Source: Schmidtea polychroa (Eukaryota). Taken from it: a stretch of DNA of 64,000 nucleotides. The position numbers were made by a program, and so were the translations under genes. The first letter of the stretch is position 1; each line of letters begins with the position of its first letter. This document shows positions 1-64,000 of the stretch, piece after piece. The notes beneath the pieces are model-generated. The model saw only the letters and a list, made by a program, of their open reading frames with translations, had not been told where the DNA came from and did not search any database. The stretch covers positions 73,594,001 to 73,658,000 of the forward strand of contig CM097888.1 in NCBI GenBank assembly GCA_044892525.1, read 5' to 3'.

Positions 1-8
1 TTATATAA

Positions 9-58
9 GTGAATAATTTTTTTTATTCTCTATCTAATTAATGATTATTTTCTTTTAG
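9..58 (+). other. Predicted 50-nt spliceosomal intron (phase 1) of polB
   Basis: GTGAAT...TTTTAG, AT-rich. The junction reads A|TG AAC in the frame of ORF 58-318. The upstream exon is truncated by the window edge. Confidence 0.55.
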
Positions 59-3000
59 TGAACGGATGCAGTTTATATAAATTTTGTATTGCCGAAAGTC
101 ATGAAGATGTGAAGAACTGTAAATCAGTTACATCATCATATTTCAAGATAAATGACTCTACCTTATCGGGTTACATATGTCCGGAATGTCTCATTATATC
201 ACCAGGTAGGTGGTTAATGTTTGTACGACAACACGGACACCATCTTAGAAAATTCGAAGAAACGAAGAGCAGGATGATCACTAAAAGTAATACTCTTTCT
301 ACTATTAACAATTATTAATTTTTTTTTATAGTACAATCGAAAATGAATACATCATACGATCCTAAGCAGATTAAAGAATATGTTACAAGTTATGTTATTT
401 AAGTTGTTTAATATTAATTATAAATATAGTTAGACAAAACTCTGGCACCACAAAACGAAAGTCAATATTTTACGGAAATGGAGACTCTAACATACAATTG
501 TGTCCACGTCGGGAGTCTGACTTAAATGGTTCTCGTGTTGAATTGACAAGCGATGTATCTGCCATTAATTCTCCTGACATTGTTGTTCCAGATTGTCTCA
601 TCAAAGAAATAGAAGATCATATTCAACGAATGGGTACAGTAAAAATCCAATTTGGACTTTGTGCAGAGTTTATCAAAGAGGATGGTGAAATTAAAAAATG
701 GCGTTTGTCGAATAAAGCAATTACAATGTCATCTTCATTTATTAATGATGGAATTGAAAAATTAAAAGAAAAGTTGGAGAAATACACTCAACACAGTAGT
801 GGGTGGAGAATTCATAAAATATTAGAAGTTACTATGATTTTAACTAAATTAGCAGACATAATACATGNNNNNNNNNNNNNNNNNNNNNNNNNNNNNNNNN
901 NNNNNNNNNNNNNNNNNNNNNNNNNNNNNNNNNNNNNNNNNNNNNNNNNNNNNNNNNNNNNNNNNNNNNNNNNNNNNNNNNNNNNNNNNNNNNNNNNNNN
1001 NNNNNNNNNNNNNNNNNNNNNNNNNNNNNNNNNNNNNNNNNNNNNTTCAAGTTACATTAAAACGCCAAATTACCTGAAAAACTGCCAGGCTTTAGTTAAT
1101 GTTCAAAATAATGATCAATTCTGCTTTTTATATAGCATACTGGCCGTATTACATTATGATGACATAAAACACCACAGAGAAAGAGTAATGAAATATAATT
1201 TAAGTGGTAATATATATTTAGAGTTAAAATGGAAATCAGATTGGTTTCCAATGAAGTTGGTTAACATTTCCCAATTTGAGGCAATGAATCCTAATCTAGC
1301 GATCAATGTTCTCAAATATAATAAAGATCCAATTAAACAAAAAACTAATGATATTTTCAAGAATCCGTTCGTTGACTTGGTATATAGAAGTACTTCGACG
1401 GGATCTCAATTATATCTCTTATTGATTGAAGAAGGTAATATTTCCTTTAATCATTAAAAATATTAACTAAATTTTAGAATTAAATTATCATTTTTTGGCT
1501 GTAACTAATCTCGATCGACTGCTCAATTACAGAGATAAAGTAGAAGGAGTCAGAATCCAATCACATTTGTGTCATACGTGTCTTCATGGGTTTCAAAAAC
1601 GTCCTGCTTTTGAAAGACATATAGGTCTTTGTAGGAAGAATGTGGAGCAGACGACTCTATACTCAATGCCAGAGAATAAATATATCGAATTTAAAGACTG
1701 GAGTAAAACTATAAAACAGCAGTTTGTTGTCTACGCGGATTTTGAATCAATATTACCTCTAGATGACAAGCACTTCCAAAAACATGAGCCGATTGCATCT
1801 GAATTTGTGCTTCTTCATCAAGGTTGTCCGATTCGAAATGAAACATTTGTTGGGAAAAACTGTATCATTCAGTTTATACAAGCATTGGATGATATAGCTA
1901 CAGACATAGTTTATCCGTGGTATAAAATTAATGGATCGAAGGAAATGATGGAACTCACTTGGGAACAGCAGGAAGAATTTACGAATCAAACTCATTGCTA
2001 CTTTTGTAAAAAGATTATCAATATACCTGTTCGGGATCATGATCATTTTACCGGTCAATATCTCGGAGCAGCGTGTCAAGATTGTAATTTGGCTAGAAGA
2101 ATCAATCCGTCTTTACCTGTTGTATTTCACAATCTTCGTGGATATGACATTCATCATATATTAAAATATGCAATTGGAAAATTCCCCGATTGGAATTTAA
2201 ATGTTATTCCTCAATCAACAGAAAAGTTTCTCACACTTACAGCGACATCGAAAGGCAGAAGAATTAGATTCATTGATTCTTTACAATTTTTAAATAGCAG
2301 CTTGGCAAATTTATCAAAAAATTTACCATGTCTTCCACTGACCTCAGATGTTTTCGAATCACAGATGATGACTTGTAAAACCATTTTTCCTTATGAAATG
2401 GCTACATCAATGGATGTTTTACAGTCAATAACAGAATTACCACTGATTTGGGAGGGAGTTAGTGAAGAAGATTATATACATGCAAATCGAATCTGGCAAC
2501 AATACAACTGTGAGACACTGCTAGATTACATGCTAGTATATCTCAAGCTGGATGTTTTTCTGTTGGCCGATGTTTTTGAAGCTTTCAGAGAAAAAACATT
2601 TGACGAAGATGGACTTGAGGCTCTATCGTTTGTTTCCATACCCGGATTAAGTTGGGCATCAGCTATTAAACAGTTACCTGAACCGGTAGAACTTATTCAA
2701 GATCCAGAGCTTTACCGTTTATTTGAAGCTGGTATTCGTGGTGGAATGACATTTATCAACAAACATCATGTTGAAGCTGATGAATCAACACAAATGTCAT
2801 ACCTAGATGTTAATAATTTATATGGATGGGCGCTGTCGCAAAAACTTCCTGTTGGTGAATTTAGATGGATAAATGATCAGACTGAAATGAATGGTATTGT
2901 TGAAAGATGTGCAAATGGGGATGAGTTTGATGGAGATCGTGGATATGTTCTAGAGTTTGACATCGTCATTCCTGATAGTATACAAGATAAGCTAGATGAT

Positions 3001-4059
3001 TTACCTATAGCTCCTGAGCTTTGTTATCCACCTGGTAGTAAAGTTGAAAAGCTGTTGTTAACTCATGAGCCTAAGAAAAACTATGTAGTTAATGGTAGAA
3101 TTTTGACAGAGTGGTTGAGTTACGGCGCAAAAGTCACAAAAGTTAATCGTGCTGTAGAATTCAAGCAAGTGGCTATTTTCAAAGGATATATTGATTACAA
3201 TACCAAAATGAGAGCAGCTAGTACGGATTCGTTTCAGCGAGATTATTATAAGTTAAAGAACAACAGTTTATATGGTAAAACTGTGGAAAACTTGAAGAAA
3301 CGTATAAATTTGAGATTATGCAACAAAAGCAAAAGATTGATAACTTATTGTAGTCATCCTATGTTTCGTCGTAGCATCAAGATTGCGGATGATCTCATTG
3401 CTGTTATACTCAATAAGGAAATTGTGTGTTTAGATAGACCAATGTATATTGGACAAACCGTACTTGATTTATCCAAACTTCGCATGTACCAGTTTCAATA
3501 TAAAGAACTACAAAGTTATAGAGAAGAATTCAATTGTCAAATTAATATCGTAGCCGGTGACACAGATTCCTTCTTTTTAGAGTGTAAAAATGTAGATTTA
3601 CGCTTACAACTATATCCAAAAATGATTGAAGATGGGCTCCTAGATACTTCAAATTATCCAGTGACCGATCCGTTGTTCTCTGATAAAATTTGTTCTGTAA
3701 TCGGGAAAGTTAAGGATGAGAATAAAGGAAATCAATATAAAGAATGGGTGTTTCTTCGACCCAAGTGCTACTCACTCCAAGGCGATAAAAACACTCTAAA
3801 AGCCAAAGGAATAAGACTTACAAATTCTAATATCACCCATGAAGCCTATAAAAAAGTGTATACTGATGGTGGAACTGTGAGCATCCCACAAAAAAGAATA
3901 GGAAGTGTCAATCATCAGTTGTATACTTTCATGACAGAAAAACGAGCTCTCCAATGTTTGGACGATAAAAGGTATTGGTACAATTGTAATGAAAGTTATG
4001 CCTACGGTCACTATAAGATTCGCCAAATGCATATTGCAACTGCTATGTCTAGAAATTAA
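59..4059 (+). CDS. polB: Spliced Polinton/Maverick-type protein-primed DNA polymerase B polyprotein (Zn finger, TP-like region, vOTU-like protease, exonuclease with EndoVII-like insert, polymerase). Exons 59-286, 332-388, 430-1434, 1478-4059; the 5' end probably lies upstream of the window.
   Basis: Exo I YADFES, Exo II FHNLRGYD, Exo III YLKLDV, Pol A YLDVNNLYG, Pol B KLKNNSLYGK, Pol C AGDTDS, FLRPKCY, KAKGI, DDKRY. N-terminal family motifs SSGWRI, SSYIKTP, NVQNNDQFCFLYS. Three track ORFs in different frames join into one frame via GT-AG introns. Confidence 0.9.
287..331 (+). other. Predicted 45-nt intron (phase 1) of polB
   Basis: GTAATA...TTATAG. Removes the stop at 316-318; the junction gives TK-I-QSKMNTSYDPKQIKEYVT. 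Confidence 0.75.
389..429 (+). other. Predicted 41-nt intron (phase 1) of polB
   Basis: GTTATG...AATATAG. The junction A|TT AGA CAA enters the frame of ORF 498-1457 with no stop. Confidence 0.7.
868..1045. other. Assembly gap (178 N)
   Basis: Run of N. Confidence 1.
1435..1477 (+). other. Predicted 43-nt intron (phase 1) of polB
   Basis: GTAATA...TTTTAG. Joins LYLLLIEE to ELNYHFLAVTNLDRLL, recreating the family motif LLLI..HY/F.lI.nl.RLL. Confidence 0.88.
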
Positions 4060-4454
4060 TGCAAATCGAAACAAGCACTTTAACAATTAAATTTATGTGA
4101 ATAATAAAATATATATTGTGAATAATTTGTCTTCGTTAATTAAAATATGTTTTATCATTTAATAATTCATTTGTCCAATTATTTTAGATAATTAGTTTCA
4201 AGTAAGAAATATTATTTTCGTGTTTATTTTATTTATTTATTTATTTTTTCCGAAATATTAATATCCGGTTTATCTAAAATTAAATCATCGTTTTATTTTA
4301 TAATAAATTAAATAATTTCTAATTAAAATTTTATTCGAATTGAATAATTACTAATTAAAATTTTATTCAAATTGAAATATTAATGTTATAATTTACGTTC
4401 TTGTTAGAATATAATGTAAATGTAAAATTAAAAAAAATAAATAAATAAATAAAT

Positions 4455-4890
4455 AAAATAAATAATAATAATAATAATTAAATAACGTTAGTAATTAAAA
4501 CAAAATATTAAAAAACAAATTAATTAATTAAATGTAATAAATTAAAAATTAACTAAAGTAAGTAATTAAAAATATAACATCATAAAATAATTAATTAATA
4601 AAATTAAAGAGAAAAAAAAATAAAATAAATAAATAGAAGTAATTAAATAAAATTAAAATTAAAAAAAAAATAATAATAATAATAATAATAATTAAATAGC
4701 GAAGGTAATTAAAATAAAATATTAATAAACTAATGAATTAATTAAATGTAATAAATTAAAAATTAACTAAAGTAAGTAATTAAAATATAACATCATAAAA
4801 TAATTAATTATAAAAATTATAAAGAAAAAATTAAAAAGAAGTAATTAAATAAAATGTTAATTTAAAAAAAAATAATAATAATAATAAATG
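4455..4890. repeat. Two imperfect tandem copies of a ~210-bp extremely AT-rich unit
   Basis: The block ...AATGTAATAAATTAAAAATTAACTAAAGTAAGTAATTAAAA.TATAACATCATAAAATAATTAATT... occurs near 4530 and 4745. Confidence 0.8.
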
Positions 4891-6429
4891 ATTCAATTGA
4901 CCTATATTTGATCTTGATATTCCATGACCTTGAAAGTGTCCTGGAGTCCTTACTACATACTACTTTGATATTATTTTTAAATAATTATTAGCAATGATTT
5001 TAAGTTTATTTGATAAAGTTTTTACACATTTCCATAATTGTTGAACTTTGGGAAATTGAAACTTTTGTATTCTACAAATGTTTTCCCTTATCCTGTAATG
5101 TTCACAAAAAATATGGATTGACATATTCGAAAAACCCTATCTCCTTGTCGGCAGTAACCATTGCATGATTTATCTCCTTTATCTTTTGTGATAAAAAACA
5201 AGTTTTCATATATTCTATTATTGTATTTCTTATCGTATAATTGACAATTCCTACTTGATATGCTAAAATAGAAGTGTTTTTTAACCAGTTTCTAGTCTTA
5301 AATTATTTAAAGTTTAATTTTTCGAAATAATTTGTTCTTCTTTATTTTTATTTTAACAACAACTAAACCGTAGGAACCAAATAAAATTATAATAAAAATA
5401 CGATTAAACGCGATTTTTAATTTATCTTCATTCTTTGATCACTGATTTAAATAGAAAACAAAAATTAAGTCTATAATCTGAAAGAATTAAAATAAACAAA
5501 ATTGAAAATGAAAACAAATCGAAGGTGAAAAATTTAACTGATCTTAAAATTCAATTATTTAAACATGGTCTTAATAATCAACATTTTACATTCGATTGTT
5601 GAAAATTTAGAAATTTTCATTATTTATTTTAGCATAAGAACTTTTTTTCCAATTTCACCATTGATTTCTTTTCCATTGTATTTATTAAAAATCTTGAAGA
5701 CTATGAATCAGTAAATATATCGATGTTTTTGATATATTTGCTGATTAATAGTCTTCAAGCTTTTAATAAATTATTTATTTTGATTTACTTTATTAATAGC
5801 GATCACAAAAATAGTGAGTGGTTAAAAATAGAGACCATCAAAACAGCGACAATAAATACTAGTGAGCAGATATTTAAGGAATAATTAAAAGGTGTATACA
5901 CAGGCGTTAATTACTGAGTACAAATCAAATTAATTTGAGCAGCAATAAAAAATTCTATTTAGCAGTAATTTATCGCTCAATCAATACGTGACGTGTTTAG
6001 TGCCTTGGATGATTAATTACCAAGAAGTTAATTATTGAGTAAAAATTGAAAGATAGTTAAAGTAAAATGTTGAAAATCCAGGTAATCACCAAAAATAATT
6101 TATTTTTTAATTGAGCAGTAATCAAAGAAAATTTAAACTATACTATATAAAATAATAAAAAAAAATTATTCCATATATAAATTTTCAATTCATATAATAA
6201 ATCGCTGTTTTTGATGAACGCTGTATAACGAAATCACTATTATTAACGTACACCTTTATTTTAATATTACTTTTGAAAATCTCTAAATGAAAATAAATTG
6301 TTTATTCTCTACTCTTTATAAAATTATAATCAAAGAAAACTTTTTATCATTTTATCTATTTTTTTAGGATAGCATGTTTGTTTAAAGCAAAAATAAATAT
6401 AGAAAATAATATATAAAAGTAACGTTGTT

Positions 6430-6580
6430 AAATTCCAAATGTTCGAGAAGGTGTACTTCAGCTGACCACCAATGTTTGAACACTGCTTTACCGCGTCAGT
6501 TTTATTTAATCGTACTGAACCCAGCCAACACTCCATAACATAGTTCCCTGAAATGCTTACATTCTGACAAGGCAGTTCAA
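6430..6580 (-). CDS. Possible host exon, weakly C-type-lectin-like
   Basis: Reads LPCQNVSISGNYVMECWLGSVRLNKTDAVKQCSNIGGQL, resembling the A..C...GG.L pattern. No full gene model could be built. Confidence 0.25.
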
Positions 6581-7370
6581 ATGTTAAACAAATTAAATCT
6601 AATTAAACAATGTGATTTTAATTTTAAAAATTAATAACAACAAACTGAAAAGGAATCCAAAATAATATATGAACATATTTCTTTTGAAATTGAGTAATTT
6701 TGTTTTATCGGTTTAATAAAAAATAAGTAAAGTAGGTAGATTTATATAAAATTTGTATACATGTTTCTATCCAATCTCTCTGTCTGAAAAATCATTGGGC
6801 AAATGCAAAATGAGATGTAGGTAAGTCAGTTACAGTTTGTTTACAGGTTTGGCTATCAACTGTAACTAATGGAATGAAGTGAAAATATTGTTTTAATGAA
6901 TAAAATCCCAGATCTGGAAAACCAATGATGTTAGCTGGTTTATTGATAACCTTTTGGTACTATTAAATGAAATGTTTAAAATTATATAATACTGGACAAA
7001 TCATTAAAACAAAATACTTTCAAGAATTAGTAAAATCGGTTCGAAATATCAAATAAAATATCAGAATAAAAGCAACAAAGAATTTAGCAAACATGCTGAT
7101 AATTTATAGCTTCGATTCAATAAGAAAAAATAATTCAACAATATTAAGTAAAAGTCAAGAGATTCAAAAACATATTTTACTTTAAAAAAATACAGATTTA
7201 ATAAAGTTAAAAAAGTCATAAAGCTTTTTTCGCACCTAAACTCAATTCAAAATTTTCACATTAAATAGGCTTACTTTCATTTTTTTCTTTCACCATTATA
7301 CGATAAGTAGCGTTCTAAAAATTAAACTTTACTTTAAAATTATAAGAAAGCGTCGCTCAAACATTCGTTT

Positions 7371-7409
7371 TACGATATATTTCGACAGTTTTTCTGCCAT
7401 CATCAGGTA
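7371..7409 (-). ncRNA. Minimal type I hammerhead ribozyme (Penelope-associated)
   Basis: Minus strand UAC-CUGAUGA-U-GGCAG-AAAAA-CUGUC-GAAA-UAU-AUC-GUA: intact core, 5-bp stem II with one GU pair, short palindromic stem III, AUC cleavage triplet, 3-bp stem I. Confidence 0.75.
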
Positions 7410-7763
7410 GTATATAAAAACTATAGAAATTATAGGTTTTTGAAATTTATTAATTATATCAAATTTTTAATACAAATATTTTATTCTTTAAAATGTTATA
7501 AAAATTATAATCCAAATAATAAATCCAAATAATTTTTTAAATAATAACAATTAGAAATAAAATTTTAAAATATTGAAATTCAAAATTATTCAATTTAATA
7601 ATTTAGTAATTATTTAATTTAACAACAATCCATACATACAATATACAAAAACCTATTTAAAAACATTTAAAACACAATAACTCATTGCATTTTACACGTT
7701 AATTTTCGGATTCAATGAATATCAATAATACTTCACAAATCACACGTTCCCAATAGATATTAA

Positions 7764-7994
7764 CCCTTTCCTATCTTGTGTCTATAAAAATATGACAAAA
7801 AAAATTAACCATTCTATCCTTTGTCTGTAAAAAAATGACATTATTTTTGAATAGTTTTTTTCCCATGCACTGTCGATTATATTATGACCAACTATTTATA
7901 GAGCCAACAACCAACATTGATCGTAGAGTACACCCAACAAATTGTATTAGGATTGGAACGGGGGGGCACGTAAAATAAAGAAGATATGAAAGGG
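7764..7994. mobile_element. piggyBac-type MITE (231 bp)
   Basis: TTAA on both sides (7760-7763, 7995-7998); 14-bp TIR CCCTTTC(C/A)TATCTT with one mismatch. Confidence 0.85.
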
Positions 7995-9099
7995 TTAAGA
8001 ATTTTTAATAAAATTTTTAAATCAGCCTATTTTTCTCTTACAGTCCTTATCGTGCTCACTAATATTGGGCAATGCCTTCGGTCTATAATGTTCTCGAGCT
8101 CGAATACAGAGATGAAGAGAGGTCTCTCCATTGTATATAGCATTACACCCGTTACATATAAACTGATAAACGATATCAGAATACAATTCATCCGGAGTTT
8201 TAGACTTAATTTTGAATTTCAATATTTTAAAATTTTATTTTGAAATTATTATTTTTTAAAAAATTATTTGGATTTATTATTTGGATTATAATTTTTATAA
8301 CATCTTAAAGAATAAAATATTTGTATTAAAAATTTGATATAATTAATATACATATTGCATACTTTACATGAACTTGATACAATCTTATAGTTTAAATTCC
8401 TCAAATGCTTGCTTAATTAATTTTAATAATCTTTAAAATCTTCTGACTAACCAACACAAATTTAAGTTTATCCTTCTAACACTCGCTATTTAATTTATTT
8501 AACTTATTAAACTCACCCACACCAACAGAATCACACCCAGATTTTCTCAAACATGGATCCTTAGGATTTTTAATAAATTTATCAACAGTCTCTTTTCCCA
8601 TAATTAATAAAAAAGATTTTGAATAACCATTCTTCATTAACAATTCAACCAATTTATCAACACTTTTTACTGAATTTACAAAAGTAGAAAACAAAGACTT
8701 TGAACGATAAATCAATCCCTTAATCATATTTCTCTTATACTTGAATTCACAAGAACTTTCGGACGAAGTATAGAATTGGTTCTCTATAAATCTTTGTCTT
8801 ATAGTGTTTCATTTGCGTTGTATTAACAGATCGAAGAAAGCAAGTGATGATTTTTTCACATGTGGATACAAAGTATATATAATACGATGTGTATATAATA
8901 TAAAAGTATGACTCATCTATGATAACTCAGTGCTTTGTTAAATGGACATTACGGAATTTTTTAAAAAGAAGTAAATGTTAATGTAATAGCCTTATTACAT
9001 TATTCGAATTGTGGTAATAACTGGGTACAAAGTTCATGCATTCAAGCATTAACAACACCAGTCGAATTTCCTGTTACGAAATTAGGAAAATAAATTTAA

Positions 9100-10818
9100 A
9101 TTAATTCAATGTACATTGTTATACACAAATGATACATAAATGATTGTCTACAAGATATGCGCCTGAATAAATTACGAATTGTAAAGAGGTTTTCTATTTC
9201 ATGACAAATTTGACTATGAGGTTGCAGTGAAATGAAATAATTATTTTTGTCATCTAGAAAGAAGAGAAGACTAGAAAATTCGAACATTTACAAAATCTGA
9301 TTTGATGACATTTTCTGTAACAAATATCCACTGATATATATCCACAAATATCCATTGTTGGTGGAAGCAGGTTATTAATTACAAATATTTGCTTATCTTG
9401 ACTATTTCTATGAAAACAAATATATACAATAAAAGTTGAAGGTTATTAGTAGGTAGATATATGCTCCCTGCAGCGCGACCATTAGGTGTGTCCCTTTCTT
9501 ATATTAATTACGTAATCAACCCAGATTATTTTTTCATTGCGTAATTATGTAATATTTAATTAAAGATTTATGTCAATTTGAAGAGCTATAGTCAGAGATT
9601 ATTTTTAGTCTCTATCCTATACATTAAAACATGTACACAATAACAAATTAGCTAACTATAAATATTGTTTATTCAATGCAATTTATCAAATATGCGCAAA
9701 AGTAAATTAAAAAAAAACAATTAATTTGTCAAGACTTAAAATAAATTAAATTAATTTGTTAGATTTCTAAAACATTTGATAGTACTTTGAATAAAACTTT
9801 AGAACATTAATTGATAAGACACATTAAATAAAGTTGTTAAATAAAAGTGTCATAAAAAATTATCAACCACAATACTAAGATATTGAATTTGCAAGTCTTG
9901 AATCTAATACTTGAGATCATCTTTTTGTATTGATATTTTTAACCTTAAAACCCAAAAGTTCTTTAAATTCACATAATTTTTAAATAATACATAATTACGT
10001 AATTAATATGGGAAGGAAGGTATAGGTCGTGCTGGAGGGAGCTACTTATTGTTATTATTTAAAAAAGTAATAGTTTTAAAAAATTTATTGTTCGAGAAAT
10101 ATAAACAGGAAATGAAGTCTATTGTCATTAAAAACTTTTGAACAAAAGAAATTACTATTCTTCATAAATTTATTTTAAAAGGTAAAATTCATTGTATTTA
10201 TGTTGAAGAAATTGAATTACAGACGAGGCAATTGAATTTGATACAATGTTTGTAAAATTATAAAATCAAAATTCTTTTATTGAAATCAATACGTTAAAGA
10301 CTTAAATGATTTTCATTCGAACTCCATTAGTGTTCTTGAGTATCATAGTAACAAACTCATAATAAAATATAGATTTATTGATACCAAATTTACGCCACAA
10401 TAATATTAGGCTGAACCCAAAAATATCAATAGATTATAAGCGATTATATGTTAATTAGGTTGTGTACATCAACAATGACACAACAGCTATGAAATTCAGT
10501 AATAAAACAGTTCTTGACAATGGAATAGTTTTAATTATTTAATTATTTCACTTTTTATTATTTTACTCACCTTTTATTTACTCGCTTGATTACGACCATT
10601 TTCACTTGTTTCATATCTTTTATTTATTTGTTTAATGAACGCTTTCATTCTTGGTCAATTTCTGGCAATCAGTTTTCGATATAACCACTTAATCCCGGAA
10701 TTAATATTAATTTAGTCTTTTAAATTTTTTATGCATTTTAGATTTTGTTCGATAACTCGTAATAACATTTTAATTAATTTTGAATTTCAATATATATTTG
10801 CTTTTCCCTTACGTTTTC
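9100..10818. repeat. Unclassified dispersed repeat, copy 1 (block A ~9100-9590, block B ~9960-10818)
   Basis: Block A matches ~31990-32936 and block B matches ~34790-35660. Part of A recurs at ~48890-49020. Confidence 0.8.
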
Positions 10819-11078
10819 NNNNNNNNNNNNNNNNNNNNNNNNNNNNNNNNNNNNNNNNNNNNNNNNNNNNNNNNNNNNNNNNNNNNNNNNNNNNNNNNNN
10901 NNNNNNNNNNNNNNNNNNNNNNNNNNNNNNNNNNNNNNNNNNNNNNNNNNNNNNNNNNNNNNNNNNNNNNNNNNNNNNNNNNNNNNNNNNNNNNNNNNNN
11001 NNNNNNNNNNNNNNNNNNNNNNNNNNNNNNNNNNNNNNNNNNNNNNNNNNNNNNNNNNNNNNNNNNNNNNNNNNNNNN
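10819..11078. other. Assembly gap (260 N)
   Basis: Run of N. Confidence 1.
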
Positions 11079-11389
11079 ATATAATAATAAAATAGCCCGA
11101 ATGAGATAAATATATGAATTTTGAGATATTATGGGAAGTGTGTTTGTTATTTATTATTATTATCTTTTACTTTCAAATGTTTATGACATTTGATAAATAA
11201 TAAATATTATGAATAGGAAATTTATGAATGTTAATTGAATTTTTCATACTAATCAAACAGTCAAAATGTGATCCTTTTACAATGAGCCATTATTATTGGT
11301 CTTCGAGAATTTTTGTGATACTCGACAACCGATAGTTAGTAGCCCTTAGGACAGACCATCCAGTGTACCTTCTCTAGATAGAAGTTTTT

Positions 11390-11760
11390 TAATTGCTCCA
11401 GAGGGCTACAGGTTGTCTTTTCTAACGAGACCAGAATTTTGCGTACAAAAATCTATACGATCAAAGCGACAATAGTGTGAAAAAATATACTGTAGCCCAC
11501 TGTAGCAGTGGCTTTTTGTATAGAAAAATCCAGAGATCAAAAGACCCCTTGTCTAAAGTGTGAAAAATACCATGTGGGCGTCCAAGGCAATGGTTTTTTG
11601 TATAAAAGAATCCAAAGACCAGGATTTTATATTAAAAAGAGACCAAAGATACTCCCTATTATAGTGTGAAAAAATATAATATAGCCCTCTGGAGCAATGA
11701 CTTTTTAGCGAGGGTCTGGTTTTGTATAAAACAGCGGATGGTTTGCTCCAGAGGCCTATT
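11390..11760. repeat. Modular direct and inverted repeat array related to the 34487-34772 TIR
   Basis: Three ~80-105-bp degenerate modules ending ...A(T/A)AGTGTGAAAAA. Perfect 17-bp inverted pair ATTGCTCCAGAGGGCTA at 11392-11408 and 11682-11698. Confidence 0.7.
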
Positions 11761-14302
11761 CTGGAGGCCCTACCTACTCTTGACGTCAAAATATTTATTT
11801 AAATTTTATTTAAATTTAAATTTATTTAAATATGTTTACTAATCCTTTCAATCCTATAGGAACATATTTTACCAAAGAAGTTCTGATATACTTAAAATGT
11901 ATTAAATGCTTACAGATGTATTGGGATCTGAGGTTTCAATACTGCATGATCATAGGTCCGTAGACAAATTTATTCCTGCATGATTTTTTCGTCACACTTA
12001 GTTGACCATAAATCTTATGTGAAATAAAACTTTCATGAATTAAAAAAATCGTATTGAAAGGGTTGAGGCATTTTATTGCAAAATATATAATGTAAAATTA
12101 AATTAATTATTTCATATAGGATTTACGATTCACTTATACATTTTAATTTTCAACAATTACTTTTATAACATTTCCATTGAAAGATTGATTAAAAGGTTTT
12201 CTTCTATTTTATTGTGAATGTTAACTGTGTTTATTTCTTTTTCAATTGGTTTTATTTAGATTTGATTATTTTAATTTTATTTTTTAATTATAAATAATTC
12301 GGAATTTAAAATGTCATTAAAAATTGGTTGACATAAAATCAATTTATGTTAAATATTTAATAATAATAATAAAAACTTAATATTAACCTAATCAAATTAA
12401 AATAAAACACTATGAAATAAATAATTAATTCTATATTATTTAATTTCGAATAATTTATTTATTTATTATAATATAAAATAAATAAACTTACTGTCTGAGC
12501 ACAAAGTTAACAAAGTTGAGGAACACAAAACATTATCAATGTAAAGAACACTGGTATTTATAACAGGTCCGGGTAAATTTGTGAAATAAAAACAATTTTC
12601 ACTTGCAGAATATATGTTAATGAATGTTTGGGGGTAATATTAAAAAAAATTGAATCAATGTCCCATCCAATAATAAAAAATGAGCCTATCGATGAATTAA
12701 GTATTTGAAGATTTATCCAAATATCCGCTTGATATGCTAAACTGTTAAAATCATTTAATTAGGAAAATAGAAATTTTTACGATTATTTTACATCTAATTT
12801 TTGAACAAATTTTTAAATAATTTAAATTTAATATTGAAATCATACATTTAATTGTATCAATTATCAGAGACATTTATATAACATAAAAAAATTCAGAATA
12901 TTTGAATTTGTAGTTTTTCGAAATTTATTAGAATAGCTTTGATCTCAAAATGGTTTTAATTTAAATTTTTAGGGTCAAAATGATAAAATAGATATGTTAG
13001 AAGTCAAATATATTTAAACAACATTCATTTTGACTCATTAAGGCATGAGTGAATAACATCCCATCTATGCCACTTTTTGGTACCCCTCTTCTTACAACTT
13101 ACTTTATAACAGTAATCTATCATTATTTTACTTTTTATATTGATGAAAAAATAAAACTTTGAAATTTTAAAATTTTGAATATGACAATATATAATAACAA
13201 CAAAATAAATATATGAGTATGACAATAACAACTATAATCACAAGTATCTCAATAAAATTACGAGCAGTTTAATGATTATTCCGTCGATTTACCGCTATTC
13301 ACTAGAATATAATGACCATATGCTTGACTTTCATTATAATGTTTTTGACAGTTTATTAAATGTAATCAGAGATATATCGCAATTTAAAAAGCTGTCTTAC
13401 ATTATTGCGGTTTACAGAGACATTATTATGATGAATGATGTATCATATGTTTATTTTTGAAATATATCTAGAAATATTAATAATTTCTAAATTGAGTTAT
13501 TATTATAATTTTATGTTTTATAAATTTTATATATAATTTTAATTTATAATATTATTAAAGATAATTTAAAATTTTGAGTTTTCAAAAACAAATTGAGAAA
13601 ACAAGTTAAAGATGTAAAGATGAAATAAATAAAAAAAAATCAAATTTTATTATATTACATTGTTTCAGGCACTTTGGCTGAAGGGGAGATTAATTCTCGC
13701 CCTTATGTCATCTAGAGTTCTTATTTCTCGGTTTCTTCGAATGTTGGAGTTAGCAACTCCTACATTAAACGTAATGGGCAGGCTTGAGAAATATGCTTGT
13801 AATTTCATCATTACGGGTATGAGATTCTACGATTCTTAGGATATGTCATCATACACTAGGCAGTGTTTAAGGAGATAATTGCTTGATATCTAGAATAAAA
13901 GGTATAAGGTTGGAGTAGAAAGACTCCTTAGGCTGATGTTTATAGGAGGATATATGTATATACTATATTATAATATGTGATAGAGGGATTAGTAGAAGTT
14001 GTGAAGTTATAATAAATATACAAACAACTAAAATACTTGTCGAATAGGCGGGATCCCTAAAAGAATCCCTACAATAACCTATTCGACAAGATAGAACTCC
14101 AATATTATAAAAATGTGTAACTTTTCCTCGGTATGCTTGTGAAATAAGCTTGTTAGTTTATCATTACGGGTATGAGATTCCACGAAGCATAAATTATAAT
14201 GCATTGGTGACAGATTATATGAGTACCCTTTATATTAATACCATAATGGACTAATAAATATAAGATATGCTTTGATATACTATATTATAGTAAATATATA
14301 TT

Positions 14303-15388
14303 TTAGTCAATATAGGTGTGTTCGCGATAGGTGTGGTAGCTACTAACAATGGCAGCAGTGCATGCTTTCCTGCATAAAAGTTTAATCTCAGATTTTGTTA
14401 GGTCAATAATCTTAAGTCTAATATCGTTTTCTTTGTCCCACGATCCCAGAGTTCCTACTACTAATTCTGAGGTGGTTGTTTTACATTTATATGCGTGGCC
14501 TACCTCAAGGGCAAGGTGTTTATACTTTTCAAAATTATCTTTGCGTTCTCTATCAAAGTATTCACGTTTTTCGTAAGGCACCCTAATCTCAAGTATATGT
14601 GTAAGGGTGTTTCTAGAAGAGTTAATAAGGAGGTCAGGTTTAAGAGTGGTATTAACTCCTTCAGGAGATATTTCGATGTCAAAGTTAAATTTATATTGAA
14701 ATAATGCTTCAGAGACAGCTTCGAGTACACGCGTATGTTTGTTTCTGCGTGCATTTATCATAGCTGGACAATGGTTGAATATATGCGCCTGTGTTCCTGG
14801 GTGAGAGTTACATTGTCTACACATTATTGCGTGTTTGGATTTAATCCTATGAGGAGAGAATTTAAGTTTTAGGATATTATTGCGAGCTTTTATGAGAAAA
14901 AGGTATTGGGCATCAGTTAAAATGTCAGATTTTATAAAGTAATCGGCTGTGCTGCTATCTGTAATGGATTTAGCTATATGGCCTTGGTATGTCAATAAGC
15001 ACCATTTCTCTGCGTGTATATGGGCTATAATGGAATGAAGTTCAGAAGATGTGTCTTTAAGGTTGGATGAGGAAAAGTAACTGATTCTATCTTTGTATTT
15101 AATTTCAAGTTGATAAGAGTCATCTAAGAATATTAATTTTGTACGAATTCCATATTTAAGTAGTAGGCGATAAGAAGACTTTCGAAACTTTGAAAAAATA
15201 GAACTACTAGGGAAGGATTTTGTGATTTCTCTATTAATCCTTGAGATAGCGACCTCAAGATTACCCTTTCCACGGGCATCTTTGAGTTCAGAGAGTATGA
15301 GATTGTGAAAGCCTAGGTCATTAGAGTTCAGCGCACGGATTAGATGGATAATACTTTGTATAAGATATTCATCAATTGCGGAGGTCAA
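14303..15388 (-). pseudogene. C-terminal CCHC knuckle and restriction-like endonuclease of the non-LTR element
   Basis: CRQCNSHPGTQAHIFNHC, RNKHTRV, LKPDLLI, LEIRVPYE, EKYKHLA, VVGTLGSW. Confidence 0.9.
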
Positions 15389-15667
15389 TCCCAGACCCCC
15401 CCCTTTTAGTAGACGCCTATAAAAAGTTAGTATTTATTTGTATCATTCTGTTACCAATAAATTTTTTAACAATCATCTTGATTTTTTGATCGAACCCTTT
15501 TTGGGGGTCTCTATATTTAATAATATTATCCTTATGGGAGTCCAGAATATTGTGAGAGATTTCGCAGTTATGGAAGGTGAAGATAAGTCTAGAGTGTACA
15601 AATATCTTGAATGCATTAAGTTTTTATGAAGGATGGAGGTGAGATTCAAAGATTAATTTAGTGTCAT

Positions 15668-16720
15668 TTATAGCATTATCAAGCCTTTCATCAATGTTAT
15701 GCCTCTTTTTATAGGAGAGAAGTCTACTCCAAGATATCTATATAGATTGGAGTCGTCTATCCTAGGAATTTGTTCATTATAAAGAGTAACCGGAGAGTAA
15801 TTGTATTCATGGTTAATATGAAAGTATACAGATTTAGAAGGCTTGAAGCGAAGGTTTACAAGCGATGCCAGGCGTACAATCTCTAAAAGAGCTTCGTTAA
15901 TGGAAGAATACGAGTCTGAGACAAGGACGATATCGTCAGCGTAAGCAAGAATACCTATATTGTGGCCATTAAAAAGAAAGGGATGACTAATTAGAATACT
16001 GCGTAGGATGAAATCAATAGAGAGGCAAAAGAGAGTCATTGATAGGGGGCAGCCCTATTTTACACCTTTAAGGATCGGTACGGAATGGGATTTTTCCCTT
16101 CACAATCGAAGACAGTATTGACATTGCTATACATATCTTGTATAAGTTTGATAGTTTTAGCGTTTAGGCCCATTTTGGTTAAAGTGTGCCAAATCAGGTC
16201 ATGTGGAAGTGACCCAAACGCATCAGATATATCTAGCCATATAATATGAAGATCCGATTTGTTTCGAAAGGCTTTTTTCTTAACAAGCTGAAGAATGAGG
16301 TTGTGTTCAGCACAACCATCAGAGGCTCCAATAGCCTTTTGATTACCGGCGATGTCCACCTTCTTTAATCCATGATAGTAGGCGGTTATTAATAAGAGAT
16401 GAAAAGATACGATAAGCGGTGTACATAACTGAGATAGGTCTCCAGGAGCTGGTTTCAGTTTTTCCATTTTTAAGGATAAGTTTAGTGCGAAATGTTTTCC
16501 AGTTCGACGGACAAGTACAATTACGCAAAATGTTGTTACATAAGGAGAGTATAAATTGGAAGTCAGGAGAAATCTTTTTCCAATCTGCAAGAGAGATCAA
16601 GTCGATACCAGAAGCAGTGTTTTGTAGTTGTGCAAAGATTTGTTTTATGTCTTCAAAGTCAAACGGAAAGGAGGAACGGGATTCAGGTAGTATAGGAAAG
16701 TTTAGAATAAGGTCAGTATT
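15668..16720 (-). pseudogene. Frameshifted reverse transcriptase of the non-LTR element
   Basis: WRPISV, NQKAI...GCAEH, WLDISDAFGSLPH, GVK*GCPLS, AYADDIVL, FKPSKS and YRYLGV spread over three frames. Confidence 0.92.
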
Positions 16721-17259
16721 GCAGGAAGCTGATTTTCCTGCGAAAAGTCTCAAAATATTGGACATAGTTGGTCGATTGGATTCGATGCTTTTATTGAGGA
16801 TCTTTGAAATTTCCTCCTTTGGGTTGAATTTATATTTATTACGTTTAGTTATTAATAATTCGTTTTTATTACGTGATTTTTTATGGATAATATCTGATTG
16901 TTTTTTAGAAAGGTATTTTTTGGGGGAAATATTATTATTTATTTTTTCAATTTCGCTAAGGGCTGTATCACAGTCAATTGCATCATTATTTGGGGTAGTT
17001 AAATTAGTTTTTTTAATCAAACATTCGATCATGTGGCATACAAAGAAGGCAGATTCATCAGGTGAGGAACATCGAGGATATTCAATATTTCTAAGCTGTA
17101 TAGATACCGGAGAGACAATTTTCTGAAGGTCAAGGATAGTATTTAAAATATTATTTGCAAGAGAAGAATGTATAGAAAAGATGTCATCTATAAGAGGGTC
17201 AATAATAAGTGCTAGACTTCTACGTTTGTCAAGGAAAAAGAAGAACCAATTGTCTTTAC

Positions 17260-17527
17260 CAGGGGTGGGGTACCTTTTTATTTCCGTAGGCCACATTGAA
17301 ATTTGTCGCCTTCAAATGAGGCCGCAGTCAAAAAGTATTTCGTTTATATTTCGTTCTTTGTACTCGGCGGGATGCTTGTACAGTACAGTATATAGACAAT
17401 TCAATAGTTACAAGCATTTTTATTTGTAAATCCTCAAAATTCATGGTTTTTTATATAAATTAAGATTTATTTTGATAAGGCTCCAGAGGCCGCATGCGGC
17501 CTAAAGGCCGCAGGTTCCCCACCCCTG
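17260..17527. mobile_element. hAT (Charlie-like) MITE, 268 bp, nested in the non-LTR element
   Basis: TIR CAGGGGTGGGG(T/A)ACCT; 8-bp TSD GTCTTTAC at 17252-17259 and 17528-17535; subterminal GGCCGCATGCGGCC. Confidence 0.93.
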
Positions 17528-20441
17528 GTCTTTACCATTTGACATTGGCATAATAATTTCATTCCATTCGGCAAAGTCTTTGAATGGGAAGGAGGTGAAG
17601 AAGGTTTTGAAGTTATTTTGGATAAGTGAGTTTCCAACATATGGGTCGACAAAGATTGTAGACTTTTTCATCGCGTAAGAGTAGATGAATTCCTTTATTG
17701 TATGCTGTGCTGTGACCATCATGATGATTCATTTTGAATATTATTAGAGAATAAACAGTCATTTGGGATTTCTTTACAGTAGTTGATTACTAATTGTGCT
17801 ATCTCTTCATCAGAGGTGGTTAAAGGAATTTCTTGGGTGTCTAAGATCCCATTGAAAATGTTTCTATTATCCACGATAAGTGTTAAATTATTATCAGATA
17901 TTAGTAAGCTATTATCAATAGATGGGGTATGAGCGGTTGGATGATTCTCAGCAATATGAGTAGCAATGTTATTGGTAGGGATCCAGCTCCTACAGTAGCA
18001 ATAGATTTCCTCTTCTTTATCAAAAATTCGGTTTCTGTGGCGTTTCGTCATGTGGTCATATATAATTGTAATGGGTGTATTCCATTTCCAATTAGTGAAA
18101 CATTTTCTATAATTCTTATTATGGCTGTTACATGTTATAAGGTTTTTTCTGTCAATCTTTAGGAATACATTTTTAAGAATATCCTTGTCATTTTGTACAG
18201 CATGGACGTATAGTTCTGCGTGTCTATAGAGGTCTTTTAGTTTAATTGGGTATAGGACATATCTTTCGTCCTCTCCTTTGCATTGGTTATAGTCAATGAT
18301 GGATTCCTCAGTTAGTATAATATTATGCTCTTCGTAGGCATGATTAAATCATTTAACCCTGTCATAGATCGATATTGTACCACAAGAAGGTTTGCTGTGG
18401 TGGTGTTTACATCTGATTTTACCCCTGGAGTCAAAGTAGTATAGATTCGGATCTTTTAGGTATATTGATTTCAGGGATTGAGGAACAATAGTTTGCGCAT
18501 TTTTAGGTATATCGCGTGTGTCAACACTGATTTTTTTCCCTACGAGGCATGTGGGGTTCTGAATAATATTGGTTGATAAAGAGTTAGCACAATCATTGTT
18601 TATTAAATTTATAGTATTATTTTCTTCAAGTTTATCATCAACCATATATGTATTAACTATTGGAGATTCAAAAGTAGTGCGATTCATAATTGGTAGATCG
18701 GTGGGATTAATAATTTCACATGAAGAATTGGTATCATTTAAGGGGGACGGTCTAAATGTTTTTGGTAATATTTCAGATTAGAATTAGTGAAGGAGTTAGT
18801 ATAATCCTCAGGGCTTACGGCAGAAGTAGATTTATTACTTGTACTAAATAAAGAGTTGTCCAACATCGGGGCTTGCATAGATATGTTTGATGGTAGATTA
18901 GAGTCAGGTTGTAAGTCATGAGGACAATGAGACAGAGTAAGCTTATCATAGGTAATGTTAGTTTGAAGACAGTTGGATTCTCTTAGTGGTGTTGATGAGG
19001 TTGGAGGATAAATGATTGCATTGGAACAATTCGACTCAGTATAGCTATCTGTGAGCAGTATATCATCGCAATCAAAGTCGTCATCTAAGTCACAATTATC
19101 CGGTTTTTATTCGAGTCATTCGAGAGAGGTGAGCCTATTTTATTACTAGATTCATTATTATTATATTGGTTCTTGGGTTCAGAGGGGGTATTTGTTTTAT
19201 GATAAATATACTGCTCAATTATTGCATCCTTTTTTTAAGATAGGTATAGAGGCTTCTGCGGTTGTTGATAGGCATTGAGGGCTTTTATATTGTTTATTAC
19301 AGTTTAATTTTTTATAATTAATAGGCCTAAGTTTATTCTTTATATGATTTTTAAAAATGATATTATTATTATTGAAATTATTAAATCTAAAGGATTCTAA
19401 CAATTTTTTAACTTTAGTTGATTTTGGTTTTAATATATTCATATTTTGTGGTATGAATTTAATTAGCGGGGGCTTAGTTGTAGGACTAATAGGCTTAGAG
19501 AAGTGAGATCTAATAGGATGAAAAATCAAGGGTTTTTTGAGTAAGTTTTTACTATTAGGTAGAACGGATCGAGTACTGGTCTACGTAGGAAGATTGGATC
19601 TATTAAGTATTTTTTTAGTTTTTAGAATTGAGGTAGGATTCAAAGAAAAGCTTTTATTTAGCGTCCTAGTTTCAGATATGTTGATAAGAATATCGCCAAG
19701 CAATGCATTAGAAGGAACCCTAATCTCAGACTCCATATAGTTTTGGTGACTGACTATTCAGAGATAAGTTATCAGTAAGAATGTTCTGGAAAGAGGAATC
19801 ACCACTCGTCTCAATGATTGAGGACGGTAAGGCAGTTGGGACTTGAGAGACAGATGAGGGTGGGTAGGTTTTGGATCAGTTGAAAGAGGTACAGGAACAC
19901 GAGAAAAATATTTTCGAGAAAGAGGGTATATAAATATATGATATTTAAACGAACTTTTATCATTATTTAATATAGACATTTTATTTGAATAAATAAAATC
20001 AGAAATATTATTGATGACAGTATTTATTAATTCATCAGAAAATCCATTATTAGCTGGGACTTCTTTTATTATAATTAGTAATAATTTTTTTAATAATGTA
20101 TTTAATTTTATTTTTAAAGAAATTATTATATTTACTAATTTGTTGAGGGTTAGGATTAATTAAATTTTCGAGAATTTCAGAGTTAGAATTAAAAAGATTA
20201 TTATCATTAATTAAATTGTTTTTAGATTTAATTAAATAATTCATATCACTATTAATGTTATTAATATCATTAGTAAAATTAGAGGAAGCATTGGGTGATA
20301 AGGGGCAATTATTAAGGTATGAATTATTAAAATAATTAGATTTGAGGTTATTATAGTTATTATTATGATTTGGAAGGTAGTTATTATTAAGAATTGAATT
20401 AGAAGTAGTATTTAATTTATAATTATTATTATGAGTTAGAA

Positions 20442-22906
20442 CAGGCATGAGCAACATATGGCCCGCGGGCCTCTTTTGACCGGCCCGCAGTGTTCATTGA
20501 TCCACACCATATAACCAGTCCCTTGATAAGCTATTTTTTTATTGCAATTTTATTGCAAAATATTTATAAATCTTAAACTATAAATCGTAAAAGAAATTTT
20601 CTATCGATAAAGTTTGTAATTCTCATCATTTATCAAAAATGATATAGGTTTATAAATGTAGTAATAGATGAAATAAGCTAATTAAGGATTACAGTATTTG
20701 TTTTTGGTTTATCTAATTTAATATTATTCCTTCCTTCCCGAGTATTTAATGATAAGTGGACATCGGATTATCTGTTTGTAGAATCAAACAATATGCTCGT
20801 TTGTCTTGTTTGCTCGCAATCAATTTCCGTTAAAAAGGAATTTAATGTAAGACGGCATTACCAGACTCAGCATGCAGAAAAGTTTGATCAGATACAGGGA
20901 CAATTAAGGAAAGATAGGATCGAATCTCTCCGAAAAGCACTTCTAGGGCAACAGACATTCTTTATCAAAGTTAATCAAGAGGTTGAGTGTGTTGTGAAGG
21001 CGAGTTTCATGATAAGTGAGATAATTGCCAAGAAACTGAAACCGTTTTCTGATGTGGAGTTTGTCAAAGAATGCATTGATGCTGCTGTGGATTGTATCTG
21101 TCCCGATAAAAAACAACTTTTCTCGAATATCAGCCTTTCTCAATTTACAATCGTAAGACGAATTGATGATATTGCAAAAAACATTGAAACAATCTTGAAA
21201 GAAAAAGCTGAACTATTTCAAGCATATTCAATATGCCTTGATGAAAGCACGGATATGACAGACACCGCGCTGTTAGCAATTTTTGTGCGTGGGGTTGATC
21301 AGGACTTCCACGTTACGGAAGAACTGTTGAAATTAGCGAGCATGAAAGGGACTACAACTGGAGAAGATGTTTTTGATGAAATCAAAACTGCATTGGCAGA
21401 AAACGGGCTTTTTCTTCCAAAACTAACAGGAATAACGACAGACGGAGCTCCGGCAATGGTTGGAATAAAAAATGGAGTAGTTGGTTTATTGAAGGCGGAG
21501 CTTGTTAAAATGAAAGGAAGTGAGCAATTAATTGCATCACATTGCATAATCCACCAAGAGAATTTATGTGTAAAAGAACTAAAGATGGACCATGTGATGA
21601 CAGTTCTTGTGAAAACCGTGAATTTCATAAGATCACGTGGATTGAATCATCGACAATTCAAAGAGTTTCTCACTAGCATTGAGACAGAATACTCGGATGT
21701 AATTTACTTTAGCGAAGTTCGCTGGCTGAGCAGAGGAAAAGTATTGCATCGCTTTTATTGCCTTCGTGAAGAAATTAAACTTTTTATGGAGATGAAGTCG
21801 AAACCAATTCCGGAGTTATCCGATGCAAATTGGCTACTTGACTTGGCCTTTTTGGTTGACATCACAACGCATCTGAATGATCTAAACACGAAGTTACAAG
21901 GCCGGCATCAACTGATAAATAATCTTTGCGATCATATCAAAGGATTTCAGACAAAGCTAAAACTATGGGAGAATCAATTATCAAAGGACATAACGGTGCA
22001 TTTTCCAAATCTAACTGATTGCAAAAATGTTGCAAATTTAGCTAACACGAAGAAATTTAATGAACACATAATTGCATTGAAAACACAGTTTTCTTCAAGA
22101 TTTGCTGATTTTGCCGAACATGAAAATGATTTCAAACTATTTTCTGAACCATTCAGTGTTAATGTTGAGACAGCACCAGAATCAATGCAAATGGAGCTCA
22201 TTGAATTGCAGCGTAATGGCGATCTGGAAAGAAAGTTTCGTGACGTCTCTTTGATTCAATTCTACAAACTCTACATTTATCAGAAAGCGTTTCCATCAAT
22301 CCGATATCATGCGCTGAAAATGGTCTCACTTTTCCCCAGCACTTACATCTGTGAACAATTCTTTTCTAAGATGAAACAAACAAAGTGCAAAAACAGATGT
22401 CGGCTCACTGATGATAACTTGTCAAACGAATTACGAGTAGCAACATCAACTATCAAGGCAAATATTTCAGATTTATGTCGTGATAAGAAGTGTCAAATGT
22501 CACACAGACCAAAACCAGAACAAGATTGATATTGATATGTTGGGTATATTTGAGTAGTATATGCAAACTTGAGAAGCATAAAAAATATAAATTCGAACAA
22601 TCCAGAGTTTGTGCGAGTAAATAAACTATAAATATGGGATTATTAAAGTTAAATTTGGGTATTTTCATAGTTTGTATATTTTGCCTTCCAATAACAACTA
22701 GTATATAGTATATAATATATAATGTATAATATATAATATATAATATATAATATATGCCTAATCATGTAAATTTAAATGATCTTTGCTATTAAAAAGATAT
22801 ATTATTGGAATATATATATTAATAAATTCGTGCTAAATACATCCGGCCCCCGAAACATTTTCAAAGACTGAACTGGCCCCTAACAAAAACAAGTTGCTCA
22901 TGCCTG
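20442..22906 (+). mobile_element. Full-length hAT transposon (Buster/SPIN-like), 2465 bp
   Basis: Perfect 14-bp TIR CAGGCATGAGCAAC; perfect 8-bp TSD AGTTAGAA (20434-20441, 22907-22914) with central TA; GGCCC subterminal motifs. Confidence 0.96.
20793..22529 (+). CDS. hAT transposase (GTF2IRD2/SPIN-like), apparently intact
   Basis: CLVC...RRHYQTQH, LDESTD, TTDGAPAM, HCIIHQE, SEVRWLS, FPSTYICEQFFS. The frame is open upstream (RVFNDKWTSDYLF), so the true start may be earlier or spliced. Confidence 0.93.
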   Translation: MLVCLVCSQSISVKKEFNVRRHYQTQHAEKFDQIQGQLRKDRIESLRKALLGQQTFFIKVNQEVECVVKASFMISEIIAKKLKPFSDVEFVKECIDAAVDCICPDKKQLFSNISLSQFTIVRRIDDIAKNIETILKEKAELFQAYSICLDESTDMTDTALLAIFVRGVDQDFHVTEELLKLASMKGTTTGEDVFDEIKTALAENGLFLPKLTGITTDGAPAMVGIKNGVVGLLKAELVKMKGSEQLIASHCIIHQENLCVKELKMDHVMTVLVKTVNFIRSRGLNHRQFKEFLTSIETEYSDVIYFSEVRWLSRGKVLHRFYCLREEIKLFMEMKSKPIPELSDANWLLDLAFLVDITTHLNDLNTKLQGRHQLINNLCDHIKGFQTKLKLWENQLSKDITVHFPNLTDCKNVANLANTKKFNEHIIALKTQFSSRFADFAEHENDFKLFSEPFSVNVETAPESMQMELIELQRNGDLERKFRDVSLIQFYKLYIYQKAFPSIRYHALKMVSLFPSTYICEQFFSKMKQTKCKNRCRLTDDNLSNELRVATSTIKANISDLCRDKKCQMSHRPKPEQD

Positions 22907-24249
22907 AGTTAGAAGATAATTATTATTATTATGAATTGAATTAGAGATAGTATTTATTTGATAATTATTATTATAATTCTTATCATTATTACTGTTATTT
23001 TTTAGGATAAAAATCTTTCGAGCAGGACAGAACGATATCAACTGTTCAGCATTGAAGGTATCAGACATAAAAGTTCTTCCAGTTGGACATAAAGATTTCT
23101 TCGCAGTATTTATTGGTTCATTAAGAACTGGGACCTTGTCAGTAATAGGCATAATCGTTAGGATCCTTTTGGCCGGGTATAACGACTTATTCATTGGAGC
23201 AAGAGCATCAATAGAATTTTCTTTTTTGGATTCATAACCTCCATTTTTCATATAAATCTTTCTTGCAGGGCAGTAGGATCGCGTTGCATCCATATGGATG
23301 CTTTTAGTTTTGGTCCATCCGATGGAGCCTTAGCGTATGATCTGGTGAATGGTGCTTCAGATTTCCTAGAAATAGAGTTATAAGAGTACAAATAAGATTT
23401 ATTGTTATTTGTGATTCGATCTCCAAGTGGGGTGCTTCTTCCGTTAATTGGGCCATCATGATCCATATTCTTGAAGTTCTTAGAGTAATAATCATAGAAC
23501 GATTTTTGCCTAGTGCTTTGAATGCTATATAAAAGCAATTCTACAAAGCACTGGTAAACGGCGGTAGTTGAGTAAGTATTAAGCATGAAAATATTTTCTA
23601 TGAAGTTCTGTTGCATATTAGAAAACAACTAGTTAAGAAAAGAATAATATTAAAATGAAATAATTAATTACACTTCCATGGTTCAATCATGCGTGACACA
23701 AATGGAATTCTTTTCATAAACTTTAATATAAGCCATTATTAAATAAGAAAATGTGGTTTCAATTATATTTAGAAAATGATTTTTTATTTAACAATACAAA
23801 GATGTCTTGGGAGACCATAATAACAATGGAAATATTTCTCAATTCTTATTGTGTAACAATATAATAAAATGTAAGCAAAACAAATTCTAGCAACGTTAAA
23901 GTAGCAAAATATTAACAGATTATATAATTCCATCTCATCTCTCATGTTGATCAAGTAAATAACACATGTATATTTTTTTATTGTTTTCTAAATGTGCAAA
24001 TGCCTATTTTTCATTATCACGTAGAATGTCACACAGTGTAAATATTACTAAACAGTCTGATGAGCAATGTCATTTTGAAAGTATTATAAGTCCATTTTTT
24101 GAAAAAAGTCAGATAGTGATGAAACAATAGATAGAAGTTTTTGGTAACTTTTTATCTGCAAATAATCTTTATTCAGAATAAATTAAAATCCCTAATATTT
24201 TAGCAATGAAAGTTTTGTTTGTTAAAGATGTAATGCTATCATTTTATTA

Positions 24250-24296
<47 letters not shown>

Positions 24297-24314
24297 TTTT
24301 TTTATTATTATTAT

Positions 24315-26171
24315 TATTTAAAACAATAATGTGATAATTTAAGCCTTTTGTGTATTTAATGTATTTAATGAAAACTTTTTCGACTATAATATAGTCCTTG
24401 TCAATCTCCTGGAATTTAGCAATATTCTTCCCGAGCATACATCTTGATCTTTCTTTTATTTCTTTTTTGTTAGTTCTCATTGGTTAAAAATATAATATAA
24501 TGATATACTTTCTTTTTCTGAATTTTTTAAAAAATTTTTATTTAAAATTAAAATAAATATCCTTTAAAATTCAAAAGGAAACACCAACCAAAATTTTTAA
24601 ATTTTTAAAGCTTCTATAATTAGCCCTAAGAAGCCTACTTTAATGAAATATTTATAATAACTATTTATATACGCGATTTAAAAATTTTAATGTGTCAATT
24701 TTTATTTTTAATTCCTATCTTTTGAAAGCATATTTCCTAAAATTTCTATATTATTTTAATTATTACTTTTTTAATTTTGTTTATATTTTTTATATATTAT
24801 TAGTTATTCTCAAGGTCAATGACAACAGATAAAATTGATGATTTCATTGATTTCTTCTTTAGTGTTGATTTTTGGCCGTCTGTTTATAATGAGAATTGCT
24901 TCCTTGAATTTGACTTTTTTTTTGATGTTTTCATTGGCTACGATTTCGATTGAAATATTTTTTCTTTCCTTTGTTGGTTGACATTTTTGGAGATGTCTGT
25001 TTATCGAGGATTTTCCACCAGGATCTAGATGTTCTTTAACTCTTTGGTGCAAGGTCCTTGCATACATTTCACGTGATGCAATAGACAATGTTTTTTCTAA
25101 AGCACATCTTTCGGTTTCTGGCAGTTTTCCATTGTGCAATTGTTTTCTTTATTTGTGTTATTTGCAAGAGCTTTTCTCAATGTCCAAGATTTATGTGCTA
25201 TTCGAATTAGAAGACCGGCATGTTTAAGTTCTTTCAGGATCTTGAAGTTGAGTATGTCACTGATTAATGGGATATTAAGATAGAAATATTTCTGATTCTT
25301 TTGTGTTAATTCGCTAGATCTTTTTGGGGTAGAATTCATTTTTTCAATGCCCTCACCTTGATATCCGTTTCTGTGTAGATTTTAAAGAAATTTGATTAAT
25401 GTTTAAAGTTTTCGTTTTCTTCAGTGCATCGATTGGCTATCTTTTGTTTTCGTTTTTATGACATGTACTTTCTGTAAATATGAAAGCGCTGATCTTTGGT
25501 GAATAAATATTTCTTTGCGAGCGGGTTTTCTGTAGAAACCGTATGTTAAAGTAATAATGTGCTTCTGCAGTCATGAAAGCTTGTCTTTGTACTTCGTAGA
25601 TCAATTCTTTCGGGTGGTTATTCAAATACGTTTTCAAAATGTTTTCTTGATTCTTTTGTTCCCGATGAGTTTTTCCGTACATACTTCTAATTAAAATTGT
25701 TAAAATATACTCTGATGTTTTTATTTCTCTTGATGTTTTGATCTTTGTTGAGAATCTGAGGTAAGTGGATGTTGTCAAATGTTGTAGAATAGATCTTTGT
25801 TTCCTTACAACGGCGAAGGAAATTTATTTGGCAGTATAATTTCGCAATTTTCTCGTTGATTCTAGTTAAATTCTGTATTTCCAAGTATTTTGCCCAGCTC
25901 AGACCTTTTGAAAGTAAAATGTATTATTATATGATGATTTATTGGTAGCAGCATTAATTAAATTTTAAACAATTAAATGATAATTTAAGCCTTTTGCTGC
26001 GAATAATATATTTAATACAAATGAAAAAATATTCGACTATAAGATAGCCATGTATATGATGACTATAAGATAGCCATATAAATGATGACTATAAGATAGC
26101 CATGTACATGATGACTATAAGATAGCCATGTATACGATGACTATAAGATAGCCATGTATATGATAGTCATC
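24315..26171 (-). mobile_element. Internally deleted Penelope-like element flanked by direct repeats (pseudo-LTRs)
   Basis: N-terminal EKIAKLYCQINFLRRCK at 25687-25884; GIY-YIG tail RTLHQRVKEH...SSINRHLQKC...KEAILI...PKIN at 24816-25139. No RT motifs seen. Direct repeat ...AACAAT.A..TGATAATTTAAGCCTTTTG...TTCGACTATAA at ~24320-24390 and ~25965-26042. Confidence 0.75.
26035..26164. repeat. Minisatellite, 5 x 26 bp (GACTATAAGATAGCCATGTATATGAT)
   Basis: Five contiguous units with 0-2 substitutions and no spacers. Confidence 0.97.
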
Positions 26172-26749
26172 TAAATGGGTTTAATATCAAGAAATTTGTA
26201 GATATTTTAAAAATTACAGTTTATTCAATAAATCATAATTTTCTTTGCAGTATCATCGAGACTTTATAAACAATGTCCCAATGATTTTTGTCTCATAATA
26301 TATTATAATTAATAATATGAACTTGATAATACTATCATACTTCCATCTCGTTATTTGCTTTCCTAAAAGACTCTAAATATACGTTGGATATCAATAATAA
26401 TAGCAGGTTACCTTAGCCTCGAGAAAGCTTATTGTAAATAGATTTGTTCTAAAACATTTCCTATGTTATAATTGTTGATGATTGGGTTAGAAGACATATC
26501 TCATTATATTTGGAAGTCGTAGGGTGGTGTACATCAAATATATATATATATTTATTTATTTATTTATTTATCTTTTTTAGCAATTATTAAAATCTCGTCC
26601 GCATAACTAATCAATTCGATGTTTTAAGGTCTTCTATAACCCAATTATCGTTCTAATGATCGACACAATAAAAGTTTGTATTAATAGTTATGCAAATCTA
26701 TTATCCAAACGAATATTCACCAAAGCAAATATTCCGCTAAACTTTTTAT

Positions 26750-27450
26750 AATACTGGACTTTACCAAAGAAAGCTTCTGTGGGCTCAAATGACGTAGTTG
26801 TATCTGCAGTCCTTTATAATCCCTCTATAGTGCCGAATTGTTCGTAATTTTTTCTCTACGGTTGAACTCACATAAAATCATCAATTAAATATATGCATTA
26901 TAAGAATAATGAAGTTTACTTCGTGAAGAGGCCTCTTGTCCCCGGACATCACGAGCTCATTGATAGTATTCTCTCAGAGATTTGTGATATTTAGTATAAA
27001 ATGATGATGCTACCTTCAACATCGGCTTATATAGGGAATGTGTGTTTCACTTAGACGGATTTTCTATGCTCCGTGCTTGCACGCCGAGGCCTTAGGAAGT
27101 CCCTCCTCCATTTTCCTTGGCTGTCACGATCACTGTGTATTAATATTGATTTGGGGCAATGTGTCTGTAGTGCTTGTGTCGGGATCTTCATTGCCACGTA
27201 TAAATGTCGCGCTCTATTACGAATTGTGCTACTTGTTTCTAGCACAATCGTCTCGTTATTTATTATCAATCGGAAAATCTCTTCTCTCGTACTCTCTCCT
27301 GGCATATATTAAATTCATACTTTCTGTAGATCATTTCTTCAATTTATCATGAATTAGCTGAACAAATAATGGCAAAATTATCGAACAATTTGTATTAAAT
27401 CTAGTAATACGTGACTCATCCTAGATGGTGACTGAGGTTTACCTGTTTTA
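26750..27450 (-). pseudogene. Highly degraded retroviral-type integrase remnant
   Basis: IHSDRDSQ resembles IHSDxGSQF; TTTSFEPTEAFFG resembles TgfsPfel.fG. Many stops. Confidence 0.45.
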
Positions 27451-28679
27451 CCTATTTATTCGTTGGAATCTTTGTCTCAAACCTCCTAGCTATTTCTGAT
27501 TTCGTCGGATTTGCTGGTTATATGAATAATTCTGAGTCTGAATTCGAATTATCGCATGGTTAATATCTGTGCGATGTGCAATAGTGGAGAAGGACATGTT
27601 TTGATGCTTAAATTGGGTTCGTTGTGTCATGCATTCATGGTCTTAATCAACAACTAATTCAGAGCAGGCGTTTCACATAACTCGTTAATTTAAATGTCTT
27701 ATTGTGTAGTCTTTGCTAAAAGCGATTCGGGTACCGACTGAACTTTAGTTAGAGAATCGGTTTATTTGTATAAAAAGGTTTTTGGGCTTTGGTCCACTCT
27801 TATTTTTAAGCCTGCTTTTGTTTACCTTAACTAGTGATTATTCTAATTCAGTTATCACCATTTTTAGGCAGATATCCTACCCTATTTTTATTGTCCATTT
27901 AGCTTACCTGAACATTGTTCGAAATCATTTCAGTAAAACAAATTTGAATTATTATAATTCTGAATACTTTTGAATTTTAATTTTCATCAATTTTGATGAC
28001 GATTTCTTATAACTTACGATTTACTTTATTTTTTAATTTTATATTTTTGATAATTTAGTTTTTAAATTTTTATATTTTAGTTAGTTTTAACTAGCTACTT
28101 GACAGACATGATGGATTTCACCATATTTTTAGAATATTCCAGTGTTTTTGGTCATTTCTATTATAATTTTGATTCATATATAATTATTTATGCTATTGTT
28201 TTTGTGTTAATAAAAATAAAGTCGGTATGTTGTTGAAATTATAAATGTAAAATTTGGCATTTTGGAATTGGGTCAAAAATTGACCGTAACTCATTTTTAG
28301 GTAAAAAAAACCCTTAAACTCACTATGTGTAAATGTGTTTAACGAGTTTTTATCGAATTTAATTACTTTAATGTTTACACTGAGACCGTATTTGAACACG
28401 CTTTTCTTTATTTCTTAATAGATTTTAAAATAAGGAAGCAATTATTTTAAATAGTTAAATAAATTTATTAAAAAGCTTGACTATGAATCAGTAAATATAT
28501 CGATGTTTTCGATATTCACGAATTTTCGGCCTGCCTTTTTCAAGTGAATTTGATCAATAATCAGTAAATCTGAAAACTGTTTCCGATTTATGCTGTGTAT
28601 GATAACTTAATTTTGACTATCTTAATAATCGTACCTGAGATAAATGCGGAAATTACTACTTGAAATGCTTATTTATTTA

Positions 28680-28960
28680 TTAATGCTTATATTTGATGTG
28701 AGTGTCGCGGTCGGGTGATGCTCCAATTATATCGTCAAAGTATGCAAAAGCGTGGGGAACGTCACGGAAAATTGTGTCCATGAAGCGTTGTAAGGACCGA
28801 GCTGCGTTTCTTAAGCCAAAAGGCATGAACATGTATTCGAAATTTCCAAATGGTGTGGAGACGGTAGTTTTGGGAACCATCTATATGATAGGCTTTCAAG
28901 AGGTCTATAGTTGAAAATATGATGGATTGTGAAAGGGGGAAATTGGAGCAGTCTTTGCCG
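28680..28960 (-). pseudogene. Ty3/gypsy reverse transcriptase fragment
   Basis: FSTIDLLKAY; KTTVSTPFGNFEYMFMPFGLRNAARSLQRFMD...AYFDDII. Confidence 0.9.
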
Positions 28961-29559
28961 TATTGTGATTTGTTTAAGTGACGATTCACAATGTACAGCT
29001 TGGAAGGCATTTTTGTGCATGTAACCCGAAGAGGTTCTGGTAAATGCAGATGGAAATAACTCTGAAGGTTGACACAGCGTTTGGCAATGAACATCCGATG
29101 TGACATGTTGATGATGATGAAGCTTGACCTGCGCATGGAGTGGGTTTTGATAGTTTTACGATTGCTGAAGTGTGTGTGCATAAATATTTCTTTTTATCTC
29201 TGTTTTTATAGACTCATATGGACTTTCTGAGTCTAATGCTTCGGCTATTTGTGAACCTAATTCTGACATTAACTCGTCAGTTATGGCGTCTAATTATAAA
29301 GAGATCTTGTCTTAATTTGGGGTTGGCGTTTGTGTGCGATTCAGAAATGCGGAATCAAGATGCCACCACCTCTTGTCATGATAAAAAGTGTTACTTCTGA
29401 ATTTTCTGGGATTGAAAAAGGATCGATGATGGGGACCTTGTTATTAAAGACGAAAAATTCGTTGTTGTCTATTAAAATATTTTGATAGGTCTTTCGGGAA
29501 ATCTGAGGTTACGCGGACTTGAATACAAAATGTTGTTGTGGCTGCAATGATATTGACCT

Positions 29560-30190
29560 TTTTGTTATTAATAAGGGTTGGGTTTTTGGGTTTGGAAAGA
29601 GGTGAGATAGAATAAAATTAAAATAATGATCAAACTTTGCAAATACATAATATATAAATTTTAAGAATGAAAAATGTGCAAATGTTTTAATGACAATTAT
29701 AGATAAAATTTTAACTTTTTTATGGAAAAAGGATTTACCTTTGTCACTTCTGACACCAATTGTAGAGAGCATAAATCTAATCGGTACAATATATTTATTG
29801 GATTCCACATCTATGCATAAAGTGTATCTGGTATTTGTGAATTTAGAAAGGGTAATGCATTTTATTGGATACGACTCTCCTGATAGTGTTATTGGAATAA
29901 TCCATTGTGATGGTGTAGTCTCAATGATCCTAGCGTAATTGCTGATTTGAACTTAACGTATCCATTAACTGCATGTTCTGTGATCTGACGACGAAGAATA
30001 CCAGCAGCAGCTTTACGGGATTGATCGTTCGTAATGTCCATTCGATATATCGGAGAATCATTTCTTTGATCCACTAATTGTTCCAATTGCAGAGTTTTGA
30101 ACACATCTTTTAATTGATTAAAAGATGTAGATGTTTGAAAGTTTATGAATATAAGAATATTAAAACAGTGTATTTTAATTTATTTTATTT
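29560..30190 (-). pseudogene. Unknown ORF-like family, copy 1
   Basis: FKTLQLEQLVDQ...NGYVK...NTRYTLCIDVESNKYIVPIRF, with a frame change. Confidence 0.5.
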
Positions 30191-30665
30191 AATAATGAAT
30201 TTGAAATTTAATTAATAAATTTATATAATTATTAATTTAAAAGTCAGAGGAAATAGGAATCCTATTTAGATATTCAATTAATCATTACACAACTTTCAAT
30301 AAAAAATTGAAACTATAATTTTTTAATTATATTTGAAGGTCAAATGCTTTACAATATTTAACAATTTAAATTATAAAGGAAATGCTTTTTGAAAATAAAT
30401 TAGTTATCATTCGATAGAGTAAGTCGATTTCCAAGTAACATTTGAAGATAATTTTGTCAATTAAAACTTAAGTTATTGTAAAAAATTATAATTTTCCATC
30501 TTGATTTATTGCAGAAATAAGCAATATTCCACTATACATTACCGAAGAAAACGAATTTTGTTGTGGTAGAAAGTGGGTTAATAAAAACATCTATTTAAAT
30601 TAACACAATATATTCAATTCATTGCACTGTCTGTGGTATTGAATATCTCAATTTAGAACTCTAGT

Positions 30666-30668
<3 letters not shown>

Positions 30669-30720
<52 letters not shown>
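30669..30720. repeat. (AT)n microsatellite
   Basis: Pure AT run. Confidence 0.95.
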
Positions 30721-30724
<4 letters not shown>

Positions 30725-30959
30725 CAAGAAAAAAAAGTTCAAGACTGAAAAATTTATTATAACCAACAATAAAATTTTTATTTAAATAAAGATTCATAAA
30801 ATTCATTTTGAAGTTTATTCACATAAACTTAATTAAAATTTATAAATAAACTTTTGAAATCATATTTAATATGCATTTGTAAATTAGTTATCAAATATAC
30901 ATGTAAAATATGATTAAAATTATTTTTTTAATTCAAATCTTACATTTTTTCATTTTAAT

Positions 30960-31380
30960 ATTCTATCAATAAAAAATGTAGGAACGTAAGACTAATTGGT
31001 AAGATATATTGATCGAATTCCATATCTTTGTACAAAGTGTATTTGACATTTTGGAGATTTTGTTTCAGAATTCATTTCATTGAATACGAGTCTCCGATTT
31101 TAGAATTGCTTGGATATTTAATTGCGATGGCGCAGTCTTCATTATCAGAGTGTAATTGTTGATTTGTCTTTGACGTATCCATTGACTGGATGTTGAGTGC
31201 TCCAACGACGAGTAGAAGTATCAGTACCAACTTTACAAAATTTATCATTTGTAATGTATATATGAGATAGAGGTGAAGCAGTTCGTTGATCCACAAATTG
31301 TCCTAATTCCAGAGTTTTGAGTATGATTTTTGAATTAAAAAGATGGAGATGTTCGAAAGTTTATATATATATATATATAA
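30960..31380 (-). pseudogene. Unknown ORF-like family, copy 2
   Basis: LKTLELGQFVDQ...NGYVK...NVKYTLYKDMEFDQYILPISL, with stops. Confidence 0.5.
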
Positions 31381-32042
31381 AAATATTTTATTTTTAATAC
31401 TAATTTTTAAATTTTTATTAGAGAATTACTCAATAAAACTTTCTAAAATGAATGCCAGATAAAATTCTAAAAGAAAAATATAGTGAAAATACATTTTTAA
31501 AATAATTTATTCATAAATTGTAATCAATCAAGAATCCATTACACATTTGCTTGGTAACGTAGATTCACTTGATTTTAAAGTGAAAGGTTCTGGTGAACAA
31601 CTTTCACATCGAAGAAGCATTTTCTTTTTTCCTGAAAAAAGATCTAAAAATAACTTCTCTTTTATTAATGAAAATTCAGTTTGTTTTTTCACAAGACTGG
31701 ATTTAATGAAAGTTTTACTCAACAAGAATTCGTGTATCAATTCTTGAATATGTGGCAAGAAGAATACTTTGTGAATATTATCCAATTGATATGTCTAAAA
31801 TAATTAATATTTTGAAAATTTGTAATTTTTCAAAATTTAAATATATTTAAAAAATTTTTCAAAGTCTATTGTTGAGGAAAGGAATTTTATTTTTACTCTA
31901 ATTAACTCATACAGTCTTTATTGTATTCATTAATACTAGTTAATCCCTTCGGTCGATAGTGTTCAAGAACTCGGATGCAAAAATTATGGAAAGTCTCTTT
32001 AATGTGCATTGTGTTACACAAATAATTAATGATTGTCTATAA

Positions 32043-32488
32043 CAGTGCTACTCAAAGTGTGGTACGCGTACCGGTGCCGGTACGCAAGCAATAGTCTGAC
32101 GGTACGCGAAGAGATTTTCAAAGGAAAATAAACAAATGTAAAATTACATGCCATGAGAAACAGGTTTGTCATGTGACTGATATTTTTTGTTTATTTATCT
32201 AATAAGAATACAGCATGGTAGTAATTTAATTGGAAACAGTTATTGTATGCACTTTATTAAAAGATTTGACTGATATTTTACTCTATGTCACACATCTGAA
32301 GACTTGCATCTGAAGACTTGCATGACAATGATTAGTGATCTTAAATTGAATAAGACTTCATGTCATCATGATTAGTCGTCGCTTTTTTTCCCATTTCCCT
32401 CTTGCGATAGCTAGATTGGCTAGTCGGTCCCTGTCGAATAAAAAAAACATCTGCCGGTACGCCACATCAGAAAGTTTGAGAAGCACTG
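32043..32488. mobile_element. hAT (Charlie/Buster-type) MITE, 446 bp
   Basis: TIR CAGTGCT(A/T)CTCAAA; perfect TSD GTCTATAA (32035-32042, 32489-32496). A paralogous empty site occurs near 9145. Confidence 0.95.
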
Positions 32489-32936
32489 GTCTATAAGATA
32501 TGCGCCTGAATAAATTATGAATTACAAAGAGTTTTTCGCTATTTCATGACAAATTTGACAATGAAGTGACATGTATTCTATATGATACTTTGGAGAGAAT
32601 AACTGTTGCAGAGAAGACTAGCAAAAATTGGCGATATTCCAAAATTGACAAAATCTGATTTAATGATTACTTAAAGACATCCACTGAAATGGTCAATGTT
32701 GGTGGAAGCAGGTTATTGATTACAAAATTTTGCTTATTCTCACTAAATATAGGAAAACAGATTGATCGAAAAAAATTGTAGGCAACCAAAAAAATACAAT
32801 AAAAGTTCAATGTTATTGGTATGTAAATATTAGCCATCCGGTATACCCCTCCCTTAAATTAATTATGTAATTAATCCGGACTATTCTTTCATTACGCACT
32901 TATTAAATATTTAATTAAAAAATTTGTCATTTTGAA

Positions 32937-34477
32937 CAGTGGCGTAGCTAGGGTATGTGCCGACCGGGGCGATCCTTAAAATTGCCGCCCCCCTCTTGTA
33001 CATTTTTTAAAATAAAAACTTTCCAAAACAGACGGCCCATTTTGCCTCCCTTTCAAAATACGCTACATACCCTTCACATATATATACTATTTATTCGTGT
33101 ATGAAATATTTTTTTTCTTATTTAAACAAAGTGTTTTATAATACATTAAAACATAATAAATTAAGCATTGTCAAATTATCATTATATTTAATTTTTAAAT
33201 AATACAATAGAATGCAATATATCAAATAGTATAAAACAAGACAAAATTAACATATCATTACAGAGTAAAAAAAAAATAAATTAATTATAAAATTAGCCAA
33301 CAACTAAAAATATTGTATACAAAAGTTGTTTATATAAATTGGTATTAAAGTAAAAAAGGACACTAATGTAATATAAAAATCATCAACTGATACTTTTTAA
33401 TTGTCTTAGAACATTAATACCCATAAACTATATTCTACAATCTACATAATTACTCTTCTTGCTTTTCGTCTAGCAAAGTCATCAATAACATCATCGAAGT
33501 CTGCTTCCTACGTTAATTGATGTTCTATTGATAACATGGCAAGATTTCTCAACCGTAAACTGTGCATAGAAGATCTTAAGTAATTCTTAATTAATTTTAA
33601 TTTTGAAAAACTTCTCTCGCGGCTAGCCACACTTACAGCAATTGTCAGGAAAATTCGTAATAAAATGACAATATTTGGTACGGAATTTCCAAGATTATAT
33701 TTTTGAATGAACTGTAAAAGCTCAAAGGGGCTTTCTTTCAATATTTCTGTTTCGTCTCGCATAGCTGCGGCAGCGACGAAACTTATTAATCTTTTTCTTT
33801 CAATAAAGAATTCTTCCTTATTGATATCGTCACGATCATCACTTATCTGACAATTATAATCTTCGTTTAAAAGATTAGTTGGGGCAAGAAATCCATATTT
33901 TTCAGCAAGAACATGAATCTGTTGAAATCTCGTATTTATTTCTTGAATAACCCTGTCTAGAGAAGAATATATTTCTCTTCGCAATTCAGTTTCATACGGC
34001 AATTCAGCATCATTGGATCCTTCATCAAACATTCTTTTTTTCTTTTTGCACCGACGCTGACGCTCCATGATAATTCCTAAATCAGCACAAATTTCCTTGG
34101 CATATATTATCTCTTTGTTATTAGGTACCATAAAGCACTTACTCGACTTGAACAAATAATGGAAAACATCTGTTAAAATTTCGACTTTTACCGATTCTAA
34201 AAAATCGCCAAATTTTCGGATAGGGTAAAATATTTGTATATATAGGGGCAGCCTTTTATGACTGGCAAGTTTCTTAAATTCAACATTTCTTAAAATAATA
34301 AATAAGTTATTGTTAAGCTCTTGCTATTCGTGGATATATACGTATATATTTATTTTAGTGCATTCAGGTTTAAGAATCATACAGACGATCTCATCGCGAA
34401 TATGCCACCCCAGAGAAAGTGCCGCCCGGGGCGGCCCCCCCGCCCCCCGCCCCCGCCCCACCATAGCTACGCCACTG
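32937..34477 (-). mobile_element. Internally deleted hAT (ZMYM1-like), 1541 bp, retaining the transposase C-terminus
   Basis: Perfect 14-bp TIR CAGTGGCGTAGCTA; TSD ATTTTGAA (32929-32936, 34478-34485); dimerisation motif IFLTIAVSVASRERSFSKLKLIKNYLRS in ORF 33508-34155. Confidence 0.95.
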
Positions 34478-34486
34478 ATTTTGAAC

Positions 34487-34772
34487 CACTATCGTCAGGT
34501 ATTTTTGGTCTCAGGGATTTTTGTACAATGAATTTGGTCCTCGCTAAAAAACCTAAAATAAATTTTCTCTAAAAACTTTTTGCCCTCGTTGGATATCATA
34601 GTTATGTGAATAACACACTATAGTGAAGGGGTATATGATGTAGACTTTTTAACGAGAACCTAAATCTAGTACAAAAAATCCCAGAGACCTAAAAAGTACT
34701 TAGGCTTTTTTTATCGAGAGCTGAATTCCATGTAAAAAAATCCGAGACCAAAAATACCCCTTGACTATAGTG
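34487..34772. mobile_element. MITE-like element with imperfect CACTAT-starting TIRs (superfamily unresolved)
   Basis: Left CACTATCGTCAGGTATTTTTGGTCTCAGGGATTTTT; right reverse complement CACTATAGTCAAGGGGTATTTTTGGTCTCGGATTTTT. No clear TSD. Confidence 0.65.
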
Positions 34773-35809
34773 CTTCAAATTGACGCTTCAAAATGGCATA
34801 AATTTTTTAATTAAATAATACGTAATTGGGTAATGAAAGATTAATCCGAATTACGTAAGTACCTAATTATTTTAGGGATGAGGGGAGGGTCGTGCTAGTT
34901 TTAAAAATATTTATTGTTCGAGAATTATAAACAGGATATTAAGTCTATTGTCATTAAGAACTTTTGAACAAAAGAAATTACAATTCTTCATAAATTTATT
35001 TTAAAATGTAAAATTCATTGTATTTATGTTGAAGAAATTGAATTATAGACGAGGCAATTAAATTTGATACAATTCATGTAAAATTATAAAATCAAAATTC
35101 TTTTATTGAAATCAATACGTTAAAAACTTAAATGATTTTCATTCGAATTCCATTCGTGTTCTTGAGTATCATAGTAACAAACTCCCAACAAAATATAGAT
35201 TTATTGATACCAAATTTACACCACAATAATATCAGACTGAACTCAAGAATATCAATAGGTTATGTTTTAATTTGGTTATACACCTCAAAAATGCCACAAC
35301 AATTATTAAATTCAATGATAAAACAGTTCTTAACAATGAAATAGTTGTCACTTTTCAATTATTTTAATCACCTTTTACTTACTTTATTACGATCTTTACA
35401 CTTTTTTCATATCTTTTATTTATTCGTTTTATGAATGCTTTCATTCTTGGTCAATTTCTGGCAATCACTTTTCTTTATAACCATTTTATAACAATTTCAG
35501 CTTAATTTTGCAATCATTTCTTAATCCCAGAATTAATATTAATTTTGTCTTTAAAATTTTTTATACATTTTGGATTTTGTTCGATAATTCTTAAACACTT
35601 TTTAATTAATTTTGACTTACAATATATATTTGTTTTTCCTTTCCGTTTTCAGGTTTTTCAGGTGTCGAATTTTATTATTTATATCATTTTATGAATTTAT
35701 TTATTTTTAATTTATTCTTTGTTAGAAGCTATAACATTCAATTCTTCTGTCATCAAATAAATTACTAAGACTAAATAAATCCAAAATTATATTTCTTTAA
35801 ATCTGCTTA

Positions 35810-36791
35810 TGTTGGGTTATTGAGTTGGTGATAAAATTTAATGTTACTCTGACTCTAAGCGTGTCTTTATATAATTCACAAATAACACTTGACAACAGAA
35901 ATCTTTATTGATAATCACAAATAAACTTTCACTTGACACTGACAATAAATTCAACACTCTGCTTGGTGACTATACAATGCTTATTGCAACACTCGGTGAG
36001 GAATAGCACTTATTTATAACACCGGATTAAAAGATCACAAATTACTGATTGATTTCTAAACTGTGATTTTGAGCTGGATGTTTTCTTTAACTTTATTCCA
36101 AACTTTATTCAAATAATCAATAACTTCTTTTCGTTTTATTATTCAACTAATTCTTTTCTTCAATTCTTCTCCAATAATTATTTTCCACAATTATTTCCTT
36201 TCCAATTATTTTGACAATCGTTTGTCCAACAACGTTTCGTCCAACGTCTAATTTTCTCCAATAATTTTATCTCTCAAATCGTATTCAATTTCGCGTCACT
36301 TTGTCTCTAATTTTCCTTCTAATTTTGCTCTCCTTTCATGTTCACCAGTTTTCCTTTTGTATAGTTCGCTTCTCTTGTGGCACTCCAGATAATCAAGTGT
36401 TTCCATTTTCCTTCTCCTGCTTTTCCCGACTGTCCCATTTTTATCTCTGGCAGCTGTCAAGTTGTTTTTCCCTTTTTCCTTTCTTGTTTGGTCGCCTTCT
36501 CCCATCAATTCTATTATCACTGGCAAGCTGTCGAGATAAGGATATTGTTGTTTTCCTTTTTCCCCGATTTCAAAATTCCTTTTCCTTTTTGTACTAATTA
36601 ATTAGTACTGACCTTGATTTTTACTTTCTTGTTTGACAACTTTTATTTGCTTTATCTTTCTCATTTTTAATTTCTTTTCACTTCCGTTTTCTTTTCTGAG
36701 TTTCGTCCTAGATCGTCCCGTTTGTCATGGCGATCTTCCCCCAGGTAATTTTATTTATTTCTTTATGAATTATTATTTAGGTATCCTCACA
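35810..36791. mobile_element. Solo LTR (982 bp) inserted in the gypsy 3' LTR
   Basis: TGTTGGGTTATTGAG...GGTATCCTCACA; 4-bp TSD CTTA. Removing it restores the match to the 5' LTR. Confidence 0.88.
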
Positions 36792-37710
36792 CTTATATAA
36801 ACAAAATCTCGTGGGACATTTTCTTTTTATAAATTTTAATTTCAACCAAATATTAACATACCGTCAACATACCACATTCATACTTGAATTGCAATTTTAT
36901 TAAACATTATTCCATTTCAAAATTAAAATTAAAATATTCATTTTAATTTTAAACCATTTTATTTCTAATATATTTCAAATAATTTAAGTTACATGAAGTT
37001 CTTTTGGAGCTCCAAACTTTGATATCCATCTATTTAATAAAGTCTCACTAATTGTTTTTTCGTCTTGCTTGTTTATGGCCTTTAATGAGATGTATTTACT
37101 ATAGTGATCAATGATTATATATATTTCTTTTTATTGAACGTTTCTTTCAATGGCCCACATATGTCCATATATATCTTCTCGGATAGTTCAGTACTCTTTA
37201 TTATTTGAGTTTCCTCCTTTGTCTTGGTTGTTATCGTTTTCATTTTCTGACATCTTTTGCAGCTCTCAATTACCCTTTTTACTTCCGTTGATAGATTTTC
37301 CATGTCGAAATTATTCTGGATATATTTCGTTACTTTCTGTGTACCTGCCTGGCACAGCAATACGTGTACTTCTTTTATCATCTGCTGTCTATTATCTGAT
37401 GGTATCCATATTTTACCTTGCTTAGTTAGTACCGTGTTGTTTTCCATTATGAATTTACAATCTTTATTTTTTAACTTATTCTTTATTTCTTGGACCTCCA
37501 CATTGTCATTTTGCCACTTGTTATATCCGCCTTCTGCTGTTACTGTTAATATTCTGGTTTTAATTTTGCCGGTTTTTGGATATTCGTGTTCCATCATACA
37601 CTGTACACATGTTCCTTATGTTTTCATGGATAGCATATCCGTGTTTGTATGGCTTGTCCCTTTTCTGTATTTCATTTTAATATCCAGGCTGCTTAAATAG
37701 TTGATCCATG

Positions 37711-38203
37711 TGTTGGGTTATTGAGTTATTTTGTTCTATTTTGTTCTACTTTTTGTTCTGATTTCTCGATCAACTGTTCTGCTTTATATAGTCTGTTTCA
37801 TTTGTGGCACTGACGACAGATTCTGTTTTCCATTTTCCTTTTCCTCTACGTCAGCCTTATCTCTGACAAATATCAAGATATTTTCCCATTTGACTTTTTT
37901 ATTAAGACGCCTTCTCCCGACAATTTCGCTATCTTTGACAAGCTGTCAAGATACGGCTTTTTCCCCTATTTTGTTTTTCTGGAATTTGAAATTTTACCTT
38001 CATTTGTACTTCTTATTTAACAATGACCTTTGTTTTAATTTCTTGTTTGTTTCCTTTTATTTGATTTATCTTTCTCATTTTTAATTTCTTTTTACTTCCG
38101 TTTTCTTTTCTGAGTTCCCATAGATCGTCCCGTTTGTCATGATGATCTCCCCCCGGTAATTTATTTATTTATTATGTTATTTATCATTTAGGTATCCTCA
38201 ACA
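37711..38203. mobile_element. Solo LTR (493 bp) of the same family, inserted after RNase H
   Basis: TGTTGGGTTATTGAG...GGTATCCTCAACA; 4-bp TSD CATG. Confidence 0.9.
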
Positions 38204-38348
38204 CATGTCTGGAATTGAGCAGTTATTGGTTTCTTCGTTGTTACCATAAACGTTTATGGTACGTTCTCAGTGAGAATCTTTTACCATATAAGTATTGGTA
38301 GAAATGTTTACAAAAATAGTATATTGCCAATAATTCTTTCCTGGTAAT

Positions 38349-39125
38349 TCAGTATCCATTTTTGTGGCTGCTCATCGCATGTGTACCATATGCAATGACA
38401 TGTCCATATCCTTTTTCATCATTTTGCGAAAGAACTGTTCCAATAGTATCGAAGCTTGCTTCTGTGTCTAATATAAATTCTTTTCTGGAGTCTGGAAATA
38501 CCAATACTGGAGCGGTTACCAATGCTTCTTTCATTTCCCCGAAAGACTTTTCAGACATCTCTGTCCATTTTATTTTCTCATTGTTTTTTCCGCATAAGCT
38601 TTCTAGCGCTCTTGTCTTCTTTGCATAGTCCTTTATGAACCGTCGATAATAGTTACAGATACCCAGAAAGCTCATCAGATTCTTTACACATTTTGGCTTT
38701 TGAAATGATTGTAATGCTTCTATCTTAGTATGATCTGTTTGTATGCAGTCTCTATTTATTATGTGTCCCAGAAACTTCACTTCTTTCGTAAATATTTGAT
38801 ATTTTTCGGGGTTCAATCTTAGTCTTGCTGTTGAGATCTTCCCTAGAACTCTTCCAAATACGTTATTGTGTTCTTTTTCTGTCTTTGTGAATATAAGTAT
38901 GTCATCTAAATATACCACTCCATCTTTCCACAAATATTTCAATACTTTCGTCATTAATTCTTGAAATGTTCCTGGTGTCACTGCAATACCGAACTGGCCT
39001 TCTTTTGTTGAGAATGCTGTTTTCTCTTGAGATTCCTTATCTAACTTCACTTGGTAATAAGCATTTCCCAAGTCGATCGAGCTAAAATATCTGGATCCGT
39101 GTAAAATTTCATCTACATTTGACAT
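38349..39125 (-). pseudogene. Gypsy RT/RNase H segment
   Basis: YFSSIDLGNAYYQV, KTAFST, VVYLDDILIF, FLGICNYYRRFIKDYA, FILDTEASFDTIGTVLSQ. Confidence 0.93.
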
Positions 39126-39799
39126 TGGAAATCCTTGTCTTTCTGTTTTCTTGTTTAATTGTCTGAAGTCTCTCTATATTCCATACACAAGTTAAAGGTG
39201 TGTTCCACGGTGAATTACACTTCCTAATTATTCCGTTGTTTTCTAGATTTTTTATTGCTTCCTCAATCTTGTCTTTTTATTGGTTTTCATATTTGGTTTT
39301 TATTGGTTGCTGCTTCCGTTTAATCATTATTGGCTCTCCTTTCGTGATTATCTTATGTTTAATCAGATTGGTACACAAAATACCCCATTTATCTGCCATG
39401 AAAACGTTCTTGTTCGCCTGAAATATTTCTAACAGTCTCGTATTTCCGGTAACCTTTAAAACGTCGATAGCATGACGTAATCTTTCTTCATCTGTTATAA
39501 TCCGCCCAAATCTAGCTTATATTTCGCAAATGAAATCACTACGTTTTCCATTTTCTTCTCGTATACATTTAAATTCTATACCAAATAACCTTTGTAGTTA
39601 TACTCCTCCGATAATTTCTGGTATGATATTCCTTACTATAATGAATGTTACATTTCTTTCACTATCGCCCATTTTAACATTGATGTTTATTTTACCCATA
39701 GTTTATAATCTACTGTTGTTTGCACATTTTAGCGATTCACTTTTTTCTATTATTTCTATATTTTCTAATCGATCAATTATTGATTTCAGCCATCACATT

Positions 39800-40138
39800 T
39801 GAAAGGGTAGAATTCGCGTTTAAGTTAAAACTGAACATTGCTAACAAATATTTAAATTGTATTTATCAGATTACATAAATTTTTATATAGATATTTAAAT
39901 TAATAAATTAAAGTAAGTTTAAAATATAAAAATAAATTAAAGTATATTAAATATTAAAATAAATTAAACCAGCATTGAAATCAGCATCAAAATTAAAATA
40001 ATAAAAAAGCTTCGAACAGATTGTTTGAATATTACAAAAAAGCGCAATTTTTTGAATAAAATAAAATTTAGTAATTTTATTTGGTTATTTTATTATTTAT
40101 GGATATTGAACATGAATTCGACGTTGTTGCGGATAACA
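39800..40138. mobile_element. Solo LTR (339 bp) of a different family, inserted in the gypsy protease
   Basis: TG...CA termini; 5-bp TSD ACATT (39795-39799, 40139-40143). Removing it rejoins DTGA*INV with MAEIN. Confidence 0.8.
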
Positions 40139-43100
40139 ACATTAATTCACGCTCCTGTATCCAATAAATAATCTACGTTCCGCCCTTGGATATTCAGTGT
40201 GTACTCGGTCTACCTTTGCATTATATTATATGTTATTACTGGTCTTTTTTGTTCTTCTACAGACACAATATTCTGCTCTCTAGTATCTTTTACAATTTCA
40301 TTAATACACACGTCTCCATTTTTCTTGAGAAATTTGTAAATTTTCTCTATAATCATACCATCATGTTTTACTAATTCACCTACTTTACACTCCTCTTTAA
40401 ATTTTTTCTCAATTTCCTTATCATTCGATTTTTTGGTTTCTACAATACCATTATTATTAATAATATTATTATTATATATATTTGGTTTATTTATTTTACC
40501 ACTATTATTTATATCAAGTTCAAAAACACTGCAGTCTTTATCAATCATACAATCATCATACATACTTAAAGTACACATACCGTTATCATTCATTCTTTGG
40601 TTGAAATCAAAAGAAATTAGTAGATTGCTCCGATCAATGTCCGGTTTGACGGAGCGTGCTCGTTTGGGTAATCCTCCATGCTATACTCGTCTGGCTGGCT
40701 TGAATGTTTTGTATTTATCATCTCATTATCAGACTCGATAGCTGCAATATCTCTTCTGTTATATTGTTGGTTTCCCATTGTCTTTGATATATGTTCCTTG
40801 GTTGATACATATCTTTTCTCTGTTGATAAGTATTTCTTTGAATTCTTCCTCCTGATATCTTCCTTTGGACTCAATCTCTTCCTTGATTTCGTCTTTCCAT
40901 AATTGTGTAGCACTCTCTTTCTTTGTGTCCTCGTGCATTGCATCTATGACATTTGATTGTTGGGCATTCTCTTCGTATGTGACCTTCAGCACCACATGCA
41001 TAACATTGAAATCTCATTTTCATATTAAATTCTCTGCTGCTTGTGTCCCTGTTTTTGACACGTCCAGCATTCTATCACTTTATCACTTGTCTCTGGTTTC
41101 CATTCGTTGATTTTTCTATTCGCGGCTCCAACTTGTACCACATCTCTATAAGTTCTTTCCCCAGTTGTAGGTCGTATTGATCTCACGGTATTTACTTGTT
41201 CAATAACCGTGTTAACTTCTTTTATCTTCTTTATAGTTTCTTTAATCTGTTCCGCCATTTTGAGATCTTTCATTTAAATTTCTTTTCTGATTTCTTTATC
41301 TTTTATGCAATGTGTCAGTAAACATTTCTGAATTTCCTTTCTCATTCCAAGTGTGAGAGGCCAATTTTTTCGTCTTTTTTAATATTTTCTCTATAAATAT
41401 TTCCGCTGATTCGTTACCTTGCTCGTAGTTCAAGGCCTCTCTTAAGTCATCAATCAATGACGTTGGTCGATGAAATGCTGTTCTTAATTTCTGTTCCACG
41501 GTTTTATCTTCTGCGGCTTCATATTCTTCGATCAAAGTCCTAGTACAATTTGAGTCTTCACTGGTGTCTTCGTTGTTTCGAAGAACCTCTGACATTCTTT
41601 GATGAATAATTCGAGGTCATCTCCTCTGTGGAATTTTTCTGGAAGTAATCTTCCAATAAGCAGATCCGTTGGAATGGTCGCCATGTTAGAAGCTATAACA
41701 TTCAATTCTTCTGTCATCAAATAAATTACTAAGACTAAATAAATCCAAAATTATATTTCTTTAAATCTGCTTATATAAACAAATATTCTTGGGACATTTT
41801 CTTTTAGTCCCAAAAATATAGAAATATATATTTTAATTCTAATATATTTCAAATAATTTAAGTTTTACTTTTAATTTTAATTTTACAAAATTTAATCAGG
41901 AAATAATTTTAATTTAACATTTTAATTTTAACTCCTGACATTCTTTTTAATAGTTCCCCTCAAAATTAATTACCAAGTCATAATTTATAAGAACTTTTTT
42001 CAATTTTCACCACTGATTTCTTTTCAATTGACATTATATTTATTAAAGTCAAATTTTTTAATAAATACAAATTCATAATTATCATTTTTATAAATTATAA
42101 AAATTTACAACGCAAAATTTGAGATGAATGTTTAAAATTTTTAATTAATATGATAAATATAAATAACAAAAAAAAGTACTATACTCAGCCTTTCCTCGTC
42201 GGGAAAGGTGGAAATAGCAACTCTGAGATAAGGTGAATAACTCAATTCGTCGAATAAGGTTACTGGAATAGTAGGCAGTAACCAATTCCTTTGCTCTTCA
42301 CACCATGATAACTTTTTCTTGGCTAGTGTAGAATATGGAGCACAGTTATAAACAACGAATTGCAAACTCTCCTACACGAAAAAAAGGTAATAATATATTT
42401 TAATGGACGTTGTAGAAAAGGACTGTTTAATTTTAAGGAATTGTGATGCATTTTACTCTAAATATCATGTATCCCAATTTAACTAATTCCGTATTTACAC
42501 CGGAAACTGAAATGTACAGTATATATAACACGTGACAACTCTATTTTTACCAGTATAAATGTTGGTTTTTTTATCTTATGGGCTAATATTGTAATTTATG
42601 TCGGATAATTATATCTCTTTAATGAAATTGATGTATTGTCATATAAAATGAAAAAGATATTCAAAATTAAACTTAAAAAAAATATTGATTATTTTTCAAT
42701 TGTAATCCTTTCGCTGCTCTAAACCTATATACTCGTAAAATATTTTGTGCTCCATGCGTTCATAGCGAGTATTTTCGTGTCTTGTTTTAAAAAAGTTCCT
42801 TGTTAAAATAGTTTAACTGCACTACACGAACAAACTCGTTGAATTTAAATTGGTCAAACTGCTCAACACGAAAAATCACGCAACCACTGAAATATGAGCG
42901 GAGAGCGAGCATTAAATCTCAAAATGTGTTGCTGAGTGAAAAGGTTAAGAAACTTACCAAATTTTTTACACATGTATCATGATGTAAAGTTATATATAAG
43001 AAACAAATTCTCTACAATCTGGTTTATGCAATATTTTTAAATTTTTAAAAATTTAATAAATATTTTGTACTATACTTTAATTATATAATCTATATATCAG

Positions 43101-43552
43101 ATGAAAGAGAAGCGAAATATCTTTCTAATAACGTATTTAGTCGATACATTATCATATAAATTGAAATGAATATTCAAAGTTCTAATTTTAAAACGTTTAA
43201 AATATTTTCAATTTTTAAAAACTTGTCAATTGTTTCACACGTAAAGTTCATTACGTAAAGTTAAATCATTGAAAAGAGGAGAAATGTCTCTAAAAGATGG
43301 TATATTTTTGGTAATTAAAATATTTGATATGAAAAAACTCAATTTAAAAAGATTTAGTTTATATTAGTTATTTATTTGTCAATCATGTATTTTTATTACG
43401 CGTGTCTTTGCGCTTGATTGTACATGTCCATATTATTTATACACTGGCATTATATCCCTTTATTCTTTTATTATTATTTTTATTATTATTGTTATTATTA
43501 TTATTACTTAGTATAAAGTGATGATTTCTTGGCAGCAGCATTTATTATTTAA

Positions 43553-43633
43553 AACAATAAAATGATAATTTAAGCCTTTTTCATTAAATACATTATTTGC
43601 AGCAAAAGGCTTAAATTATCATTTTATTGTTTT
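43553..43633. repeat. Perfect 29-bp inverted repeat with a 23-nt spacer, made of Penelope pseudo-LTR sequence
   Basis: Arms 43553-43581 and 43605-43633 match the flanking repeats at ~24320 and ~25965. Confidence 0.85.
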
Positions 43634-43679
43634 ATATTATTACTTATTATTATTAATTTATTTTATATTATTTGTAGGA

Positions 43680-44060
43680 ACATAAAACTAATTCTTACAA
43701 TATATTTATTGAAAGCGACATCTTATAATAAAGTGTATCTGGTATTTTCATTAATAGAGTTTCCATTCTTGATTGAGTACAAGCATGTGAATGATAAGAA
43801 AATTAGTCCTGTTGCCTTACATAATCCAATATAGAATCGAGCTAGCGAACTGTTTGTCGATCTGAAGTTTCGAATGTTGCAATATTGGTGTTTTGGAATG
43901 AAGTATTTTCGGGGAAACAGACTTCCGGTAAATTGATAGAATTCCATTGTTTTGTATGTATTTTTTGAAAAAAGGTGGCGATGTTCGAAAGAAGAATGAA
44001 TATTGTTTGAATATTTAAACAATCATTTTAATTTAATTAATTTAATAATGTATTTTAAAT
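43680..44060 (-). pseudogene. Unknown ORF-like family, copy 3
   Basis: YKTMEFYQF...NTRYTLL*DVAFNKYIVRISFMFL. Confidence 0.45.
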
Positions 44061-45329
44061 TTAATTATTAAATTGATTTATTTATTAATTTGAAAGTCAA
44101 AAAGTCACTAAATTATTATTATTTTTATTATTATAATATAAGTCAATTTATGATCAGTTGAAATCATGATGTATCAACCTTTCGCAATTTCAATTAGCAA
44201 AAGCAGTGAATTTATAAAATAATTAAACAAATTTATTTAACAACATTAAATATATACTAAATGATATTCTTCAATTTTTACATCACAAATTTCAAACTTA
44301 CTAGTACTTTTGAAACAAGAACAAATTATTATATGTCCACAAGATAGATACAAATAGATACTTTGTTAATTTGGCAAATTGAATACGTAAGAAACTCTCT
44401 TTTTGTATCTTCCAATTTATCATGATGTTTTATATCTATTTCATTCACATTAGTCGTGAAAAATTAAATGTTCTCGATATTCTCGATAGTCTGGAATTCA
44501 TACATTATCAAAAATCAGCGAGCATATTAATTTCTGTAGGATTAATATTATTTAGAAACATTATGCAACTCGATAATCTCATCGGCGATTTGTTGAATAT
44601 GAACAAGTTTAGGAAACTTTCAACTACTTCATGTTTAAATAATTTATCTAATTTGGGTAGTGATATATGATTAAATGTTGATGTCAAAGTTGTATTGGTC
44701 ACTTAATAGATCTTTGAGTGCCAAATATTTTTCATTCTGATTCTTTGTTTTTAATAAACTTGAAACTTGCAGCAAATTCTTATCTTCTTATTTCCTTTAT
44801 TACTAATTATTTTATTGTCATAAAATATTGCAATAAACTACATCAATGACATAATTTCTGAAATATATTACATCCTTTATTTCAGTAAATTGTATAAAAG
44901 ATTTTGATAAGTAGTTATTCAAAATATACACATGATGCAGATAATATAGAGATTTTGAATGTTTCTTTTATTAATTTTGAAATTAAGATTATTTAGTTTT
45001 TTATTATTTGACGTAGTACAAAATACTTATGCAGTATGTGAAAGAAAACAGTTAATTTTAAAATAAATTTGGAATAAAGATGAATTATATGTCGATTTAA
45101 AATAAGATAATGGTAAAATTTTAAATTTCCCATATCAATCAATTGTGAAATAGTGTCATGTATTTGCATAAAGTGATTTTTATAATATTATGTCAATGTC
45201 CGTTGAAAATTCAATAAAAGTTTAACAGTGCACACCTAACATCATCCAAAGTCCAATATTTCATATATTAGAAATTTTGCAACGATTAATTAAAATTAGT
45301 TGAATTAAAATTAAATTTAATAAACATAC

Positions 45330-48300
45330 TGTTGAATATTCGTGACCCGGAAATAAATGAATTCTGTTAGCCGGAATATTTAATTTTAATAATTCGCGCA
45401 AGAAAAACTGTAAAGAAGATACAGTTACTTTAATTGTGCCTTCAAACATTGCTCCTAAATGGACAACAAAATTCTAAACACAATAAAACTTTAATTCTAT
45501 ACCGATTGATCCAAGAAATATGGCATCACCAGTAAATACCAACAGGGAAGATTCTGGACTTTTTTCAATGGTATTTATGGTGTATATGGCATGACCAACT
45601 GTATGACCTGGCGTATGGTAAGCAGTTATCTGAATAGGATTTGTTGATTCTTCACAAACATCAATATAAACTATTGACTCTGTGAAATTGTAGCTACAAG
45701 CACTTATTCTATCATTTTTATGAGCAATAATCTAAATAATTAAAATATCTTTTTAATTGCTGGAATTTCGAATAAAAATAAATATTTTATATTAAAATAG
45801 AAATAATACCAATTAATTCCATAAACTTAAACATAAAGAAGTACTAAATTGCACCGGTTGCGTAAAATAAATCTATTTTTAAGAAAATAATTTCTTTAAG
45901 AAATGAAGTTGGGAAACTATTTCAGATATCACTATCCCAAGCACATTTTCTAAGAAATATTAAGTAAGTTTTGTGAAGAACTTTATAATTTTTAAAATTG
46001 AGAATTGCAAAAATAAATCACTAAATATCTAAAACATTAATACAAGAAAATTGGTATTATGGCGATTGATTTTTAAAAATTTTTTAATGTTTATTTATTT
46101 TAGTGGAACAACAGATTCGTACACTACGTCAGGAGCTGCAGGGCGCCAGCGCCATCGCAATGGATGCCGTGATTGAGTTAGGCCAGAGACCCGAGAGAGA
46201 ACGTTCGGTGCGTGGAATATCTATGGAACTGTCAAGTAATATCAATAAAATTTAGCTTGACTTAATGCAGTGCATCTCGAATTAATTAATCAGAAAATAT
46301 GCCTTCTAACAGTAGTCCGCGAACTCACCCGAATGCTGGACGACTACAGGGTACAGAGACACGCTCACTTTTCGCGAGTATTCACCTATTCGACACGGTC
46401 CCCTTGTTGGTTACTCAACGGATATCGAGTGGTAAAATAACCTTGTTTTCTGGGTTACTTTGGAGACAACAAGACAACGTAGATTCAGCGCGGCGGTTTT
46501 CAATCTATTTTCCTTGATGACCTATCTATTATTTTACAAATTCACGGGTTTCAACAATTGCAGCAAAAATGAAATCGTAGAAAAATTGTTTCTTCGAACA
46601 ATAATTAATTTTAAAAAAATAGGGCGCGACTGTGGTTTCAAGGATCATTATCTAATACCCTCTACGACCGGTAATGATACAATTTCCATTGATCAAGTAT
46701 ATTTTCAATAGTCTTGTGGCGACAATTTCAATAGTTAAGAGGATAATGTTATGAAATGACATTAAATTATTTTTAGTTAACCATTACATATAGTCTATAA
46801 AAAGAAACAATTTCAGTCATCTTATTAACTTAGTTATAGGATATATGTATTGAAAATTATACAGTATAACTGGCATGTGAGTTTTGAATTTGTTTAATTT
46901 CGACCAAAATTTTGCCAAGAATATTTTGGTCGAAATTAAACAAATTCAAAACTCACATGCCAGTTATACTGTATAATTTTCAATACATATATCCTATAAC
47001 TAAGTTAATAAGATGACTGAAATGGTTTCATTTTATAAAATTTTATTTGAAAAAAGTAATGCCTTGGCGACCCCAAGGAACCTATGATATAGCTGCTAGA
47101 TTCTAGTGGAACCAGGTGCAATAGATGCAATTTTGAGAGTTAGTCATATTTTATTTATTTAAATATTTGAAAGTAAACATGTCGTATAAACAACATTAAG
47201 GTTTATTAATAAATAGTAATTGAAATAAATATCATTAGTTTAGATAACAAGTGAAATATTATTTATAGATTTTCAGACATTATTGATTTATAATAACACA
47301 AATTCAATAATTCTATTTTCGATGGAACCTGAATATCATATTGATGATTTTTTGGCTGAAATTAAAACAAATGTAATCAATAAATTCAAGATTTTGCTTA
47401 TCATAAAGTCAATTTATGTGATTTGCATCATTTATTTTTCCCTCGGTCTCTATTTGACATATGCACATATTGCTGGGTATTTGGATTTATCTCAAAAGTA
47501 TAAAATTGAATTTTGGTACCCTTTATCGATTTCCAATTCAATAACAAATCTTGTTGGAATTTGTATAATTGTTTCTCATCTCTATGTCAATTTCAAGTAT
47601 AGAAATTTTATTGAAACTTCCAAATCCCATCAACCAGAAATTCTATTCTTGATTATTTTACCCCTTTTTGTGTTATCCATTATCATCCTGACGCTTGGTT
47701 CGATTAAGGACACGTTGAGTGATTATTCGGACTATTGTAGAATGACATTCAATTTCACATCAATTTTGTTTTTCATTGGAATATTAATTTTACTTATCGA
47801 AATTAGAAACGGTTACGATACTGGAGAAATTTCAAAAGTATGTTTAGTAAAGTTAGCGTGTATTTTGTATTGTGGTGTTGGTCTTTTAAATTATATTATT
47901 TTCAACATTTCTATAGATCAAATTGAACATTTTACATTTTCAATCAACAGGACTTTTAAGCAACTAAATGGTACTCATAAATACTTAGTTTTGAATAACT
48001 TATATTCAGCATTACAACCTTACATGATCCGGAGTATTTATATAGTAGGAATCGTTTCTTTAATTTACATGTATGAGCCGCTCAAACAAAGTTATAACAT
48101 TGTTGAAAACTCTGTTCAATATGAAAATGAATTTGGAAGTTTAATTAACACTATTCCACCGAAAAGATTATCAAAATTTTCCATTGCGTTTTCATTAATA
48201 ATAATAATTTTGATTATTTTATCATCAATATTTAAAGTAATATGCAATGATTATAACCACTTTTACCATATCCTAGGATTTTTAGTTCATATTATATCGA

Positions 48301-49328
48301 TAATATTAATATATTTCCATTTAAAAGATCTTAAATTTTGGAAAAAACGTCTCAAATCATCAATAATCGACCAATGGTTCATAACAATTGGTTTAATTGG
48401 GAGTCTGATCCATTGTATAGCAACCATAGAAGCTTTTGCTAACAACATAAATAGGTGGAGAATTTTTTATATAATAAGATATGCTACCGAAATACATCAG
48501 ATTATAATACAAGCAATATACATATTTATGTTTATTAATTTAGAAAATCATGGATTTTTTAAAAATAGCTTAATGGAAATTATCTGTCCCATATTTTGCT
48601 TGTTTTCGATCAATTTTGGATTTTTCGTTGGAGATTACATAACTATAGAATTAACAGAAAACCGTACTTCTTCTGAAGGATTCAGATGGCAATTACTAGA
48701 AATTGGTTTCTACCATTTTGGGAACATGTTTATGATTTTTATGCGATTTCATGCTTCTATTGTATTTGGACGGTATGTTTTCTTGAATAACAGTCTTTGA
48801 TTTTTATCAGCAATAATATTAATGATATTATAAATTCAATAAATAAACAGAACTTAGTCTTTATTGTTTACATGATGTAATAATGTGTAGAGTATGCACC
48901 ACCTCTTATTTTGTTTGAAGATCACTCCTTCCTTATAAAATGTTAAACAGTCATTGTTAGTGGAAGCAGGTTATTAATTACAAAATTTTGTTATTCTCAC
49001 TATATATAGAAAAACAGATTGATCGTAGACTTTTTAACGAGAACCTAAATTTAGTACAAAAAATCCCAGAGACCTAGAAGAGACCTAGGCTTTTTTATCG
49101 AGACCTGAATTCCATGTAAAAAAATATTAAACCCACTTATTTCATAAAAAAAGATTATCAAGAATTCACCTTTTCATCAATTTGAATTTCATTTAAACGA
49201 TTTTTCTGAATATTGAGTTTAAATTGTGTGATGATATTTTAAATATTTAAAAAACTATATAATTATTGTAGCTTATCAAAAACACAATAATTCTTACAAA
49301 GAAAAGATTTGATTAAATATAAGTAGAA

Positions 49329-49410
<82 letters not shown>

Positions 49411-52400
49411 AAAATTGGTAAATTTGAAATTAATTGAAATTAATCTATACTGGCCATCTGCACGGAATTTGCCAGGGCAGTCCCGGAATTATTATTAACC
49501 AAATTTTATGTTTTTCAGAAATAAGGAACCATCCATAAAGTATTGCTACAATACAATTATGTTTAAATTAGTAAGTCAGACCAACTTAGACCTTTATTAA
49601 TTCAAATACAAAATTTTACTAACAATAAAATTCTGAAATTTTGCTTCTTTGAACAATATCTTAATGACATATGAAAATTCAAGAACCCTTTAATTGAATT
49701 AAAATTTTTGATTTTAAAAGCTTATCAGTAAAACAAAAGCTTTGTGGAAAGACTTCTGAAGATATATTTTTAAATATAAGTTATAATTTATAAGCTGCCT
49801 TCAGTTCAAAAATTACCAAAGAACAAATACTCATCTTTAACGGAAATCAAAATTTAAATGAGCCGAAATAATTCGGTCCCTTGCTTGTACCAAATCATAG
49901 AAAGTGACGTAAAAAAATTAATTCTTATTGACTTAGTGTATCGATAGAAGTTAAACTATTTAAGATCATATGGTAAGATGATTTATCCTGCTATATATTG
50001 AGTTGATTTATTATCAGTGTTTCAAACATTTAGAGTAAAAAAGATAACTGAAACACATCAGCTACCAAAATTTAAAGTCAATTCGATTTCATCATCAAAA
50101 CAATGTGGGTATTTCATTCATTTAATCAGATATCATGTTAAATTAGTGTTTCTCATAGAATATCATGTCTGGGAAAAAAAGATAAACATCCTGGAATGAT
50201 AAATGTAGAACTGAGTTCGGTTTTGTACAAAAAGTAATCGGAGATGACTCACGAGTTTTTGCAAAATTTGTTCAACATCCTTTCTTATCAGTCACTGAGG
50301 CCGCTGAGACATCCTAGATCATACAAACTCAACAGGGCACAAATCAAGTGTTCAAGCTGGATCTTCAAGCAAGAAGGTAGGCTTCTTCTTTAAGAAGATT
50401 GAAACGTCAAAGGAGAAGCAAGTTATTGCAGCTAAAGAAGCAACAATCGCATATCACTCGGTACGACACAACTTTTCTTTTCGATCCAATGATTGTGCCG
50501 CAGGGTTGATCCGTAATCTTTATGATTCTAGGTTTACATTAGGAATAACAAAAACTGCAGCTTTAATCACTAGTTTAATTTCTCCAAAAATTGACCTCAC
50601 AACGGAGCAAGCATTAAAAGAAATAAATTTTCTGACTTTGATGACAGACACCTCAAACAACATGAACATTAAAATTCTACCAATTGTCATCCGTTTTTTT
50701 GATGTTAGGAGCGAAGTCATTTCAAAGAAGGTTGCAACAATTTCAATTTCCAATGACCAGTATGAAACGATTGCAAATAAGCTGATGACAGTCATTGATG
50801 AGAAAAGTTCAAACGAGAAAGTCATTGGATTTACGGCTGACAATACGAATTTGAATTTTGGAAATGTACTTAGAAATGGACAAAACAATAAGACAATTAA
50901 TGAGACGATTAATAAGACAATTAATTATTAATCTCTAGAACAGTGATGTGTAGTGCCTCTGACTTCCACATTAATACAAATATTAACTTAATAATTAAAC
51001 TTAAAATATATTATTAAATTAACTACATTATGCACAAAGGCTCTGTCTCCCCCCACTGCATAATTTAAAATAATATTATATAAATTTATAATTTCATTGT
51101 TAAAAAAACTACTTAAGGAGAGAGTTTCATTTTTGGAATGACTTACGAATTTTTCATTTTTCTAGAATTGTCTTTGTCACATGAAAAATTAAATATCAAG
51201 ATGCAAAGAAAAATCAATTCATTGAAGATATATAGCCATCTTAGATGTTTTAAACTACATCTTGTTTTTTTTGCTCATCACCTAGCTAAGAACAACTTGT
51301 TTCACTTCTCGAAATTAAATGCAATGGCACCAATGAAGAAAGACAATTTTAAGAGGTGAAAGACGTCTGAGTAACCTTTATCTTGAATTTCAACGAAGAT
51401 TTCAAGAATTAAGTGCTATTGAAAAATACTGTGATATTTTCAATACTCTTTTAATTTGAACTCTGAAATAATGATATCGAAATAATGATACTAGATTGAA
51501 TTGATTGAATTGCAATTAAACAGAAAATTTCTTGGTAAAAAAGGATATGAAAACCTCTTATTTTCAGTTTTTTCTGGATACTGGGCTTGTAATTACCTTG
51601 TCAGTCATGACGCAAATTCTTTAGTTTCACTCGTCATCGATTTACCGCCGTCAGTTGTTACAGAAACAAGCTTGTCAAGGGGAAAGTTATATTTTTCTAA
51701 AAATTTCCATACGACATCAATATTATTTTCACAAAAGGGATGAAGTTCAACAATTTTCCGTTTAACCTCATGTTATCACAACCACGAAAATACAGCAACT
51801 TATGCAACATTTCTTATCTTCGTATTATCACCAATCGCAATGGAAAAGAACTGGATTTTGGTAGATATTTCCTTTAGTTGTGAACTGATGTCATCTGCCA
51901 TTTTAAGACAGACGAATTCGGTAGGTTTTATCACCCATTTCTTGATTAAAGAACCATTGGTGAACGATTTTAAATTATTGCAAATAAATAGCCTATTTCA
52001 TAACTAGAATCTGTTACTGATTTACTACTTTTCATGAATTTTAAAAGCAACCATTGCTGGATATTTAAAGGATTCTTCATTGTTTTAATTTTTCTCTTAT
52101 TTTTGCTTCCCGATTCAATACTACATTATACTAAGAAAATGATACCTTTATCAATAAATTCAAAGTCAAATGCGCTATAATTAACAAATCCATATACGAT
52201 GTATAGGACAAAAATTTCCACTCATTGTAGTGATGTTTAGTCTTATAGATTCAGCAGGCACAAGCGACAATTTAAGGTTTAATAATTTTCTAAATTAAAT
52301 TAGGTTCATGTGTAGGAAGGAAAGTGTAGGTTTTAGTCGGTACCGATTCAGAATTAGCCTTTAGGGACTGATCTACACTGTTAAAAAGTAGGAATTTGAA

Positions 52401-55400
52401 CAACGTAAATAAGTCGTAAGTTTCCAGTGAGATAATGTTAATTAAAACCAAATAATGAGATAAAACACAAAAATTCGAAGGGAAATTTAAAGTGAGCTAT
52501 TATAGTTAGGAAATTGGTTCAACATAAACATGTAATCTTAGTGATAAAATCACAACTCCGCATTTTTGAAATATTTCAACCACAGCCAATATATCTAAGA
52601 TAATTTAAGTAGACATCATTCCAACTCACAACCTCGTGTCCAGTGGCATCTAAACAACCTGTTCAGAACGTAACTCCTACTGTCTCCTTTTAACCGGCCA
52701 AACCAGCACCAAAACCAACGAAAAAGGGACAACCTGAGCAAGGCCCGTCATCTCCGACGACGCATCGCTCCAGTAATCTAAGATAGCCTTTGATTTTGCG
52801 ATGTCTGTAGCAAATAAAAACAAGTATCCCATCAATTTGTCATCCATAAATTCAGACAAGGAACAATTTGTTATATACGAGCTGCTGCATTGATGATTCT
52901 TATCCATTCTTTTTCGTTGTTGAATAAATTAATTATTGCATAATTTTAGTTACTTTTGGTTTTCCCACATCCTATTCTGGCCGAAATACGTCGACGATTA
53001 TATTCTTCAGCTTCTAGGTTATGTGAAGTGCATTTAGTCCAGTTTTCAGGTGGAAGTTTCTTCTAACTTTACTCGTGATTTTGTGCCGAGCTAATTGTTA
53101 TAGAAAATGGGTAACTCTGGGTAAAGACCACCGTAATTGACGTAAGAACTATTTGTTCGTACCAAATAGTCATGATTGGCACTCGTGGGGATTGGATCAG
53201 TTTTAACCAGCAATACCCATAGATAATTTCTTTACCAATCAACCCAACCCTCGGGGTGCCAACTCAAGTTAGAATATAGCACTATCTAAGAATATTATCA
53301 GATAAAGATAAATAAAAAATTTAGTTTGTAACGTATTGCACGTTGTAATCTCAAATATATTTTTGAAAATAAATATACCAATCTAACTAATATTGGATCG
53401 CAACTCGGTTTTATAGTATTTAAAAATTCCACAATTTATCCACAAAATCGGTCCATGACAAATGAGTTTGACCTAGCATCAATCAACAACATGAATAAAA
53501 TATTCTATTGAGAAGATAGTGTTGCCAGTAAACATTCTATGGGACGTAAATTGGTATTATCCTTTTTTATTTTACACTGAATGTTTTTATTTTGTTAACT
53601 AATATTGAATATTTTTGATTGTGAATGTGATGATAGTCAATTAACATTATCACAACGTTCTTTAGACTTGCAGCTTTTATGGTGTTTGGCAGATGTATTG
53701 TTCAATTTGTATAGTTAAGTATAGACGTTGTTATTAATTGCCTTAAATAGTGGATTTATCAGACTGCACAACTAGTCTGAACATTCATTAGGATCAATAC
53801 ATGTACTACTGAATTCTTCATATTTGTCTTTGTTTATTTCTCCTTAAATAAAAAGCAACGCATAGCCTTCATAAATTGACATTGTATGTGGCTCACCATC
53901 TCCGAAATCTAAAAAAATGCTGGTATCTTCTTCATGAACCATAAAGCAACAGAACAACATACATAGCAAGAACATTGAATTTTTCAAACATTGTTTGAGT
54001 CCTTTTAACTCTGTTAACTTTGGGATTCAGTGACACTTCGTTAAAAATAACTGAATGCTCTTCTGGCGCCATTGTAAAATATATGATGCCAGATCTTTCT
54101 CATATAAACCCAGTTTGTAACAATGCCGTGTTTAATTGGATAATTCAAAGTTAAAATACCTCTCTCAGACTAAGACTCACCACCATCATAGCTACCTTTT
54201 TGACTCATATCAACCATAATACCTTGGTCGACAAAATATTTAGAGGTACAAAGCTTTTGGAGCGTCATCCCCATCAAATTCCCATCAAAATGAAAGAAAA
54301 CAGCATAATAAAGCATACCAAACAAAGTACACACACAATTACTCGTGTCTGCAACTAGTCAAAAACACGTGTGAGCACACAGACTCTAGTAGTCAGAATT
54401 AACCAGTCTTTGACAATTTACGTTATGTGCTGCATCAGTAGTAGAAATAGTAAATCATCACATAACATTATCAGACTATATTAATTTAAAGTGTTAACAA
54501 GTGAAAAAAAAATTGAAAATAATCAATCAAAGGAAATAAATTATTTCGCTGATAAATTTCATAATTTGTCACTAATTGCAATTAACGATACAATGCTCAA
54601 ATATTTATTAAAAATAAAATTTTATTTATGCATAAAATATGTACATTTATTATATCAAAAAAGTTGTACGATTCATCTATGAATTGCTGTGCACTTCTAA
54701 TATATGTAATAAAGAATAAGGACCTAATATGAAATGCCACCAAACAATTTGTATCGTTGTTGAAACACAAAGATGTCTTACATTTTTAGAAAACTACAAT
54801 AGTTTGAGACTTGTAATTATGTTACTTGCACTTAGTCGAACATTGTTTGTCTTCAATTATATTTCCTTTATGGATACAATTAATACTCGAAATACTGAGA
54901 GAATTTGCAATAACATACATTACGAATTGAAAATAATTTGTATCAATAAAATCTTATAGGTCATATAAAATTTATTATTCGATCTATGAGTTATATACTT
55001 TTTAAAATGTATATCATAATTAAAAAATAGTTAAAATACAAAATAGAACTATAGAAAAATTATGTGATATTAAGATTATAATAATGTATGCTAATCATTT
55101 TTGTTAGAAGACTTACAATATAAACTCATGTTTCCCAACATTTTTTGGATAATATCAGACCTTAACATTTAAAATAATAGTCTTTGTCTTGAAAAAAAAT
55201 TTGAATTCAAAAAGGTGAAATTATAATATTACATTTAGTATATTATAAAACATAAATTGAAACAAAATTTGTTAACAAATTCAATTATTTAATGTGCTGT
55301 TTCAGTCTAATGTTGATTGCAGTGTTTTCATTTAAGAGAATAGTTTAATAGATATTAGTCAATTTAAATCATGCCTCTGTTGGGAAACACTGATATAAGC

Positions 55401-55827
55401 TTAAACTTTAAATAAAATTTTCTTTAAAATAAAATTATACTTTAACATGAGGAAAGAGTGCTTTAATTCCATTAACTGAACCACAGTGATCATAATGCTT
55501 ATGGGTAATTAAAACAGAATCTAATATCAAATTCTTGGCTGAAAGAACCAGCTATTAATATATAAATTAACAATTTTTTTAAATGATTATTAAAGTACAG
55601 CAAACGGAGGAAAATATCCTGGATCGACAATAACACATTTTTGACTATTATTTCTCCAAATAATAAATCCATAATTATCTTTGCTATAAGCGACAATATG
55701 AACATGAAAATCATCGAAATCCATCATTAATGGGGCAGAATGACCAAGTGGAAACGACGTTTCAATTTTTTCAAGTGATCTATTGAAATACCAACGACCG
55801 AACCTGGTGTTTACATAGAACCAGTAA
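45330..55827 (-). CDS. PNKD: PNKD/MR-1-like hydroxyacylglutathione hydrolase-family gene. Exons 55827-55599, 55551-55441, 45731-45503, 45454-45330; terminal exons unresolved.
   Basis: [16 protein letters not shown]...[59 protein letters not shown]. All junctions are in-frame GT-AG, with introns of 47, 9709 and 48 nt. Confidence 0.82.
46810..47023. repeat. Perfect inverted repeat with 101-bp arms and a 12-nt loop
   Basis: 46810-46910 reads as the exact reverse complement of 46923-47023. Confidence 0.97.
47283..48800 (+). CDS. otop: Otopetrin-like multi-pass membrane protein (first ATG at 47322), single long exon nested antisense in the PNKD intron
   Basis: Many hydrophobic helices; C-terminal IFMRFHAS (family FYRFHS); QIIIQAIYI (family QxxxQTLFI); SINFGFF (family xNxxxW); QPYMIRS at the PxxIEY position. 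Confidence 0.7.
   Translation: MIYNNTNSIILFSMEPEYHIDDFLAEIKTNVINKFKILLIIKSIYVICIIYFSLGLYLTYAHIAGYLDLSQKYKIEFWYPLSISNSITNLVGICIIVSHLYVNFKYRNFIETSKSHQPEILFLIILPLFVLSIIILTLGSIKDTLSDYSDYCRMTFNFTSILFFIGILILLIEIRNGYDTGEISKVCLVKLACILYCGVGLLNYIIFNISIDQIEHFTFSINRTFKQLNGTHKYLVLNNLYSALQPYMIRSIYIVGIVSLIYMYEPLKQSYNIVENSVQYENEFGSLINTIPPKRLSKFSIAFSLIIIILIILSSIFKVICNDYNHFYHILGFLVHIISIILIYFHLKDLKFWKKRLKSSIIDQWFITIGLIGSLIHCIATIEAFANNINRWRIFYIIRYATEIHQIIIQAIYIFMFINLENHGFFKNSLMEIICPIFCLFSINFGFFVGDYITIELTENRTSSEGFRWQLLEIGFYHFGNMFMIFMRFHASIVFGRYVFLNNSL
48890..49125. repeat. Fusion of repeat block A with the internal part of the CACTAT-TIR MITE
   Basis: GTGGAAGCAGGTTATTAATTACAAA (block A) runs directly into GTAGACTTTTTAACGAGAACCTAAAT, seen at ~34640. 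Confidence 0.75.
49333..49406. repeat. (AT)n microsatellite
   Basis: Pure AT run. Confidence 0.95.
50140..50931 (+). pseudogene. hAT transposase fragment
   Basis: [54 protein letters not shown]; contains stops. Confidence 0.75.
51100..52050. pseudogene. Rearranged SPIN-like hAT fossil, with pieces on both strands
   Basis: Plus strand: [22 protein letters not shown]. Minus strand: [11 protein letters not shown]...[10 protein letters not shown]. Confidence 0.5.
53856..54285 (-). pseudogene. act: Processed actin pseudogene (5' part)
   Basis: [25 protein letters not shown]...[47 protein letters not shown]. Stops and deletions, no introns. Confidence 0.9.
55126..55392. mobile_element. Degenerate hAT-type MITE near the donor of the long PNKD intron
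   Basis: CATGTTTCCCAACA and TGTTGGGAAACACTG ends; flanks ATATAAAC and ATATAAGC (7 of 8 match). Confidence 0.5.
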
Positions 55828-56467
55828 CTTCATAGAATAAAACAATTTAATATTTAATATATTTAATATTATCAAATAATGTATTTGGTTTAATTACAAA
55901 ATTACTAGTTTAATTTAAAATTAATTTAAGAATCAATTGATTTAAAATATTTCCATATTTATTTGTTATTAATAAAATAAATACTTTAAATTATATATTC
56001 ATTAAATACTACCCAATTTTTAAAAGAAAACTGTTTCCACACGTGTCAGTCATTTAGAAATTAATTCATCTTTCCCAGCTTGTTACGAAAACTTTGTTCA
56101 GTATATTAAATTCAAAATTATAATTATCACATTATTTAAACACAGAAAAAGGAAATTTTAATGAAATCATGAAATTAATGAAATAATGAAATTAATAAAT
56201 AACTTTTTAACTGAACTAATTGAAGAAATTGGCCGACATGAAAATTTATCTTATAAAATGAAAATTTTTCCAAATATTTGAACTATTAGTATCTAAGACT
56301 AGCAATTTAGAAATTTTTAACCAACTTTCATCAGTTAGAGTGAGACAGAATTTTCATTGGATATTTAGTTGCACAATTCAGTAAAAATTGATTTGATTTA
56401 GATATTATTTTTTTTTGTTTGTGTAATGTTAATGTTTTCAAAATATTAATTTTCAAATTTATCATAG

Positions 56468-57204
56468 TGTTGGTTCAACAAGAGAGGCACAAAAATGAGG
56501 TGAAAATTGACAAAAACACCAAATTCAAAATAAAAATTTAAAGTACAAAATATTAATTAAAAATCAAAATTTTAAAAAATGAATATTTTCTGGGGGAAAC
56601 TGGTATGAGCGGATGCTAAATAATGAGACGAGTTCAGCTATAATAAAATAAAATCAATGGGGGGTCCCTAAAAGGAATAAATTACAAAAAACAAAAATTA
56701 ATTAACTAATGGAAAACCCGAGCTAATGGGAAACCCGAGACAATGGAAAACCCGAGCGAATTGAGAAATCCAATTTTGGGAAGGCAATTAATTTAGCCGG
56801 ATAAAATAAAAGTAGTAAGAGCCGTCAAAGAAAACGAGCCAATTCCCTTAAATTGAATTAGACCTCCAAGAGGAAGCCCGGGGGAAATAAGACCAAAAAT
56901 AATTGGCAAAAATAAAGTCAATTACCAAGTGGGTATAAAAGCAACTGGCAAGAAAACAAAACGGCCAGTTGGTCGAAGAAAATAAAGTCGAAGTAACGAG
57001 AGCGAAAAAGGAAATATTAAAGTTGAGATAAGTGAAAAGTGCAGATAAACCGGATTGTGTCAAGTGTAAGTAAACTAATAAAAGTGTAAAAGTGTAACTG
57101 CATCAGTGTTAATAAAGATTTTGTGTTGGGTTATTTATTTATTTATTTGGAAAAGAACACAAATGAGTCAGACCGTAGTACCGACTTACATTAAAAACCC
57201 AACA
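56468..57204. mobile_element. Solo LTR, 737 bp
   Basis: TGTTGG...CCAACA termini; 4-bp TSD ATAG; internal AATAAA; three 17-bp tandem units ATGG(A/G)AAACCCGAG... at ~56709-56759. Confidence 0.8.
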
Positions 57205-60200
57205 ATAGTTGCAGCTGAGAATTAAATATTTCAATGATTTATTAAAATAATTTTAAATGATAAATAATTGACTATTTAAAAGAATTTTTAAAAACATTTC
57301 TAAATTGAATTTTTTGAATTTAAATTTTTAAATAAAAAAATTTAACAAGCTTTTATTAGTAAATCATTTTTAAATAAATATATTTTAAATATCAAAATTT
57401 AATAAATGGTTTGGAAAATATTTTATTCAACGCTGAAAATTTGTTTGGAAATTATACAATATTTCATTAAATAAATACTTGGAATTATGAGATTAACTTT
57501 TGAACAGGATTTAAAAAATAATTTAGAAGATGTGTTAGCAGCTTCTAATAGTCCCAATAATAATTTAAAATTTGTATTGATGTTGTTTTGTTTGGACAAT
57601 GAGACGCAGTTTGTGTGGTCACGATGTGGGAATACAACATGGGTCTCTGCTTCTGGTCGCACAGGGTGTATTTTGATTGTCCCGATAAATGTGCAGCACC
57701 TGAAATCTATTTCTGGTAAAATTTCAGTGAAAATTTAATAAATCGAATAATTTTAATTTATATAGAAATTTATATGGTTAAATAATGGGGAAATGCTTGG
57801 CAGGTGACAATAGACAGAAAATATCCACAATAGCTAATATAGACTATCTAGATATGAGAATCGACAATAACATGAGAAAATGTATGTCAATCTTAAGGTG
57901 TGTAGAGCTCAATCCATCAGATCACAAATAAATTAAGAAAATCAATTTCTTTACCTCAATCGAACTAAAAAAATCAAAAAATGCAGAGCCTTATTCAGTA
58001 AAGTGTCAAAATAATTTATCATTATATATAAGGTATATCGAATCTACAAGTCCAAATGAGCATTATTATTATTCAACTAGTTAATAATTATCCAAAATGC
58101 TATTTTGTTATTTCGATTATCGACCCAAGGTGGCTCATTATTTCGGTGCCATCACATCTTGTTTACCATTCTTATCATTCAAATAGTATTGACAGTCACA
58201 CCAGATTCGCGATCCTTGAGATGGCCATGATTTTTTCGAGTCATTTCGAGTGGTAGAAACAATATTTTCTTATAAATTTGCGGTTTACCTAAACTCTAAG
58301 AGCAATCATTTTTATCAGTGATTATTATCAGTATTACTAAAATTATTATTATTAGTACTACTACTAGCAATTTAATTATTACTAATACTCGTATTGTTAT
58401 TGGGATTGTTATCATTATTATTATCAGTCTTTATTTTTTTCAGCATGCTAAAATTTCATCATTACCATGAGTCTCATCATCAATGCCTTATGCTTATCGT
58501 TATTTTTTATCATTACTATCACCTTAAGCATAAGTGCGTTTGACTAGCCTGTCTCTCTTTGGCATGGATTTTCAATATCAAGGAGAGTCGATATGGAAAG
58601 TGTTATCAGGACGTTATTTTCCCCAGCTCAAATAAAGGTTGTGTAGAAGAACGTTCTTGGGTTGGAACGATGTCGTGACGGACTGATTACTGAAAGTTGA
58701 GCTCAACAAAGCCTAATTCAGGAACAAATCCAAGCACTGCATCAAGTATATACCCAGGCGGAATTATACATTGGGATACTGCAACTGCATTGGCCCACTT
58801 AGCTAACTTCATTACCGCGCCAACTACACCTGTTATCGTCCTAGTGGTCGCTCCACCTGATCCTTTCGGTTGGCAAAAACCCACTCGAACCCCCAATCAT
58901 AAATCTTAATGCTGAACCTACCCAATTTCCTGCTTCAGTAAAGGCATCAAAACGGAAGAATCTTAGATGGTCTTAAAGGAATTTTAAGTAGAGAATATGC
59001 GAGGAAGTCACCACCTCGGAACGACTTCATGTTCTCATCCTCGAAACTATGCTGGAGTTTGAAGATATTGGGTCTTGCATCTCACGTCGATCTGAACGAC
59101 AAAATTTTTTTTGACTTCGATGATATTGAAATTATAAATAAGCGTTCAAAATGCATTACGAATGAAATATAAACAAGATAAATGTAAAATGTCTTAGAGA
59201 CAGTTATAGCTTTAGAATAACATCGTTTTTTTAAAAAACCAGATTACTTACTTTTGTCAATTTTGACAACAATTGTACGATAATAAGAATAATAGAAACA
59301 TTTAAAATATATTTATCAACTGATACAATATAGCTTTGGATATTTGAAAAGCGATCATCGCAATCTGATGTAGGAGTTTGGTTTCGTATTTCTTCCATTT
59401 CCACGACTTAGATTGGCAAAAGCATGCAATCGACCATAACTGATTAGTAAATCGGTTCATAGGGAAAACTTTCACGAATTAAACTCGATATTGGTCCAAA
59501 ACAATGATTTAGACTTCTTTTTCAAACTTGAAATGCGAACTGATGTTTCCATTAATTGAACTTCGAACACTAATAACACAAAAATATATGAAGAAAGAGA
59601 TTGATGTTGATGCAATTATACATTCGATGTTGAAGTGAATCGGTACGATGTTCCATAAATTGTTACGATCCTATATTTTTGAATACATTTTTAATTTTCT
59701 TTTGATTATTTAAAAAAAACAAGGTGTTCAGAATACGATAATATATAAACAACTTACTTTTTGTTTATTTCATCAATAATTTATTTGTTATTTTAATTCA
59801 AATAATTAAAAAACTTATTAAGTTAAATAAAATTAAATGTGCATGTTTCAGGCATTACACTCTTGAAAGCTAACTTCCTCACATAGCTCGGTTAAATAAA
59901 AATATTTCTTTATATATTTTTTTCATCTATTTTTTAATCCGTAACGATTTTTACGATTAAAACTCTTGTATAAATTTTAGGTTTTATTACTTTCGAATTA
60001 AACATCTTTTAAATTTTCATAAAACTCGCCAACGGATTTTTAACTAGCAACCAGAACTATTTGGGTGTTCTCAGCCATCAGTGGATTTTATCCCTATAGA
60101 TGCGTTAAAATGAAATTAAGGAAATAGTCACGAAATTTTATAGTTAAAAATATAATTTTATATATTTCAATAAATTATTTTATAAGAAAAAAACTCCAAA

Positions 60201-60443
60201 TATTTTTTTTGGAACTTTTTCATTTAGAAGAAATATATTTCTATTTTGTTATATTTGCCAAATCTTTTACGTTTGTTTTATTATATAAATTTTTCAATTT
60301 TTCAATTGGTTCTTCTATATTTAATTATTATATTTTTATTCAATTTTACTTATTAGATAATCTGATAGCATTTATTTTATAACAGATTATATCGTGTTTA
60401 TTTATATTTTTGAACGTTTTATTAGTTATATTTTATGTTTTAA

Positions 60444-60784
60444 ATGGAGTTAATTAAAGTGTGTGATGTTGAACCAATATTTTTACCATCAAATGATGAT
60501 ATGATAAGATTAATGAACCCTTTACTGTTGGTTTCAAAAGAAACTTCAAGAAAAGAAAAACGACCTATCATTTCAATAACTAAACCTCCTGTTATTCACA
60601 ATGCGTTTGGACGAGGTGTTCGAAAATCAATAAAACTCAATTGGTAATATTTTTAGTAAATAAATTATTATTCAATTTCTTTAGTCCTGGTGAAATAGAA
60701 TTCTCTAAAATTTTAGAAAAAAGTGACGATAAACTAAGTTTCGCTGAGGATGAAATCTCAAACGATATTATAATTTCACCTTAG
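60444..60784 (+). CDS. Small two-exon host ORF of unknown function (~100 aa; exons 60444-60643 and 60685-60784)
   Basis: A 41-nt GT-AG intron at 60644-60684 removes the stop and extends the frame (…KLNCPGEIEFSK…ISP*). Confidence 0.5.
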
Positions 60785-63165
60785 GCCTAATTATTTCTTA
60801 GTATTAGTATTAATTGTTTTTGCCACTTTTTAAAGTAAATATGTTAGTGTTAATATTAACCCTTTGTCATAAATGTACAATAATTTGACCTAAAAAATTT
60901 GATTTAAACTTTTAAATAATAATAAATTTTACTATGTATTCATTTCATTTACTACCAAAAATTAATGTCACAATTTTTATTTAATTCATTTTGTTATTGG
61001 ATAGCAGATGAATGATGATACCAAAGTTAACCATTTTAAGGTTTTTGATCTATCAAATTTTAATAAAAAAACAAGGAAATATTTTTAATAAATTTGTAGC
61101 ATTATTTTCCACATAGCTTCTAAATTTGGAGTTATATTAACTGCCATTCTTGAAATCATTTGTAAAAATCAAGCCAACGTGTACTAACTTTAAACATTCA
61201 ACGATACGATGAACCAGAGAGACATCGAATAATGGCTACTGAGAATGAACTAATTGGCGAGGTGAAAACACGAGGGAAACGTAAAAGATGCAAAAACCAG
61301 AAATGGTTTTTTAAATACATTCACGATTTCCGAATCAATGATCAATAAAATAAAGCGTTAGACAATTTTAGTATAAGAAGATGAAAGATTCGCAACATTC
61401 GAGATTCATTTCAGAAAAGCACTAGCTGAATTGTTAAAATCGAGACAAAAGGAAGAAGACATTGTACAAGACTTCATTGCAAACAAAGCACGAAATGGGA
61501 AATTAATGAAACTACTAACGAAGTTGGGGAAAAAATTAAAGAAACCACAACACCAGCTCATTTTTTGAACCTAACGGAAATGTTATTTGTAAAGCCGAAT
61601 ATGTTAAAGTTACCGGTAAGTGCATATATGCATAAATAACTCAAAGTGGAAAAATCAATAAGCAGCATAAATTTCCACCTCAAAATGTATAATATCATTT
61701 TGAAAACGAATGTAAGAATCGATAAACTATTACCAATCAAGGAGAGATGAATATTTTATATGAACATCCAAATAATGTTTAGAATGCTATTATGGAAGAA
61801 AACAATTTGCAAAAGAATAAACATTTCTGAAAGAAAATTACTAACCGTGAGTATGAAGAATAATAAAAAAAAGACTATTTAAAGACAGTAGATGTTTACC
61901 TTCCTTACCTATTCATAAATTAGCGGTGAATGAATACAAAAGATTTGAGTTCCCAGTTGTAAAGCAATGTTTAATATGCGGCCCTTTGAGACCCTTATTT
62001 TTTACAAGAAGGAGCGCTACAACGAAAAAAAGAATAGTATGTATACATGAAGAAGAGAAACAGCATGCAAGAAAAAATAATGCTATAAACATAAACGATT
62101 AACGAACAGAAAATAACAACATTGGTCAATCCTGATGTTAATTATTGCGTCTCTGTGTGCGTTGTTTTTTGAAAGTGTACTTATTTGATGTGTGCGTACA
62201 CAGACGCGAACAATGTATCTTGATTTTGCAATTTTGCTTAGTCTTGGAATTTTCGATTTGTGCTGGAAACGCAAGTCTGGCCCCCCAAATAAAAAAACGG
62301 ACATGAATAAAAAATGATGGTTTTACTTCAAGGTGAAAATGAAATAAACAATTACATTTATTCATGTACCATAAATGATCTAATAAGCACTATATAATGG
62401 GCCGAATCCTAAAGAAACCTTTTAATTAAAGTCGGAGCATCGTTTAAATTTCACTAAATAAAAACTTTCTCGTATCCTAATTAACTGAGACTTAATCATT
62501 TTCTTAAGTTAAAAAAGATTCTCTAACAAAACTTTCAATGGGTGGTGAGGTCTTTTAAATTAGTAAAGCAATGTTACATGTCGCGAAATTTCTCAGATGT
62601 GTACGGAATTCGAACCCCGGAGTGTGTCTATAAATTTCCCCAAATCGTTAAAGGGTAGTGCTGGACAATTAAAATATTAGCCTCACAGGATTGCTTAACA
62701 CTAAATATTAACAGCGCAACAATTGTCGATACCAAACGTTGTCGACAACAGTTGCTCTAATGTGAATCACTGCATTACATTCAATATGTTTGATAAAAGA
62801 AAAATTGCTATCGTGCACACATGCATTGACATGGGTGTGCATGAGTTGCACATGTAGAGGTTTATGTAGTATGGACGGGGGTAGGATGTTCCATCTATCT
62901 GCTTCACTGGAAGAGACTGGCATGTGAAGTCGGTGGCGTGGGTAGGGTGCGTGCTGTCTGTCTTTCCTGCCTCACAGGCAGTAACAACGCATGGAGGCAT
63001 GATTGAGTGTCAGAGCACGGAGTGAGTGCATTGTGGTCTTTATACGATGGTAGAGAGATAGGCCAATGAGAGCACATCACAAGTCATTATACTCAACTCA
63101 CTCCTATGGCAGAGTGACATGTTAATTGATCATATTTTGTAACATTATTTTCATCGTATTAGAAC

Positions 63166-64000
63166 ATGTCGACACAAAAGAGTATCATGAATTTCTTCCA
63201 AGTCATTCCAAAGAATTCTGTGACTTCAGTCACTTCATCCAGTGATAGTATCTCTGCTACTATGTCCTCAACTTGTGCTAGTCCTTCATCTGTACCTGCT
63301 ATTTCATGTATCCGTGACAGTGCAGTGATGTCCTCATCTTCTTGTGCACATGCTAAGACTCTGTCATCTACTAAATGTGATCTGGGTGAAGAAATGCCAT
63401 GTAAATTTCTGATGTAAATTACTGATGTAAATTTCCCAAAGACTTCGTTTGGTTCAAGGGAACGCTCATTTTCGTCTGTGTGGTATAATGGAAGACCATA
63501 TTTGGAGTACTCTATTGAGAAAGATGCAGTCTTCTGCTTTTGCTGTAGAAAATTTTCATTGCCCGGCTCTGCTGGCGAAAGTGCTTTCAGAACAGGAGGA
63601 TTCCGAAATTGGAAATCGGCTTTAAAAAAGGAAAAGGTTTTCAAAAGCATGAATCTTCTGCTGGCCACATCCATGCCATGGAACGCTGGAAAGAGAAACA
63701 GCTGAGATGTGAAAAAGGTGAGGAAGTTTGCACTTTGATTAATGAAACACAGCTGAAGAACAACCGTTATTATGTCAACGAAATCGTTGACGTTGTAAAG
63801 TTTCTTGTGACAAATGAATTAGCCTTTCGTGGTGACAGTTTCAGTAGAGATGGTATTGATGAGGATGATAAGCTTCCGTGTGGTCTATTTTTACGTCTCT
63901 TCGAATACACTGTTTAGAAAAATCCTGAGCTGGCTCGAATCATTAAAACGATTCCCAAAATTGCCACGTACACATCACCTCGAATTCAAAATGAAATTAT
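63166..64000 (+). pseudogene. ZMYM1-like hAT transposase 5' part (TTF-type Zn finger and DUF4371-like region), disrupted, continuing beyond the window
   Basis: RSFSSVWY..RPYLEYSIEKDAVFCFCCRKF, GFRNWK, KHESSAGH, LAFRGD, YTSPRIQNEI; frameshifts and stops. Confidence 0.88.

Follow-up and report, generated by a model that had tools for sequence, protein, structure and literature searches.

The window analyzed here is a stretch of 64,000 nt from Schmidtea polychroa (CM097888.1:73,594,001-73,658,000; G000:C4:73594001-73658000) that begins inside a gene for a Polinton-type, protein-primed DNA polymerase, interrupted by short AT-rich segments with the appearance of spliceosomal introns. Are these segments genuine introns and, if so, has the polymerase become a gene of the host, or does it belong to a mobile element that relies on the splicing machinery of the host? 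A preliminary description of this sequence had put forward both possibilities. The evidence described below argues for the second.

Structure of the polymerase gene

All features of the gene lie on the plus strand and are given in window coordinates. Four GT-AG introns of 50, 45, 41 and 43 nt had been proposed previously, and we find them at 9-58, 287-331, 389-429 and 1435-1477. They are 84-88% AT, and the exons between them (228, 57 and 1005 nt) are each divisible by three and form a single frame. These four introns were correctly described, but the list was incomplete, as the supposed exon 430-1434 comprises three exons. Across the family the gene has six introns, all in phase 1 and all inside the first 1.5 kb.

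The window opens on the predicted end of a leader exon (1-8). Its last base is the predicted first base of the start codon, which intron 1 would thus split, and its donor context is kept in 33/33 elements. The predicted start, M-N, is also the start of the continuous homologs P0002 and P0010. Intron 1 (9-58, 50 nt, GT-AG) ranges from 47 to 52 nt in 33 elements, with its ends kept. Exon 2 (59-286) encodes an N-terminal Cys/His-rich segment matching the N-termini of homologs P0002, P0020 and P0010 (E 3e-11 to 5e-7), and is followed by intron 2 (287-331, 45 nt, GT-AG), which measures 41-47 nt among the elements and keeps its ends in 33/33. Exon 3 (332-388) is a micro-exon of 57 nt in a weakly conserved linker; its frame is open, and it has no significant match of its own among the aligned homologs. 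Intron 3 (389-429, GT-AG) is 41 nt long in 32/32 elements, 31 of which have the GT.

The visible part of exon 4 (430-867) encodes an alpha/beta domain at the position of the terminal protein, with 35-54% identity to homologs. A stretch of Ns follows (868-1045), and the homologous place in 31 other elements is occupied by intron 4, which runs from GT to AG over 44-203 nt and often includes a TA repeat (GT in 30 and AG in 31). Exon 5 (1046-1206) contains the first part of an OTU-like domain, with the Cys of the motif NDQFCF, which is present in 17/17 homologs. The next 15 nt (1207-1221) read GT..AG and are in frame. They appear to be the remnant of intron 5, which measures 39-125 nt in 30 of 31 elements, a count for which the search pattern itself required GT-AG. 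The 15-nt form occurs in the window element alone among the 31 compared, and it is likely too short to be spliced. Exon 6 (1222-1434) encodes the remaining OTU-like domain, as far as the strand that precedes the His (35-54% identity to homologs). Intron 6 (1435-1477, 43 nt, GT-AG) lies just before the motif NYH and is 42-43 nt long, with GT and AG in 34/34 elements. The earlier proposal that the Cys of NDQFCF joins the putative catalytic His only after splicing holds.

The last exon (1478-4059) encodes the OTU His, a weak match to Endonuclease_7, the exonuclease and polymerase domains, and the stop. Its 2.6-kb frame, previously described as free of stops, is indeed open throughout: the ORF at 1471-4059 has 862 codons and no internal stop. 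Host introns of 41, 47 and 48 nt had been reported for the window, with which the polymerase introns were said to agree in size. A crude scan for host introns gave one 41-nt candidate at position 60644 and missed three of the four reported introns.

Domains and motifs of the predicted protein

The last-exon ORF matches the Pfam polymerase family PF03175 (E 8e-31); its match to PF02945 (Endonuclease_7; E 3e-4) falls below the cut-off. The exonuclease and polymerase motifs are intact, as had been claimed: ADFES, FHNLRGYD, YLKLDV, YLDVNNLY, KLKNNSLYGK, GDTDS and KCY all align with 17/17 homologs. The Cys of NDQFCF and the His of NYH are likewise conserved in the 17/17 homologs aligned.

The predicted structure of homolog P0001 (mean pLDDT 87.7) has phi29 polymerase as its nearest match (E 2.6e-19). 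The model has a folded alpha/beta domain at residues 76-190, ahead of the OTU-like domain, in which Cys225 lies at the start of a helix and His328 within a strand. Intron 4 maps between the alpha/beta and Cys/His domains, and intron 6 to the turn preceding the His strand. The Polinton polyprotein is laid out as TP-vOTU-Exo-Pol, with the catalytic Cys in a helix and the His in a later strand, according to PMC11161782, from which we also take the name "terminal protein" for the domain ahead of OTU. The encoded protein is accordingly predicted to have a terminal-protein, OTU-protease, exonuclease and polymerase layout. The visible reading frames of the window copy are open, and it carries two residues that are absent from 28 other elements, one of them at a near-invariant column. 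Given this private residue and the 15-nt remnant within the OTU-like domain, the window copy may be without a working enzyme.

Constraint on introns and exons

Selective constraint was analyzed in 44 elements. For every intron, 30-34 copies retain the GT and AG splice ends, with no more than one exception for each end, and intron lengths drift by non-multiples of three. In the four scored 5' exons there is a single frameshift among 32-35 copies. In the 5' exons, variants shared between elements have a pN/pS of 0.22 and single-copy variants one of 1.49; the corresponding values for the last exon are 0.17 and 0.61. In 37 copies of the last exon there are 22 indels that shift the frame and 8 stops that each occur in a single copy, so that many copies are dead. 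Continuous homologs align over introns 4 and 6 without any difference in length. Introns with GT-AG ends, high AT content, constrained ends and colinear intron-free homologs have the features of spliceosomal (U2-type) introns. Decay of coding sequence was considered as an origin for these segments and rejected: the splice ends are kept while lengths drift, the coding sequence is constrained, and the intron-free relatives align flush.

RNA-like contigs from three sequencing runs, whose RNA nature is a guess, were compared with the paralog L028 rather than with the window. In run X1, two contig ends carry on past intron 6, for 15 and 13 letters respectively; this is a weak hint of splicing, as a bridging contig requires 31 letters. 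The listed contigs of X1 and X2, both among the runs guessed to be RNA, are unspliced through introns 1 and 3 of L028. No splice joint of that length was found among the contigs of the three runs, for which coverage of L028 was gappy. No genomic copy precisely lacking an intron was found for introns 1-3. For intron 6, one initial match to an intron-less copy was not recovered over loci L001-L187, which gave edge artefacts only. As judged from the sequence, the gene likely needs the host splicing machinery.

Ends, copies and palindromes

The window gene sits in an element of 15,016 bp with AGTAGT ends. Its left end is at contig position 73583949 (G000:C4:73583949), outside the window. Its AT-rich right end (4060-4964) reads AGTAGTATG inward on the minus strand and is followed by a 6-bp target site duplication (4965-4970), a direct repeat also found immediately before the left end. 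Such a 6-bp duplication was found for 19/22 elements; for each of the other three, one end was not located.

A genome search with a 490-residue query gave 87 matches at 97-100% identity, and the copy number is at least 87, as scored out of 15,099 first-look candidates. Of these matches, 44 form 22 divergent pairs within 20 kb, and no convergent or tandem pairs occur among the 87. When 10 kb was fetched around each of 12 unpaired matches, a second inverted arm was found in 5. Palindromic elements have arms of up to 6.5 kb, with a polymerase gene in each arm, and one-arm elements with the same ends are 6.5-6.7 kb long, with terminal repeats of about 0.6 kb. The arms within an element are 99.5-100% alike (11/11 elements); between elements the median is 98.0% (289 pairs).

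The preliminary description had called for a search for terminal inverted repeats and for integrase, ATPase and capsid genes. The terminal repeats are present, with AGTAG ends, but core genes of the element's own were found at 0/36 sites. The matches obtained were nested insertions, flanking sequence and one fragment of 0.6 kb. The queries were the integrase, ATPase and capsid of families A and B, described below, so that highly divergent genes may have escaped detection; protease lay outside the query set. The family is a high-copy, young, polymerase-only Polinton derivative and falls short of an autonomous Polinton.

These data bear directly on the idea of a single domesticated host gene, which had been expected to fail if many dispersed copies with terminal repeats and capsid genes existed. 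Dispersed, end-bounded copies do exist in large number, but the capsid genes reside in other Polinton families and not here. Short host-style introns and intact motifs are what one would expect of a domesticated viral polymerase. The family, however, has at least 87 near-identical dispersed matches, and the window copy itself has AGTAG element ends and target duplications, and domestication is refuted for the family. The alternative offered at the time, a Polinton-like lineage dependent on the host spliceosome, is instead supported.

Other Polinton families in the genome

Three further Polinton families were identified in the same genome. Family A, whose polymerase is 26% identical to that of the window family, has a full gene set. 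Families B and B', with polymerases about 55% identical to that of the window family, have integrase, ATPase and capsid-like genes and a TBP-like gene. Their polymerase is colinear with that of the window family from exon 4 to the last exon and is continuous over introns 2-6. In both B and B', the first conserved segment is immediately preceded by an AG resembling a splice acceptor, which makes a leader intron likely in these families.

The ends of B' have the same first nine bases as those of the window family, and several palindromes have B' terminal repeats at their centres. B' itself occurs as complete elements, as polymerase-less elements and as palindromes without core genes. One polymerase-less core element, V1, has B' ends and a 6-bp duplication. 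Among the B' capsid loci sampled, 10/12 have a polymerase of their own.

Relatives and the age of the introns

We identified relatives at 75 metagenomic loci, 47 of which match the Cys exon as well as the last exon; of these 47, 43 are continuous over the region. Two of the relatives, L194 (Ga0209894_1001330) and L201 (Ga0209894_1003328), are 56% and 50% identical to the polymerase of the window family and have GT-AG, phase-1 introns placed exactly as introns 4 and 6 are; both lack intron 5. L194 has two further candidate phase-1 introns in its 5' region, flanking a micro-exon. L217 and L218 are discontinuous; in the portions viewed, neither has an intron at either shared site. Single-protein locus searches of viral and metagenome contigs gave nothing, and an alignment-based search gave three viral loci, one of which is a 29% match.

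In the trees, all of which are quick trees, the window-family polymerase falls among the metagenomic relatives and separately from families B and B', a placement that speaks against a link with B'. L194 groups strongly with continuous forms, and the 12.9-kb contig bearing one of these also has capsid and integrase genes. Monophyly of the three intron-bearing polymerases is rejected (AU p=0.00029), and the intron states require at least 3 changes on the 34-row tree. L194 takes the same place whether the tree is built from the 5' module or from the polymerase part, and thus a simple module swap is not seen. The 5' tree excludes seven ENA homologs whose sequence begins within the OTU-like region or beyond it; these might themselves be intron-split.

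The introns look older than the host lineage, since two of them recur in distant metagenomic relatives. Introns 4 and 6 are probably old in the polymerase clade and would have been lost precisely in several branches. The coincidence of the two intron sites favours loss over gain, although, with 43/47 relatives continuous, an old origin followed by frequent loss would require precise removal many times over.

Proposed mechanism and alternative explanations

We consider it probable that the gene encodes the spliceosome-dependent, protein-primed polymerase of a high-copy, polymerase-only Polinton derivative, with six short phase-1 introns, a TP-OTU-Exo-Pol product and insertion by means of a helper. 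To our knowledge, Polinton replication has never been observed directly. As we envisage it, host transcription and splicing would yield the polyprotein, and free linear copies would then be replicated from their AGTAG ends, primed by this enzyme. By analogy with adenovirus end repair, the displaced strand would then likely fold back on an inner inverted repeat and be extended to give two near-identical arms. Such fold-back copying would account both for the near-identical arms and for the pieces of terminal repeat in the palindrome centres. An integrase borrowed from elsewhere, most plausibly from a complete B' element, would insert the product and generate the 6-bp duplication. The nine shared terminal bases and the palindrome centres point to B' as the possible helper. 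With 36 sites inspected, a complete cognate element may have been missed.

A bolder form of this proposal is conceivable, and we advance it tentatively: these would be satellite-like Polintons cut down to a spliceosome-dependent replicase, with introns ancestral to a wide clade and palindromes that are integrated snapshots of fold-back copying. If this is true, many precise intron losses have taken place in DNA viruses, which would imply that a DNA-virus gene was corrected from an RNA template, and the giant palindromes are a genomic record of Polinton self-copying.

The introns could also be real while their shared sites reflect independent gain, or transfer between co-infecting elements, rather than inheritance and loss. 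Under independent gain, introns would have entered the three lineages separately, at favourable sites and once each lineage had settled in a nuclear genome. The failure of the three intron-bearing polymerases to form one clade, with at least three changes needed on the tree, fits such a history, as do the continuity of most metagenomic relatives and the lack of intron 5 in L194 and L201. Yet two sites are identical in base position and in phase among three lineages that are only about 50-56% alike, and L194 takes the same position in the 5'-module and polymerase trees. Gain and transfer taken together thus seem unlikely. It is less probable again that the family is the polymerase segment of a split, two-part Polinton whose obligate, polymerase-less partner supplies integrase, ATPase and capsid. 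V1, with its core genes, B' ends and 6-bp duplication, would be a suitable partner, and the common terminal bases and the B' repeats in the palindrome centres would follow. Most of the sampled B' capsid loci, however, have a polymerase of their own, which is only about 55% identical and belongs to another clade.

Nearly as improbable as a split Polinton, and if anything slightly more so, is passive spread, in which the segments are products of decay or fossil introns and a helper Polinton disperses a gene that is no longer expressed. The unspliced state of most listed contigs in the RNA-like runs, the frameshifts and stops among the 37 last exons, and the gene-less B' palindromes, which multiply without any polymerase, are all consistent with passive spread. 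Against it, the shared variants are constrained (pN/pS 0.17-0.22) in exons on either side of the introns, and the splice ends are kept while the intron interiors change.

Comparison with known systems

Snap-back or copy-back defective genomes and the panhandle end repair of adenoviruses involve near-identical inverted arms derived from one end and dependence on a helper. The window family resembles them in its two near-identical inverted arms and, as proposed here, in its dependence on a helper. It differs in being integrated, with target duplications, and in having kept a constrained polymerase gene. In Teratorn, too, long inverted repeats are bordered by inner terminal repeats (PMC6431247), but this element is a fusion of a herpesvirus with piggyBac and encodes a transposase of its own.

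Polintons/Mavericks, here the animal adintoviruses with an Alpha-type PolB (OTU-like domain and PF03175), share with the window family a PF03175 polymerase with a Cys/His OTU-like region upstream (PMC8502044, PMC11161782), ends of the (AGT)2 type and 6-bp target duplications (PMC8097293). Unlike Polintons/Mavericks, the window family has six introns of the spliceosomal type, lacks integrase, ATPase and capsid genes of its own at the 36 sites, and forms elements of 6-15 kb that are often palindromes with two polymerase genes. From families B and B' it differs in possessing introns 2-6, in lacking the core and TBP-like genes, and in belonging to another clade.

Intact vertebrate elements are reported to be without introns in PMC8097293, where only intron-free elements were counted as intact, and the methods of PMC10120064 assume continuous reading frames with no introns. 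Neither an intron-split Polinton polymerase nor a polymerase-only palindromic Polinton was found in the accessible full-text literature, which also covers PMC10748475, PMC8532177, PMC10175614 and bioRxiv 10.1101/2024.03.25.586562. Dinoflagellate Polinton-like viruses bear introners, which are intron-making transposons (PMC12166617), and are thus similar in having insertions of the spliceosomal type within integrated Polinton-like elements. The six introns of the window family, in contrast, show no mutual resemblance in an informal comparison, and two of them are conserved in position across distant relatives.

Surveys that assume continuous frames (PMC10120064, PMC8097293) would miss intron-split lineages or call them dead. 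That a young family retains a polymerase which is both split by introns and under constraint suggests that such elements can depend on host splicing. How DNA viruses gain and lose introns becomes testable through two intron sites common to polymerases that have diverged by about 50% and do not form one clade, and the near-identical arms provide a handle on Polinton replication.

Inner and upstream regions of the polymerase element

The inner part of the window's element carries tandem repeats of 144 bp and 31 bp together with a second copy of the gene, which is internal and truncated (L022:4968-5374, 8112-8429 and 8630-9333, L022 being the locus that holds the element). Similar CCTTGATTTTGATTGG and TATA-like words lie 5' of the polymerase gene both in this element (L022:9900-9960) and on metagenomic contig L194 (L194:1-110), which encodes an intron-bearing relative of the polymerase. 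Judged by these words, the two perhaps share a promoter. The remainder of the window consists mainly of transposon remains, hAT-like by Pfam and retroelement-like by eye; regions noted there are 14303-18777 (-), 20682-22529 (+), 33508-34323 (-), 37115-40741 and 47244-48800 (+), the last a hydrophobic ORF of 518 codons for which a Pfam search returned no match.

Related Polinton families

In families B and B' a short gene matching TBP (PF00352 at E 5e-15; L104:3735-4223 and G000:C2:189286041-189303878) is oriented head to head with the ATPase gene, and a homolog is found on metagenomic contig L198. An additional polymerase family, at L120:2743-4173, adjoins the end of a one-arm element and shows 66% to family B and 54% to the window's polymerase.

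Four giant palindromes have B' ends and 6-bp duplications and lack both polymerase and core genes (G000:C1:33265903-33281268, C1:108478184-108493207, C4:48043701-48057683 and C1:181091030-181106225). V1, a polymerase-less core element with B' ends, has an intron-like cargo region to which the arms of these palindromes correspond. Long inverted duplications also occur in family A elements, where they take in capsid or polymerase genes (G000:C1:165718433-165735219 and C1:199755160-199770000).

The word TCAAGGTCA is located in the B' terminal repeats and at palindrome centres. V5 contains 40 copies of it and element S2 contains 12, as against two in 59 kb of window sequence. The word resembles a monomeric nuclear-receptor site.
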